This document shows, one piece after another, positions 1 to 64,000 of a stretch of DNA of 64,000 nucleotides. The notes under the pieces are model-generated. The model searched no databases. It was not told where the DNA came from and saw nothing but the letters and a program-made list of their open reading frames with translations. Numbering within the stretch: the stretch's first letter is position 1; every line of letters begins with the position of its first letter. The translations under genes and the position numbers were made by a program. Origin of the DNA: Bispira polyomma (Eukaryota); assembly GCA_965649765.1 (NCBI GenBank), contig OZ287752.1:35898001-35962000 (forward strand), given 5' to 3'.

Positions 1-2984
1 TGACAGATACTGCTCCTCTTTTTTTTGTACAAGGCCTTTTCCACTAATTTTCTTTTGAAACTCTCGATCCTATTAATCAACCATCCTAATATGTTGATGG
101 ACTAGAAAGTACACACTTTCTATTGTCATTTGTGTGCACTGTTAGAGGGCAGATGAATTATCTGTTTTTGCAGAGGCAGAAAGAACTATTTTCACTTAAT
201 GGTCTGTCAAGGTAATTTAATATAGTACCTCAACTCACTGTCAACAAATCATAGTTTCTCATAATACGTGTATAAGTGGAAAACTAAAACTAGCTTTAAA
301 AAAATGCCATAAATGCACTACTTTTAAGGCATTCACTGAATTTTTGGGGGACAAAAAAAAAAAGACACAGAGATAAATTTTTATTTGGAATGGAATTGAT
401 AGTCACTATACAAGGTCAGTAACAAATATTAGGCAAAATAAATTCCAACTTCAACTTACCACTTTATCACAGTACTTTTGGGATGTTTTGAAGTAATAAT
501 TCTGTCGTATGTGGTGGTTTTATGTATTGATAAGTTAATTACCATTGATCCTAAATGTCAATTAAGGAGAATTATAGCAATTGGTAAAGTTTTCCCAAAA
601 ATGCCGTGATTGTTTCCCCAAATGCTGACATTTTATTAAATAGATTTTTTTTTTTTGAGGGGGGGGGGGGGGTGTTTTCTCTAGGATATTTAATAACCAC
701 CCCCAATCAAGATATAACATTGTAGTGCCAGACACATAATAAAAAACTGACTGATCAATGTCCTCCCCACCTCATCACTATACGATATAGACTTGTTCAA
801 CAAATCTTGACTTACTTTAAAATTTGGGTTCACCATGTACTGCCTTAAATGAATACTGATATAATATCTGGTTCCCTGGTGTTGAAGAAAGTTGTCAAAG
901 TTGGCAGTAGACTTGCTGAGGGTCAATGGTTTACAGACCAGGAAAACCTTGGCCAACTACTGCCCATTGGGACATCACACAAGACGTGTTAAACGTGATG
1001 TTACACCCTAAAATATCCCTTTTGTCTCTGAATTCCCAAAAGTTATTGCCATATGGGCATCAATATTAGTTTGTTGGTGTAAATTATTTCTTGCACATAG
1101 TCTCTTTGTTTGTACAAATTATAATAGATATATAAATAGGATCTGGGTGCAAATTGAAAAGTTTATGGTAAGTGTGAATAAAAACAGATCATTCATAACT
1201 GCATGGGGATGAACTAACCAGGCCTATTATGGCTGTCAATTTTTGGAAAAATGATCTCTTCTGGATATAATGCATGTAGACACGCCATAGCATGGCATTT
1301 TAGAAGAAATAAATGTGTGGTTGGGTCATTAGAAGCTGCTCTCCAATTGTCGGAAGTGACAGGCTTCAGAAACATTGACCACAACAAGCCTACTATGAAG
1401 AAAGTTGACATCTCTGATAGGACTAGTTTAATATTCCCTCACTAAATTTAAACACTGAAGGGAAATGTGTCTTCTTAATTGCTTTAATTTATGATTTTTC
1501 TTATTCACCTCTGTTATAGGGACTAGTTAATATTCCCTCATTTTATTTGAATACTAAAGGAAAATGTTCATTTTTAATTACTTTTAGGATTTCTCGCATT
1601 TATCTTCACTGCAGGTAATATTGGTTTAAAAGATTTGATTCATATATATATTTTGACTGGGAATGGTTGTCTTTAGTTTGGAGCATATGCAAACTAAACT
1701 TCTTTAGTTTCAATTCAAGGTGCATCATCAAAATGTCTGAGAGTAATTTCTAATAGAACCACATGTACAATATGCATTTTATTTACTTTAAAATTAATCT
1801 TTCAATCTTATCTTATTAAATTCAAAATCTTAAAGTTATCCTATTTCGACTACAAAATATTTCTTAATTTACTCTTAACCTATAATTTAACATTTTTTTT
1901 TTTTAAATATATAAATTTCCTTGGTCGTGTCACTAAACCTGGACACTTTCTTGATCCTGATGGAGATTGAAATATACATTGTTAGGTCTTCACAAAAATA
2001 CATTGAGCTCTTTCAGTAATTATGTGGACAGTTTGCCTTCAGTAAAGACCCTTTTAAAAGAAAAAGGATCACTATTATATAAATGGGCTCTGGTGGCAAC
2101 AACATGTATGTTTTAAGTGGAAGCCATCAATTCAGTAGTGGATAAATCTACCCTTCTCTCCCAATGAATGGCCTTTTCTCGGCCTTCTAAATCTGTTTCT
2201 CTTTGCCTGGTTATAAATTTTCAGTTATTTATTTCATTTCTCAATATTTTTATCAATATTATTTTCTTAAACTACAATTTTTGTACACAATTAAAGAAAA
2301 CGAATATTATTATTAGTTCAGATAGTTGAGTTTTCAATATAAAAAGCAACCAAAAAATCAACCAGATACATATAGAAGCTTAAACACAGTGTTACTTGTG
2401 CCCAAGTGACAAGAATATCTTAAATGACCATGACATTTGCTGTTCTTTTCTAAGGCCCCAATGTACACTGTATATAAATGGGATTTGTTTTCACTGGCAC
2501 TTAATCTTAGCCATTTTTTTAGTAAATGTGCTTGGATAGTGAAAGTTAATTGTAAGTGAAAATTTTAATTTGTATTTATACTTTTAACTGAGAAGTGGAA
2601 AAATAATTAAAATTAATTCCAATGGATTTCTTGAAAATTAGTAAATTAGTGAAATTATCTTTGAGATAAAATTTTTTTAACTGATACAGTATTTCATGAG
2701 CAGACTATATATATAGCCTCTTGTACTTATAAAGCAGCGTTTATAAATAGCTCTTGACAAAAAATCTATTATCATGACAAAGTATACAGAATCACGTGCA
2801 TGTGGTAAACAGCTAAATTTTAGCACTTGAAAAAATAGTATTATGCCACATTACAGAGTTTTACTGCTTTTTAACTGTTTAAATACTGCTCTGATATTTT
2901 TACCTCCGCCTATGAGATTTACCTGTTTTTACTGCTGTTTTGACCAAAATTATACTAACATTACTGGACATGAAATTTGGTAGA

Positions 2985-3250
2985 TTTATTGATTTGATTG
3001 GGGTTTAACGTCCCTTTCAACACATTGTATAGGTCATATTACACAGTTTTTAACATTGCTTTCGACACATTGTATAGATCATATCAGCGGAAAAACATCG
3101 CATACTAGTTGGTCAAGATTTTGCACTGTAAACCACTAAGCATTAGCAAGTAACTGCCAACTTTCCCACATTAAGCCGCAGCCGAGATTTAAACCTACCA
3201 CCTCAGTAGTGTGATATGAGTGTGTTAACCACTGCACTACTGATCCCCTT
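2985..3250 (-). mobile_element. tRNA-derived SINE copy (degenerate)
   Basis: Minus strand has an A-box-like head (tagtgcagtggttaa), a B-box-like ggtttaaatctc, a central atgtgggaaagttggcagttacttgct block shared with other copies, and a gttgaaagggacgttaaaccccaatcaaatcaat tail. Confidence 0.6.
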
Positions 3251-4199
3251 TCGCCTGAAATGTGGTGGAGACATGGTAAATGGAAGACTAGAACTAGGAA
3301 GACTTTTAGCCTTTTGCCCTAAAATACTGCTGATCCAATTTACATGAACTTTTGTGGAAAACATGGGTCACAGAAGAATCCATTACATTGTGAATACATT
3401 GGCGGCGAAAGGCACAAAAGTGAATGCCCTTTCAGCCTCTCATTTTTTTCTTAACTTTGGAAAGCCTTGGTAAATAAAAAGCCAAATTTCTATAACAAAT
3501 GTAATAATTAAGTAACAAGGAGACAGATGATGCAGGCGTATTGGTTACAGATTGTACGGTAGCCACACAAAGTTTGTCACCGCAGGCCGTGATAAATGGA
3601 CCACAGTCAAGGTATTTCTGTTTTACTTTAATGAGGCATGATAAGTTAAGGACAAAGTTAGAATGTTACATAGAGAGAGAAACTTGCCTATTTTTATGGA
3701 TGATTTTACTTGGAATAAAACATGCATTAGACATATATATCTCTGTTTCCTGAAATGTAACCCAAAGGTATTAAAATTCACAAACAATGACCAATATGCC
3801 CAAAAACTGAACTAAATGCAAGTGTTTTTATTTATTATGTTTTAAATTTTATTTATTTATTATTATTATAATTTTTTACAACAATCTAAACTGTAAAAAA
3901 AACATGTGTACATATAGATCCTACACAATACAACAATATCCCAACAATGCAAAAACTACAAAAAAAGAATACCTGTAAAATCTCGTCAACAATAAACCTT
4001 ACAATGTCAGATATTTATCACAACTTTGCTACACCCCCCCCCCCCCCCCCCCCCTCCTCATGGGTGTCAAAATATAAGGAAGCCCCTTCTAAAGGTACTG
4101 TATCATCCAATCAAATACCATGTAAGTGTGCTAACTAAGCAGTTTACAGTTGCTTGTGAACAGTCATCTGTGGACTTAAAGACATCCTGCCAGTTATTG

Positions 4200-4400
4200 G
4201 CCAGATCCCACATATATATTCTGTAAAAATATAACTCAAGCTAAGAAAAAACTCAACGTCCAATGAAGACTATATGTGTGTATAACTATGGTATCTGTGG
4301 AAATCACTGAATTCAAATATGCAGTCAGAATTGATATATATCTTTGCTCTCCCTCACAATCTTTATGGTCTGAGTAGAGCTTAAGGTTTTTTGGACACTG
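4200..4400. mobile_element. MITE-like copy related to the 8.9-9.9 kb family
   Basis: Contains ctgaattcaaatatgcagtcaga (reverse complement of the internal motif at ~9708) and ctcaagcta...tgagtagagcttaag arms. Confidence 0.45.
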
Positions 4401-4829
4401 GACCAGACATACTATCCTGTTATAAGAAATCCGGACTGACTTCCTGTTATGTGAGGGCCAGGTGATTATCTTTGGCTGTATATGTTGTGGAGAACATGTG
4501 GGTGTCAAAATGGAATGGATGGGGGTGTGGGTCAATTAGGGGGACTTCATTAGGGTGACACATATCAGTGACCCATCTGCCCAAATTAGTTTGTCAGTTT
4601 AACCCTAAATATAAGATTTACATCCTCCCCCCCCAAAAAAAAAAAACAAAAAAAAAACAAAAACCAATAAACAAAAAAAAAGTTAAGGTTCTTGGTCTTA
4701 GTAACCTTAAACATTGGTTTGGTGACGACGTTTTAGCATGGGTGCTTAATATATCTAGAATTTGGGGTTAAAGATTTAGAACTTTACTCCATGGTGATTG
4801 GGTACAAAAAAGGTTAGGAATATGTTTAT

Positions 4830-5290
4830 TAATGGGGTAGTGGTAATACTCTCGCCTCTCATATCTCTGCATTGATGATTTCGAATCTAGATCCCAGCAT
4901 GCATTTGAAAAACCTAGCAGTAGACTTGCTGAAGAACGGTGATTTACAGTACAGAAGGTTAAGCTTGATTAATATATGGATATGGGCATTTTACAGCTTA
5001 CAAACATATGTGGGGCATTGGTGGTGTAGCGGTGACGACCTCGCTGACGACCTCCTTCTAGAGTATATGTATTGTACATACCAAACTTACCTCTCGGGTA
5101 CAGGCTCTCGCATCCATATGGTACAGTTGGTAGTAGATTTGCCGAAGGCCGCTGATTTACAGTACAGAAATCTTAAGCACCAACAACCCCGTACTAGATT
5201 CTTCCAACAGTAAATTGTCATGATGTCATGATATCATACAAAGGTCTTCGGATTCTTATTAAACACTAAACAAACAAACATCAACAACAA
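4830..5290 (+). mobile_element. Two adjacent tRNA-derived SINE copies
   Basis: Two heads (ggggtagtggtaatactctcgc; ggtggtgtagcggtgacgacctcgc), each followed by gtagaYttgcYgaag...gatttacagtacagaa; A-rich (aaac)n tail at ~5265-5290. Confidence 0.6.
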
Positions 5291-5854
5291 ATGAAACCAT
5301 TACCTAATAGCTAGGTAGGTCACTTCCGGTGCTTTTACCACACTTAAACTTAAACATTTCTGCTTTTTTTAAAAACAAATTATAATAATAAACTGATGAT
5401 TCACCCAGAAGTTGTGACAAATGTAAGGGGATGCTGACATTTTGTAATTAGTCAATGCGCAGGTATTGTGATATGGTCACAGTAGGAGTAAACATTGGGA
5501 CGTACTAAAAAGCCAACCCCACCACCCAGCTGTACTTACTGGGTCTACAAAAACACATATCATCACAGTGTGTGTTGCATTCTTGGACTGCAATAGTAAT
5601 GTATTGGTAATTGGATGTAATTAATAAATTATTTACCATCACTGTTACTCTCTCTGTTATGGTACATATAACCTCACAGTATTGGTCACATATAAGAGTA
5701 AATTAGGTTAATTAGGCTGTCACTTCAGTGAAGCCATTACTAATGTACTTTTACTTGTAAACAGCACAGAAGGATACCAAATCAATTGTAAATATTTATC
5801 TCTGTGTGTATTTGACATGCTTGTTATATATTATCAACACAAGTAGTAGAGATT

Positions 5855-6050
5855 AACCACTCTGGCCTAGTGGGTAACACACACACACACTTCTTAGGAA
5901 CACAGATGACCTGTGTTCGATCCCACAGCCTGGGGCTGCCATGTACAGACAGAGGCAGTGTGACCCAGAGGTAACCACTTAAAATATAAGTCCTCTTGCC
6001 TGACTGGACACCCATCCACAGTGTCAGGTTGAAGAATATTTAGGGAACAA
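5855..6050 (+). mobile_element. tRNA-derived SINE-like element
   Basis: A box tggcctagtgg and B box gttcgatccc with an inserted (ca)n run; not a foldable tRNA. Confidence 0.45.
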
Positions 6051-7613
6051 GATAAATGATTATCATTATGCCTATGTTTTACTTAAGGTTAGGAGAATAA
6101 CAGTTATTGGTACTGGTTATCTGATGGCTAATAGAGTCAAGAAAAGGGGGAAACAGAAGTTTGTAGTTTCCATGCTTAAGGTCGGTGGTCAGCAGTTCAG
6201 AAAAGCTTGACCAACTACCCTGTACTTCTTTCATTTGACCACATCACCTAGTAGCTGCATATGGTGTGTTCCAGTATGTGATGTCCTTCTAGAGTATATG
6301 TATTGTACATACCAAACTTACCTGTTCTATCCTGTTTGCCTACTAGGACACAATGTCTTCTTCAGCCATCTATTCTATTCTCTCTCTCCCCCACTCCACA
6401 CCCTCCTCTTCATTTGTCAGTCTACATAAACTGAGAATTATTATAACAGATATACACATTTTTTATTCAGAGTGAAAATTTAATGTTTTTGTATTTAATC
6501 GATGGGCAATGAAGTCACTTTTTCTAATTGTTGCAGGAAGACATTGTGAACATACTTCACTTGTTTCCTTGAAGTTAATAATTTGATTAAAATATAAGGT
6601 CTAAACTTTCATCAAATTAAGTCATCATAAACACAAAATTAACCACGATGTATGCTATGGTTTGATTTTAATACTCATTAATGAATTCATATCTGAAAAG
6701 CAGATGTTCAATTGTAAGCAGATGATACAGGTATTGTATTGCTATGATGGGAAATTCATCCATTAGAAGCTCTAAAGTGTATTAGAGTTGTTTGAATAGA
6801 TCTGAGCTGTAGTTGACGTAATGCCTGAAATAGAAATCAGAAGTACTAGAGGTTGTGTTACATCCAATGAAATCAAGTGCATCCCATAAAATTGTGTGCA
6901 CTAGGCATCTTAAGTTTATAACTTAAAAACAAGCATGACACTCACTAGAGGGTATACTTTCGCTGAGGAAGCAATGTACCAAAAAGTTAAAACTATATTC
7001 CTTGATCCGCCCTTCTACGCGAATCTGCTCCAAAATGTCATTGATTTTTCATTGACCCATGTCCCACCCCTTTAACAAATTTCATCTCCAACCACTTACT
7101 CTGCAGCAGTAACAGGTCAGAAATACTAACCATATTTTTATAAGCCATATCAAATTTCTACTTTGAAGTATGAAGATATCTATGCATTGTATTCTATCTT
7201 TGTAAATTAAACAAAGTTGTCAAAATGTTTTTCTAGACTTGTTTAGCATTGAGTAATTTGCTAGAGTGAACTATAGGCATGTGTTTAAATAAAGATGGCA
7301 TGTGTTAGACTGTCTGGCAATATCCACAGATGTGGCCAAACCAGGTATTCCTGGGATGTCTGAAGGGTATTGCATGTCTCATTATATGCAGTACTAGTTT
7401 GCATACAATACACAATTTATTAGACGGAGGCAGACCTTAACATGACATTGTCTATTTTGGGTGAAACGTTAAACTTTTGTCAACTCAATTAGGATGGTTT
7501 TAGGTAAAAGGTTAAACCATTGCAGCTGCGGCAAAACAAGGTTTCTAAATAAAGAACTGTGACAACTAACCATGATGAAACTGACTGGGCTGTATTGCTT
7601 ATATGGATTATAA

Positions 7614-7616
<3 letters not shown>

Positions 7617-7696
<80 letters not shown>
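7617..7696. repeat. (TA)n microsatellite, ~40 units
   Basis: Seen directly. Confidence 0.99.
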
Positions 7697-7698
<2 letters not shown>

Positions 7699-8914
7699 TA
7701 AAAGATCATGTATAGAATATTTAATCACGTGTATGTGATATGAAAGATAGGTAGGTATGTCAAAAATGATATTAAAAAAACTTATTTTTTGCCTGCACGG
7801 AAGTTGCATCAGTTTTATATTTACTGCAAATATGTGTGGAGACCTTACTAAAAAAAAGGTAGAATCTACAGTTAAAAAAATGGTTTAGTTTAAGTTAGAA
7901 TGTCATACCTCCTCTGCTAAGGAATGAATACCTTCACTAAACCAAATTGTGAGAAAAAAATTAAATCCACTTAATCCCAATTTCTGTGGCCCATTCTTTC
8001 ACCAAATTTCAGGTAAATAGCTTCAGTAGTGTTTGTGTAATACTTGTGACAAACCAACCACCAAACCAATAGACACAGGGTGAAAACATTACCTCCTTGT
8101 CAGAGGCACTATAAAAATCCAACTTTTCTATTGCAAGCAACAACTGCACAATGCCAAAAAAATAATTTCTCAAAGAGAAAAAAAAAGAGTCATTATCCAA
8201 TCATAACAAGGATTATCCGACTCCAGTAAACACCCCACTCTTCCTTATTACGGTAACTCTAATAATGTCAAGGTCACCACAACTTGGTGGTGAAAAATTG
8301 CAAAGAAAAAAAAACACACACCCCGACAGGATGCATAATCCTTTGAAATCTTATAGACCCTTCCCCCAGTCCCGTGTCCAATTTGAGACCATTTCAAGGA
8401 CTACTTCTTACTGATTTGTTTTGTAGCCAAAGTCACTAACAAGCATTACTGGCAATAGAATATCTCATTCCATTATTATAACTATAGAAGCAGTCATCAA
8501 TAGTCCAAAAGATCAAATATGAGACCGATGTTTTAGAATTGCAGCTGTCAAGGACTGGCATAAGGATTACCAGTTAGTTACTTGAGATAATTGAGGAACC
8601 AGAAAAACCATTTTGCTTTTATAATAATTTGACATTACAACACTAATATACTTAAATCTACAGTATTTATAAAACACACAGTTACAAGTGCTGATCCAAA
8701 GTAGTGCCCCTGTTCCACTATGACAATCATTGCTCCCTACTCTTCCGATTATCTTTTTGACTTAGGACACTCGCAGAGGTTTTCAAACATGGGTGGGTGC
8801 TAATCAGCCGACAAGTCATGGTCACTCAAGGTCAATCGTAACCTTCCAAGAACCTATCTTTTGCTCCAACGACTTATCTTTTCAATCCAACGACTTATCT
8901 TTGGTTTAAGTGGA

Positions 8915-9856
8915 GATAAGTAAAATCTGATTTCATATTTGAATTCAGCTTCCAAAGCTATGTTAAAGTTAATACTTTGGAGATATACGACCAAATAACT
9001 AGTCTTAGAACCATTATTCTATTAGTAATGTCCCACCCAAGCCCAAAGTTGGTTTGTCAGGGGTCTCCCTTTACTCTTCTCCAAATATGTCAGGTCTCCA
9101 TTTCTATCGCTCGAGTGACGTTAAGTAAAATCTGACTTTATATTTGAACTTAGATCTTTTGAAATTGATGCTAGCATATATAGATGACTACATTAAACAA
9201 TGAGACATAGCCTTCAGTTGAGTTATTAGTTTCAGCTACCATTTCTTTTGATAATTTGGCCATACAGTAAGCCCACTAGCAAACCCACGCATTGCAAAGC
9301 TCTACCTCAAGGCATAAGCTGACTTGTCAGGGGATTTCCCGCCATCATGTAATTGAGACTCCTAGGACTCTTATTCTCCAAATAAACTCTAGCTTAAACT
9401 TAGACTCAACTCAAATGCAAGGTTATCTGGAAGATAATTTGTATATGAAAATTAAACTATACTTGTGACCATTCGTTTTAATAGTGCTTTGAACACTGTA
9501 TTCAAATATCCAGTCATATTTTACCTAGCTTTTACTTTAGCCTGAAACATTATAAGGAGCTTAGATATTTAAGCTTAAGTCTGAGATTTTGCTGAGAATA
9601 CAACCTCTGTGACCGTATTCTCCAAAACATCTCAAGCTAAACTTAGACTCAAGCTGAACTCAGACTCAAGCTGAACTGTAACTCTGCGAAGAAGGCAGAT
9701 ACAGAAAATCTGACTGCATATTTGAATTCAGGGCTGAAATAGATGTTAAAATGAATGGTCACAAGTACAGGTTATTTTCCTATACAAGAGATGAACATAG
9801 CCTTCTCTTGAGTTGATTTAAGTCTCAGCTTTAAGGTTTTTAAAGAAGACGGTCAC
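8915..9856. mobile_element. Cluster of MITE-like non-autonomous DNA transposon copies
   Basis: Internal motif aaaatctgaYtNNatatttgaa at ~8922, ~9127, ~9706 and inverted at ~9500; the copy at 9609-9855 has imperfect TIRs gtgaccgtattct...agaagacggtcac. Confidence 0.6.
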
Positions 9857-11279
9857 TGGTATTGAGTTCATAATAATCCACACAGACAGCCACCAGTCTC
9901 CAGTCTGAAATAACTGAATAGCTGAAATTGGAGCTGGGGTTAAATAGCACTAGATTTTTTGAGGTTTTTGCCAGTTTTCTAAAAAATTTTATTTGGATCT
10001 TCTTAGTGCTGACGAGTTTTGGTGGTTTTTTTTTTTTTGCTTAACAGATCAATGCAGCTTGTACTAAAATGACATTTGGCATTGCCATATATTTCTGCTT
10101 GCCAATAATTTAAGAGAATAACATGTAAAATTGTCTGAAATAATCCTTAAAGTTCCTTTATTAAGCACTAACCCGTGTTACACCACAGAAACAGTTAATA
10201 AACTATTCAATATATTTAATTGGCTATCAGAATTCCTTGTTAACTCCACATTCAGTGCAGTGTGAATGAGCCATTAGGAAGTTTAACTGGTAGGTTGCAG
10301 GTAGCAGCTGGTTGTGCTTCTCAGATTGGAAATAGTGTCAAATTATCATGGGCAGTTTTAAAACCGGTTGCTTTACACAGGTGGTAACTTGAGCAGGTTA
10401 ATCAGTATCTTAAGTCACAAGAGAGAAGAGAATAAGAGAGAGATAGCTATTTCTGCCATATCTACAGTTACAACTACATCAACAAGCTATTAGAGAACCC
10501 AAGGTCTAAATATGGTAAAAAGAAAGTCAACAAGAAATGGCCCCCAAATAAAGCCTCAAGTCTGTAAGAAGAAAATAACTAGAAGAGGGGCAAGTGTAGG
10601 GGAGTGGGGGAGGTTAAATGAACTACCAATCCTCTGCTTTCATTAGGCTTAATGAGTTCACAATCAGATCAAACCACTGTAATGGGCTCTCCATTATTGT
10701 AGAGGAAATTACCCGGGCAAGTCTGACTGCATTGATTACGTGATAAGTACAGACTGTGTCGTCGGACTAAAGGGCTGACTTATTATTACAGTTCTATGTC
10801 AACAGCAGCTGACAGATTGATAATCAAAAAAGAAGTTAATATAAAAAGTCCTTTGTTGCACAAAATAAGCTATCTTAGCTTTATATATCTTAAAAGTTTT
10901 GGGAATATGATAATTGAAATCAAAGGCTACCATTTAATGTTTGTTGAACGAAGTGCTGAGTTCCCAAAATTGTGGGGGCAGTTAAAAATTAAGCCCTCCT
11001 TTGTTTTTTTCCTTCTTGAGATCCATACACTTCTCCCCGTCTAGACCCCACAGTGTTCATTTCTGACTGATTTTAAAATAAACTAATCTTTCCGAAGGCT
11101 ATATTAATTGTTAACACATCTTCAGTCAAATAAACCCATTTGTCTTTGCACTACTTAGCTAGTATCTGCTTTATTATTGAGACCAACCGGAATTATTAGT
11201 ATAATTATTATCATTAAAGCATTTTTATAGCACCGTTTTATTTTAAATTTGAATAGTGGGAAGCTTTCATTTTGAGAAT

Positions 11280-11465
11280 GAGGGCTGTTGTGGCCCAGTG
11301 GTTAGAAGGACCCGTTTCATAATCACTGGCCTCTCTCCAATTCCACTTGTTTACTGTAGATCGGTGGTTTACACTTCTTCAGCACTGGTTTTCTACCACC
11401 ATTCAATCTGGCTGTCGTGATATCACCTAAGCTGTTGAAAGTGATGTAAAACCCAACTAAATTAA
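11280..11465 (+). mobile_element. tRNA-derived SINE copy
   Basis: Head gggctgttgtggcccagtggttaga; 3' part gatatcacctaagctgttgaaagtgatgtaaaacccaactaaattaa resembles the tail of the 3 kb copy. Confidence 0.6.
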
Positions 11466-12759
11466 CATTAATTTCTCAGAACTCTATGGCTAATTTATAA
11501 TATATTTCATTAATCTGATTGTTTAGCCTAGTAATATCCGTTATACTGTATTAGGGTAATCAGGGCATTTCTATTACTAAATATCCTGAATTACACTGTG
11601 CAACATATCAATATCAAAGTAGGTAGTAATAGACCTTTCCAAGTAGCTTTACTTATCAAAAGGGTGCCACTATTTTGGAAAAATATGTAAGGCCTTCATC
11701 AATTGGTTAGAATACATCAATCCGTATAAACTGAGGGGTGTCAGATTTGGGTGTCAGGGTGAGTATATAAGTAGCCATATTAACATTAGTGTATTTTACA
11801 TTGTGCGCCTATGTCTTTTATTAAGAGACAACTCTTGTTTAGTCAAAATATACAGCCTTGGAAGGGCTAGTGGTGGTCTAAGTAGTGCTGGAGCAACCTG
11901 GTGCTATTTGACTTCTCATGGGTTAATGATTTAAGTAGTCTATAATTGAAGCCTCATTACTTCTTCCTTGCACAATTGACTCTGACATTTATTTTCTGTA
12001 CGTATGAAGACTCCATAAGCCTTTGTAAGTATGGCCTATGTCTGGTCCCATCAAAGTAGATCAATATAGAATCAAATAAGTCTTAGACCTTGGTATGTTT
12101 TCTGGAACTGGTCTCACTACAGTAGCATGGCAATAAGTAAAGCACATACCTCCGTCAGGGTGACACAGTGCCAAAAAATAAAAATAGATCCACTATGCTA
12201 CTTAATAGGGTTCCAAATTTGATGAATTCTTAATTGGTGCATGTTCCATCTATCCATCAAAGTTTAAAACCTTTGTGTACTTTTCGGGACCACATACCAC
12301 CGCCAAGGTGCCAACAACAACCTTTAGATCTGCCATGCCACCTTTAAGCTGTCCCAAATTTAATGAATTCTTCCTTGGTATGTGTTTCATCCATTCTCTA
12401 TATTTCATGTAAATCAGTATAGCATTTTGCTTTTTCTGTAAAACTGGTGCCAAAACAAACCAATGAATGAACATTGGCAAAGGCATAACCTCTATGGAAA
12501 GTATTGGACCACTTATCCCTGTCCGGAACTTAGGTATTAAGTATAAAATTTAATTTAGGTTTGGCCAGATATTATGCATTGTAATTGTCTCTCAACAATT
12601 AGGTTAGAACAGGAGATGCCTGGCTCTATGCAAAAGAAAGAAAGTGCTTCTTGAATTTGAATATTAAACCTGACCATCAATTATAATCAATTTCAGATAT
12701 ATTTTCTATCATCGCCCTTTTATAGAGGTCAATCAATACATATTTAATTAGTAGTATTT

Positions 12760-15045
12760 TCTAAAAACCCTAAAAAAAATTTCCAAGAAATTACAAAACT
12801 GAATAGTCACCAGTGTTCAACAAAACATTACTGGCATCTATTAAAGACAATTTATGGCAATAAGCATAACCCAGTATACCAAGTATTATAGATGGTGATA
12901 ATATAATATCAGTGACAAAACAGAAAGCTGACTTGTTTATCAACATTTCCGGTTATAAACTAAACAAAATATTTGAAGTACCAAACTACTGTTAATTTTC
13001 AATTAACACAAATGAAGAAGAGATAGAAAAGATTATTAGTTCTTTAAATATAAAAGAAACTAAGGGTCCAGATAATATCAGTAATAAACTCTTTAAAGAA
13101 GCCTCCTCAAGTATATCCAGTTCCCTGCGTTGTTTATTCAATTTTTCGTTGTCAAAGGGGACAGTACCTAAATGTTGGAAAATGGCTAACATCACACCTG
13201 TATTCAAAGGAAAGGGTAGTAAACAGGAAACAAAGAATTATCGCCCTATCTCATTGCTATCAAATGAAGGAAAATTAATGGAACATTCAGTGTTTGAACA
13301 TGTGTATAAATACTGTTTTGAAAACAAAAATTTTAACATGGAGAATTTCGGGTTATAAACCAAATGACTCCACAGTTAATCAACTATTAGCTATTACCCA
13401 GAAAATCTATCAGGCCTTAGAAAAGGGTGAATATTACTGTTTTATATCATTAGATGCAACCGTTGCATTTGACCGAGTATGGTATACAGGAATGATTTAT
13501 AAACTGCACAAAATTGGTATTACTGGGCCACTTTTAGAATGGTTTATCGATTATTTAAATGATAGAAAACAGGGAGTGGTTATTCGGGGATCGAAATTCT
13601 GAATATATAAGTATAATAAGTCCATTGCTGTTTCCAATCTACTTTATTGAAATGGTTGATGACTTAAAAACTGAGATATTTCTTTATGCAGACGATACCT
13701 CCCTATGTAAAGCAATATTAGGCAGTCAGAGTTGGGTTGGAAAGTTAAATCAGGATTAATTTAAAAAGACTAGAAAATTGGGGTAAGCATTGGCTTGTAA
13801 AGTTTAATCCCACTAAAAAAAATATATATTATTTTTTCAACCTTATTTTTCAGCCTTATTATTCAAATTTATATTTTGGAGATGAAACGATTTAGTGTGT
13901 AAATACCTTAACACATTTAGGGATAACATTTAATTCAAAACTGACACTGAATAAATAAATAGAAACGATCCTAGACAGAGCATACAAAATCACTATCACA
14001 ACTAAAACAGGTTTCATTCCAGTTACCATGTTTAGCAAAAAGGCAAATTTATATAAGTTTTGTGTGTCCGATCCTAGAATATGGTGCAGAACTGTTTGAC
14101 ATCTGTACCGACGAACAAAGTAAATTGTTGGTAAAGATTAAGCATAATTTTTGCTTAGCAATAACTGGTGCACATAAAAAAACAAGTAATAATTCTTTGT
14201 TGTCTGAGTGTGTTTTTCAACTACTACAAAAAAGACATAAAATAAATTTTTTTATCTTATTGATAAGTTACAAAATGGCCTTGTGCCGGATTATGTCCCC
14301 CTGTTGTGTCTGTTATATGTCCCCCTGTAGTGTCTGTTATATGTCCCCCTGTAGTGTCTGTTATATGTCCCCCTGTAGTGTCTGTTATATGTCCCCCTGT
14401 TGTGTCTGTTATATGTCCCCCTGTAGTGTCTGTTATATGTCCCCCTGTAGTGTCTGTTATATGTCCCCCTGTAGTGTCTGTTATATGTCCCCCTGTTGTG
14501 TCTGTTATATGTCCCCCTGTTGTGTCTGTTATATCGAATTATAAATTAAGATATGGTAAGAAAATAAAGCCAATGAAAACTAAAAAGAAATACTTTCATA
14601 CATTATTTTTCCATCCACTATAAGAGAATGGAACCTCCTAAATCAAAGTGTACAAGCTGCATTGTCAATAGAAACAGTCAAGTCAAAATTAAAAACAAAA
14701 CATATCTATGACACTACAGTAAAGCCGCTGTCCATCACAGTATGATTGGAATGTGTTTGAGTGCTTTAAACCATCACAGAAAATCTTTTAATTTCATTGA
14801 ATATGCCCTTATTGTGGTGTAATTATGGAGGATGCCGAACATTCCTTTTTAACATGTCTGTCCTTTGCTGCTCTGAGGTTGGAAAGGCTATGGCAAATAA
14901 ACATAGAAATACCTGAAATGAAAGTTAACATTGACAAAAATAAACTACTTCAATAATTATAAATTCACTGGTAGTTTTGATGTAGATAAAAAATTATTTG
15001 AAATTGTGCATTTATATGTAGGAAATTTGATAAGGTTCAGGTAAT
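12760..15045 (+). mobile_element. Decayed, 5'-truncated CR1-group LINE (ORF2 reverse transcriptase fragments)
   Basis: Fragments KGPDNI, WKMANITPVFKGKG..NYRPISLLS, DSTVNQL, AFDRVW, LYADDT, PILEYG and a C-terminal C-x-x-C...EDAEH...C motif (~14800-14860), broken by many stops and frameshifts. Confidence 0.9.
14292..14534 (+). repeat. 24-bp minisatellite, ~10 copies, inside the LINE ORF2
   Basis: Unit tgtctgttatatgtccccctgtWg repeated head to tail. Confidence 0.97.
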
Positions 15046-16004
15046 TGTAAATTGTTTTTCTGTATCATTGATAAATGTATGATGCATTGTATTAACAATG
15101 TTATGTGTAGCCTATATTTATTATTGTACATAATTAGATAATAGTATTTTCGATTACCACTTCAACTATATATATTTGCTGCAGAATTACATTACCCAGA
15201 AGTTCAGCTCTGATTCTGAGTATTGTTTTTAATAGTACTTGTCAAATCTTTTTAAATGTCATATTCTATTATCGACCATCAGTAGGTGTCAATCAATTCA
15301 TATTTAGATAATATTTTTTAGATATAATAACCACTTAAATCTATATCTATTTGCTGTAGTAGAAATTACAAAAACCCCAAAGTTATTAAAATGCTCCACT
15401 TCCTATTCCACCTTGTACCCCCTCCTCACCTCTCATCTCTCCCCCACCACCTTACTCCCTTTTGTACTTCAGCAATGACATTAAAAGCTTCCCTCCACTC
15501 CTCCCTCCTATTCTTTCAAATGCATCAGCTTTAATGGACTCAGCTGGTCTAAGTGCAGACAGAATAAGTCTTCTACTTTACAACTAAAAGAAACATCCCT
15601 CCACACTAAATGTATTGCAGTTTACATAAATTGCTTCTTTTAATCCCCCAGTCCCTTTTATTTGTAGGGACGTTTGATGGGGAAGGGCTTCTCACACCTG
15701 CTAGCTTTTAGAAAGAACTACTTTTCTGTAACTCCAGTGAGCTTTCACATTTTTGAATTGACACCATTGCATAGAGGAAAACATAAAGATGAGTCTCGGA
15801 CAAAGATCAGTTCAGTTGTCCTTGTAAAGCCAGTAAGCGGTAATAAGTTTGGGTTGATAGTTGAGGTTGTAAGTTAAGACAATAATTTATGGTTTGAGGT
15901 ATTTTATTTTCTGTACAGGTTAGTATAAAAGTGTATATACAATTCAAGGTAAAAATAAAAGGACAAATTTAAAATATCAGAGATTTTTAAAAGCCCAAGC
16001 CAAA

Positions 16005-16982
16005 CTAAACAAGGGGGGGTATGGAGGCAGCAAAAGTCAAAGGTACTGCTGAAGCAGCTTGTGAATTTTTCTGTAGGTATGACCATATTGCTGAGTATCT
16101 CCATAATCCATGGGACATAATGTTCTGGAGAGATACATTATGATCAAAAGCAAAAGTGGCCCCAGAACGCCTGAATGTGTGAAAAGTGTGACCTATATGT
16201 GGAATGCCAACATGTTCTAATACTGTAGAAAGAGCTGATCTGACATGTGAGTCTACAATGATCTGATGTGGGTGATTTTTGTCCACAAATAGAGGTTGGT
16301 CCTCTGGCAGAGGCCTGGTGTTAAGTAAATTCTGTAGAGCTGTGACTGGACAGAGGATAGCATTTTTTAACAAGGGAATTTGAATGATATGAAATTCTGA
16401 CCTGATCTGTAGGTTTTTTGCCCATTTCAGTATTGTATGGGCTCCTGGGTGAGCAAATATTATATCTTTCCTAAGAAAATTCCTGGTGGGATCAAATTTT
16501 GATCTGGAATGAGGTGCGATGTTGGACATTCTTAGAGAAGCAAAGAAGGATAGCAGAAATATAGCTCTATATAATGGGGGATCACTCAAGATATCACATG
16601 CTTTGGAGATGAGGGATAGATGGTGTATGTCGAAAATCCCTTTAGGAAGTGGCCTGAAAGAGGAAGTATGGGTTAAACTTCTAGTAAACATAGCAATGGT
16701 ATTGTTTTCAAACATGCTAAGATTCCATGATAATTTTTTGGCCATGTGTTTTATGGCTCCCAGGTAATTATTAATACTGGCAGGTGAAGAGCCTGTTTGT
16801 ACTAGGTATTCCAAAAAAGCTACTATAGAATGTGTGGAGATTTCCTTAATGCCAGCATAACAGTTAAAAGAAATGAATGTCTTAAACTGGTTGTTGTAAG
16901 CCATTGACGTCTGTGGACGAAGTGAGTTTGTTTATTCTCTGCCATGCTGAACTGGAAAAAGCTTGTGTGACTTGAGTGGAAC
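16005..16982 (-). CDS. Tyrosine recombinase of element A (intact ORF 16904-16005; homology extends to the predicted acceptor at 16982 across a 1-bp frameshift near 16930)
   Basis: Catalytic motifs LRMSN (R), HTFRRSGAT (HxxR), HGLW and IWSY (Y); CPV motif. Confidence 0.93.
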
Positions 16983-17002
16983 CTGAAATTACATGGTAAG
17001 AT

Positions 17003-19770
17003 CTAAAACTGTATTGGTATGTTTCTCCAGATACAATTTTCATTTAGAATATTAACTTGTTCCCCTTTAGGGGGTTCTTCTGAAAATAATCTAGACAATA
17101 AATTTGCTATTATGTTGTCCTTGCCCCTTATGTGTTGTATTTCAATAGTAATGTCGAAAATTGATGAAATTAGCCAAGTATTTCTTAAACAGAGTGATAA
17201 AAATTCGTCCTTGGTTTTGTTTGACCTTACTACCAGTACGACTGCCATATTGTCACAATTAATAACTATTCTTCTGTGTTTCCACTGCTCTCCCCAGACC
17301 CTCAGGGCCAATAGAATAGTCAACATTTCGATGTGTACTATAGTAAGTTCTCTGCCGTATATATTATATAGGGGTGTCGCATATATTTGGTTCATGTTAA
17401 GCAGGCGTCTATAGAAACTTCATTTTCCAAGGTAGTATCTATAGGTTTAATAAATGTGATACCGTTGTAGTCAGGTAGAAATCTTTTAAACCAGAGCAGG
17501 TCTGCCTTCATTTCCTCTGTTACTTTAAAACGCTTTGCTTGGCTGTTATTTCGAAAAGCTCTGAGTAACCGGTTTATGAAAATTCTGGCAGGTTTTACAC
17601 ATTTATGTATGTATAAAAGTTTGCCTAAGATGGATTGGAATTTAGTTCTGGAAATCCATTTTTTATTAAGTACATCCGAGCAGAGTTGGTATGTTTCCCT
17701 AATTTTTTCCTCTGTAATACTTATGATGCCGTTATCGATGTCTATATCAATGCCTAAACAAGTAATATTTGAACTTGGTTTTGAAATTTTTTCCGGGTTG
17801 AGTGGGAGGCCTAAATCAGTCACTAGTTTATGTAGTTCGTTGAATGCTGTGTCCGCTTCACCGGAAGTGGAGACACCGACGTAGTCGTCAATGTAGCAGA
17901 AAACTGTGTGTCCGATCTTGTCCATGTAGTGGGCTACCACGTCCGAGCAACGTTGAAAAGCCGCGGATCCATGTACCCAGCCGAACGTGACCGCGGGATC
18001 GACGTATGTCCGACCTTCAAAACAAATGCCCAATTTCATGGCGTCGGCTGAGTCGACCCTCAAATTTCTAAACGCTCGCGCTACATCTAGTTTGAATATT
18101 TTTGGATCCCTGGTGTTGCAAATTTTTTCCACTATATCGTCGATTGTTGGAAATTTCAGGTTAAATCGTATTCCATCAAAATGTTCTTTGTCAACGTTGT
18201 CGTTAACAGAATTTCCTTTAGGATATGATAAGTTTAAAATGACTCGTCTTTTATCTAGGTCTTTTGGCCTGGTTAACAGGGGAGAGCAGTGAAACCTTTC
18301 CTTATCTACAGAATCAGTAATAGGGCCTAACATTGCCCCGCACTTTTTCTCCTTGTCCAGATATTGATCAATAGCAGTCTTAAACTGAAGAGCAGAGTGG
18401 TGATTAGTGGTTTCGAAATTCCTTAGAGTATGTGAGTTTTTAAGTGAAAGTGGAAAGCCAAATTTGAGATATTGTAGAAGCAACTCATCTGGGTAATCTT
18501 TAAATACGTTTTCCCATGCTGGGATGTTAAGTCCAGAAAGCAGAGGGATTCGTGCCACTCTGTAATTCGGACATTTGGTATCACTGATAGTTTTAGCCCA
18601 TTTGGTCATTTCTTCAATTGAATAAATTTTTATGGGAGCCCTGTCGGGTCCACAAAATGTAAATTTAGTATCAGATAATGCCAAAAACCCTTTGGTCTTG
18701 TTGGGTAAGTTAATGTCCGTATCTATGATGTCAGATCCTGAGGTAGTTTGTATGGCATGCTCATGCTTTTCGATGAAGAGGTCGCACGGTGTAACTATAC
18801 CTGTATCCACATCTTTCTTTATCTAAGAGGGTAAGACATCAGAACATTCACTTAACAATATGTCTATTACATTAGTCATATAATCTGTGTAATTTGCATT
18901 ATACTGTTTCATATATGATACATCCCTACTATATTCTAGCCAAGACTGTTTGGCCACATATAAATCTTCATCAGTAACATTAGTCACGTAGTGACCCCTT
19001 CTGGTCACCATAGGAACCAAAGTCAGCAATGAATCTGCAGAATGGGTGATATGTATTTCACCAGGTGGGAGCTCGTTACATCTGTAATAGTAGCCTTGTA
19101 GGCCCCACAGCCCATCCCCTTGCATATAAAAGCCTGAAAACCTGTGTCCATAATCTTGGACATGAATTACCTGAATATTATATCCTTTTTCTGGTATACA
19201 GAAACCCCAGTTGGTTGTGGAGATCCTGACTCTATTTCCTTCAAACTCTTGACACACTCTAAGTATATCCTTACTTTTTAAGTTATAGTTCTCATCCCAC
19301 GTGTAATTTATCCCTATCCCCTTGTAATTTTCCTCTGGTACAATTTTATTGTACATTCCCTGGTTAACATAACCCTCATGATTTTCCAAATGTTTGAGAG
19401 TATTCAAGTATTTCTGTTGAATACTCTGTGTGGGTTTACTAGTGCTAGCAGTGCACCCAGTTGACCCGTTACCCTTTGTGGCCTGGTTCAATACACCAGA
19501 TTCTTTGTTCCCCTTACTACATAAAGTCACAGACTTATTTACAGACAACTGATTTTGCATTACAGTATTCATCTTACCTTTAGTACAACTAGAACTTTCC
19601 ATTAACTTGTTATAATCAACATTTTGACATGATTCGTTTACACATTTAATTTTTTTACTATTAGTTGCAAGTTTGCAAACTTCGTCTTTTACTTTAAGGT
19701 TATTAAAACCACATGTCACTGTGTCCCTATTGTTTAAAAATCTGCCTACTACTGGTAGTTGGTCACATTC
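17003..19770 (-). pseudogene. pol of element A: long leader + reverse transcriptase + RNase H, disrupted
   Basis: ORFs 19719-18823 and 18810-17392 are one frame split by a single TAG at 18823-18825; motifs RRVILNLSYP, KLDVARAF, FGW, YIDD, CLGI, DACLT; a short deletion/frameshift at ~17395 leads to RNase H (EMLTI, CDNMAVV, HIRGKDN). Confidence 0.92.
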
Positions 19771-21009
19771 CTATTTGTTTGGGTTAAGCCCTGTTTCCAT
19801 CTGTTTGGATGAGTTAGCTTTGTAGCATTTAAACTCCGGGTGTTGAGATTCCTTATGTAGAACTGTTGAACAATGCCAGCACACGTGTTTGTACTGCCCG
19901 TGGCATGCCTTATGTGAACATTTGCCGTTATTAAACAGCTTGCAAATCATTCTAGCTGCTGTTGAATTAGTAGGTAAGTTAGAAAACGTGGAGGTTCCGT
20001 TTCCCTTTGTGTTCACCATTGCCGTCTGGGAAGCGCTCAGGCGGTTAAGCGCCCATTGCGTCGAGTCGCCCCGAGAGAGCCGTCCTTCCTCTAGTTCCGT
20101 CATGTTAAGCGTCCATGCGGTTCTTACTACTTCCCATGGTAGAGATGAAGCATCTCGTAAAGCCAAAACAACTTGTTGGATTATCTCACGTGAAACTATA
20201 GGGTCAGTTACCTGGAGGGCGTTGGTTAGCTGCCCGGCAGCCCACTGGGGTAGTGATAAGTCATCATACGCAGAGCGTTTCTTGGCCGATCCCCCAGTGC
20301 ATCCCTCGTTGGGCCATCTTAATTTTGGGTTACTAATGGGTATGTCTGTAGAGTTAAAACGGCCAGATTTCTGCCTGAGAACAGCCTTACCTTGTTGGAA
20401 CACTGTTTGTGCCTGCATGTTGTACTCAGCTAACTTCAGGTTGATCAGGGCCTGGACATCCGGTAATGACTTAAGTACATCCAGTCGTGGAACTATGCCA
20501 TCTGATGCATAGTCAGATCTGCCCGTGGCGCCGAGTCCTTTCTGCTGTGTAGTAGCCAGCGTCGTCGCTCCCGTGTAAATGGTGGGTTGAGTGGAGAGAG
20601 CAGTACTGTCCTGTGATACTGCTGCCTTAGTGGTTTCTTTCGCCTCGACTCTGTCTAGTCGCCGAGTCAGCTCCGCATTGGATTGCTCCAGCCTCCTAAG
20701 AATCCCGAGCATTTCGGATTTGTGGCCCGATGGAGGAGGGTTCACGACTGCTGGAGTAGGCTGGTGCTGTGTATATTGAAGGGGAAGAGCTACAGCCGGG
20801 TTCACGAGGCCCAGAGTTTGGTTCTGAACGTTAATCGGGGACGCTAGTTGTGAAGATAAGACGGTTCCGAATCCCAGATTGGTGACAATACTGTCATCCA
20901 TGTTAGAGTTTAGTACCTTTGTTTTTGATGTCTTCTTCTGAGCCCTAGTTTTCCCCCCTACTGTAGCTGGTGTCTTCTTGGTAGAGCGAAGCTTCTCTGA
21001 TCGCCCCAT
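19771..21009 (-). CDS. Gag of element A (likely start MGRSEK at 21009)
   Basis: Coiled-coil-like segment, WPNE and YDDLSLPQW motifs shared with C gag, C-terminal CKLFNNGKC...HVCWHC...H....C finger; the upstream 37 codons are T-rich and UTR-like. Confidence 0.85.
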   Translation of the reverse strand: MGRSEKLRSTKKTPATVGGKTRAQKKTSKTKVLNSNMDDSIVTNLGFGTVLSSQLASPINVQNQTLGLVNPAVALPLQYTQHQPTPAVVNPPPSGHKSEMLGILRRLEQSNAELTRRLDRVEAKETTKAAVSQDSTALSTQPTIYTGATTLATTQQKGLGATGRSDYASDGIVPRLDVLKSLPDVQALINLKLAEYNMQAQTVFQQGKAVLRQKSGRFNSTDIPISNPKLRWPNEGCTGGSAKKRSAYDDLSLPQWAAGQLTNALQVTDPIVSREIIQQVVLALRDASSLPWEVVRTAWTLNMTELEEGRLSRGDSTQWALNRLSASQTAMVNTKGNGTSTFSNLPTNSTAARMICKLFNNGKCSHKACHGQYKHVCWHCSTVLHKESQHPEFKCYKANSSKQMETGLNPNK

Positions 21010-23932
21010 AACAACAATCATATATAACACACACATAAAATAATGTAGCAATATTAAAAACAAACAAGTGTATAAAAAAACTAAAATACTAAAAATGTAA
21101 AAATTCAGTGATGCCTTCATAAACTTGGCAACTTAAAATGTATGTGTTTCTTCACTGAATCTTATTCCAATATGGAGGAGCCCTAGCTTTTGGAGGGAAA
21201 ACTCTTGGTAAAGAAGCAATTTCATTGGTCAGCATTATGTGGGTGGACAGAACGAATGTTGGTCAGTTCTGCCTCCAGGGATTAAGGTAATGACAACTTT
21301 AGTGAGACAACTGAACCATCAGACCCCTGCTGGGTCGTGCTGTGCACACTAACCTGGAAACATGATTTTTTTTAGTTTTAACTACTACTTGCCAAACCTA
21401 GCACCCATTTAGAGAAGCATAGAAAAAAACCCACCATGGGTCAAATTAAAATTACTTTTGAGGACAGCCTTCTTTGTAGTCTGACCTCATTTTAAAATCA
21501 GCATTTTAAAAGCTCTATTTAAAGTAGAACTTTAAATTAAATTCACTTCAATTGTAAACGCCATATTAATTTAGCAGTTGGGACTTTGCTTAATAAAAAA
21601 AAACTTTAGAACAAGAGATTCTTAGTTCTGTGCAACAGAAAGAAAGTGGTTCTTGAATCTCAATATCAAACCTGAAAAAAAAAACAAAAAACATTTTTTA
21701 ACTCAAACAAATTTGATCTTCATCAAGCGACAACTGTGTATACATTTTTGCTCCACAAAAGTTTTTCTCAATGAGCATTGTGAGAGTTGAATTAGGCGTA
21801 TATTTGAAACTAGACTTGCTTTCAAGTCTTTACTGTTGGTGAAACACTGAATGACTGCTACAAGTTCCCATTCTGTTCATGAAGGGTCAGCACTAGTGTT
21901 TTTATAACTGCCAGCTTCTTCATTTCATTCTAAAAGTAACTTCAATCCACAGAGAGATATAGTTTGAAGGACCTTGCACAAGGTCCAATTTAAAACAAAT
22001 ATAAAACAAGTATTACAAGTAGGTATCACATGACTCGTACATTCCCAATCAACATCAGTTAATTAGATACAGAATTACGAAGTCAATAGATTTAGTGTAG
22101 CTTGTGATTATGTTACAAATGAAGAAAGCCATATTATTCCGTCCTAATTACTTCCTCCTCCAAGGAGGTTATTTGGCCTGTTCTAGTGATACGGTTTGTT
22201 TGTTTGTCACCATGTTTACACACGAAAACTATTGAACCGATTTACATGGCATTTGGTGGAGGTAGAGGTGACATTCATGTGTTAGGAGAGAATTCATTAA
22301 ATTGGAATGGAATTGAATCTTGCCAAAAGGGAATATCCAGGAATTGTTTTCACATTTAAACACTGTGGCACCTTGGCGGATGTATACATTCGATTGTGTG
22401 CTCTTAAAGTTACATTAAAGGAGTATCTCCCTATGGATATTACAGGAACCTGATAGTTAGTGCTTTCTGTATTTGACAATATTTATTTATGATACAAGCA
22501 ATGACACAAACAATGGATAAACAAGCTTTTAAATCCACAAAGAATGCCACAATTTCTTTAATGCCACAATTTCTAGACATCTAGTTTGTCAGATGCGGAC
22601 TACTAAACCATAAATGGATCAGAATAGATTAGTTAATGTGTTTCTGTATAAAATAAATAATTTGTCTGAAAAGTATTCCTTTTCAGTAACCTATTAGTGT
22701 GTGTTAAATACAACCTGATTAAATTTTTCTTGTCTACGGCATGTAATGTATAATGTGAAAACTATTTTGTATTATTTCCCATGCTATTTATAACCTTATT
22801 TATGAACAGACACAGATCTGAACTCCGACATCATCCGTGCAGACAGTTCACATTGGTAATACACAAAGTTTACTTTACAGAGGTCCTCTGGAAACTGGCC
22901 AAATTGTAACTAAAACTGAAAAATATACATGTATCATATTATGTACGATACCCTAATTGACAGTTACAACAATAAATGACATTTTATTTGTGTTTTGTAG
23001 GTCAACAGAGGCAAAAGTCTTACCGCAGTGAGAAAGTGGATACAAATCATTTTTTTAAAAACAGTCCTTGGAACCCCTTTGTGACGTTTTGGTGTGGCGA
23101 CATGGTTAAAATCTCCTGCATTTAATTTCCAAGTAACAAACACTAAAAGATCTTAAAAAAGTCAGTAACCATTTGTGACCTTTTCTATTATTGACTACAA
23201 GTTTCATTTAAATTAGACCCTGTTTCCTCGCCTAATACAAAAGGAAGGACAGAGGGATAAAAATAAAGTTTTTTAAAAGGACAGATAGCCACATTTTTCT
23301 TCTCCTTGAAAGACATTATTGGGCTAATTTGCTGAAAGAAGGAAGAAAGGCGAAAAAAATCCACTACAAAGGAATCATTGCCAACAGTCATGTCTCAAGA
23401 GTGCCGTGCAATGACATTAGCCAAAATATGGATTATGTAACAGGCTTTTTCACAGACACAATCTGTCAACGTCTCTTGTACAGGAACCAACAAGCCTTGT
23501 AATTGGCCAGTTCAAATGGATATTGTTTCCTGTACCTAAACTGTAAGAATAGGTTTTTTTGGCTTAACACATACTTACTATGAGAAAAAGTGATTGATTC
23601 CAAAATTCCACCTGGAATATATGTCTTTATATAGGATTGCCTGGAACAAGTGTCATGCTAAGTGAGCAAGCCACATAGATAGTCACACAATACAGAAAAA
23701 AACCCACATAGAATCAATGGTAGAAGTTAAACTCCTACACCGCCCTCAAAGAATTACAAGAGAACCTATTAAGTGTGTGTAGACAAGTTGCGCTGATAGT
23801 GTTACTGAATCTTTCCCCATAGCTACTGTTACCAGTTAACTTTTTTTCTCCGTGAACCCACAGCACACACACACAAATCCCTCTATTCAGAACGCAAAAT
23901 TGAAAACAGAGGCATCTACAAGGAGTTAAAGC

Positions 23933-25048
23933 ATGCAGAGGGACTATGCATTGGGGACCAATAACCAGTCATTAACTTACCATGTGTCTGTCTTTCCAAC
24001 GGTTTCTTTCAGCAATGATTCCATGACAACTCCAATTACTGCCAGTGGCAATAATACAACAGAAGGCAAAGAGGAGGAGCAGAGGGCTTTGGCAGAAATC
24101 ATTGTGGTTGGTTCTATCTTGATGCTCTTGGTCCTGGTGACCATACTGGGCAACCTTCTGGTATGTGTGGTAATCTGGTCCAATCGCAGACTACAGAACC
24201 CCACCAACTACTTCATCCTCTCCCTTAGCCTCTCAGACCTCTCTCTTGGCATATTGGTGCTGCCTTTTAGTACAATCAACAGTATCCTTAATACCTGGCC
24301 ACTCGGACCCGTCTTCTGCAACATCTACAACTCCTTCGACGTCATGCTCTGTACCGTGTCCATACTTAACCTCTTCGCCATCAGTCTGGACCGGTATTAT
24401 GCCGTCACCTACCCCCTGCGCTACGTGCAGCGTGTCAACTCACAACGGGTTTTCTGGGTCTGCATGGGTATATGGATATTCGCCTTCATCTTGGCATTCA
24501 TACCCATTCACCTGGGCTGGAACACCCCTGAAGGGTCGGTGCAGAACTTCAAGAACCCTCGGCAGTGCATGTTCCTGGTAAATGCGGTATACGTCTTACT
24601 GATCTCCATAGGGACCTACTTCATACCACTGATCATCATGTGTACAGTTTATACCAAAGTTTTCTACATAGCCAAGAAACAGGTGAAGAACATCAACAAA
24701 ATGACTCAGATTGGAAACCACCTGCACAATGGGAACTCCAATTCTAAAAGAGATCAAAGACTGGCCAGCGATACCAAGGCTACATTTACGCTAGCCTCTG
24801 TTGTGACTGCTTTCGCTATGTGCTGGGTTCCATACTTTATCGTCTTTACCATCAAACCTTTTATGTCTGGTCCAATCAGTCCGCACCTTGATCTTTTTGT
24901 ATTGTGGCTGGGCTATGTAAATAGCCTTCTCAATCCCTTTCTGTACGCATTCCATAACACAGAATTCAGATACGCTTTCATGATGGTACTGTGTAAAAAG
25001 ATGGCAGAGAAATATAAAGACAGATACTCAGATGCATCTTATGTGTAG
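23933..25048 (+). CDS. Class A aminergic GPCR, histamine H2 receptor-like, intronless CDS (371 aa; alternative start MTTP)
   Basis: Seven hydrophobic segments; GNLLV, SLSLSD, DVMLCTVSILNLFAISLDRY (Asp3.32), IHLGWN, CWVPYF, LWLGYVNSLLNPFLY; DVMLCT, IHLGWN and LWLGY are characteristic of vertebrate HRH2. Confidence 0.92.
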   Translation: MQRDYALGTNNQSLTYHVSVFPTVSFSNDSMTTPITASGNNTTEGKEEEQRALAEIIVVGSILMLLVLVTILGNLLVCVVIWSNRRLQNPTNYFILSLSLSDLSLGILVLPFSTINSILNTWPLGPVFCNIYNSFDVMLCTVSILNLFAISLDRYYAVTYPLRYVQRVNSQRVFWVCMGIWIFAFILAFIPIHLGWNTPEGSVQNFKNPRQCMFLVNAVYVLLISIGTYFIPLIIMCTVYTKVFYIAKKQVKNINKMTQIGNHLHNGNSNSKRDQRLASDTKATFTLASVVTAFAMCWVPYFIVFTIKPFMSGPISPHLDLFVLWLGYVNSLLNPFLYAFHNTEFRYAFMMVLCKKMAEKYKDRYSDASYV

Positions 25049-27364
25049 CAATGTCTAAGGTGGAATTTAATATTTTTTTTTATATATATATATAAATATA
25101 TATATATTTAAATGTGTCAAAAAATTAAGTTTTAACGACAGTCTGCATGGAGAAATTGGCTTTACACAGCCTAACTTATAAAAGACATATAGAGATTTGA
25201 AAGTATTTATTGAGAGGAATTTGTTTCATGTGATGGTTTAAATTATACTTTAGAATGCCCAAGCTTAAAATTTTTAGATAAATATTGTCTTGAATAATTA
25301 TAAATTACACAAAATTATGATATTTAAGTTTACATCCATCTGTTTTTCCACATTATCTCATATTATTTATAATTGTAGAAATAATTGTTTTCTTTCTTTC
25401 TTCAGAATCTTGCTTACATTAATCTACAAAATTGTAGGGCCCATGTTGTGACATTTTGAGTTGATTTTAAACCATGTTTGTTTAAACTAACTTCGTCGCA
25501 TTTAAATTTATTGTTTCACTTGAATGATATCTACCTTAACATTTGTAATGTCATATCTGGAAGCGAGAGCCAGTGAAGGAGACATATTACCAGGAGCATC
25601 ATGATTTCCGAATATGAATGTACTGTGTTGGTAAATGTCACACTGTAATTGCCTAACCTGTATGTACACATTTTATATATCTTTATATCTCCCTATATAA
25701 CTGTGTTAACAGGAACTGATATTTTTTTTACAAATATGATAGATATATTATTGTAAAGAGTAAATAAATAGCTATTTACCTAAAAAAAATTTTTAGGGTA
25801 TATTTATGACCACATATCAATGGATATCTATTTCACCAAATTGGAAGTTATGTCACAAAGACTTGGCTAGCATTCAACAAGCTTAACTCTCTCGCGACTG
25901 TGCGAACTAGTCCAAAACATAGCATAGAGATCCAAATAGTGTACAGGCACACAAACCAGTTGTTATTGTATGGGATTTGTGGATTTGTATTGTTTTATTG
26001 ACAATTCTAGACATAAATGGAATATAATCTATATCTTTAATTTATTTGGAGACACAGTAGTGAGTAACTTGTTTACTTATATCAAAAATATGAATTGCTT
26101 GGGATTTTTGACAACAATATCAATGTGTAATATTTCTATATTGATGTGATAAATTAAACATATTTTACTTTTTCAGAACAGAGCTTTTATAACTTAAATG
26201 ATATTTTCCTTAAGCGAAAACTTTTTTGCCATCACAGTAAACTATTATAGTTAAGCCATGTCCATTTAATTTGTGCAAAAAGAATATTCCTGTATCTTAG
26301 TATATCATGATATTAAAATCATTTTGGTTTCGATATCGATCTCATCACACATAAAGCATTCTTTGCCATGTTTACAGTCAAACGTAAGAGAGACTTATTC
26401 TGAACAAAACAACCACTGATCCATAAATACTCATTGATCAAATTACTTCTTCAAGCTATAATCTGTATCAAACAAACCTCTGTGACCATGTGATGATCTG
26501 GTGATATGTCTTTGTCAAAGTTGTCCTCATTATTCAATATTAATTAATGTTTTTAAATGAAAAATAATATTATAATTTTATTATTATGAAGGTCAACTAT
26601 GATATCGTCACTGTATTGTTAATATTATTACATTGTTAATGTTATGTTTGTTAAAGGACACATGTAAAGAGATATTGTTGTGATGGTTTATTTACAGGGT
26701 ATTTGAATCATGCCAAAAATGTAGAATAAAATAAAGGTATTTTTACATTGACAACCAAAACATGAGACACTATATTTTATCTCTTATAAAAGTGGTAATC
26801 AGATGATAAAGTTTTGTATCAGTTTTGCATGAGATAAGACCGTTGTATTGGATAGAGAATGAAGTCCAAAAATATTCTGCCAAATATTCAGTGTACTTCA
26901 CTTCGAATGTGAAAGTTTGACAAACTTTAAATAGTGGATCAATGGACGTAATAAGACTAATGAACGTTATTTTTACATTGTTATTATTTAAAAAATACAT
27001 TCACAGCTCTATAAAATAAAGAAGTGATTGAAATAAGACTTGTTCTACTTGTTTACTTTGTCTACTGTACTTTTGAAATCATGTAATTAAGAATCTTTTA
27101 CAAATCCAAAAGAAAACCTACTACTTTGGAAGGAAATGCCAAGCGAGGTCTTGTTAAAGCATTCTCGTTGACATTTTACCCCTTGTTCAAATTCTTGGGA
27201 AGATTGTTTTTTGGTTATTGCCTTACCAAACTTGTAGTACCCTGGAATGTTTTTATTCCAGGTCAACCCAATTTCCCCGGCTGAAATTCCCAATTAACTC
27301 GGTGGAGAATATCACAAATTGATATTAAATATCTGGTAAGGGAATTTTCTTTAAGATACCTCAT

Positions 27365-27500
27365 TAGGACCTCGGAGATATAAACTGGTAACACTCTCAC
27401 CTCCCACCTCTGCAGTCATGGGTTTGATTCTCAGCCATGGAATGTCTTTGGGGAGGATGATAGAACACTTGTTAAAGATCAAACAGTTTGCATTACCAAC
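27365..27500 (+). mobile_element. SINE fragment
   Basis: ggtaacactctcacctcccacctctgcagtcatgggtttgattctc resembles the heads at 4840 and 49550. Confidence 0.45.
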
Positions 27501-28697
27501 ACCTTGACCAACTACACATTGCTGCTTTCTAATACAAATAAACTGCCGGTTGCAACACAATATATAGTTGTTGAAATTGACATTTAATAGAAACTCATTA
27601 ATTAAAAACAATAAAATCAGATACCTCATTTTAATTCAATATTTATGTGACACTTGTGACCAAACAAAGCCACTGTGAGATTGAGAGTTGCCATAAATAA
27701 AGCACAAAAGTGGTGAGCATGACACACTCATCTGTTATATAAATAGTCAAGGCTTTAGTTTGAAGTAAAGTCATAATTTGATACCATTTACTTAAGAGGA
27801 GGAACATTATTATTATCATTTTCACAGGAAAATGCATATTACTGTACAAATAACTTTACAAATAAGACAATTATAAATGTTATTGGGATCAGGGTATTTT
27901 AATGATCTCAGATGAGATCTGTTCCGGTCCCTTCAGAAACAACCTAATTGTGGTAAACAATTGTGTATCTTTGGTGTATTACCATGACAGTACGTACCTA
28001 TAAGTACACCCACTAACCAATTTACCTAAATATATCTATTAATCCCTGTTGTTTCAACGATGACAGTAAACCTACAAGTACACCTACTTACCTATAAGTA
28101 TATGAATTTATCATTTGGCAATCATGTCGACGTACAGCTGAATCAATATGGTTTCACTCACTAACAGTGACTGAATAAATTGCTAAAAACATTAAGGACT
28201 CAATAAATTCAAATTATTTAAGGATAATGAGACAAACTTTGGAATAAAAATATAGTAGAATCGATAAAAATATTGTTAAAATGTGTTTATCAACTTTTTT
28301 TCTGCCTGGTCATAAGAAAAAAACAGTAGTAGGTTATGCGAAATGATACTCTAATAAATGCACCTTTATTATCTTTTACATGTTTAGAAAGCAAGATTTT
28401 GTTGGATAATAGAAAGGGGCTTTTTATTATAAAACAAATAGGCCTAACATAAATTTGGGAGAGTGAAAATGAGTTTATAAAATACAATATTTGGGATAAT
28501 AGAGGTTCTACTGTACTAACAGGCCTTCATGTCATGTCATGTATAATCAAAGGTCAAATCTACATATAAAGATCTCAAACTTTTAAACCAACAACTTGAC
28601 TTCATATACCTGTAACAGTTTTATATTAAAATACGCCAAGCACCTTCTTTACTTCAACTCATTTAGGTAAGGAATACAGGTTAGACTTAAAATAAAC

Positions 28698-28823
28698 AGT
28701 AGTAGAATAGCTTTGTAGTTTATTTGGAGATATTATACAAAGACATTATACAAACCAATAAAGTAATAAAGTAGTAGAATAGCTTTGTAGTTTATTCGGA
28801 GACATTATACAAAGACATTATAC
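28698..28823. repeat. Direct duplication, 72-bp period
   Basis: agtagtagaatagctttgtagtttattYggagaYattatacaaagacattatac at 28698 and 28770. Confidence 0.9.
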
Positions 28824-31039
28824 CAAACATTTTCGTTGAGCACAGTTTCCAAACAGTTTCCACACAAAAAACTACAAACATTTTGTACTCAACGTAAATG
28901 CTGTAATCTATTCGGCTGTTTGTTTCAGGATTACATATTATCGCTAACGTATTTGCTTGAAGCTACAAAATTCAGTGAATTGAGCTCAACAAAGACTTAA
29001 AAGGTGCTTAACGGAAATCGCAACTGGAATACTGCATATGTGTGCACAGGCGTGTTAAATCTGACACTAATTATTCAGACATATCTTCACACCAAGAGGT
29101 GAGAAATCAGGAGGTAATGTTCACTTGACCAGACTGTGATCTGTAGCATTACGAAGAGGTTAGTTTACCAAATACCTTTTTGATAATAAAAAAACACAAC
29201 TATTAGAATACGTGGAACAAATGGAACATACTATAACCTAATTATGATTTAAACATATTTTATTGGACAATTGGAGAATATTTATATATTCTAATGTAAA
29301 TTACTGTTTTTTAGCATCTGAAGATACTGAAGTGCACAAAACGTTTAACATATAATTTAATTCACACCCTTTATAGTCTCTCATCAATATTCCCTGCTTT
29401 TACAAAATTATTATTATCATACATTCTGTATACATAGTTTTCGACGAGCTTTTTAAACATAATTGCATTACTCAAAAGTAAATCTGAAGTAACACTTAAC
29501 TTTGAACGCATCAGGTTAACTCTATTGCATACAGATGCTGTACTAGCATCAATTACTAACTTTACACATAGAGAGATTACAGGATTGGTATGACTTACAG
29601 TGTTGCAGAAAAATTTGATAAATCTACTGATTTTTTGAAGGTTTATTAGTACATCACAACATATAAGTGGTACTAATTTAGAATATGTTTTACCAGAAAT
29701 AGGCATGAATTGTCTGATAGATTTTGTACATTAAAACAAACAACCTCTCTATTTCTTTTCTGTCTAAATCTCATAAATGATGCTTTACATTATGAATAAT
29801 ACATTTATGATATCTCGATCTTATCCCATTACATCCTTTTATATTCATGCCACATCAGACATTTTCGAACCCTAAGGTGGTCTTAGTTTTGTTGTTGTTT
29901 AAAGTCTAAGATTTTGGCTGAAGGTTTTAACCAAAAAAAAAAAAAAATAGAATTTTTGTTATAGTCCTAATGACATTAAGAATATGGCATATACATCATG
30001 TTAACTGTATACTTAGTATTAGACAACTAAATAAACACTTAAAGGCCTTTTGTGAATACAGACCCAGGGTTGTAATTCAACACAGGTAAAATGGTGTTTT
30101 TACCAGTTTTTGACAGATATACAGATACCTTATTACTTGCTCATCATGTCCTCATTTAGTGTATAGGAAACTTATAAGGCTTAGTGTAAAACCTACGTCT
30201 CATATACACAAATGGCTGTTACAAAACTATCACAGATTTATCCATGATGATTAGTCGTGCTACTGGGTGATAAATCTTTCAGAATATTTCAGAAACGTTT
30301 CAAAAAGTAAGGATTAAGAGCTCTTTCACAAAAGTTTGACACTGTTCAAAAATAGTGTCATGGATCTGCACTCTGTTATGGGTTGAGGTGCGGTTTCCCA
30401 ATTATATTGGGATTTATTTGAAAACCTTTCTCAACAGGGACACTCTGTATGAGATTGTTGTGGTTTGTTTCACCTTAGTGACAGCTCATTCTGCGTTGTC
30501 TGTGTAAGTGACACATTAATCGCAGCTCGTGGGTATATAGAATTCAATGCCGCAGTGTGGAACCTGGAACATAGTTTTTGATGTAAAGGTGCAGGTGTTC
30601 TTTAAAAATTTCAATCTGAATTTGTTCTTGGAAAGAGATGGTTTCATGAGCCAGGTTCCGAGGGCAAAAAGCATCATTAGCAATGCTAAAGTATGAATGT
30701 AAATATATGTGAAAGTTTATTGTCTGATATATGGCCTAGTAAGGTATCTAAATTTACAATGTACATACCTAACCTTGGTTTTTCCACTTGTCCTCCAATT
30801 GTTTACTGTGAGCTCCACGAGGAAGACATACTGCCACATACAGTGCAAAGACTAACACACATTAGTGGTCAGGTAGCATTTTAAACACCTAGTGGAATGG
30901 AACAACTAGTTCCAAGGCAACAATCTCCAGGCCTAAAGCAAGATAAGAAACTGGGACCCTCGTATCCATATTCAGACTCTCTAATCACTAGCTCACAGAC
31001 ACATGTGGTATAGCATGTCTCTTTCACCATTGGGAATTG

Positions 31040-31420
31040 GGTTAGGCTGAGGGACATCGATGGTGTCGTCATTAATCATACCTTTGAGGACACAGTCATT
31101 GAAAATCTGATCAGACATTATTGCTGCTAATATCCAGGTAGATAAATTTATAGTCTGCATCCACTAGTTATAGCATTACAAAAGAATGGATGCTCATGTA
31201 GTTAAAATAGAGTAAGCCTCCATTGGGAGGGAACTTCATTCTCACATGCTTGCAATTTAGGGCACCCAAGTTGTGGTGGAAGTTTCTGACTCGAATAAGA
31301 CTCAGTCATTGATTGCCATTCCCTCAGGGTGGTTAACCGATAGATGGCCTCCTTCATGTATTCATCAATGATGGCCTGCAGTATTTCCTTGACAATTCTG
31401 TGGACGGTGTGCAATCCTGA
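31040..31420 (-). pseudogene. Harbinger/PIF DDE transposase remnant (HARBI1-like)
   Basis: Minus-strand translation LGALNCKHVRMKFPPNGGLLYFNYMSIHSFVML*LVDADYKFIYLDI matches the family pattern GAIDGKH..I..P...GS.YFNYK..HSI.L.A.VDA.Y.F...DIG; contains stops. Confidence 0.85.
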
Positions 31421-31440
31421 AAACACATTATCCCAACTTC

Positions 31441-31765
31441 TTATACTTAAAAATTTCTATTCTAAGAATTTTTTTATTCTTATTCTTAGAATAAGAATTT
31501 TCTGAGCTTTTCTTGCACAAAAGAATGCCACGTTTCTTTCTTAACTTAAGTAAGGTCTTGACCATTCTTAGAATCAAAGCTCTTCTCAGAAAACCTTCTA
31601 AGAAAACTTTCTAAGAATAAGCAAAAATTGTAAGTATAAGAATTTGTCTAGGAATAATTGTAAAAGAATTTTTCTTAGAAAAATTCTATGTATAAGAATT
31701 ATTTGAAGGTTGAGAACTTTAGTGAACACAGAAACTTCTTATTCTAAGTATAAGAACTTTAGTGA
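31441..31765. repeat. Subterminal (ttctta/taagaa) repeat region, probably the end of the Harbinger element; continues at 34990-35098
   Basis: Dense direct and inverted ttctaag/taagaa motifs; 29-mer ttcttattYtaagtataagaactttagtg at both 31736 and 35060. Confidence 0.6.
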
Positions 31766-31769
31766 CTAC

Positions 31770-34700
31770 GTCCCCTGGCATGACGGCGACAGCCCCCTCA
31801 GTTCTGGTACCAGGCTACTGGGGGGCCAATTAGGCCACCTGGGGTCAGGAGGACAAGTATACAAGGGTTTGGCGCCAACCAGGCGCCATCATTAAATTTT
31901 ATACATTCTTAAAGAAGGAGTGTTTTTACAATTGGGGCTTTACTACCCTACTTCTGTTTTAAACTTGTCTTTAAAATTGTTTTAAATAAAATTGTACAAT
32001 ACCTAAGAAGGAATACCAGTGTAATGGGTGTTTAGGAAAACATGAACGGTCTGTAGGAAGACCTTGTCGGTTGTACTTAGAGGGCAGCATTGCTGATGAA
32101 GTGACCACAGTTGATCCAGCTCCTTCTGATGACTTGTCTGACTCAGTGTCAGGGCAAATACTACAACAGCTGCAGTCGTTAAACAAGAAAATGGAAAGCA
32201 TGGATCAACGCATCCAGGTCACTGAGGCAGCGCTGTGCTCACCCAGCGCCAGTAAGGCGAGTACAAACCCTTCTTTACCCAGTGTTAATCTTGCTAGTGT
32301 AACTACACCTGTAACTTAAGCCGTGGTTCCCTTGTTAGACTTCCTGCGAACAAATGACCAAATACAGGCTCAGGTTGATCAGTGTTTAGTCCAGTTACAG
32401 CTACTCAATGAATTTACAGGAGGTAAACTGAAATCCCAACGACGCGGTACTGAGGCGCCAATTAAGAAAAGCATTGACTGGCCTTAAAATTTTGTATTGT
32501 CTGGGGCTAAAAAGACTAGGCCCACCTATGATGATTTGTCATAGTTCAATTTATCCCAGGGTTCATCAGATGTGTTCAGGAGCAAAAAACACTGGAAGTG
32601 CAGGAAGCAATGCTTGAATATGTAGCTAATTTGATGGACGATGCTCATGATTTTTCCTGGGAAGCGGCCAAAACGTCTCATGCCATTTTGCTCACTAATA
32701 TGGAGCTTAACAGCCTTAAGTGGATGGATGTAGAAAAAATTTCGTCTGTCGTTTTTTCCGGGAAGGAATCTGTAAATTCAATGCCAGCCACCGTACTTTC
32801 GGTCAATTATTTAAACATTCTTGTGAAAACTGTGAGGACTCACATCAAACCAAGCTATGTAAAAAACCTGTGGTAAAAAACTGAGTGGCCACTGCAATAC
32901 TGCAGTGGGCACAACAAGTCGAGCTGATGTAGTTTATTCTAGAGTGGTTTACAACTCACAGTTTAGGGATTTTTAATTATGTGATAAATTGTGTGATAAA
33001 ATGTGTTTTAAAAATTCTATGTGTGACCAAAATACAAAAAGGTCCTACAAGGACGTGGTGGTAGACAGAAAGAGTGGTAATTCCCAAGTATTTACCAGCA
33101 ATCCTGTGGTGGGCAATAGCGGGAGATATGGCTGTGTTAAATGTAAACAAAAATATGTCAACAAGTTGACAGCTTCTAAAGTAAAGGGACATGTTTTCAA
33201 AAGAAGTGTGAAATGCACACAACAATCTCCCAGTCAGGCCTATACCAAGGGGTTGCATGCCAACAACAATTCAGCCAGTATTGTTTTCCGTTCTGCTTGT
33301 ACCAAAAAAGGTGTGGACTTGGGTAAGGAGGACAATGGAGATGGGGTTGGTGGCTTTAAATTGCCTCTCCATAACAAGTTCTCTGGTTTAGCCTATTGTG
33401 TGGATAATGTGGGTATTGGGGATTGTGTGAAATTTAAATTTAATTGGATATTTAACGTCCACTCTAGTATCTGTTTAGGTTATATTGGGATGGGTAGTTG
33501 GAAACGCTGGAGGAAACACTGCATACAGTTGATCAAGGTTCTGCAGGGGATTGTGTGGAAAGTGTCACATCCATACAGCTTCCAAGCTCAGGTGAAACAA
33601 TAGACTATGTTGACAATGTAAACAAATCTGGGGGGGGGGGGGGGGTGTTTGTTCAAGTAATACCAAGAGGTCAACCCATTGTGACAAAGCAAATAAAACA
33701 GACTTAATTGACTGTGACGATAAGTATGGGTTGGACATGCATAACCACCCTGACAAAAGACAACAATTAAAAAATGCCAAACAATGTGACACTTACAAAT
33801 TGTGGGGCACTCAAAATCAGGAGAAGTTTGGGTTTATTCCATTGACTCAATGGGGCCCCCCAGTTAGTGACAACTCAGGTTACAAGTTGCCTCAACACAC
33901 ATTGACTCTACACCATTGTCTTGCGTTGGATGGGCGCCCTAATTATAGGGGCCTCCAGCTGCCTGTTATAACCCAACTGAATGCCAGTGTGTGGGCAGAC
34001 TACTTGTGGGGTTATTGGGATTGGGAACTCCCTCTACTAATCAAGTTTGGTTTTCCCCTCGACTGTGACAATGCACATGTGTTTAGGTCAGAACTTAAAA
34101 ACCATTCGTCTGCTGTGCAATACCCTGAACATGTGTACTATTATTTGTGGGAAGAGTGTGAGCTAGGTGCTATTTATGGCCCTTTTACTAATCCCCCTGT
34201 TGATCAATTACACACCTCCCCTTTTATGACTTGTGACAAGTCGAGTTTGATTAACCGTAGAGTGATAATAAACCTCAGTTGGCCAGAAGATCATTTGGTT
34301 AACGCTGCAGTATGTCCATCATCCTATTTGAACAAGGAGTTTGTGCTTACTTATCCATCTATAGACACTATAACTAGTCAAGTCATAGTCATGGGTAGGG
34401 CCTCTCTGATTTTCAAAGCAGACATAAGTCACGCCTTTAGACATGTGACCATGAACCCTAAAGATGTCAATTTGTTGGGACTTTATTGGGATGGGTACTA
34501 TGTGGACGGTTCACTCCCCTTCGGATATAAGCATGGCTCAGCCATATTTCAGAAAATTTCTGATAGCATACACTTCATAATGAAAGGCGAAGGTCACCAT
34601 ATCGTAAATTACATCAACGATCTCTTATGTTGTTCTACCCTAAGTCAGAAAAAACTAGTCCCCCCCAGCGACTTGAGTTACTTGTGTGGGCATTGAGATA

Positions 34701-34990
34701 GACACTGTGGAGTTCACCACCTCAATACCGGGGGAAAAACTTAAAAAGATCCAGGCTATGTGTGATAACTGGGTGGGAAAAAAATACTGCACAAAAAAAG
34801 AACTCCAGTCATTGCTGGGTTCACTCTTGTACGTGTCTAAATGTGTTAAATACTCTATTTTTTCTAAAGCGTATGCTTCAACTTCTTAGAAGTAACCACA
34901 AAAATAAGTCATTCAAAGTCTCTTCTGAGTTTCGCCAAGACTTGCACTGGTTTAGGTTGTTTCTCAGAAAGTATAATGGGGTGTCTTACT
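31770..34990 (+). mobile_element. Element B: decayed, 3'-truncated YR retrotransposon related to element C
   Basis: 5' region near-identical to 53628-53790; gag with ATG->ATA at 31999 and stops/deletions; RT fragments WDWELPLLIKFGFPLD, FKADIS, SLPFGY, YIND; ends before RNase H. Confidence 0.92.
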
Positions 34991-37411
34991 TAGTTAAGAA
35001 AATTCTTATTCTATGAATATCAATATTTTTAGAATATAAAACTTTCTAAGTGTAAGTGATTCTTATTTTAAGTATAAGAACTTTAGTGTATACAGGCCAT
35101 GGCCATCACTAAATATTTAAAGGCTTTTTTAAAATTTTTGTTGTAAAATAGGATTGTCACGTCTCTAATTCACTGAGTTTCAGATTACTGTATTTAAGTG
35201 GAATAAAATTGCACTGACCTAATGATAGGATATTTTTAAAATCACCAAAATGGTTAACAAGAAATAGATCTTGTCTTATTTTTGGCCTAATGAAAATAAT
35301 TTTGTCAGCTCTTCTAGATTAGATTTCATCCTTCAATAAAAGGATAGACTAATTTAATTGTAACTTTATGACCCTTGATACACACGGGGATGTAATGATT
35401 AGGTTTAAAATAGAGACAAATATGTCTGCTTTAGAATGTCAGACAAAAATGTAGCTAATTAGTGTCATTCCATACAAATATAGTAACACATCTGTAACAT
35501 CCTTTGGGAAAATTCCCAGCCTTGAATTAGACTTAGATCAACTGAAATCTTTAAATAAAATTCAATGAAAACTTGCTATAGTAAAACTTATGTATACCCA
35601 TTTATGATTTGAAATGGCTTTATGAAATGTATAATGCCTTAGTAATATTTATCCTGTTTTGTTTTATAACGTTTAAACTTTTTAAATTTCTACTTAGTGA
35701 TAATTAAAGTTAAGTCCGATTTAAATCTTAACTATCTATCAAAAGTAACAGACCAAATCAAACACTATCAAGATAAATGTTTTTTAAAAGTTAACCCTAT
35801 TCTGTATTGATATTAACATAACTGTCATTTGTTTTATCAACTGTTGAAAAGTTAGTAATATTTAATCCTTAATCTGACTAAAGTATCTGCTCATATAAAA
35901 CAACCCCAAATAAATCCAGATCAAATTATCGCGTTTTGACAAACTATTAAGGTTTATTTAATTACTTGACAGTATGCAAGTAGGTATCCTAACTAAGTAC
36001 TGTGGCGTCAGTTAGTATATATATAAAGAAATAAACATGACACATAATATATAAGTTTGCTCAATTGAATAACTGGGCCACCATAAAACTGGGAATATTT
36101 CACACACTACTCATGCACAAGCAGATGTTTAGGTGACAATGGAATATGATAAAAACAGGAACTATGAAAGAAAACACAAAATTTGTTTTTTCTCAAATCA
36201 AAAGGGAACAGGATATGGAGCAATTTCATCTGTATGATATCACGTGAAGGCAATCAAAGATATGTTACTAATTGTGTGGGATATTCCAACAGTTTATATC
36301 ACCTGCTATTTCACATTGTTACTCTTATTTATTTTTTAAAAACATCATCACAAGTTTATATGAATGATTAATGGGCTAACTTCAACATATGGGACTACCT
36401 ATTTTAACAAATACACTTCAGCAATAAACCAGACAGTTTTTAGGAGGACAATAAAGCTAGAGATATATTGGTTTGAGATGTTAAGTAGAAAAAACACACT
36501 ACTTAGTGCAGGAAATGAATACCATTAATACAAGGTCTTATAGTGAAAGGGGGAAAAAACAACTGTTCTAAAGAAGATATCAATTAGTGTGTCACACCAC
36601 TTGGTTTGTGTTTATTTGAAAAGTAACACGATATATTTAATTGAGTCTCACTTGATTTCATTCTATGTCTTCTGTTAAAGCAGGTACTAGTTGTCTCCGG
36701 GTTGTTTATATAATGCATACTCTGGTCCTGTTTGCATGCGCCTCACGGAGAGGTCTTAAATGTCTGGAGCAGTGAGCTTTTATTCTATATTTTTATTTTT
36801 AGGTTAATACAAGTGAAATACATTACAGAAGGCACATAGACAATCACGCCATACATTACCAAAAATATATAATAATAATAACAATCATAAAGAAAAAAGT
36901 TATAAACTTAGATCTATCTTGACCCTTTCGACCACTTTACGCTGGGAACTAAAGGAAAGTTTTCAGGTAATAGGCTAGAGATGGCTGGAATCACTAAAAC
37001 ACCATAGTCTACTTCCAGCATTTAAAAATGGTCTCACATATAATTTTTTAGATGGCGCTCTGCTGCACTAAAAATATCGTAAATTCTATCGTAAGGAACT
37101 GGAGGAAAATAAATTAATATTTTTTGGTTGACGACTCCTTGTCTAAAGACATAGGTTCTGGGAGTAACAAATGCTGTAGACTGTTAGTTGTCAACCTAGG
37201 ATTCGAAAGGGATAACTTAAGATTTGAACTTAGATTTGTTTTAAGCTCAATGTTGTTAAAGTCTGTCTTATGATATTGTGAGTTATGAATGGTACAATTA
37301 GCACTATAGACTACTACTGTTCTTAATGCCCACAACATCAACATCATGAAGAAATTTTTCTGGTCAAAACCTCAGACTTAAAGTCTTTGATTCAAGACTG
37401 AGGCTAGTCTA

Positions 37412-37778
37412 AAGCTTTTGTGAATACCTTCCCTGGTTTGTATGTGTAATTTATTAACACATAAGGCCTTTATCAAAACTTTTGTGAATACCTTTTCTGG
37501 GTTATATGTGCAATTTATTAACACATACGGCCTTTATAAAGCTTTTGTGAATACCTTCCCTTGTTTATATGTGTAATTTATTAACACATAAGGCCTTTAT
37601 TAAGCTTTTGTGAATACCTTTCCTGGTTTTTATGTGTAATTTGTTAACACATAAGGCCTTTATAAAGCTTTTGTGGATACCTTTCCTGGTTTATAAGTGT
37701 AATTAATTAACACATAAGGCCTTTATAAAACTTTTGTGAATACCTTTCCTGGATTATATGTGCACTTTGTTAACACAT
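37412..37778. repeat. 63-bp tandem repeat, ~6 copies
   Basis: cttttgtgRatacc recurs at 37415, 37479, 37542, 37605, 37668 and 37731. Confidence 0.96.
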
Positions 37779-40086
37779 ATAGCTTATCTTTTTCTCACAC
37801 TTCCGAACTATGAGCAATATAATGTGAGAAGTTACTTTTGATAGCTTCACTGTGAGGGTTTAATTAATGACTTCACAGACAAAGCCATGTCATGCGTTAG
37901 CACACAAACAACAGACACATGCAGCAGATAGCAGAGCAATCTGGGGCCAGTTGGAAAACTTTCATCCAGTTGGGGCACGGGATGACAAGCAGGTATTCTT
38001 TAGGTGTTACATAGAATAAATAGTCCCTAAACTACAACTAGAAAAGGTTTTTCATTCCATTCATTTTCATTGCTTGCACTGGTTTAATATTATTATGAGT
38101 TTAACATTGCTTTCAACATGAAGAGCACTTTTAGTGCTAATGGAACCCAGTATGTACAAATTGGTCACTATTCTACACTGTAAACCAGCGACCATCTGCA
38201 AGCTATATATAAATGACCTCCCCATCCTAAAAAGCTTGTCAGCCCATATTGATGGTTACTTATAGCACACTGATAATTGTATCTGGTATTATATATATTG
38301 TAGTAGATATGGTATTATACATCAATATCACAATATTCATTAAACCTGGACCGACGTATTGATATTGAAATTGTTGGATGATATATCAATATCTAACAAA
38401 TACCTTTCGTAACCACAAATAATTTAATATTTTGACTTTTTATATAGTTTAATTGCTAAACAAAGCAATTTGTTACACTTTTAAATTTGTTTACATTTAT
38501 CGCCATGTTTACAAGAAGTGGTATGTACATTAACAGTACATACTAAATGTCAAATATTTGAAGCTAAACAAATTCTGATATTTGAACCAACTGATAAAAA
38601 AATATAACTATTAAAAAATGCCATTTTATACCCATAGCTATATTGTCGTCATTGTTTATACCATGGTGTGCATATTTAGACACCTTCAGTTTCACCACTT
38701 AAGTATTATTGTGCATTTTTAATGCGCTTTATTGATGCTAGACAGCTTCTAAAGCGCAATAGTAGAATCAGTGATCCAATCGTTAATTCGTTCAATCGTT
38801 AATGCATGAAAACACTTCTATCAACCCGAACAAAGATATTTTATATGGCATTATAACTGATTAATTTGCATATATGTGTTGTAATTCACAGAGGATATGG
38901 GAGATAAATAGTATATCCCTCCTAATAAGTCATTAATTAGAACTACCATTCCAATAAAAAATTGAAGTGACACCGCTTTGTCATTTTAGCCCCCTTGTCA
39001 TTCACAGACCTTGTCAGTTTTGTCCATATTTGACATGCATTCTATCCTGTGTATATTTAGACTTCGTAATATGTTGTCGTCAGCCAATTTATATTTAACA
39101 TAACTCTTTATTAATGATGTGTACCTGTAAACTATCACAGAGAGTGCTTATTGTTACCAACACCAGATATTTAAAAATAGCCAAAATGCTTTGGGGAGAC
39201 ATTTTGTGCTGTTTACGGTGGCAATACTTTTCCACCTGTTCCCCCGACGTAATCTTCACAGAGAGGCAGATCAGAATCATATGGATTTGTTGGGCTCAGT
39301 TATTGTTATTGATTGAGCAATAGCCCCTGTAGGAAAAAAAAGCCAATATGTGCTCCTGGTTAGTGACTTCAATGTAATGTTGACACTGTTCACCTGCTGT
39401 CTTGTGAATAGTATAGACACAGAACTGTATTATATGTATAAATCTTAGTGGGTCCCATTGTTCAAATATATATTATATCAGTGGCTAAATAGATCTATTG
39501 AAGTGGTACACATAAGTCAGAAATAAATAGTGTGTTCTAATATGTACACGTAAGAGGGAGAGAGAGTCTATTAAGTCAGGGATTGTGTGTTTACCTTTCA
39601 CTGCTGACATTTTGAGTAAATAGACACAGACTTATATGGGGTGACATTTGTCAGAATGACAGGAATATTTTTATAATGTAGTGTTGTTGTGGTGGTGGTT
39701 TATGGTTAAAGACACACATCAAATTAGTATAGTTGCGTCACCATAGATATTGACAGCTCTCCTTTATAACGGAGATACAGCGTGTATTATTTACTGGGGA
39801 AATTACAGTAACATTTTCACAAACAAACAGGTGGATTATATTTCTATGTAAGTTCAGATTGTATGGGGTTTGTGTGAATATATTTATTAAAAATCATGAG
39901 GTTACAAGCTGATAACTAACAGCTAGTGTGGCATGCACTAGTAGGATAGACTGGTGATCAGATGAAGACTTAAAAATCATGTAAAAAGCCAGTAGTGTTA
40001 ACTATAGGACAATTTATTTTTAATATTTACCATTGATAATTGTATTAGCTGATATATTGTATAAAACAGGCCCATTTATATATGGT

Positions 40087-40276
40087 AATTACATCATTGG
40101 CCTAAGACATACCAGTGTTGGTGATATTTCGACTTGTCTAGGGAAGTCCACAATCTGGAATAGACTTATACATGTCAATTACAGCACTGGCCTAAGACAT
40201 ACAGGTGTGGGTGCTTGCTGGACTTGCCTTTCAAAGTCTACAATCTGGAATGGACTTACACATGTTAATTACATCA
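40087..40276. repeat. 90-bp tandem duplication (2+ diverged copies)
   Basis: aattaca...ggcctaagacatac...caatctggaat.gactta.acatgt with starts at 40087, 40177 and 40267. Confidence 0.85.
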
Positions 40277-40750
40277 CGGACATACTAGTGATAGTTGCCT
40301 CTCAAAGTCCAACAAGGGGGCCATGATGACTCAGACCAGATTGAACTCTCAGGGAGGTACTCCATTTGTTCAGTACTGTCAACCTGATGGATTTCATAAA
40401 GCCTCAAAGAACTGGAGAGTCAACACAGGTGAGATAGTTTAAGTGGTGGTTCCATATTTAAGTTCAATCTGCAAAATGGGCGCCGATTTTGAGATCAGGG
40501 CTGTCGTGGTCAAAATGGCGGCAAAATAAAAGTGTAGGTCGACCTTGCAGATCAAACTGATTGCATCCTGTTTTGAAAGGACACTAACAACAGTGAAACT
40601 TGAAGTCCATACTAAAACTGCCCCGACCTTCCTGACCAAGGTATGGATCGAACTTACTGGTAATAGGATCTGACGTATTGTAATATTAATAATATTAACA
40701 GTATTTAATGTGCTAATCTATCTGAAGATAATCACTAACACTACAATAGA

Positions 40751-42895
40751 TTAGATTACTCCTCTGTAAGCTTCATTGAACAAAATTGTTTTAATAGCAC
40801 ATTTAAAAGTTGAAAGTTCTTTAATCATCCTGGTGTCATTTGGTAAACTGTTCCATAACTTTGGAACACTGTATGAAAATGATCGATCCCCAATGGTTTT
40901 GTAGAGGGATTTTGGTATCATTAATAGGTAATCACTACTTGATCGTAAGGCCCTTGATGGTCTGTATAAGCTTAGCATATCCCTGATGTATTGTGGTGCA
41001 AGTCCATTTAAGGCCTTAAATGTAAGCAACCAAATTTTAAACTTAATTCTTTGCTGTATAGGCAACCAATGTAGTTCATAGCAAATGTAAGAGATGTGAC
41101 ACTGTTTTGGGGTGATCACTCTAGCAGCATTATGTAATATCCTCTGCAGTCTGTTCAGATGATAGCTGGGAAGTCCAAACAAAAGAGAGTTGGCATACTC
41201 CAATCTGGAGGTAATCAAGGAGTGGACTAAAGGAGAACAAGCATCTTTGGTTATAAACTTTCGACTTTTTCCAATGTTTCTCAGGTGAAAGCTTGTGGAC
41301 CTGCATATTGAAGATATTTGGTCAGTCATGCACATAAATTCATCAAAAATCGCACCAATGTTTCTTGCACTGCTTGTTGTTTTGACTAAAGCATTTCCAA
41401 AAGTAACAGTCTCAACTGGGAGTTTTTTCTTCAGATATGGAGATTTTAATAAAAGGACCTCCGTTTTATCCTTATTTAGTTTTAATTTATTTACTGACAT
41501 CCATTGACTTATTTCAGTGACACAATTCTTTACTCTTTCCACAGCATCAGATAGAGTGGTTCCGCAGGTAAGTTCAAAGGCAATATAAAGTTGGGTGTCA
41601 TCGGCATAGAAGTGGTACTGCAGTTTATGTTTGCGAATTATGTCTCCTAACGGAAATGTGTACACAGTATACTCAATAGGACCAAGAATAGAGCCTTGTG
41701 GAACACCAAATAGCAGTGATCTAGTTTCAGATGTATGGCCATCTATGAGCACAGCCTGGGTACGGTGTTGTAGATAGGACGTAAACCAGTCCAGAGCAAT
41801 GGATTTGATGCCTAAACGTGTTTCAAGTCTCTTTCTCATTTTATCATGGTCTATGGTATCGAAAGCAGCACTCAGGTCCAAAAGTACAAGAAGTACACCT
41901 TTTTTGGAGTCGAGATCTCTCAGAATATCATTATAAACCTTGACAAGAGCTGTTTCGGTACTGTGACTTTTCCTGTATGCGGATTTAAGAGGTTCATACA
42001 GTTGGTTGTTGTTGATATGTGCCACTAACCTATTACAAATTGCTTTCTCAACAACTTTGGACGGAAATGGAAGATTGCTGACAGATCTGTAATTCTTCAA
42101 AACATCTTGATCAAGATTAGGTTTTTTCAAAAGTAGCTTGACTAGAGCGTGCTTTAAGCTTGTAGGGAATTGACCAGTTTCCATAGATAGGTTAACGATT
42201 TTTGTTATAATGTTCAAAAGTGGAGACCAGGGTTAACACATTGTTTTAGGCATAGGATCTGTAGCAGTGGTAGAATTTTAAGTGAAACTGATGATCTTTA
42301 AAATTTCTGCTTCATCTGCAGTTCTGAATGAAAACATTTGATTTCTCACTTCTTCCTCTTCCACTTCCACATTATCTGTTGTGGTAGCTTCTACATCAAG
42401 TTTTGAACGAATGTCCTTTATCTTCTGTATAAAGAAATTATTGAAAACTTCTGTTATGTCTGAACAAGAATCGTTATTTGGCAGTTTAAGTCTTGGTTTA
42501 TTTTGCAGTAGATGGGATACAACATTATATAGCTTCTTTTGATCTCCATGACAATCTTCTATGATATTTTGAAAGTGTGATTCTTTTGATTGTCGAATAA
42601 GTTGAAAACATTTATTTCGTAGATCTTTAAAAATTTGTCTATCAATTTCGAGTTTGGTTCGACGCCACTTTTGTTCTGCCTTCCTTTTTTCTGATAAAGC
42701 CTTTTTAATTCCTGTTGTCCACCATGGTTTTATATCTCGGAGAGTTATTAAACATGTTTTAGATGGTGCATGCTTTTGTAGTATTTCAGAAAGTGTGGAG
42801 TTGTACTGATCGATTAAATGTTCTAGGTCATCTGATGGTGAGGTGACTAACTGTGACAGATTTATATCCTCACATAATAAATCATAGTTGATGTT
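40751..42895 (-). mobile_element. 5'-truncated LINE (L2/CR1 group) ORF2, RT largely intact, disrupted at ~42220-42280
   Basis: KNYRSVSNLPF, HSTETAL, LLDLSAAFDT, GVPQGSILGP, YADDTQLY, HWLPI, GDRSFS..PKLWNSLP; no endonuclease domain or ORF1 present. Confidence 0.95.
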
Positions 42896-45800
42896 TTGCC
42901 CTAGGATCGAACGTATCGCCATTAGAATCAGACGGATCCATATCTCCAACCATCACGTTTGAATGTCTAAAAATAAAAGTCGGGACTGTTATGGTAAAAT
43001 CACTGACAAAAGGTCTTATATTCTTCTCGACCACCCCTTTTGCCTCGTTTTTGGCCTCCAACCTATACGTTTTAATCGGCCAGTGTTAGGACAGAGCTGA
43101 GGTGAGATAACACCTATCAAACAGAACTTAATGACAATCCGATCGAACTTATTCATAGCAGCCGACCTTCCCGTTTTTACAGGTTGGGGAGGTAAGTTGG
43201 TGTACTTTTAAAAAATATCAAACATGTTGAATATCCTTCCCAACCACCGCGACCACCCTGTTTTTGCCACCAGATCTATACGGACAATATTCAAAAATAA
43301 TTGTGAGATTATATTTTAAAATTTTTTTTTACATAGGAAACTTTCCTTCAGATATAAATATTTGAAGAGCTTTAAGTCACGGTAGCGTGGATTGAAGTTT
43401 TACCCTTTTTTCCACGGCGTCGTAAAAAGAGGAAAATATATACAGCATAATAATATTACGTAATAAGATATTTAATAAAGCATTTATTAAATTTTTTTAC
43501 TTTACACTACGGTATCCTTTGATTTTAGTCAATTTTATTATTTTACCGACAGACATAATTATAGTAATTTTTGGGGACGTGAAGCACGTATATACGAGCG
43601 ACAATGGAAGAATTTAATGCATATTAGGCAATCTATCATCGTGGAAAGCACCCCGAAGTACCAACATCCGTATAACGATATTTAGCTGTCTGACCTTTGA
43701 CTCTGCAAGAATCGCCAGCATATATTTTATCCCTTTAATAGTCGAATTAAGTCTTAAATCTACATAATCTTGTTTGTATCTTGAAGCATATAACTTATTT
43801 TGACGTATAAAGCTATGAATTGCTGATTATTTATTAATAACTCAGAAATTACTGAAGGTAAAAATTAAGTGAAACTATGGTAAAAAAGCTTATTTCATTG
43901 CAATTATTGTACTTTTGTTGCATCAAAATTCGTGAAGAAATGAGATATTTTAATTCAAATACAAGAACCCTTTTAAATAGTGGTGGCGTTTTGGAGGTGG
44001 CGTTTTCGTTTGATGGCTTTCCGACTGGTATCTATATTACCCTATATCTACACATAAAGCTCTTCGATAAATATTAGTTCAACTATGGCCAGACAATTGT
44101 ATTGTTTGATTCGTTTGATTATACATGAAAACTGGACCATATAATAATATTCACAACCATCTTATTTACAATTATCGATAATTTATTTAAAAGGTATAAC
44201 AACATTCATTGTTCAAGTAATTTGTTTATTTTTTTGTTCTTCCTGAGATGTTGATTTCTCACAGCAAGATCATAATAGAAGTTGCTGTGTCTCCTTAAAT
44301 CTTTGACATTAGTACAATTTTTAAATGGCTCTAGTGTCCACATTTGTCACATTGTCCCAAGTTGATGAATTGCATGACTGAATATGGACCCTTTGGTTTT
44401 GGTGTTAATTGTCTGCAACAAAAGCAACAAAGCTAATTCTCATCAAATGTAGAATGTGCACTATAATCTCCAGAACTGTTAGAGTTGTCCCGAACCAAGT
44501 TCATATGTGAAGAATACGGGTGATTGATATTTAACCTTGGCAATGGTACATTTACTTCACCTTTTTGTGAGCTTGATTTTTCTACCAAAGACTTGCTTAC
44601 TGAGGTGGTTGCTTTTGACTTTACTCGTAATCCGACATGCTAGAAATACTAGCAAATCTTTATCTTCAGTTATACATATTTCCCTCATACATTTTTACTC
44701 AAAGTGCTAGAGAACATTATGACTGGCTATAATTTTGTAAATGTTCTTGGAGCTGTTTCCAGCAGAACATTCTACTTGTCTACTGAAGTGGTTCACCGAC
44801 TCAATCAAAGGCTGCAAGATTTTTATCGAGATTTTCTTTGCTGTTTTTAGTTTCATATGTGGTTTTCATTTTACTTTATATTTTAAAAAGGGCTATTTTG
44901 TATTTCATCAAAGGCATTAGGGTTTTATGGAAATATTCTCATTTTTTTCTGAATGACAACTGCAGCTTCTGGTGTGAGAGTACCATACGACTTTGATGCA
45001 ATCTCAGCCATGTTCAACTTTCTAATAACTTGGCCACGGTCTTTAACCAAGAATGGGATGGACTGTTTAATATTTTTTGCAATACAGCCCAACCTAGTAG
45101 GTGTAATGACCTGTGGAGCTTTTACTTGTTTCTAGTTTATACGTTCATTATAATATGTTGCTATAACAACTGCATCAGATCCTGAGCCCTAACATTTTGC
45201 CAAATAATGGAGTCGAAATTTTGTGTTCAGATACATATTTGCATGCTTTAGATAATTTACACACTACATATATTTTGGGGCATATGAAATGCACACCATA
45301 TTAAACATTAAGCTGCATTGAAAACTGAACCCATATATTTACTATCTTTGTTGGACTTTTTTGTTTTAGTTTTTTTCTGTAAGATCAAATAGATAACAAT
45401 GAAACTATCCGTTTTGTTTCCTCTTTTGCAAATAGTTCAAACCAGCATATTTTGCACCAAAAGCCCAAATGGTCTTTAAATACAATATATGTTTGTTAAA
45501 ACACCTTTTACACCAATTTTACTATAATATAGACGGAAATAGCAGTATTATCACAAAACTGTAATAGCCAATACTCATTTATTTAAAAAACAACAACATT
45601 TTTATCATGACTATTTTAAGTCTGCAAAACCAGAAACTTAATTTTATTACCAATATACTGTGACGGATCCGAGCGGCTGTGATCTCACAAACTGGTAACG
45701 GTGTTCACAACTAACGTCAGATTTCTTGTGACACCCAAGGCTCTTAGGCCTTATCACCTGCGCAGGAATTTAACCGGATTCACTGCTGAATCCCAACAGA

Positions 45801-46348
45801 GCAGGCAGTACAGTCTGCTCTTTCTCAGCCCTTCCCAGGACGTCTCCTAGTACTCAGCTGACAGATTCACAACAGTAAAGTTGAATCTTAAACAGGAGGC
45901 AATAGCACTCCAACAACTGGATTCACTGCTGAATCACAAGACGTGGCAGCTACACCATGCAGAGGGACCAGACGATTCAGTTGCCGGCTCCAGCCAACAT
46001 ACAGCTTCTCCAAAGGATGTAGGCCACAGAGTTTAAGACTATATTTTAAATATTCTATCAACAAAAAGTGTAACATAGGGGAAATAGAATAAGCAAGCAA
46101 AGAGACAATTATCTCAAACAATAACTTTATTAAGGTATATAATAAATGAATGGATATTCAATACACAAGTACATATAATTATAAAACATGACCAATCAGT
46201 TAATATTCACTACTTGGACATTCTACTATGTGGCTTATACTAGTGGCTATTTAATTGAAACCTCAGCCTAAACTGGCAAATACAGGAGTTATCTGACATT
46301 AGGGCTACATGGATATCCACCTATACTGAGGCTATTAGGACTATATGG

Positions 46349-46905
46349 GCGGCTACAGATCCTAATAAGTCTATATTTAATATATGGAAAATATTGGCAG
46401 CTATTGGCGGCTATAAGATGGCTATTGGCGGCTATAGGGTGGCTACTTGGGCCTTAGCCTCTAGGTAATATAAAACCTATATAGGCGGCTGCTGGCGGCT
46501 TCTAGCGGCTGTTGGCGGCTATGGGCGGCTGTTGGGCAGCTACAGGTCTTAATAAGTTTATATTTAATATATGGAGAATATTGGCGGCTACTGGCGGCTA
46601 TAGGATGGCTATTGGCAGCTATAGGGCGGCTACTTGGGCCTTAGCCTCTACTAGGTAATATAAAACCTATATGGGCGGCTGCTGGCGGCTACTAGCGGCT
46701 ATGGGCGGCTGTTGGGCAGCTACAGGTCTTAATAAGTCTATATTTAATATATGGAGAATATTGGCGGCTACTGGTGGCTATAGAATGGCTATTGGCGGCT
46801 ATAGGGTGGCTACTTGGGTCTTAGCCTATACTACGGAATATTAGACCTATATGGCCGGCTGTTGGCGGCTACTAGCGGCTGTTGGAGGCTATGGGTGGCT
46901 ATTGG
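46349..46905. repeat. ~180-187-bp tandem repeat (3 copies) built from ~10-bp ggcggctaYt subrepeats
   Basis: taataagtYtatatttaatatatggaRaatattggc recurs at ~46363, ~46550 and ~46730. Confidence 0.93.
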
Positions 46906-47609
46906 TTCTGATAAGTCAATATTCAATTGTTGAATACCTAACTTATCTAGCAGTTTTGTATCTGGGCATATCTAGCCAAGTGATCTGTTATATTTAGTTG
47001 TAGAAAGACTGTTTCACAGCCATTAGTGGTGGAATAAAGGGCATTACTCATTTCAATAAGATTCATAACATTTCCTGCAGCTAAAAGTAGATTTTAAGGC
47101 AGTTTTAGGGTGGGCGATATACGCGGAGAATAAATATTTTCCGCCAAAATACCTGACGTCACAATTTACACTGAAACTGAGTAAGAATTATCAAATATGG
47201 CCCTAAAATCCCCATAATGCTTAAATACTTGTTTGTAAAACTAGTATTAGTAGATATTTAACATTTTACAGCACCAACGGTCATTTTATTTATTACAATT
47301 ATGTGATTATCGGCAAAATACCCAATTTTCGCCGGTTCTACTACGACAATGACCGTTTACGAAATTTGCAAAGTTCGGACCGCTACAATACTTACTAAAT
47401 TAAAATATTTTTTATAATAAGAATCAAATACCAATTTTTTTTTTTTAATTTGTGTATACCTCGTATTTTTAAAAAACCTTCTTTGAAAGTGTTTTAATAA
47501 ATGTTCAGAAAATAATTGTATGGGTAAAATATTGGCAAGGAGCTCCAAAAATTATCCTACGAATGAGTATTCTTGATTAAATACCTATGATCTGCATTAT
47601 GTTCCACAG

Positions 47610-48035
47610 GTTTCAAAAAGCTTCAGAAGAGAATTGAAGACAGACAAAGAAGTGGAAAAACCCAGATCTTAAACAAACCACTACCAGTTTTAACCGCCCC
47701 TTCCAGAAAATCAGGGGGGCTGACGTCATCAAGACTACAAGGGGAATCTGCGTCAGCCGTGACGTTGAGACCGCACAATGACGTCACAGAAACCGACGCC
47801 AAGCGAAAAGACTCCGCCGGAAAGAACGTTCAGTCAAGGTCCATGTTATGGCGTAGCGTGACGACTTCGGGTAGTAAAACACGTGACTTGAGTAAACGGG
47901 AAGGCCCCAGTGAATTCAGTACAAGTCTCCAGTATGAACTGTATAGGACATCTAACAATGGACTCGCCAGGATATCAGCAAGGATGAAAAAGAATGCATT
48001 TAGACTGCCTTCCCAAGCTAGTTTGGATTTCTCTG
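47610..48035 (+). CDS. Internal coding exon (426 bp, phase 1-1) of an unrecognised basic Ser/Arg/Lys-rich protein
   Basis: Acceptor gttccacag at 47609, stop-free frame GFKKLQKRIEDRQRSGK...ASLDFS, donor CTG|GTATGT at 48036; GC/CpG-richer than flanks. Confidence 0.7.
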
Positions 48036-48270
48036 GTATGTATAATAATTTTTAAAACCCCAACTTGGTGCAGTCGCGGGAAACGTATGACACATATTCA
48101 ATTCGTATTTGATTTAAAGGACGGCAGTAAAACGAACTATATATCCAAATAATATTAAAAGCGAGAAGAATGATAACGAGACAGGTTTACAAATTTAAAA
48201 ACAAAATGAACGAGAATGAAACAGGTTTAAAAACGTGGCTAACGAGGCTAACAAATTTTTAAAATCTGGC

Positions 48271-48822
48271 TTATGTCCTGGTCCCACCGGACGTCACGTT
48301 AGGAGTCGTTTGAAAATTAATTTGCGTAGGTTTTGCATGGTATTTGCAGGAGCTGACGTAACATACATAAACATACATAACCTGGTGTGAGAGATGAGAT
48401 GGAAGAAATTTGTAATTTCAAACTGTTTGAAATTTGGACACGCATTGACGTACTTAAATAGGAATTTTAGCATGAGCATTGTGACAGTTTGCGTAGTGTA
48501 ATGGCTATGTGCGTCACAATGCATCAGTGATGTGGTTTGAAGTAGTCAAACGTACCTAAACGTCACAAATGACAGCCTTTTATTGGTGTACTCATACATG
48601 TAATACGGGGGTTCAAATACATACTTGGACGTGAACTTATGCATCCCTTGCGAGACTGTACAGCTTTTGACGTACTAATACATGAAATTTAACATCTGTT
48701 GACGCCTTTAACGTTGAGAAAATTACTAATTTCGAGTTTTGCATGATGTTTTGCATCAAATATTTTACAAGGCCATGCGTGACTTACATATCCTAACGTA
48801 AATCTGGTGGGACTGGCCCATA
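48271..48822. mobile_element. MITE-like element with imperfect TIRs
   Basis: ttatgtcctggtcccaccgga ... tctggtgggactggcccataa; outer TTA/TAA trinucleotides are compatible with the Harbinger superfamily. Confidence 0.45.
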
Positions 48823-49549
48823 ACGAGTCAAACATAATTTAAACGGCTATTAAAACGTATTATATGCCTGTATAAATGTGTACAGATGCGTACTAAACAT
48901 GTACAAAACGGCCCATACATTGATTTTTTGCTACATTCGCCGAATTACCCACGTTTTTTCACTTCGTTTTCTCCTGTTTACGGAAATTAAAACGTAACGC
49001 GTGACCACAGCATAAAGCTTAAATATTAGTAGCTGTGTATTCTCACAAGATCTAAAGCTCAAAATTTATCTGAAGTCTCCAAATATTGCTGGGCCAGAAT
49101 GCAGTTTGCCGGTACAAATGTGACATCACTATAACCTACTTCAAAATTTTAACAAGGAGTTATAGAAATTGTTTCTTTCTAACTCTCACAATTTATCTAC
49201 GAATGCTGAATTTGTTCTCATTTGTGTAATACTTGCTTTGTAAAGGATACTTTTAAGCTACATATATTGTTTCCACCATTTTGAAAAAAACATTAATGAA
49301 CAAACGTAATTGGCACCGGCAGAATGCAGTTTGCTATTTTAAGATGGGGGGGGGGGGGGGAGGGGGGGGCAAAGTAATGTATTGCTAAATCATTGTAGAC
49401 TATTTCTTTATAAATGCAATAAAATATATGTTATTGCTTAACTTTATCTTACTTGTGTACAATTTGCTTTGAAAAGTGCATTTGCTCCGGTATAAGTCAG
49501 TTTCTTTTCTAAGACCAACACCAAAGCTTCACTTAAATATATCTAGAAC

Positions 49550-49720
49550 AACGGTGGTGTAGATGTAGCACTCCTGTCTCCGACCTCCAATCAGGGTTTG
49601 ATTCTCGTCCATTACATGAATGTGGGGAAGTATATAGTAGACCTGCTGAATGTTGGTGGTTTGCAATGCAGAAAACCATAACCAACTACCCTTGTTACCA
49701 GACATAGTTGTTGAAAAAAA
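49550..49720 (+). mobile_element. SINE copy
   Basis: ggtggtgtag head, gggtttgattctc, atgtggggaag...gtagacctgctgaa block shared with other copies. Confidence 0.55.
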
Positions 49721-50587
49721 AAAACAGTTATACTAGAAAAAACCTTTTTTTATGCATCTGTATTGTTTGTACATTAATTGATACATTTACGGGTCACTTT
49801 TCATTTTGTAAACAACAAATATTTTTGCCACTGGAAATGACATACCGGAAAGGCCAACTTCTATCTTAGGAAGAATTAAATTTTTGGCCGAAAAATAAAA
49901 GAATACATTTATTGTTATGCAAATACACAACATATCAACACATCCATAAACAATATAGTAGACTACTGTGATTGAGACATGGAACTTTATATATTTCTAT
50001 ACCTAGAAAGTAAAATAACAGAACTAATACAAGTGGACTTGTCATTCAACTAGAGGTTTGAAATCTAAACACTAGTGTAATAAATGGGTGCATTGTAGAC
50101 CCAAGAACAATAAGTTGGGCATTTTTGTACAAAAGCTTCTGGACGGATTTATGCCTCCGCCAAAAAGGAGTATTTGTTTTCACCAGTATTGGTTTGGTGT
50201 TATTCATCCATTAAATGTGAGCGACAAAAGTATCCATATTATTTTCAATTTTGGCACTGTGATGAATGGATGTGTTTATTTTAACTTTTTAAGTATAATT
50301 TGGGAATGGGTTGATGTGTTAAAAGTGAACAATCTTTTTAAACTGAAAGATGAAAAAATCTTTTTTTTCTATATTTAAAAGTAGCCAATTTGGTACATTT
50401 GTATAAAGCTACATAATTATATTTTATGCTTGAAACATGTACCATTTCAAGAATATGCTTACATATATTTTTGGATAAAATACTATGTAAAGCTAGCCCA
50501 AAAAAATCATTGAACTATTTTTACACCTCTCGTAAGTAATATGTATTAATAATATATTATTTGGGTATAATTATTTCATTATTACAG

Positions 50588-50925
50588 ATTCACTCTCTTT
50601 CGAAAACAACTACCCTGAAAAGTGTTCTGAGCAACAAACTCCACCGAAACTCCCGGTGATCGCCAAGCCAAACCCAGTACTTCTGAAAACAGAAGTAGCC
50701 AAGCTGGATTCCTGTTATGACTCGGACTTTGAAGAGGAACTCGAGGAGCGCATTATAAAATGGATCGCCAATTGTAAACTGTGGGATACCTTTGACGGAA
50801 GGCCTTATAATGACCTAGATAAAAAGCAGCGAAAAAGTAGTTCCAAAAACCATGTGACCTCGACACCTCGCTCTAAAGTCACGGACACATCACATGGTTT
50901 AGACAGAAGTAACACGTGTTTATAA
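50588..50925 (+). CDS. Terminal coding exon of the same unrecognised gene
   Basis: Acceptor tttcattattacag at 50587, phase 1 matching the donor at 48035; open frame DSLSFENNYPEKC...EEELEERIIKWIANCKLW...NTCL* followed by AT-rich UTR-like sequence. Confidence 0.7.
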
Positions 50926-52651
50926 GAAGCATAGTTTATTGTTTTGTATATTTATATCTATATATATATAACTTTCTACGGAATATATTTGTTAACTATC
51001 TTCAACAGATATAATTATGTAAATAACAACTGTGATATGCATATTGTTCTCTCCGAGTCTAATTAGTTTTTTTATTGTTTTTCTTTCATACTTAAATACT
51101 CGCTTATGCTATAATGTCAATAACCTTTGATAACATTTGTTTATATATATTTTTTTGTATGTTTGTATTTTACAAAGTTTTATTTTTTGCTAGAGAGTTT
51201 TAATATTGTTATGTGTTATCCTTTTTTTAACCACAAAAAAAGAAGACTCACTGACTAGGCTAGGGTAATGATAATTACAAAATATTCTTAAGATTTAGTG
51301 CTTATTAATCTTGTGTCTCATAGTCTATAAATGAAATAGAAAACATTGACAAAGTTAAAAAAAATATCTTTGAAATATTTTCATCTCATTTTTAAATAGA
51401 TCACTTCTGGCAATAATTATGTAATAAGGTATTTTTACTTGCATCCTGGGTAGCCAGATTACTATACAGCTATAACGACAACTGGAAATCTAAGTTAGGA
51501 ATCGTCTTGGCATATATTCAAAAGTCTGAGCCCTGTAGCGTTAATTTATTTTCCACATCCATATGGTGCTCATTCTTAGTTGAATCTACACACATTCATT
51601 ATATACTCTAATGCTAATAACTCTGTAATAGAATAAAAAAATCAGTATTACTAGCTTGGCTAGTAAGGGATGGGCCTTATAGCTAACCCGGTAGAGTGTG
51701 GGTCTTGTGTTTAATCCCCTGTATGCCTGTTCCATGACATTTGGTGCCCAATGTGAGTCTGGCTAGTGTGCTTGGAATAGACACAGATTAGAGAGACAGT
51801 GGTGCTGGTTAGTGTGTAAACCAGTAAGAACCCTGGGACAGGGTTTTATATGTGGAGTGAATGTCACATAACCCTTAAAAGTGTTAACATAGCTACTACT
51901 GCCATGGCTAGGATTGGTTTCTCTTATAGCTGACCTGGTAGAGTTTGGGTCTTGTGTTTTAGAGGTTGTTGTTGTTTCTAATCCCCTATGTGCCTGTCCC
52001 ATGACACCTACATGTAACAAAGGGAATCGCAGTAGTCACGGTGACCACTTACAAGGAAGTTAGCTACAGTGATGGCAGTATCTAGTGACAAGTGATTTCT
52101 GAATCTTTTGATATCACAAATGTGATAGTAATTTTAGCAAAAAATGTTGCTGATGTGTGTATCAAATAAGAAAGTGAAATCAATAGTGACACCAAGGTTA
52201 TTGACATTCTCAGGCTGTATATACTTGCCTGGTAGTATAATCGGGAATCAGGGTTTCAGTGTGTTTCTTACTACCAATGGGAATAAATTCAGTTGTTTTT
52301 TTTTTTTTGGTATTTAATTTCAATTTAGACAGTCAGCAATTAGACCAAGATTTTAACCAATGAAGAAAAAGACACAAAAAATCTAAATATGTCTCATTTT
52401 ATGACAAAAATAGAAATCAAACTATGTGTGCATGATATATTTCATGGACAATAACAGTATTCACGAAGTTCTTTGAACTGACAAATAAAATTTATTCATG
52501 AAACACACAGATATTTATAGTAAGAACACATATACAGCCGAAAAGTTAATGAACTACATTGTACATTATGTTTTTCAGGGAACATAGGTGGTTTCATAAC
52601 GTGTCCATATATGACTGTTGTGTATGTACATATCTATTTGGTGATATCCAA

Positions 52652-52683
52652 CTAGTCTGTGCTGTCCATCATATCACAAAACT
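52652..52683 (-). CDS. Calmodulin-like gene, last exon (EFCDMMDSTD*)
   Basis: Acceptor tattgtttttcag, phase 1; matches the calmodulin terminal exon EFVQMMTAK; AATAAA on the minus strand at 52496-52491. Confidence 0.85.
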
Positions 52684-53664
52684 CTGAAAAACAATACAGG
52701 GAAAAGTATATTTATACTTATGTCATTTCATTTACAGTGTTATACCACGACAGCCAACAAGTGTTGTCATTGGCGTCCAACCAAATCCATGAAAGCCTTA
52801 CATATTATTTCTCACATGGCGGCCAACTGATAATCGCCTAATAATATAAATCTGACGCCCCTTACTTGCGTCGGATTGATTGCTTCCAGCCAATTCATGA
52901 AGACGTTACATATTTCCAACAAAGCAGCGCCATTTCCAGAATGAAATGAACATTGTGCTGCACCTGATAAAAAGAACGGCCAAATCACTTGAGAGTTTCA
53001 GTTTTATTTAAAATTCTGGTAAAATCCAGCAGACTAACTGAAAGTATAGTGTTTCTGAACAAATATGATTTCAAATAATGTCCACATATTTGTACTCTCA
53101 TTAATAGTGTAGCGATCCTTGTTTCAAACTGAATAATGGGCTGATATATTTTACAGTTTACGAATTGTTCCAAAAGTACAAAACATTTTAAAAAAGTATT
53201 TTTTTATCTGTGATATGAGTATTTTTTTATTGATATATTTAGGTTAATCCATTATAAACAACAAATTTGAGTTGAACAACACTGTAAGACAGCCCATATA
53301 CATAAAATAAAGACGTAAATGTTTCCTAATTCTATTTTTTAAAAAGATGCACTGGAATTGAGATTGTTACTATTGGTAATTTTTTTACTTATTAACAGAT
53401 TCTTGAAAAATGTTAAAAGTGTTAATTAACCCTTTCCTGACTGCTTTCCTCAACTGCCTTAGTTACTGACATTCCCCTAACTGAAGAGAGAGACTTGAGG
53501 ATGACCATTTATCCATGCCCCTAAGGAACTTTAGCTTGCCACTGGGGATAAGATTCTTAAGATCCTTTTAAAGCCTTAACCAACTTAATCTTCAACAGGG
53601 CATGCCTGTGGTGGGCTGACGCCCATGCGACAGCCCCCCTCAGTTCTGGTGGCAGGTCACTGGG

Positions 53665-53735
53665 GGGCCAATTAGGCCACCTGGGGTCACGGGGGCAAGT
53701 ATAAAAGGGATTTCCGCCAACAGGCGCCATCATTA
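53665..53735 (+). promoter_or_regulatory. Putative internal Pol II promoter of element C (CCAAT, TATA, Inr)
   Basis: ggCCAATtag ~53668, TATAAAAG 53700-53707, TCATT 30 bp downstream; same layout in B (31826-31893, with TATACAAG). Confidence 0.6.
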
Positions 53736-53839
53736 GTTAAAAACAGTTCATAGATACAAGTGTTTTACAATTGGGGCTTTTACTACCCAGGGCTTTTACT
53801 ACCCAGATATTGTTTTACATTTTAATTGAATGTGTAGTC

Positions 53840-54835
53840 ATGCCTAAGGAATACCCGTGTAGTGTATGTTCTGGTCGGCACGAACGTCCAGTTGGGAAGA
53901 AATGTAAATTTAATCCGTTGGACAGCGTCGCTGATGAGGTGGCTGCCATTGATCCCGCTGTGCCTGCTGTTTCTGATTCCGTATCTAGTTTGATACTTCA
54001 ACAACTGGTCGTGATGAATGAAAAGATGGACAGCATGGATCAACGAGTACAAGCTACTGAGGCGGCGCTGTGTAAACCCAGCGCACAGGCATGTAACACA
54101 GTTTCTAAATCTGTATCTAATGTCCCTAGTGTTAGTGAACCAGTGTTTGAGGCCGTTGTGCCCTCCCTAGATTACCTGCGTTCAAATTCTGGCTTACAGA
54201 GTCAGGTAGACCAGCGCTTGCTGCAACTGCAACAACTCAATGATTTAACGGGAGGTAAACTGAAATCCCAAAGAGGTGGCGCGGAAGCTCCCGTTAAACG
54301 TCATGTTGATTGGCCACAAAATTTTGTCTTATCTGGTGTAAAAAAGGTTAGACCCACTTATGATGACCTTACTTTGGTTCAGTTCGTCTCCGGGTTTGTT
54401 CGCTGTACGCAAGAGCAAAAAGAGTCCTCTGTCCGCGAGGCCATGTTGGAATATCTGGCATGTCTTATGGATGACGCCCATGATTTTTCGTGGGATGCCG
54501 CCAAAGCCGCTCACGCCATTTTGTTAACCAACATGGAAATGGACCGATTGAATTGGACGGATGTCGAAAAGGTCGACCGGGTAAGGCGCGCTCATGCACA
54601 GCGTCATGTAACGTCCTCAGCTAGTGGGTCTGGCCTTTCTAAAAGCAATGTTGGCAGTAAGGGTAAAACCTCGGTGAAAACAGCTGGAGTAAATTGTCGA
54701 TTCTTCCAAGAAGGAACGTGCAAATTTGATGCCAGCCATCGCACTTCTGGACAGTGGTTCAAACACTGCTGTGAGAGCTGTGGTGGCACGCACCAAACCA
54801 AGTTGTGCTCCAAAAAGTCGGTGTCAAAAAACTAA
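53840..54835 (+). CDS. Gag of element C (start MPKEYPC at 53840)
   Basis: N-terminal CxxC-xxx-H...C knuckle, coiled-coil-like segments, WPQ/YDDL motifs, C-terminal CRFFQEGTC...H...HCCESC...H....C finger. Confidence 0.9.
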   Translation: MPKEYPCSVCSGRHERPVGKKCKFNPLDSVADEVAAIDPAVPAVSDSVSSLILQQLVVMNEKMDSMDQRVQATEAALCKPSAQACNTVSKSVSNVPSVSEPVFEAVVPSLDYLRSNSGLQSQVDQRLLQLQQLNDLTGGKLKSQRGGAEAPVKRHVDWPQNFVLSGVKKVRPTYDDLTLVQFVSGFVRCTQEQKESSVREAMLEYLACLMDDAHDFSWDAAKAAHAILLTNMEMDRLNWTDVEKVDRVRRAHAQRHVTSSASGSGLSKSNVGSKGKTSVKTAGVNCRFFQEGTCKFDASHRTSGQWFKHCCESCGGTHQTKLCSKKSVSKN

Positions 54836-54860
54836 GGGGCCACTGCAGTATTGCAGTGGC
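54826..54860 (+). promoter_or_regulatory. Predicted -1 ribosomal frameshift signal (gag->pol)
   Basis: A_AAA_AAC heptamer directly before the gag TAA, 6-nt spacer, perfect 9-bp hairpin GCCACTGCA-gtat-TGCAGTGGC; conserved in B at 32875-32907. Confidence 0.75.
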
Positions 54861-54866
54861 TGCTAA

Positions 54867-57353
54867 GAAACTTGCTCTAGAGTTGTATATAATTCTACTT
54901 TTAGGGATTTTAAACTGTTTGATCATGTGTGTTGTAAATATAATGTGTGTACTGGACCCCGAGTTAACAGGTCATACCGGGACGTGTTGCAACAGGGCCT
55001 TGTGGTTACTGATACCAAGATTTGTGGAAACCGGGAAATGGGAAAAGTTAACACTGTTTCTGTTAATAAAACTCCCCAAGGTAGCAAACTCGTGTTCCAT
55101 AATTCATCATTGCACAAGGTGTCGGGAAGGAAGCATTCACCCGTGGAGGTGTTAAATACACCAGCTGACAGGCGACGTGAGAAAACAAATCACCAAAGGG
55201 TGTTAAGAAAAACACCTTTGGGTGGTGTGAAAACATCCGTGAATAGGGGGGTCTGTAACAATGCAAACCGGGTGTTACAAAACAAACCAATTGCGTCCAA
55301 AACAATTGAACTAAGTGATGGCAAAGGGTGCTCTAAACTTCTGGTTTCTCCGAGTGTGAAAACAATTGGCGCGGGTACCACTCCAAGTAATGCTAACAAT
55401 AGTGGGTTTCGCCTTCCCATTCATAACCGGTTTAGTTGTTTAGACATTCCTGATGTAGAACTTCCTGACTCGAGTGACACGTTAGGTAAGGTCGATTTCA
55501 CACCTAATCCACCACCTAACAAGAGATCTAACCCGTGTGATGACAAGTATGTACTGGACCTCTCAGGAGGCCTTGATAAAAGACAGCGCTTAAATGCAGC
55601 TAAAGATAATGTGACCTACAAGTTGTGGGATATACAGAATAGTGGAAAGTATGGGTTCATACCAACTAGTTCCTGGGGTACCCCAGTGATTGATTGTTCC
55701 AATAACCAATTGATCACAGACGTGTTTACACTACATAAGTCCCTTAAATTGGATGGGAGACCAAATTATAAGGGTTTACAAGTCCCCATACACACCCAAC
55801 TGACGGTCCCTGCCTGGGAAAAGTACTTAGCGAATTATTGGGATTGGGAACTCCCCTTACTGATAAAATTCGGATTTCCTCTTGACTGTAATGAAGAACA
55901 CGAGTTCAAGTCTGACTTGAACAATCATGCTTCAGCCAATCAATATCCTGAACATGTGAACCATTACCTGAAAGAAGAATGTTCTATGGGTGCTATGTAT
56001 GGACCTTTCGTCCATCCCCCAATTGATGATGTGCACACATCCCCATTTATGACTAGAGACAAATCAAGCTCGGTTAACCGACGAGTCATAATCGATCTGA
56101 GTTGGCCCATCGGTCATTCGGTTAATGCAGCCGTGTCATCAAGTTCGTATCTGGACAAGGAATTTGTACTTACTTACCCTTCCATAGATGACATAACCCA
56201 ACAAGTGTTGCAAAACGGTAGGGGCTCCTTGCTATTTAAAGCGGATATTAGTCGCGCATTCCGTCACGTTACCATAGACCCCAGAGACATCAATCGCCTG
56301 GGCTTATACTGGGACGGCTACTATGTCGACGGCTCGTTGCCCTTTGGCTACCGACACGGTTCAGTGAATTTTCAGAGAATTTCTGACGGTATAAGGTATA
56401 TAATGGAAGGTGAAGGTCATCAAATCACCAACTATATAGACGATCTGTTATGTTCTTCTGTTCCCTCAAAAATCTATAAAACGTACCACCGACTGCAGGC
56501 CCTTTTGTCCGAGTTGGGTTTGACTCTCAGCAAGAAGAAGCTGGTTCCTCCAGCCACCCGGGTAACCTGCCTAGGCATAGTTATAGATACAGTTCGGTTC
56601 ACTACATCGATACCAGAGGACAAACTAGCTCAGGTTCAAAAAATATGTGGCAATTGGAGTGATAAAAAGCAGTGTACTAAGCGGGAGCTCCAATATTTAT
56701 TGGGTTCTTTGCTATATATTTCTAAATGCGTGAAGTACTCACGATTTTTTCTGAATCGGATGTTGCAACTCCTCCGAAGCAATCACCACAAAAGAAGTAT
56801 GAAAATTAACCCTGAGTTCAAAAAGGACCTTAACTGGTTCATTGAGTTTCTCCATAAATACAATGGGGTGACATTTTTTCATCATGCCCCCATTACTGAC
56901 ATTGTAGAGTTGGATGCCTGCCTAACAGGCATGGGAGGAGTGTATGGCAAACAAGTATATTACCTTCCCATTCCTGCTGCTATGCAGAAACATAATATTG
57001 CTTCATTGGAGATGCTTAACATTCGTGTGGCTTTGAAATTGTGGGGCAAATACTGGCAAGGACGTAGACTGTTAATTAAATGTGATAACCAGGCTGTTGT
57101 AAGTGTCCTTACTCATGGTAGAACTAGAGATAGCGAATTAGCCCTGTACTCACGGAACATATTCATGCTGGCTAGCCAGCTCGATGTAGAGATACAGGTG
57201 GTTCATATTCTAGGAAATGACAATACCACTGCTGACCTCTTGTCTCGCTGGACAAATTCAATTAAGGATAATGTTCTCTTACAGGAGCTGGTGGGCAATG
57301 TCCAATGGTGTGCCGTGACAGAGGACCACTTACTGCTTAATCACCACATTTAG
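54867..57353 (+). CDS. Pol of element C: ~250-aa leader + reverse transcriptase + RNase H
   Basis: Frame open from 54867; RRVIIDLSWP, FKADISRAF, LPFG, YIDD, CLGI; RNase H DACLTG, LEM, CDNQAVV, HILGNDNTTADLLSR. Confidence 0.95.
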   Translation, partial: ETCSRVVYNSTFRDFKLFDHVCCKYNVCTGPRVNRSYRDVLQQGLVVTDTKICGNREMGKVNTVSVNKTPQGSKLVFHNSSLHKVSGRKHSPVEVLNTPADRRREKTNHQRVLRKTPLGGVKTSVNRGVCNNANRVLQNKPIASKTIELSDGKGCSKLLVSPSVKTIGAGTTPSNANNSGFRLPIHNRFSCLDIPDVELPDSSDTLGKVDFTPNPPPNKRSNPCDDKYVLDLSGGLDKRQRLNAAKDNVTYKLWDIQNSGKYGFIPTSSWGTPVIDCSNNQLITDVFTLHKSLKLDGRPNYKGLQVPIHTQLTVPAWEKYLANYWDWELPLLIKFGFPLDCNEEHEFKSDLNNHASANQYPEHVNHYLKEECSMGAMYGPFVHPPIDDVHTSPFMTRDKSSSVNRRVIIDLSWPIGHSVNAAVSSSSYLDKEFVLTYPSIDDITQQVLQNGRGSLLFKADISRAFRHVTIDPRDINRLGLYWDGYYVDGSLPFGYRHGSVNFQRISDGIRYIMEGEGHQITNYIDDLLCSSVPSKIYKTYHRLQALLSELGLTLSKKKLVPPATRVTCLGIVIDTVRFTTSIPEDKLAQVQKICGNWSDKKQCTKRELQYLLGSLLYISKCVKYSRFFLNRMLQLLRSNHHKRSMKINPEFKKDLNWFIEFLHKYNGVTFFHHAPITDIVELDACLTGMGGVYGKQVYYLPIPAAMQKHNIASLEMLNIRVALKLWGKYWQGRRLLIKCDNQAVVSVLTHGRTRDSELALYSRNIFMLASQLDVEIQVVHILGNDNTTADLLSRWTNSIKDNVLLQELVGNVQWCAVTEDHLLLNHHI

Positions 57354-57435
57354 ATATTGCTTTGTCTGGTTGCATGGTATTATGTTGATCAACCTTTACA
57401 AATGTTACTTTGTCTGCTTTGTGTTTGTGTTATAG

Positions 57436-58274
57436 CTAGAACTCCCCTGCAGCAGTTATTATATCTAAATGCAACGAAGAAGCTTCACCTGGCCTTCTGC
57501 AGGTCTACAGACAGATCTTATACTGCGATGTATAGGGTGTACCAAGCTTATGCATCCTTCTCGGATCTGCCTTGTGACCAGGTGACAGCTATTGATCTTC
57601 TTGCTTTTTTAGAATTGTTACACTTTAACTCTGTAAAACCTGCCCATATGGCCAATTATTTATCTGCTATTAAAGCTAAGAGTATTGTATACAATGTGCC
57701 CATTCATGCCTTCAGTGACCCTCGCTTGGCTTACTATCAAAAGTCTGTCCAATTAGCTGCCCCCTTAAATGTTCAGCTCAAAAAGATTATAGACATACCT
57801 CTTCTGACTAGTATTGTCAATGTCTCCAACACCACTTACATGGGTCCTATCTTTACAGCTGTGTATTTGGTCAGCTACTTTTCCTTCCTGAGGTTATCCA
57901 ACTTAGTACCTCATTCCTGTCTTCAGTTTTCTGCTTTAAGACATCTATCAAGGGCTGATGTTATGTTTCACAGGGACAAAGCTGTCCTTTTGGTAAAATG
58001 GTCCAAAACAATGCAGATTAATAATCAGATTAGACTTATTACTATCCCACGTTTGGTGGGTTCCCCTCTTTGCCCTGTGGGGTCACTGCAGGCAATTATG
58101 GCTCTTACTCCGTCTGAACCTAATTCACCCTTATTTCAATTGAGAGACAAATCTCACTGGGTTCCTCTTACTGACACCCGTGTCCGCAGGCATTTCAAAA
58201 CGATACTTGCCAGGCTCCAGTTGCAGGATTCTGGCCTCACACTGCACGCTTTCCGACGTTCGGGTGCACAGTAG
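57436..58274 (+). pseudogene. Tyrosine recombinase of element C, C-terminally truncated
   Basis: FLRLSN, WSKT, LCPV and HAFRRSGA present; the downstream HGxW and catalytic Tyr seen in A are missing. Confidence 0.9.
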
Positions 58275-58337
58275 TTCATCCAGCATTAGTAAACGTAGAC
58301 ATTAACCCTGGATAAGACACATAGTATGAAAGCTAAC

Positions 58338-58481
58338 CTTTGAAGCTGATTCGGCCTTCCTCCTTGCCAGCTTCTTTGATCATTTGGCGGACATCCTCCT
58401 TGGTTACATCCTCCCCTAGACGATACATCACCTCAGATAACTCTGACTCTGTGATAAACCCATCACCATTCTTATCAAAGA
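58338..58481 (-). CDS. Calmodulin-like gene, exon 5 (EF3 and degenerate EF4)
   Basis: Acceptor ttttaatttag, donor AAG|GTTAGC; VFDKNGDGFITESELSEVMYRLGEDVTKEDVRQMIKEAGKEEGRISFK. Confidence 0.92.
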
Positions 58482-58916
58482 CTAAATTAAAAATACAACA
58501 TGTACTAAATTAACAGTGCTAAGGTCCATCAATTCTTAGAAATGTCAAGTACAACTGCTTTCCTCAATACTTTAAAATCTCATGTATTACTGAGTTTTTT
58601 CATAAATAAAGTACAACAGTTTTCGAAATACTTTAAATTCTCTTGCAAATTCAAAATCAAAAATGCCAATGTCTTTATAGATATTGTCAAATCCAATTTC
58701 CACTGCTTTGTTAAATATCTTCAAAGTCCAGTTATCACCGCCCTTGTAAATAATCATACATTAAGTACCCTGATTTTGTGACTTGAAAATTTTCATCAGC
58801 AATTAAGTTTGGGCTATATTTGCCAATGTGTTTGAGCAAGAAAATTAATCCCTAATCAAAAAGTTTTTTTTTCATATAAGAGGAAAAGGCTAATTATGAA
58901 AGTAACTTCAGCAAAC

Positions 58917-59018
58917 CTTGAAATGTTTCCTTAATGATGTCATATCCGTCTAGGTCTGTGCCCTGTAATGTATTGGACATCATGGACATGAACTCATGGA
59001 AGTCAATCATTCCATTAC
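58917..59018 (-). CDS. Calmodulin-like gene, exon 4
   Basis: Acceptor tcctttcctcag, donor AAG|GTTTGC; GNGMIDFHEFMSMMSNTLQGTDLDGYDIIKETFQ. Confidence 0.92.
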
Positions 59019-60020
59019 CTGAGGAAAGGATATGAGTAATTGTGGATAATAGTGCAATAATTTAACTGATACTGCTTTCCTCATCCTTATGGATTATGAT
59101 ACTCTGCATAGTAGTAGACAAATTGGACAGTGTAGCTTGAAAGTTGCTACTCCAGTAGATAGAAGAGGTTACCACTAGTTGTTATATCCTAGACAAAAAT
59201 TACTTCTTTCAAGAACAAAATATATATCTCTTTAGCCTGGCCAACCCACCACCCCTAGCATTTTTCTCCCCTGTCGATGTGTTCACTGGTTACAGCATTT
59301 TTCTTGCCACTATTCCGTTTTGGACAACAAGCACTTGAGAGGATTTACACCAAACGGATACTATACAAATTTAACAATAACAAATTTATTTATTATGAAT
59401 CAAAATATTAAAAAAAGATAATGTTGGGCTTCTAAAAATCTCTGAAGTAGTCTGCTGAACTAGCGAGAGGTGAACACTAGTGAGTTGTTTTCTAGCAAGG
59501 CAAGTGGTTTGATAGTTTTTTATGGTGAACTTCGTGGAATTTCGTGGCTGTTCTTCACTATTCTTGCCTCCTCTTAGGTACTCCTGCCTAGTATAAATTC
59601 AGGATTATGCTACAAAATAGCAATTTTCTACAAAGCTATGCCACCTGGGGCCATCTTTGGAACCTTGTCTCCTTATATTTCTTCTAAATACACGCGAATA
59701 GGATTTCTAACCCAGATATGATAGGAGATGATCTTTACCAATCGTGGCTCAGATCTGGAATTGTGGGGCCTTGATATGATTACTCGTTGACAGAGCCATA
59801 GATATCTAATGTTTAAGTTGACTTTGGGAAAAGTTAAAGAATAATCACCCTAAATTTAGTGGCATGTGTATTTATTTTGCAAAAACTTTTTTAAAATAAT
59901 CACATGATTCTCATAAGTTACTGATCCTGTTCAGACAACTTAATCCTCTCAATATAACATAATTATCTGGTAATAATAATGTCATAAAAATGGGATGTAT
60001 GGAGACAAGACATAACCCAC

Positions 60021-60164
60021 CATCTGTGTCTATGCGCTGTAACATATCCAGTACTTCAGCCTCTGTGGGGTTCTGACCTAGTGACCTCATTACACGACCC
60101 AGTTCCTTCGTGGTCACCGTTCCGTCGTTGTCAAGGTCAAGGTGAGCAAAGGTCTCGGTCAGCT
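60021..60164 (-). CDS. Calmodulin-like gene, exon 3 (144 bp; EF1 and start of EF2)
   Basis: Acceptor tttcctccacag, donor ATG|GTGGGT; [48 protein letters not shown]; same size and phase as the canonical calmodulin exon. Confidence 0.95.
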
Positions 60165-60955
60165 CTGTGGAGGAAATATTGAGACTAAAAAAGTTACTTC
60201 CAGTATGAGTTAGTCTGGAATTCCACATATTTATAAAATCATATATTAGATATGTTTACTGTATCCAGAGTTGAGTATAAGCTAATTATACGTTCGGGCC
60301 TCTGGGTAACTATGTAAATGGCGGTCTCTACTATTGGGTCATAACACCCGTGGCAGGCTAAAGAACTTTAGCGACACTGATAAATGGCCTTTCTCAAATT
60401 TTTGTCTGCAGCTACAAGGAATAACAGTTTTTTTGTGTTGGCAGGCATTCTCTTTAATTCAAGAATGCAGTAAGATACAAACCAACTTCTGATACCAAAA
60501 ATGTCATCAACTTTGTCTTCAGTGCCAACTACAGCTAACAGCCAACAGTAAATGTTATTTGGTCAATGTTACTTTTGCTACTCGAGGATACGATCCAGTG
60601 ACAGATTGCTGACAGTTTAATTGGTTATTTGAGTCACTATCTATCTACTTAAACCTGAGATCGAAACCAGGTCCTGTACAAACTAGGCCCCAGTAAGAGG
60701 TTCTATAGGATATATCATATTTAAAAAATTTAAAACATTGCTTAATTTCTTTGTTTATTTCTATCTGGGGTTTAAATCTTATATATAGCCAGGTGTCGAA
60801 GTATATTTCAATAGTACAAGTAGTAGTTATTTACAATTAGATATATTTATAGATAAACTTTAAGCAATTTGTGGCAAAAAGCAGTCAAGTACCAATAGAG
60901 GTGTTTAGAGCTGTAAAGCTATGGGGTCATGTTTTTAAAAACAACTGGTTGTTAC

Positions 60956-60986
60956 CTTGAACTTGTTCTTTAGTCAGGTTGTACAT
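60956..60986 (-). CDS. Calmodulin-like gene, exon 2 (31 bp)
   Basis: Acceptor gatttgtag, donor AAG|GTAACA; MYNLTKEQVQ(E) corresponds to calmodulin ADQLTEEQIA(E), also a 31-bp exon. Confidence 0.88.
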
Positions 60987-61753
60987 CTACAAATCATAAG
61001 TTAATAATGTAATGTGAATACTAAACTAAAATGATATAATGTATACTATGTAAAGCACCAGTCTCAAATTGGCGGGATAATTTTTGGATAGTATCAAATA
61101 TACTGTTCTGTCTTTCATAACTGTAATTGTGTGTTTCAGCCCACTTGCAACTATTTCTGTGTATTCTTGTTTCACTACTGTTTCCACCAGTTTCCGACTA
61201 TTTCCGTTTTACTACTATAGGTCATAGTAGTAATAGTCTTTTCCCCTTTTTTCCGTCTGTAAAATGTATCACAAGTTTTAGAGGGTATATTTTACATAGA
61301 GGGAACAGCAGATTTATTAGGCAGAAAGATAAGTTACATTATCATATGCTACCTTATGGTAATCCTACCATACCGACAATGTGTGACCGGGGCTTAAGCT
61401 TGAGGACATACATAATGGTTAAAACTATCACATGACTATCATGTCAGTCTAAACGTAATAGCCATTGTTGATACATATTGTTTTTACATATTGTTGCTCA
61501 GTTGGTTAAGCATAACTTAAAATAGACTGTTATATTGACTTTATGTTATACACGTCATTAACATAAGTGTCATATAGTGGTTTATATAATATCAGTTTTA
61601 TTAATTACTTTAATATATCAGGATAACATGAAGCATATCCAAATTCAGAAATGTTGTTGATGCAAAGTTATACAGATATAGTCATACAAATATAAAAATT
61701 ATAGAATTAATTATGGTTATATAGTAATTAATATCTAAACTGCTCTAACTTAC

Positions 61754-61771
61754 CTTTGCAATATCACCCAT
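61754..61771 (-). CDS. Calmodulin-like gene, probable first coding exon (MGDIAK)
   Basis: ATG in frame with a consensus donor AAG|GTAAGT, phase 0 matching exon 2. Confidence 0.65.
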
Positions 61772-64000
61772 ATCTATAGTTTGATCTTTTTTTTACTCAA
61801 TGTTGAATAGAATTAATGTATCCAATCATATTTAGATTACTCCAGAGCACTATTAGAGTATACTCAACCACTGACTAAATTGAGCATTGATGAAAAAAAA
61901 GTTAAAGGAGCTATGGTCCACATTTTAAAGCTGGGTTGATCTCTATTGCATATATTACTTAACCTTATGATTTTTCCTCAGTAATAGGCCACTTAATGCA
62001 GACACATTCTTTGAGACAAATAAAAAAAAACATACTCGCTAGTCTTCTGCAAGTCTCTAAAGTATTGACGACATGATAAACCTTGATATCTAGTAGTTTA
62101 CATATTAACTTTTGAATCAGAGGCCAGTGTTTGTGAAGCAGCCACTGCTAGTTACTAGGCTACTGCAGCACAAAATATTCGAATATTCAGTATAACAATT
62201 ACCAGTCTGGCACATTTGTGCAGTTTCATACACCTAATAAATAAATGTTCAGTTATATGTGTCTTTGTGTAGTTTCATCAAAATAATTTTTACCTCTACC
62301 AAGGGAGTCATGTTTCGGCCTGGTTCTGTTGGTTGGTGAATTTGTATGTCAACATGATTATATAAAAAACTACTGAATCAACAACAATTTGCTAGAATAA
62401 CGGATTTTATTGGGTTTTACGTTAATTTCAACAGTTTAGGTCACATCTAACAACAGCTAGATTCAATGGTGGAAGAAACCAGCTGGAGCACCTTATACCA
62501 CCGACCTATGGCAATAGTACCTGGCACACTTTCCCACATAAAGGAACAAACATAATTTGGACCCACATTGGTGAGAGGGCCAGTGATGGTGAAGCAGGTA
62601 CTTCTAATCACTGGGTCACTTTGGTGAATTTGGTAGAGGGATACAGAATGGGCCAAGGAATAGTCAATCAAATGGTTGTCACTGTGATGGCTTGGCAGAG
62701 GTATGTGCCCCACTGATTGGTCTTTTTGGCTTCTTAATAAAAGAGTTTCTGGGTCTTATTCCTTGTTACAGGCTTAAAAAACATTTTCTCTTTTTTTTTG
62801 ACAGTGGTGGAGCATTAATATAATATCACTCTAAAGGTAAAATTTCGTAGAATGAAACTATCGGGGTATAAAGTTTGCATTTATGCAGTGTATAAAAGCT
62901 TAATTAGAACTTAAATTTAGCCTACGATGGAACAAATTGAGTAAAAATTTCAATACCCCTCGAAAACACCAAATCTAATAATTTATTTTTAAACCTGTGC
63001 CGTGGAAAGACTACTAAATATTTATATATAATAATAGTGTTGTGTTTAAGATATGTTATCTGATATATATATAATATTGAAGACATTCTGATTGCCTGTT
63101 TTAAAAACCAACACTGAATGAAATTTAAAAAAAAGTTGTAAGATACTTTATATATATGTGTAGGAAATTAATGTATTATTTTAATATTTAAATTGTTTTA
63201 TTAGTTTGGCATTTAAATAATATTATGAAACTGCTTCTTTTAGGGACCAAACTTATTCAAACTGCACACACATATTATATCATGTATTATTCTGAAAATC
63301 ATTTTGGACGAGTTGGATAGATAAAAAAATAGCTAAAATATAATGTCAAACAGTATTATAAACATCATTAAGGACAACTTACTCATAAATATACTCAACA
63401 TTCTTAACTTAGCATCGTACCCTTAAGTTCAGATAACTAATTTATGAGGAGACCACACTGTCTTAAATAGTTGTGTGTTTTTCTTTTTAACATTTGAACC
63501 CTACTGTATATTTGCTGTAATGCTAATCCTCTAATATTACATTGCCAGTGTCAGTAGTGTGCTTGTGAGAGATACTAATAAGACCGGCTTATATACTGTA
63601 CACGTCAGAAAGTGTCACTTGGAATTAAATTATCTAGTTCAGATAAATAGTTAAGACAGTGAAAATTAATTCCCAGTGGAAAAAAATGATATTAATACTT
63701 GTGTAAGAATGAAAATAATGACAAATTAATGCCAGTGAATTTCTCAAAAAATATGTAACTGAGTGAAATTTTCTTCCATCTAAATTTACCACTAATACAG
63801 CATATACCACAAAAATGTTCTAGACATAATTTTTAATATAAACATGTGACCAATCCATGACTCAAAACTATAAGGCGTTATTAAGTGTTCCAGTGTAAAG
63901 TGCTAAGAAATAAAAACACCTTTACATTTGTTTGTCCCATTTAAAATATCATTCACCTTTGTGACAAAACAGATTCCACGTTTTTACAGTAAGTAATTTA

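Follow-up and report, generated by a model that had tools for sequence, protein, structure and literature searches.

How does a retroelement make an enzyme whose reading frame lacks a conserved start codon? The question is raised by element C, which lies with two relatives, A and B, in a stretch of 64,000 nt of the Bispira polyomma contig OZ287752.1 (the window; all coordinates are positions in it). For elements of the order DIRS, the literature we searched explains neither how the separate and often start-less tyrosine recombinase (YR) ORF is translated, nor how YR gets to the cDNA when the element makes no polyprotein that a protease cuts. An earlier note on this DNA proposed that YR is spliced to the front half of gag. 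We found the corresponding pair of splice sites conserved across two clades and in elements from other datasets, which supports this reading. The signals would join the front of Gag to YR, which would explain how a start-less YR gets made.

Element C and its relatives

Element C belongs to a young Ngaro-type YR retrotransposon, of which it is a damaged copy. It stops at 58267, before YR reaches its HGTW...WRY end, and 13 nt near 54873, present in 20/20 close copies, are missing from it. The features of the three elements are as follows.

53609..53771, +, 5' terminal repeat A1 (163 nt), with a 5' boundary common to 20/20 copies
53840..54835, +, gag ORF, 331 aa, ATG at 53840
53840..54254, +, coding part of predicted exon 1, 138 codons + 1 nt
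54252..54260, +, phase-1 splice donor GAG/GTAAAC, silent positions frozen across families
54255..57435, +, predicted intron, 3181 nt: C-terminal half of gag and all of pol
54826..54860, +, slippery heptamer A_AAA_AAC, gag stop and GC hairpin: predicted -1 frameshift into pol
54867..57353, +, pol frame: linker, RT and RNase H, without a methyltransferase domain
57354..57435, +, non-coding spacer: pyrimidine tract and phase-1 acceptor TAG (57433-57435)
57402..57404, +, in-frame ATG, its frame not conserved among copies
57436..58267, +, YR exon, 3'-truncated in C; first ATG past the acceptor at 57528
32420..32428, +, donor of element B, homologous to that of C
20385..20393, -, phase-1 donor AAG/GTAAGG of element A (Gly207 of gag), homologous to that of C
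16983..17000, -, phase-1 acceptor of element A (AG at 16984-16983)

The YR gene lies downstream of RT and RNase H on the same strand, in place of a DDE integrase. Pol matches RVT_1 (E 5e-7), RVT_3 and RT_RNaseH, and has no Pfam match to a methyltransferase domain. Pfam Phage_int_SAM matches were obtained for the YR of A and none for the truncated YR of C; the YR alignment, with a full copy from C's family among its sequences, shows conservation of the Arg, HxxR, His/Trp and Tyr motif residues. Repeat A1 of C holds a TATA-like TATAAAA at 53700-53706, and the A repeat recurs after the B repeat in copies L040, L047 and L048. The split direct repeats A1-ORFs-B1-A2-B2 were found in 3/20 copies, in which B2 was read over its first 219-301 nt only; one more copy has a partial A2, 16/20 end at B1, and C itself is cut before B1.

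In the accessible portions of the sources, the Ngaro superfamily is defined by the order and orientation of gag, RT/RNase H and YR, absence of a methyltransferase and split direct repeats A1...B1 A2 B2 (PMC4157794, PMC8547959, PMC13465315). The elements described here share all of these features, but differ from the described Ngaro elements in a spacer of 490-570 nt between A2 and B2. Assignment to the PAT-like or DIRS1-like groups was rejected: the methyltransferase is missing, which speaks against both, and the terminal repeats are direct, whereas DIRS1-like elements have inverted repeats and an ICR.

Element B is degraded and ends before YR; it retains the arrangement of slippery heptamer, gag stop and hairpin at about 32875. 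The acceptor of A reads TTTCAG/G at 16983/16982 of the minus strand, and its own YR is frameshifted ~50 nt downstream of this acceptor. C-like and A-like clades have 31% YR identity, and the splice pair is kept in both.

A constrained donor inside gag

The donor of C, GGAG/GTAAAC at 54254/54255, is in phase 1 as proposed, G54254 being the first base of codon 139. The distance from donor to acceptor is 3181 nt, exactly as claimed; predicted introns of 20 close copies measure 3156-3243 nt. The earlier note was also right about the other two elements: the donor of B at 32422/32423 is identical to that of C, and A carries CAAG/GTAAGG at 20391/20390 of the minus strand. Donor conservation among the 20 close copies alone is weak evidence because most Gly codons are invariant in them. 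In divergent copies in this genome, the donor GT is kept in 19/20 C-like and 19/20 A-like copies (38/40, with two donors lacking GT). These copies are related, forming ~8 (C-like) and ~5 (A-like) donor groups at 85% identity.

The constraint is visible at silent positions. The donor Gly was predicted to be fixed as GGT, and it is: all 20/20 Gly codons in distinct C-like contexts and 15/15 in A-like contexts are GGT, with no GGC, GGA or GGG. Across 21 distinct C-like contexts, the third base of codon -1 is always A (21/21), though the residue is Gly, Ala or Arg, and the third base of codon 0 is always T (21/21). Lys+1 is AAA in 21/21, whereas Lys+3 is AAG in 10 and AAA in 11, and the remaining 19 codon positions around the donor are all variable. 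The 18 distinct A-like contexts have Gln as CAA (17/17) and Lys as AAG (18/18) at the donor, and among their comparison codons Lys+7 is split 7/9 and Gly+9 is split 6/7/3. With silent bases fixed in the donor codons and free to change in the codons around them, the comparison strongly supports a splice donor under selection.

GTAAAC is only a moderately strong donor; the sense strand of C has just two AGGTAA sites, and this donor is one of them. A second phase-1 site, AG/GTAAGG at 55485/55486 in the pol linker, was rejected as a donor, being unconstrained: its -2 A is replaced in 5/21 close copies, and a further copy has another base in place of the -1 G.

A phase-matched acceptor ahead of the recombinase

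The acceptor AG of C occupies 57434-57435. A codon of the YR frame begins with G57435, which confirms phase 1. The joined frame is open as claimed, over 417 aa in C. Among 20 close copies it measures 467 aa in 16 and 463 aa in one, and is cut short by stops in three; YR counted from the acceptor is 329 aa in full copies of C's family. A phase-1 YAG is found at one position before YR in 18/20 C-like and 20/20 A-like copies (38/40), and an indel of 1 nt close by has put the two other acceptors out of frame; these copies are non-independent and form 8 (C-like) and ~10 (A-like) acceptor groups at 85% identity. The junction-spanning residue varies (Asp, Ala, Gly, Glu) while the first base of its codon is always G. 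T content is 0.52 before vs 0.20 after the acceptor in C-like copies, and 0.45 vs 0.20 in A-like ones. The AG-free tract of ~80 nt described for C holds for its subgroup and does not extend further: it is mostly 38-41 nt in close copies and 13-65 nt in divergent families. The sequence displays the hallmarks of a spliceosomal GT-AG intron: GT donor, YAG acceptor, pyrimidine tract, matching phases and selection.

Both sites might be real and yet not paired, with the acceptor using another donor (in the 5' leader, in pol or on a trans-spliced leader) and the gag donor serving another product. The site at 55485/55486 provides a candidate in pol, but it is not constrained. A non-coding leader would leave many families without a start: in 4/20 A-like copies there is no Met in the 45 codons read. 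Donor and acceptor are, moreover, both in phase 1 in every family and in both elements with gag from other datasets. We consider unpaired sites improbable.

A second alternative is that YR is translated without splicing from its own ATG, at 57402 or 57528, through reinitiation or an internal promoter. The earlier note held that the YR frame has no ATG until 57528. This is wrong, since an in-frame ATG at 57402-57404 lies inside the pyrimidine tract, 34 nt before the exon. This ATG is in frame in 13/20 full-length close copies, but out of frame in 7/20, including five near-identical ones with the longest pol frames. The ATG at 57528 encodes Met32 of YR, which is kept in most C-like families, and gene callers give YR-only proteins in other species. 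However, a start at Met32 would lose the conserved Leu9 and Thr25 and the invariant Tyr29, and Met32 is missing in A-like and several foreign YRs. The broader claim that no YR start codon is conserved in frame stands: upstream in-frame ATGs occur in 3/20 C-like and 2/20 A-like copies, at differing places. In one large A-like family, an in-frame ATG lies 10 nt upstream of the acceptor. Translation from an own ATG would also leave the frozen silent sites in gag unexplained, and we regard it as very unlikely.

Splice signals and their phases are conserved in both clades, and YR has no other conserved start. We infer from these sequence patterns that splicing occurs and joins the gag donor to the YR acceptor.

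Expression of Pol

Pol appears to be made by -1 frameshifting in C-like elements, with the signal present in 8/10 divergent C-like copies, and by stop readthrough in A-like elements. The pol frame ends 34-35 aa past the ADLLSR motif of RNase H in L046, L131 and L134. The pol-YR spacer is 78-82 nt long in close copies. It has lost 1 nt on three separate occasions among these copies, whereas the coding part of YR shows no such deletion. A Gag-Pol-YR polyprotein, with YR reached from pol by frameshift or readthrough, has precedents in fungal Ngaro elements, where YR can share the RT-RH frame according to the accessible text of the source (PMC3783388), in two RT-YR single-ORF database proteins and in 2/128 A-like matches where YR is open with pol, but is exceedingly improbable here: it is largely refuted by these indels, which put the spacer in all three frames within one young family, and nearly all divergent copies have in-frame stops 12-120 nt before the acceptor, while in L131 the spacer is ~335 nt.

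A proposed three-protein expression plan

We propose that in C's Ngaro-type clade three proteins are made from one promoter in repeat A. Unspliced RNA would give Gag. Recoding at the gag stop would presumably give Gag-Pol, by -1 frameshift in C-like elements and by stop readthrough in A-like elements and two elements of another dataset. The host spliceosome would splice part of the RNA from the phase-1 gag donor to the phase-1 acceptor after the pol stop. The spliced ORF would encode the N-terminal half of Gag and the whole recombinase, ~467 aa in C's family, so that the gag ATG would be the only conserved start for YR. Judged by sequence evidence, the scheme as a whole, with its spliced fusion, is highly probable. 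If splicing is confirmed, annotations miss ~140-200 aa of the true recombinase, a point of importance to anyone who expresses or models these enzymes.

Relatives in other datasets

The acceptor is kept in 4/4 related YR-retroelement loci from two other metagenome datasets, without an in-frame upstream ATG; L135, a short and weak match, was left out of this count. The donor is kept in 2/2 of these elements that include gag. Among YR homologues of other species, 34/34 reaching the junction read as a pyrimidine tract followed by an NYA-GNN dipeptide, and the residue before the junction Gly belongs to the NYA set in 31/31, vs 53% in the YR body. Where the post-helix linker of a Gag homologue holds one Gly, the residue after it is compatible with a codon starting with A (GT-A) in 50/50, vs 41% elsewhere. 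These cross-species protein counts were made without DNA and cover motif-parsable rows only (38/120 YR, 74/154 Gag).

A fused Gag-YR protein was found neither among 4 matches to the Gag N-terminus, nor among the 120 of 445 YR matches listed (the longest of these 354 aa), nor among 155 Gag proteins scanned with a YR profile; the 2 long YR matches are both RT-YR. One candidate, P0274, was rejected, as its match ends at residue 139 with no YR beyond. Wherever a source is listed, the match is an ORF called on an ENA contig, and such calls cannot show a splice. The viral contigs searched contained no relative. A search for genomic copies with the exact junction, as the earlier note suggested, gave 0 matches, vs 58 to the donor and 61 to the acceptor in unspliced form. 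Three sequencing runs of one study, their kind unrecorded, cover the whole element and give contigs of up to 14-22 kb, like genomic DNA; the predicted joint is absent among the 15 of 36 joints listed in those runs, which is uninformative on expression.

Gag domains and the predicted fusion

Gag of C was modelled with AlphaFold (mean pLDDT 82). It has an N-terminal zinc knuckle, a coiled coil (46-78), helices at 110-137, a helical domain (159-255) and a C-terminal Cys/His cluster. Exon 1 ends two residues past the predicted helix 117-137, and the donor is thus predicted to fall at a domain boundary. The fusion would keep 138 aa of Gag with the zinc knuckle and coiled coil, as claimed, plus a conserved helix pair; the predicted splice removes the main helical domain and the Cys/His cluster. 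Fold searches with Gag matched nothing clearly: Foldseek had no hit at E<=0.001, and the best Z was 4.8. A complex prediction of the Gag N-terminal half with Gag, in which no alignment was used, scored 0.02 and speaks neither for nor against binding. In the Atlas, Gag look-alikes fall in unnamed clusters, most often from Basidiomycota and Chordata, and serve as a lead only.

Comparison with known systems

Retroviral env and foamy-virus pol are expressed from subgenomic mRNAs, in systems that combine recoding for gag-pol with splicing for a downstream ORF, like the plan proposed here. Translation there begins at the ATG of the product itself or of a leader, and the product does not carry half of Gag, unlike the predicted fusion. 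We found no description of a gag-to-YR splice in the literature searched, which did not reach the key reviews of the group; in the Ngaro literature seen in part, YR is a separate, overlapping or in-frame ORF, unlike the splice from gag predicted here.

A close parallel is the SD' RNA of murine leukaemia virus, in which, according to the portion of the source available, a gag donor is joined to a pol acceptor, placing N-terminal Gag in frame with integrase sequence, and its product P50 is packaged into virions (PMC10496198). MLV P50-P60 and the predicted fusion both join N-terminal Gag to sequence of an integrating enzyme through a donor inside gag. As described there, P50 holds only the last 116 aa of the DDE integrase and is accessory, the full integrase coming from Gag-Pol, whereas here the whole YR, the only integrating enzyme of the element, would depend on the splice. 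In the Ty1/copia element EVD of Arabidopsis, spliced and unspliced RNA are balanced from one promoter (PMC5580714, in the part available); that splice makes Gag alone in excess, whereas the one predicted here would remove pol and make a catalytic fusion.

What the Gag half does is a matter of speculation: it may oligomerise the recombinase, carry YR into the particle or steer integration. The earlier note favoured recruitment into the particle, and targeting or oligomerisation are equally plausible. Tentatively, and with somewhat less than even confidence, we suggest that this animal Ngaro clade, and maybe Ngaro elements at large, make no recombinase other than a spliced Gag-N/YR fusion, in which the Gag half is a built-in module for entering the particle or choosing targets. 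A retroelement that lacks a protease would then have three tiers of expression in the manner of a retrovirus. The gag donor would offer a physical link between Gag and target choice. In Cafeteria Ngaros, a link of this kind was inferred from deletion variants in the consulted part of the source (PMC8547959); if the Gag half is such a module, this would explain why gag loss there coincides with changed target preference.

Predicted splice sites in the elements of the window

The window, part of a genome of 1.04 Gb that is taken to be an animal's on the strength of a GPCR-like ORF in the window, holds three related tyrosine recombinase (YR) retroelements:

about 16.0-21.0 kb, minus strand: element A
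31.8-35.0 kb: element B
53609-58267, plus strand: element C

Re-reading the sequence bore out what the earlier note had claimed of C: a phase-1 donor in gag (GGAG/GTAAAC, 54254/54255), a phase-1 acceptor AG before YR (57434-57435), a first exon of 138 codons and a gap of 3181 nt. The donors that it had reported in B and A are likewise present. The donor/acceptor feature is genuine, extends across the clade and is under selection. Judged from sequence, a spliced fusion of the Gag N-terminus with YR is very probably the best explanation; the pairing of donor with acceptor is suggested by their matching phase and the absence of another start.

The C family is young, with 31 near-full-length matches at 93-100% identity among 32 candidates scored; 15-mers of the C donor and acceptor have 58-61 exact genomic matches. 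Many further families show 65-78% protein identity, and A heads a second clade, its YR being 31% identical to that of the C family. C itself is a damaged copy: it ends at 58267, before the last 50 YR residues with their HGTW and WRY motifs, and lacks 13 nt just 3' of the gag stop that are present in 20/20 close copies.

Conservation of the donor

From 121 C-like and 151 A-like matches we hand-picked 20 gag stretches each, divergent ones in the C-like case; the donor GT is present in 19/20 of each set. Codons were aligned by anchoring on a downstream protein motif. In 21 distinct C-like contexts the third bases of the donor Gly codon (0) and of codons -1 and +1 are unvarying (A, T and A for -1, 0 and +1), and the other 19 codon positions from -10 to +11 all vary. 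At codon -1 the residue varies (Gly, Ala or Arg), so protein constraint does not account for the fixed third base there. The 18 distinct A-like contexts have CAA for Gln-1 (17/17), GGT for Gly (15/15) and AAG for Lys+1 (18/18), with neighbouring Gln, Lys and Gly codons mixed; two A-like copies carry Ser in place of Gly and retain the GT. The Lys codon is fixed differently by clade (AAA versus AAG), and either suits a donor. The copies cluster into about 8 (C-like) and 5 (A-like) groups at 85% identity, so the independent donors number fewer than 40.

Conservation of the acceptor and the start of YR

For the acceptor, 20 divergent C-like stretches were chosen from 129 matches and 20 A-like from 128. 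A phase-1 YAG occupies one position in 18/20 C-like and 20/20 A-like stretches, and the remaining two C-like stretches have the YAG in place with a 1-nt indel just downstream. The residue spanning the junction is variable, its first base always being G, and T content falls across the acceptor from about 0.5 to 0.2. The AG-free tract described for C does reach 80 nt in its own subgroup, but measures 38-41 nt in most other close copies.

In-frame stops lie 12-120 nt upstream of the acceptor in every in-frame copy except one. Upstream in-frame ATGs occur in 3/20 C-like and 2/20 A-like stretches, at four different offsets. The statement that the YR frame of C has no ATG until 57528 needs correction: there is one at 57402, upstream of the acceptor, and 57528 is the first after it. 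The ATG at 57402 is in frame in 13 of the 20 full-length close copies and absent from the frame in two; five have another ATG at -52 instead. The first downstream Met is codon 32 (57528 in C) in most C-like families; in A-like copies it is codon 10, 25-27, 37 or 40, or none in the stretch read. Counter-evidence to the fusion comes from the conservation of Met32 in C-like families and from a few copies in which YR is open with pol. Within the C family, three 1-nt deletions have arisen separately in the pol-to-acceptor spacer, carried by 14, 7 and 5 of the 20 copies; the YR exon is free of them.

Copies with the exact donor-acceptor junction, the deletion derivatives that the earlier note had suggested looking for, are absent among genomic copies. 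This is compatible with packaging signals inside the intron, but lends the splice no support.

Relatives in other organisms

Of five loci recovered by a metagenome scan, four are YR retroelements (31-38% identity) and come from two datasets. Each of these four shows, at the homologous position, a phase-1 YAG together with a pyrimidine tract, and none has an in-frame upstream ATG. Both loci that include gag carry phase-1 donors (CAAG/GTAATT and TCAG/GTAATA), placed at a Gly that follows the same helix motif.

Comparisons made on amino-acid sequences point the same way. Among 120 YR homologues listed, 38 reach far enough and four of these begin after the junction; the NYA-GNN dipeptide is found in 34/34 of the rest. 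Residues with U-rich codons make up 133/168 before the dipeptide versus 132/272 downstream. Of 154 Gag homologues, 74 were parsed and 71 have a linker Gly; in 70/71 a Gly precedes a residue whose codon may begin with A, against 34.8 expected, and among linkers with a single Gly this holds for 50/50.

Expression of Pol

At the end of C-like gag, the heptamer A_AAA_AAC is followed by a stop and a hairpin, and the -1 frame stays open; this arrangement is seen in B and in 8/10 divergent copies (one of the others is degraded, one unresolved). The A-like gag end is TAG-GA with the zero frame continuing (10/10). In L131 and L134, related elements from other metagenome data, the gag stop is TGA, and the frame stays open beyond it for 830 and 650 codons. 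With these predicted recoding signals Pol would require unspliced RNA and no second acceptor; the moderate donor strength would suit a need for mostly unspliced RNA. At the gag-pol border, related families alternate between a -1 frameshift signal and an in-frame stop (window 54826-54860; 19771-19773, minus strand; L131, L134, L136-L155).

Gag domains and the possible role of the fusion

In a Gag structure model built on 96 sequences (mean pLDDT 82, pTM 0.52), residues 46-78 form a helix and residues 110-137 further helices; beyond an extended linker come a helical domain (159-255) and a C-terminal Cys/His cluster. As the donor lies at codon 139, right after the modelled helix ending at 137, the fusion would retain and lose whole structural elements. 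The retained half may function in packaging, oligomerisation or targeting, all equally possible. MLV P50 is a spliced fusion of the Gag N-terminus with the integrase tail that is packaged into virions (PMC10496198, in part), and the target preference of Cafeteria Ngaros changes where ORF1 has been lost (PMC8547959, in part).

No report of a gag-to-YR splice was found in the literature searched, which did not extend to the Repbase records or the first Ngaro papers, where an earlier remark would be likeliest. It is undescribed in the parts covered of PMC7192593, PMC9341512, PMC12477816, PMC4157794, PMC6681497, PMC8226300, PMC5633606, PMC13465315, PMC4495291 and PMC5580714; neither 'splic' nor 'intron' occurs in the main text of PMC3783388 or of PMC3266345, nor does 'splic' in PMC8547959. 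An Ectocarpus annotation table gives YR as a separate ORF in its 15 DIRS rows, with no splice remark.

Anatomy and surroundings of the elements

The C family is placed by its features, which are those of Ngaro: split direct repeats, RT/RNase H and no methyltransferase (features per PMC4157794, PMC8547959 and PMC13465315, each in part). Its pol comprises RT and RNase H and ends 34-35 residues past the RNase H motif, leaving no possibility of a methyltransferase. A long, poorly conserved linker of about 250-400 aa precedes RT (window 54867-55600; 18823-19770, minus strand), which matches no Pfam family at cut-off and includes no protease. In close copies this linker contains a 51-nt duplication.

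The 5' and 3' boundaries are exactly common to 20 copies. In L031-L050, 16/20 stop exactly at the B1/A2 repeat boundary (A-ORFs-B only); either B1 x B2 recombination or a shorter circle that integrated could account for this. In 3/20 the element runs on through A2, a spacer of 490-570 nt and B2, and one has a partial A2. The spacer (oriented L040:7126-7612; L047:7066-7637) has no long ORF; a pyrimidine tract with CAG in it resembles an acceptor and occurs in duplicate in L047 and L048. The spacer sits downstream of the A2 repeat, which carries a TATA, and possibly gives a second, non-coding transcript.

One C-family copy (L032, oriented, 162-727 and 7014-7915) lies, apparently as an insertion, inside an older element of its own kind (about 70% identity). 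Elsewhere in the window, translation reading alone labels an intronless plus-strand ORF of 372 aa at 23930-25048 as 7-transmembrane amine-receptor-like, and a degraded minus-strand region at 40751-42952 as non-LTR retrotransposon RT. Adjoining the truncated end of C, exon-like pieces with EF-hand-like motifs were read by eye on the minus strand at 58270-60200, and a host gene may span this region.

Follow-up and report, generated by a model that had tools for sequence, protein, structure and literature searches.

A putative −1 ribosomal frameshifting signal at the gag–pol junction of Ngaro-type tyrosine-recombinase retrotransposons

The window analysed here, a 64,000-nucleotide stretch of Bispira polyomma contig OZ287752.1, contains retrotransposon copies that we call A, B and C. 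Positions are those of the window, and all features of B and C lie on its forward (+) strand. Element C carries a 5′ direct repeat A1 (53607–53770) that matches both A copies of the full-length sister L033. Next come a gag-like ORF running from ATG to TAA with a C-terminal zinc knuckle (53840–54835, in a frame open over 53741–54835), a pol ORF for a reverse transcriptase (RT) plus an RNase H (54867–57353; Pfam RVT_1, RVT_3 and RT_RNaseH), and a tyrosine recombinase (YR) coding part (57436–58267), truncated before the C-terminal end that is present in sisters. In L033, Gag gave a weak zf_CCCH match (E 0.06), and YR gave a Phage_integrase match with a Pfam score under the gathering cut-off, its tail showing H-x-x-R and a downstream Tyr. 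Element B retains pol in pieces (32977–34696).

Gag, RT/RNase H and tyrosine recombinase ORFs were all found, in that order. No methyltransferase domain was matched in Pfam at E up to 1, and pol ends about 33 amino acids past the RNase H-like match. Split direct repeats (A1..B1-A2..B2) had both pairs in 6 of 20 long loci (L033, L034, L036, L042, L046 and L047), with some B2 repeats cut at the sequence edge; the A2–B2 spacing in L033 is about 570 nt. The 3′ repeat set is missing from B and C, both of which are truncated. PAT-like elements have split direct repeats and a DIRS1-type pol with a methyltransferase; the repeats seen here fit them, and a methyltransferase was not matched. The DIRS1-like features, namely inverted terminal repeats, an internal complementary region and a methyltransferase, were not found in these elements. 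Ngaro-like elements of the order DIRS are defined, in PMC3783388, PMC9210276, PMC8547959 and PMC3266345, by the order gag, RT/RNase H and YR, split direct repeats and no methyltransferase. Judged by sequence, B and C are broken copies within a large Ngaro-type radiation, an assignment that rests on repeats, ORF order and the missing methyltransferase, the only tree being that of Gag from the clusters of this genome.

Inspection of element C revealed a putative 5′ splice site in gag (54254–54260, G|GTAAAC, phase 1) and a putative 3′ splice site before YR, whose AG ends at 57435. The donor G|GTA was present in 24 of the 24 clusters where it was located, against GGT at 133 of 372 other Gly codons, and the YR acceptors were in phase and pyrimidine-rich (65–80%) in all 4 clusters read. 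This conservation supports the gag-to-YR splice that the first-pass annotation had proposed, which probably attaches YR to the N-terminus of Gag. No RNA record carrying the element was listed, and among 15 of the 17 joints from three runs of unrecorded type none connects the donor to either acceptor; neither outcome bears on the splice. Readthrough from pol into YR, which share a frame in C, was ruled out, since their frame relation differs between copies and clusters.

At the gag–pol junction, the gag ORF of element C ends in an in-phase slippery heptamer, A_AAA_AAC (54826–54832), followed by the stop TAA (54833–54835), which opens a 6-nt spacer (54833–54838), and by a putative stimulatory hairpin (54839–54860) of 9 bp (54839–54847/54852–54860) with the 4-nt loop GTAT. 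The segment 54833–54890 folded at −24.3 kcal/mol in RNAfold (z −4.09), and 0 of 200 shuffles were equally stable. Element B has the same heptamer (32875–32881), then TGA (32882–32884) and, after a 7-nt spacer, a hairpin (32889–32908) of 8 bp (32889–32896/32901–32908) with a 4-nt loop; its fold had a z of −2.80, and 2 of 200 shuffles were as stable. The arrangement of heptamer, stop and hairpin described in the first-pass annotation was thus borne out in both copies, as was the 9-bp hairpin of C, whereas the B hairpin, given there as 7 bp, has 8. As a check on chance, the exact pattern heptamer-stop-4nt-stem-4nt-stem gave 445 genomic matches, against 0 for the reversed control.

As had been claimed, the −1 frame of B is the pol frame: it is open from the heptamer up to a TAA at 32974–32976, after which the pol ORF runs on (32977–33603). 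The stretch at 32938–32976 encodes the pol-frame peptide SRVVYNSQFRDF followed by this premature TAA. The corresponding peptide of C, SRVVYNSTFRDF (54876–54911), has variants in 11 of the 11 short-hairpin representatives with a KN-stop ending that were printed. It lies directly after the site of a 13-nt deletion (54872–54875) that is private to copy C and moves pol out of the −1 frame. Between the heptamer and a downstream landmark, 30 of 31 subfamily copies have 63 nt and C alone has 50 nt, so the copy-specific shortening suspected earlier was confirmed. This loss of 13 nt behind the hairpin leaves the pol ORF of C in the +1 frame. As for a downstream ORF in the −1 frame, copy C fails to provide one, and so does B past 32974; from the sequence of copy C, its own RNA could not give rise to Gag-Pol.

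The family was surveyed as 230 genomic copies in 48 clusters, 44 of them outside the clade of element A. The 200 non-A loci were picked by Gag protein similarity, independently of the motif. AAAAAAC was present in 187 of them and in the gag frame in 177, and the in-frame heptamer was kept in 39 of the 44 non-A clusters. Pol lies −1 to gag in all 29 closest sisters of C, and in 28 of them this frame stays open between the heptamer and the RT-proximal region. Among uninterrupted pol frames outside the A clade, 99 of 102 are −1 and 3 are not; this count leaves out L036 and L037, two copies in which gag continues into pol in a single frame. Pol not lying −1 to gag in the family consensus had been named as the observation that would overturn the frameshift proposal, and these counts show the opposite. 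When the first 30 codons are considered, most copies have an open −1 frame in 34 of 39 clusters and an open +1 frame in 1 of 39. The distance from the heptamer to the end of gag is 0 nt in 9 clusters, 3 nt in 23 and 18–24 nt in 7. In other assemblies, 43 of 54 complete-knuckle Gag homologues end in KN or KNx, and 7 frameshifted homologues read on into a hairpin-like peptide. Scans with the Gag alignment found no relatives in metagenome or viral contigs, so other species are represented by proteins only.

We then examined the downstream structure. The main helix starts 5–9 nt past the heptamer in 35 of 39 clusters, although both stem sequence and gag stop position vary. The folds of 39 junction representatives had a median of −15.5 kcal/mol and a median z of −3.2; 37 of them were at or under −10 kcal/mol, compared with 10% of 364 other slippery-type heptamers from the same loci. 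The z was above −2 in 13 of the 39, and two broken copies, L175 and L234, have no stem. The 7 core pairs of 22 short-hairpin clusters make up 154 cells, of which 153 were paired, against 7–49% in slid controls, and across 125 copies the substitutions per site were 0.005 in the stem and 0.072 in the loop. One pair switches from C-G to G-C, and the loop-closing pair is A-U, G-U, C-G or U-A. Five central pairs are invariant and so give no information on pairing, and the principal compensatory change traces to one event on the tree. The covariation sought in the stem thus appears modest in the short-hairpin clade, consisting of one clade-level compensatory switch and the four pair types at the loop-closing pair. 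In other clades this heptamer is followed, at an unchanged distance, by unrelated stem sequences, and such replacement is stronger evidence than the covariation within the clade. The junction had no Rfam match at E up to 5, and a classical pseudoknot at the short hairpin was ruled out, for the short-hairpin clade only, by its 4-nt loop.

The frame relation, the phase of the heptamer, the spacer, a stem that is either conserved or replaced, and the missing conserved pol ATG are all visible in the copies. They support the retrovirus-type −1 frameshift cassette of the first-pass annotation, and we put the probability that canonical −1 programmed ribosomal frameshifting makes Pol in most lineages at roughly 0.88. 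Alternative splicing might instead give access to Pol by joining the gag donor to an AG close to the junction, such as the CAG that lies in phase in the 3′ arm of the short hairpin in most clusters. That donor is conserved and in phase 1, 32 of 39 clusters have an in-phase YAG no more than 73 nt from the heptamer, frequently at +24, and such splicing would account for lineages with UAA before the heptamer. However, a gag TAG is in phase automatically; an AG with at least 65% upstream pyrimidines was found in only 1 of 39 clusters, against the 65–80% of the four YR acceptors; and 7 of the 39, including F6, F14, F18 and F46 with uninterrupted pol, have no in-phase YAG. Splicing would also leave the invariant gag-frame heptamer and the fixed spacer unexplained, and we regard it as very unlikely. 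The sequence TTTAG|GG at 54902–54908 was rejected as a pol acceptor because its phase does not match that of the donor and F2 has not retained it.

It is still more improbable that pol has its own start, used by reinitiation or from a subgenomic RNA, with the overlap being incidental. A Met 12–20 codons from the heptamer in some clusters would suit such a start, yet the first pol-frame Met lies anywhere from about codon 12 to 391 (codon 4 in the single F34 representative). Within the cluster of C alone it is at codon 44 (16 copies), 74–75 (11) or 391 (1), and in clusters F15, F18, F24 and F35 at codons 288–376. In most clusters the conserved VYN peptide is encoded ahead of it. The earlier statement that an SRVVYN-type peptide comes before any Met accordingly holds for B, C and most families, and not for cluster F2, with Met at codon 12 in 9 of 16 uninterrupted copies, or for the single representatives of F25 and F34 (codons 13 and 4). 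Least probable of all, in our judgement, is that the inverted repeat acts in DNA or replication, as a recombinase site, in priming or as a packaging hairpin, with the A-run merely encoding Lys and Asn. The 6-bp core of the short hairpin is indeed nearly invariant over 22 clusters, beyond the needs of pairing. This invariance also fits dual coding, since within H-C-x-x-A-V 4 of the 6 pairs link a third codon position with a first one and the remaining 2 link second positions. Moreover, the repeat lies outside the terminal repeats, the stem is wholly replaced in other clades while its distance from the heptamer is kept, and K-N could be written AAG/AAT although AAAAAAC persists so widely. A second role of the inverted repeat alongside frameshifting may exist.

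Under the frameshifting model, a ribosome would pause at the hairpin, 6–8 nt downstream, with Lys and Asn tRNAs on A_AAA_AAC at the end of gag. Some ribosomes would slip back by one base into the pol frame and produce a Gag-Pol fusion, while the remainder would terminate 0–8 codons later and release Gag. The slip, its efficiency and the stimulatory role of the hairpin are what we infer from the arrangement. The HTLV gag-pro signal consists of the same heptamer and a stem-loop. According to PMC5009743, the usual −1 frameshifting spacer is 5–9 nt and A_AAA_AAC is among the most shift-prone heptamers. The likeness to MMTV gag-pro extends to the heptamer in the upstream frame, the 5–9 nt spacer, the 3′ structure and the enzyme ORF at −1 (PMC5009743); the stimulator here, however, would be a simple 8–9 bp tetraloop hairpin or a longer stem, where MMTV has a pseudoknot. 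Unlike retroviruses, these elements have no protease, integrase or env. Known LTR retrotransposons with −1 gag–pol frameshifts are integrase-type LTR elements, and in the first 300,000 of the 449,034 characters of a review that covers them the terms 'DIRS' and 'tyrosine recombinase' occur 0 times.

How tyrosine-recombinase retrotransposons translate Pol has not been worked out in the literature covered. One proposal, by Poulter and Butler 2015 as quoted in PMC13003380, places frameshifting at the RT/RH-to-YR overlap; in the present elements, by contrast, the pol–YR frame relation is not fixed, YR looks spliced and the signal lies between gag and pol. In that literature, which includes neither Poulter and Butler 2015 nor Goodwin and Poulter 2004, either of which may mention it, we found no description of a frameshift signal at the gag–pol junction of such elements. 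Within that literature, a textbook type of signal thus appears undescribed at this place. It would imply a retrovirus-like Gag:Gag-Pol ratio, and hence particle formation, in an order without protease or integrase. About 40 diverged lineages with one heptamer, one spacer and several unrelated stems, together with a UAG sister clade, form a natural experiment that supplies stimulator variants for frameshift biology, and Pol expression could be assayed with a cassette roughly 60 nt long. Annotation that calls ORFs from ATG alone will truncate these pol genes.

Two further arrangements, an in-frame UAG clade and several amplified lineages with UAA directly before the heptamer, were not foreseen in the first-pass annotation. 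The gammaretrovirus MuLV expresses pol by readthrough of a UAG between gag and pol. Element A, a contrast case on the reverse (−) strand, has no heptamer, and its gag ends at UAG (19771–19773) with pol in the same frame. In all 30 loci of its clade, as called, gag ends at UAG, with G as the next base in 27, and all 9 uninterrupted copies have pol in frame 0, which resembles MuLV-type readthrough. In difference from MuLV, no stable conserved downstream structure was found in this clade (z −1.8).

The sequence T-A7-C occurs in 80 of 578 motif matches, and the first 12 such copies examined have UAA in the gag frame directly before the heptamer, one of them with the knuckle frame broken upstream. 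In one subfamily UAA is fixed (12 of 12 matches), and the pol changes shared within it bear signs of purifying selection (N/S 0.69 versus 2.21 for singletons, p 5e-5). Plain tandem slippage cannot, on these sequences, explain a UAA-fixed subfamily with a selected pol. Comparing shared with singleton changes along the initial 1050 nt of pol gave a weak signal or none in most clusters (p 0.04–1), and for the RT-proximal part F4, F7 and the F2 stop-only set showed no significant difference. At a 'shifty stop', gag would end at the UAA before A_AAA_AAC, and the P-site tRNA alone would slip −1 on X_XXY while the ribosome waits. The nearest precedent is potato virus M, handled with caution in PMC5009743. 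Speaking against it, UAA is scattered over the F2 tree, and another family has UAA versus TCA at 14 to 11. That the elements use the whole retroviral kit, reaching Pol by −1 frameshifting or readthrough at UAG and the third gene through splicing, with a shifty stop added in several lineages, we consider a speculative and rather doubtful reading. In a post hoc comparison covering about five lineages, with 21 of the 32 UAA copies picked by pattern, an X_XXY tetramer (A_AAG, G_GGU, G_GGG or A_AAU) was present in 28 of these 32; among sense copies it occurred in 42 of 166, and among sense clusters in 7 of 40.

The arrangement that the first-pass annotation had read as a retrovirus-type −1 gag-pol frameshift cassette was found at the end of gag in both B and C, two of three related retroelements in the window. 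In C (53607-58267, ending inside the tyrosine recombinase gene, YR), the heptamer A_AAA_AAC (54826-54832) is read in the gag frame; TAA, a 6-nt spacer and a 9-bp stem closed by a 4-nt loop come after it (fold z −4.09). In B (about 31786-35090, in pieces), the heptamer occupies 32875-32881, in the gag frame by hand reading, and the hairpin is present with a stem of 8 bp (32889-32908) rather than the 7 bp first reported. As had been claimed, the −1 frame of B reaches a TAA at 32974 and then continues into pol. Pol of C sits in the +1 frame solely because C is 13 nt short, a change rightly taken as copy-specific, since 30 of 31 subfamily copies exceed C by those 13 nt. Both B and C are dead copies. 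The exact heptamer-hairpin motif has 445 matches in the genome, against 0 for a reversed control, and its 5′ half has 578.

To extend the comparison to the family, loci were gathered by Gag protein similarity; the queries comprised the Gags of C and of element A (16005-21132, minus strand) plus four homologues taken from other assemblies. The best-scoring and hand-picked matches, part of several thousand candidates, gave 251 loci (230 once 21 duplicates were removed) in 48 clusters at 84% DNA identity; copies L037, L048, L049 and L050 of cluster F2 have common flanks and are not independent. Outside the four clusters related to A (the A clade), AAAAAAC stands at the gag end in 187 of 200 loci, and in the gag frame in 177. 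Where the RT-containing frame was unbroken back to the junction, pol was −1 to gag in 99 copies, +1 in 2 and 0 in 1; the exceptions read (L041, L232 and L202) each carry local deletions. Left out of this count were L036 and L037, in which an upstream one-base shift fuses gag and pol into one open frame (oriented copies, L036:1007-4726, 1239 aa; L037:1123-4245, 1040 aa). For two further matches, G000:C3:101946190 and C2:89495910, the listed open frames are 1029 and 1219 aa long.

A representative was obtained for 39 of the 44 clusters outside the A clade, the other five being single or broken copies, B among them. When the first 30 codons are considered, most copies have an open −1 frame in 34/39 clusters and an open +1 frame in 1/39. 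Pol was also −1 in all 29 sisters from the first search, 28 of them open between the heptamer and the RT-proximal region, as the first-pass annotation had predicted for the frame of pol. The comparison of sequences bears out the proposed cassette in the B/C family, and that the junction signal is a real, textbook −1 frameshift cassette appears well supported.

The spacing agrees with this reading. According to passages of PMC5009743, A_AAA_AAC is among the most shift-prone heptamers and the usual spacer is 5-9 nt, and the Bispira polyomma elements share both with the canonical signal. The longest helix begins 5-9 nt past the heptamer in 35/39 clusters, while the distance from the heptamer to the gag stop is 0, 3 or 18-24 nt in 9, 23 and 7 clusters, respectively. 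Mean pairing probability is about 0.3 at positions 5-6 and climbs to >0.9 at 9-13. The 45-nt window at the junction averaged −14.8 kcal/mol, compared with −3.8 to −7.4 for windows at least 30 nt distant; −10 kcal/mol was reached by 37/39 representatives but by 10% of 364 slippery-type heptamers elsewhere in these loci, and z was below −2 in 26/39.

In the 22 clusters with a C/B-type short hairpin, 153/154 core cells are paired (slid controls, 49%, 7% and 29%). Covariation of the stem was modest: one pair is C-G in 9 clusters and G-C in 11, a change that happened once on the Gag tree and separates two clades with good support, and the loop-closing pair varies (A-U, G-U, C-G, U-A; unpaired in 6), but five invariant pairs are uninformative on pairing. 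Other clades of the Gag tree have unrelated stems (GCTGYC-, GCCAGC- and CGGGGT-type) at unchanged distance, and we take this replacement as the strongest sign that selection acts on a structure held at constant spacing from the heptamer. At the junction of L081 (cluster F6), the loop is complementary to the bases immediately 3′ of the stem, possibly a pseudoknot of unusual geometry.

Splicing would be another route to Pol, although a weak one: the in-phase AGs near the junction are without pyrimidine tracts (65% is reached in 1/39 clusters), and 7/39 clusters have no such AG. A single splice probably does join gag to YR, as had been suggested. A G|GTA donor falls at the same Gly in 24/24 clusters where the motif located it (of 48), against GGT at 133/372 other Gly codons. 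Full-length copies of four clusters show a phase-matched, pyrimidine-rich AG just ahead of the onset of YR similarity. Putative sites in C are a phase-1 donor at 54254 in gag and an acceptor at 57435 before YR, also present in L031-L048. Pol and YR have no fixed frame relation. Pol itself would have no start codon of its own, the first Met past the heptamer falling anywhere from codon 12 to 391 and varying within clusters. The VYN-type peptide, kept in 11/11 representatives read, precedes the first Met in most, though not in all as the first-pass annotation implied.

Two features fall outside the simple model. The A clade (30 loci) is without the heptamer; gag stops at UAG (19771-19773, minus strand, in A; the same in L051-L080), mostly as UAG-G, and pol is in frame in 9/9 unbroken copies, which points to readthrough. 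The motif GAC-CAR-CTA-CCA-G, 7-19 nt past the stop and kept in all three sub-lineages, is a candidate readthrough signal. Elsewhere, T-A7-C in 80/578 motif matches represents, in the copies read, an in-frame UAA directly ahead of the heptamer. Amplified lineages of this type (L251-L271, L042, L043, L211-L219 and L197) carry it mostly after X_XXY, which precedes the stop in 28/32 UAA copies versus 42/166 sense copies. UAA is fixed in one subfamily (12/12), stands at 14 to 11 against TCA in another family (among matches listed, 100 of 102), and is scattered across the F2 tree. Either these lineages slip at the stop codon, which we regard as unlikely, or they depend on Pol supplied in trans, a dependence demonstrated for DIRS-1 (PMC7192593). 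Pol changes in the UAA-fixed subfamily were mostly synonymous when shared (27 N to 39 S) and not when singletons (181 to 82; p 5e-5, 10 copies); the same contrast appeared in F1, F2 and F5, and was not significant in F4, F7 and the F2 stop-only set.

Gag homologues from other assemblies, known as proteins alone, numbered 101. The knuckle is complete in 54 of them, of which 28 terminate in KN and 15 in KNx. In seven homologues that are frameshifted, the protein extends further, with peptides like KTxxPLQxCSG or KTxxALQ that correspond to the hairpin as it would be translated when read through. The four query homologues show ≤65% identity to the Bispira polyomma genome and hence originate elsewhere.

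The ORFs of A, B and C match Pfam models for reverse transcriptase, RNase H-like and phage-integrase domains. In sisters of full length, the 5′ end carries a 163-nt repeat and the 3′ end a B1-A2..B2 set (6/20 long loci); no methyltransferase Pfam model matched them. The elements fit the Ngaro-like definition in passages of PMC3783388, PMC9210276, PMC8547959 and PMC3266345, an assignment made from repeat structure and domain content. None of the matching full-text passages, including those of PMC6681497 and bioRxiv 10.1101/2022.06.16.496473, describes a slippery site where gag meets pol in a tyrosine-recombinase element; Poulter and Butler 2015 and Goodwin and Poulter 2004 lay outside this coverage and possibly mention one. 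As quoted in a passage of PMC13003380, Poulter and Butler 2015 proposed frameshifting in Ngaro elements at the RT-to-YR overlap, whereas the present signal is at the gag-pol junction.

C aligns with its full-length sister L033 at 93.7% identity. In L033 (6552-7123), and also in L034 and L036, about 570 nt with an internal 92-nt near-tandem repeat separate A2 and B2; several copies end after B1, as though the A2-B2 portion were lost. L037, L048, L049 and L050 adjoin a 72-bp tandem array, three of them near contig ends, and flanks and element are 98-99% alike in two pairs compared; these are likely segmental duplications. By eye, the window also holds a 372-codon intronless ORF resembling an amine-type G-protein-coupled receptor (23930-25048, plus strand) and, adjoining the end of C on the opposite strand, exons of a calmodulin-like EF-hand gene (about 58340-60255, minus strand). 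Minisatellites and an AT microsatellite lie at 14292-14534, 37410-37779, 46346-46927 and 7600-7703.
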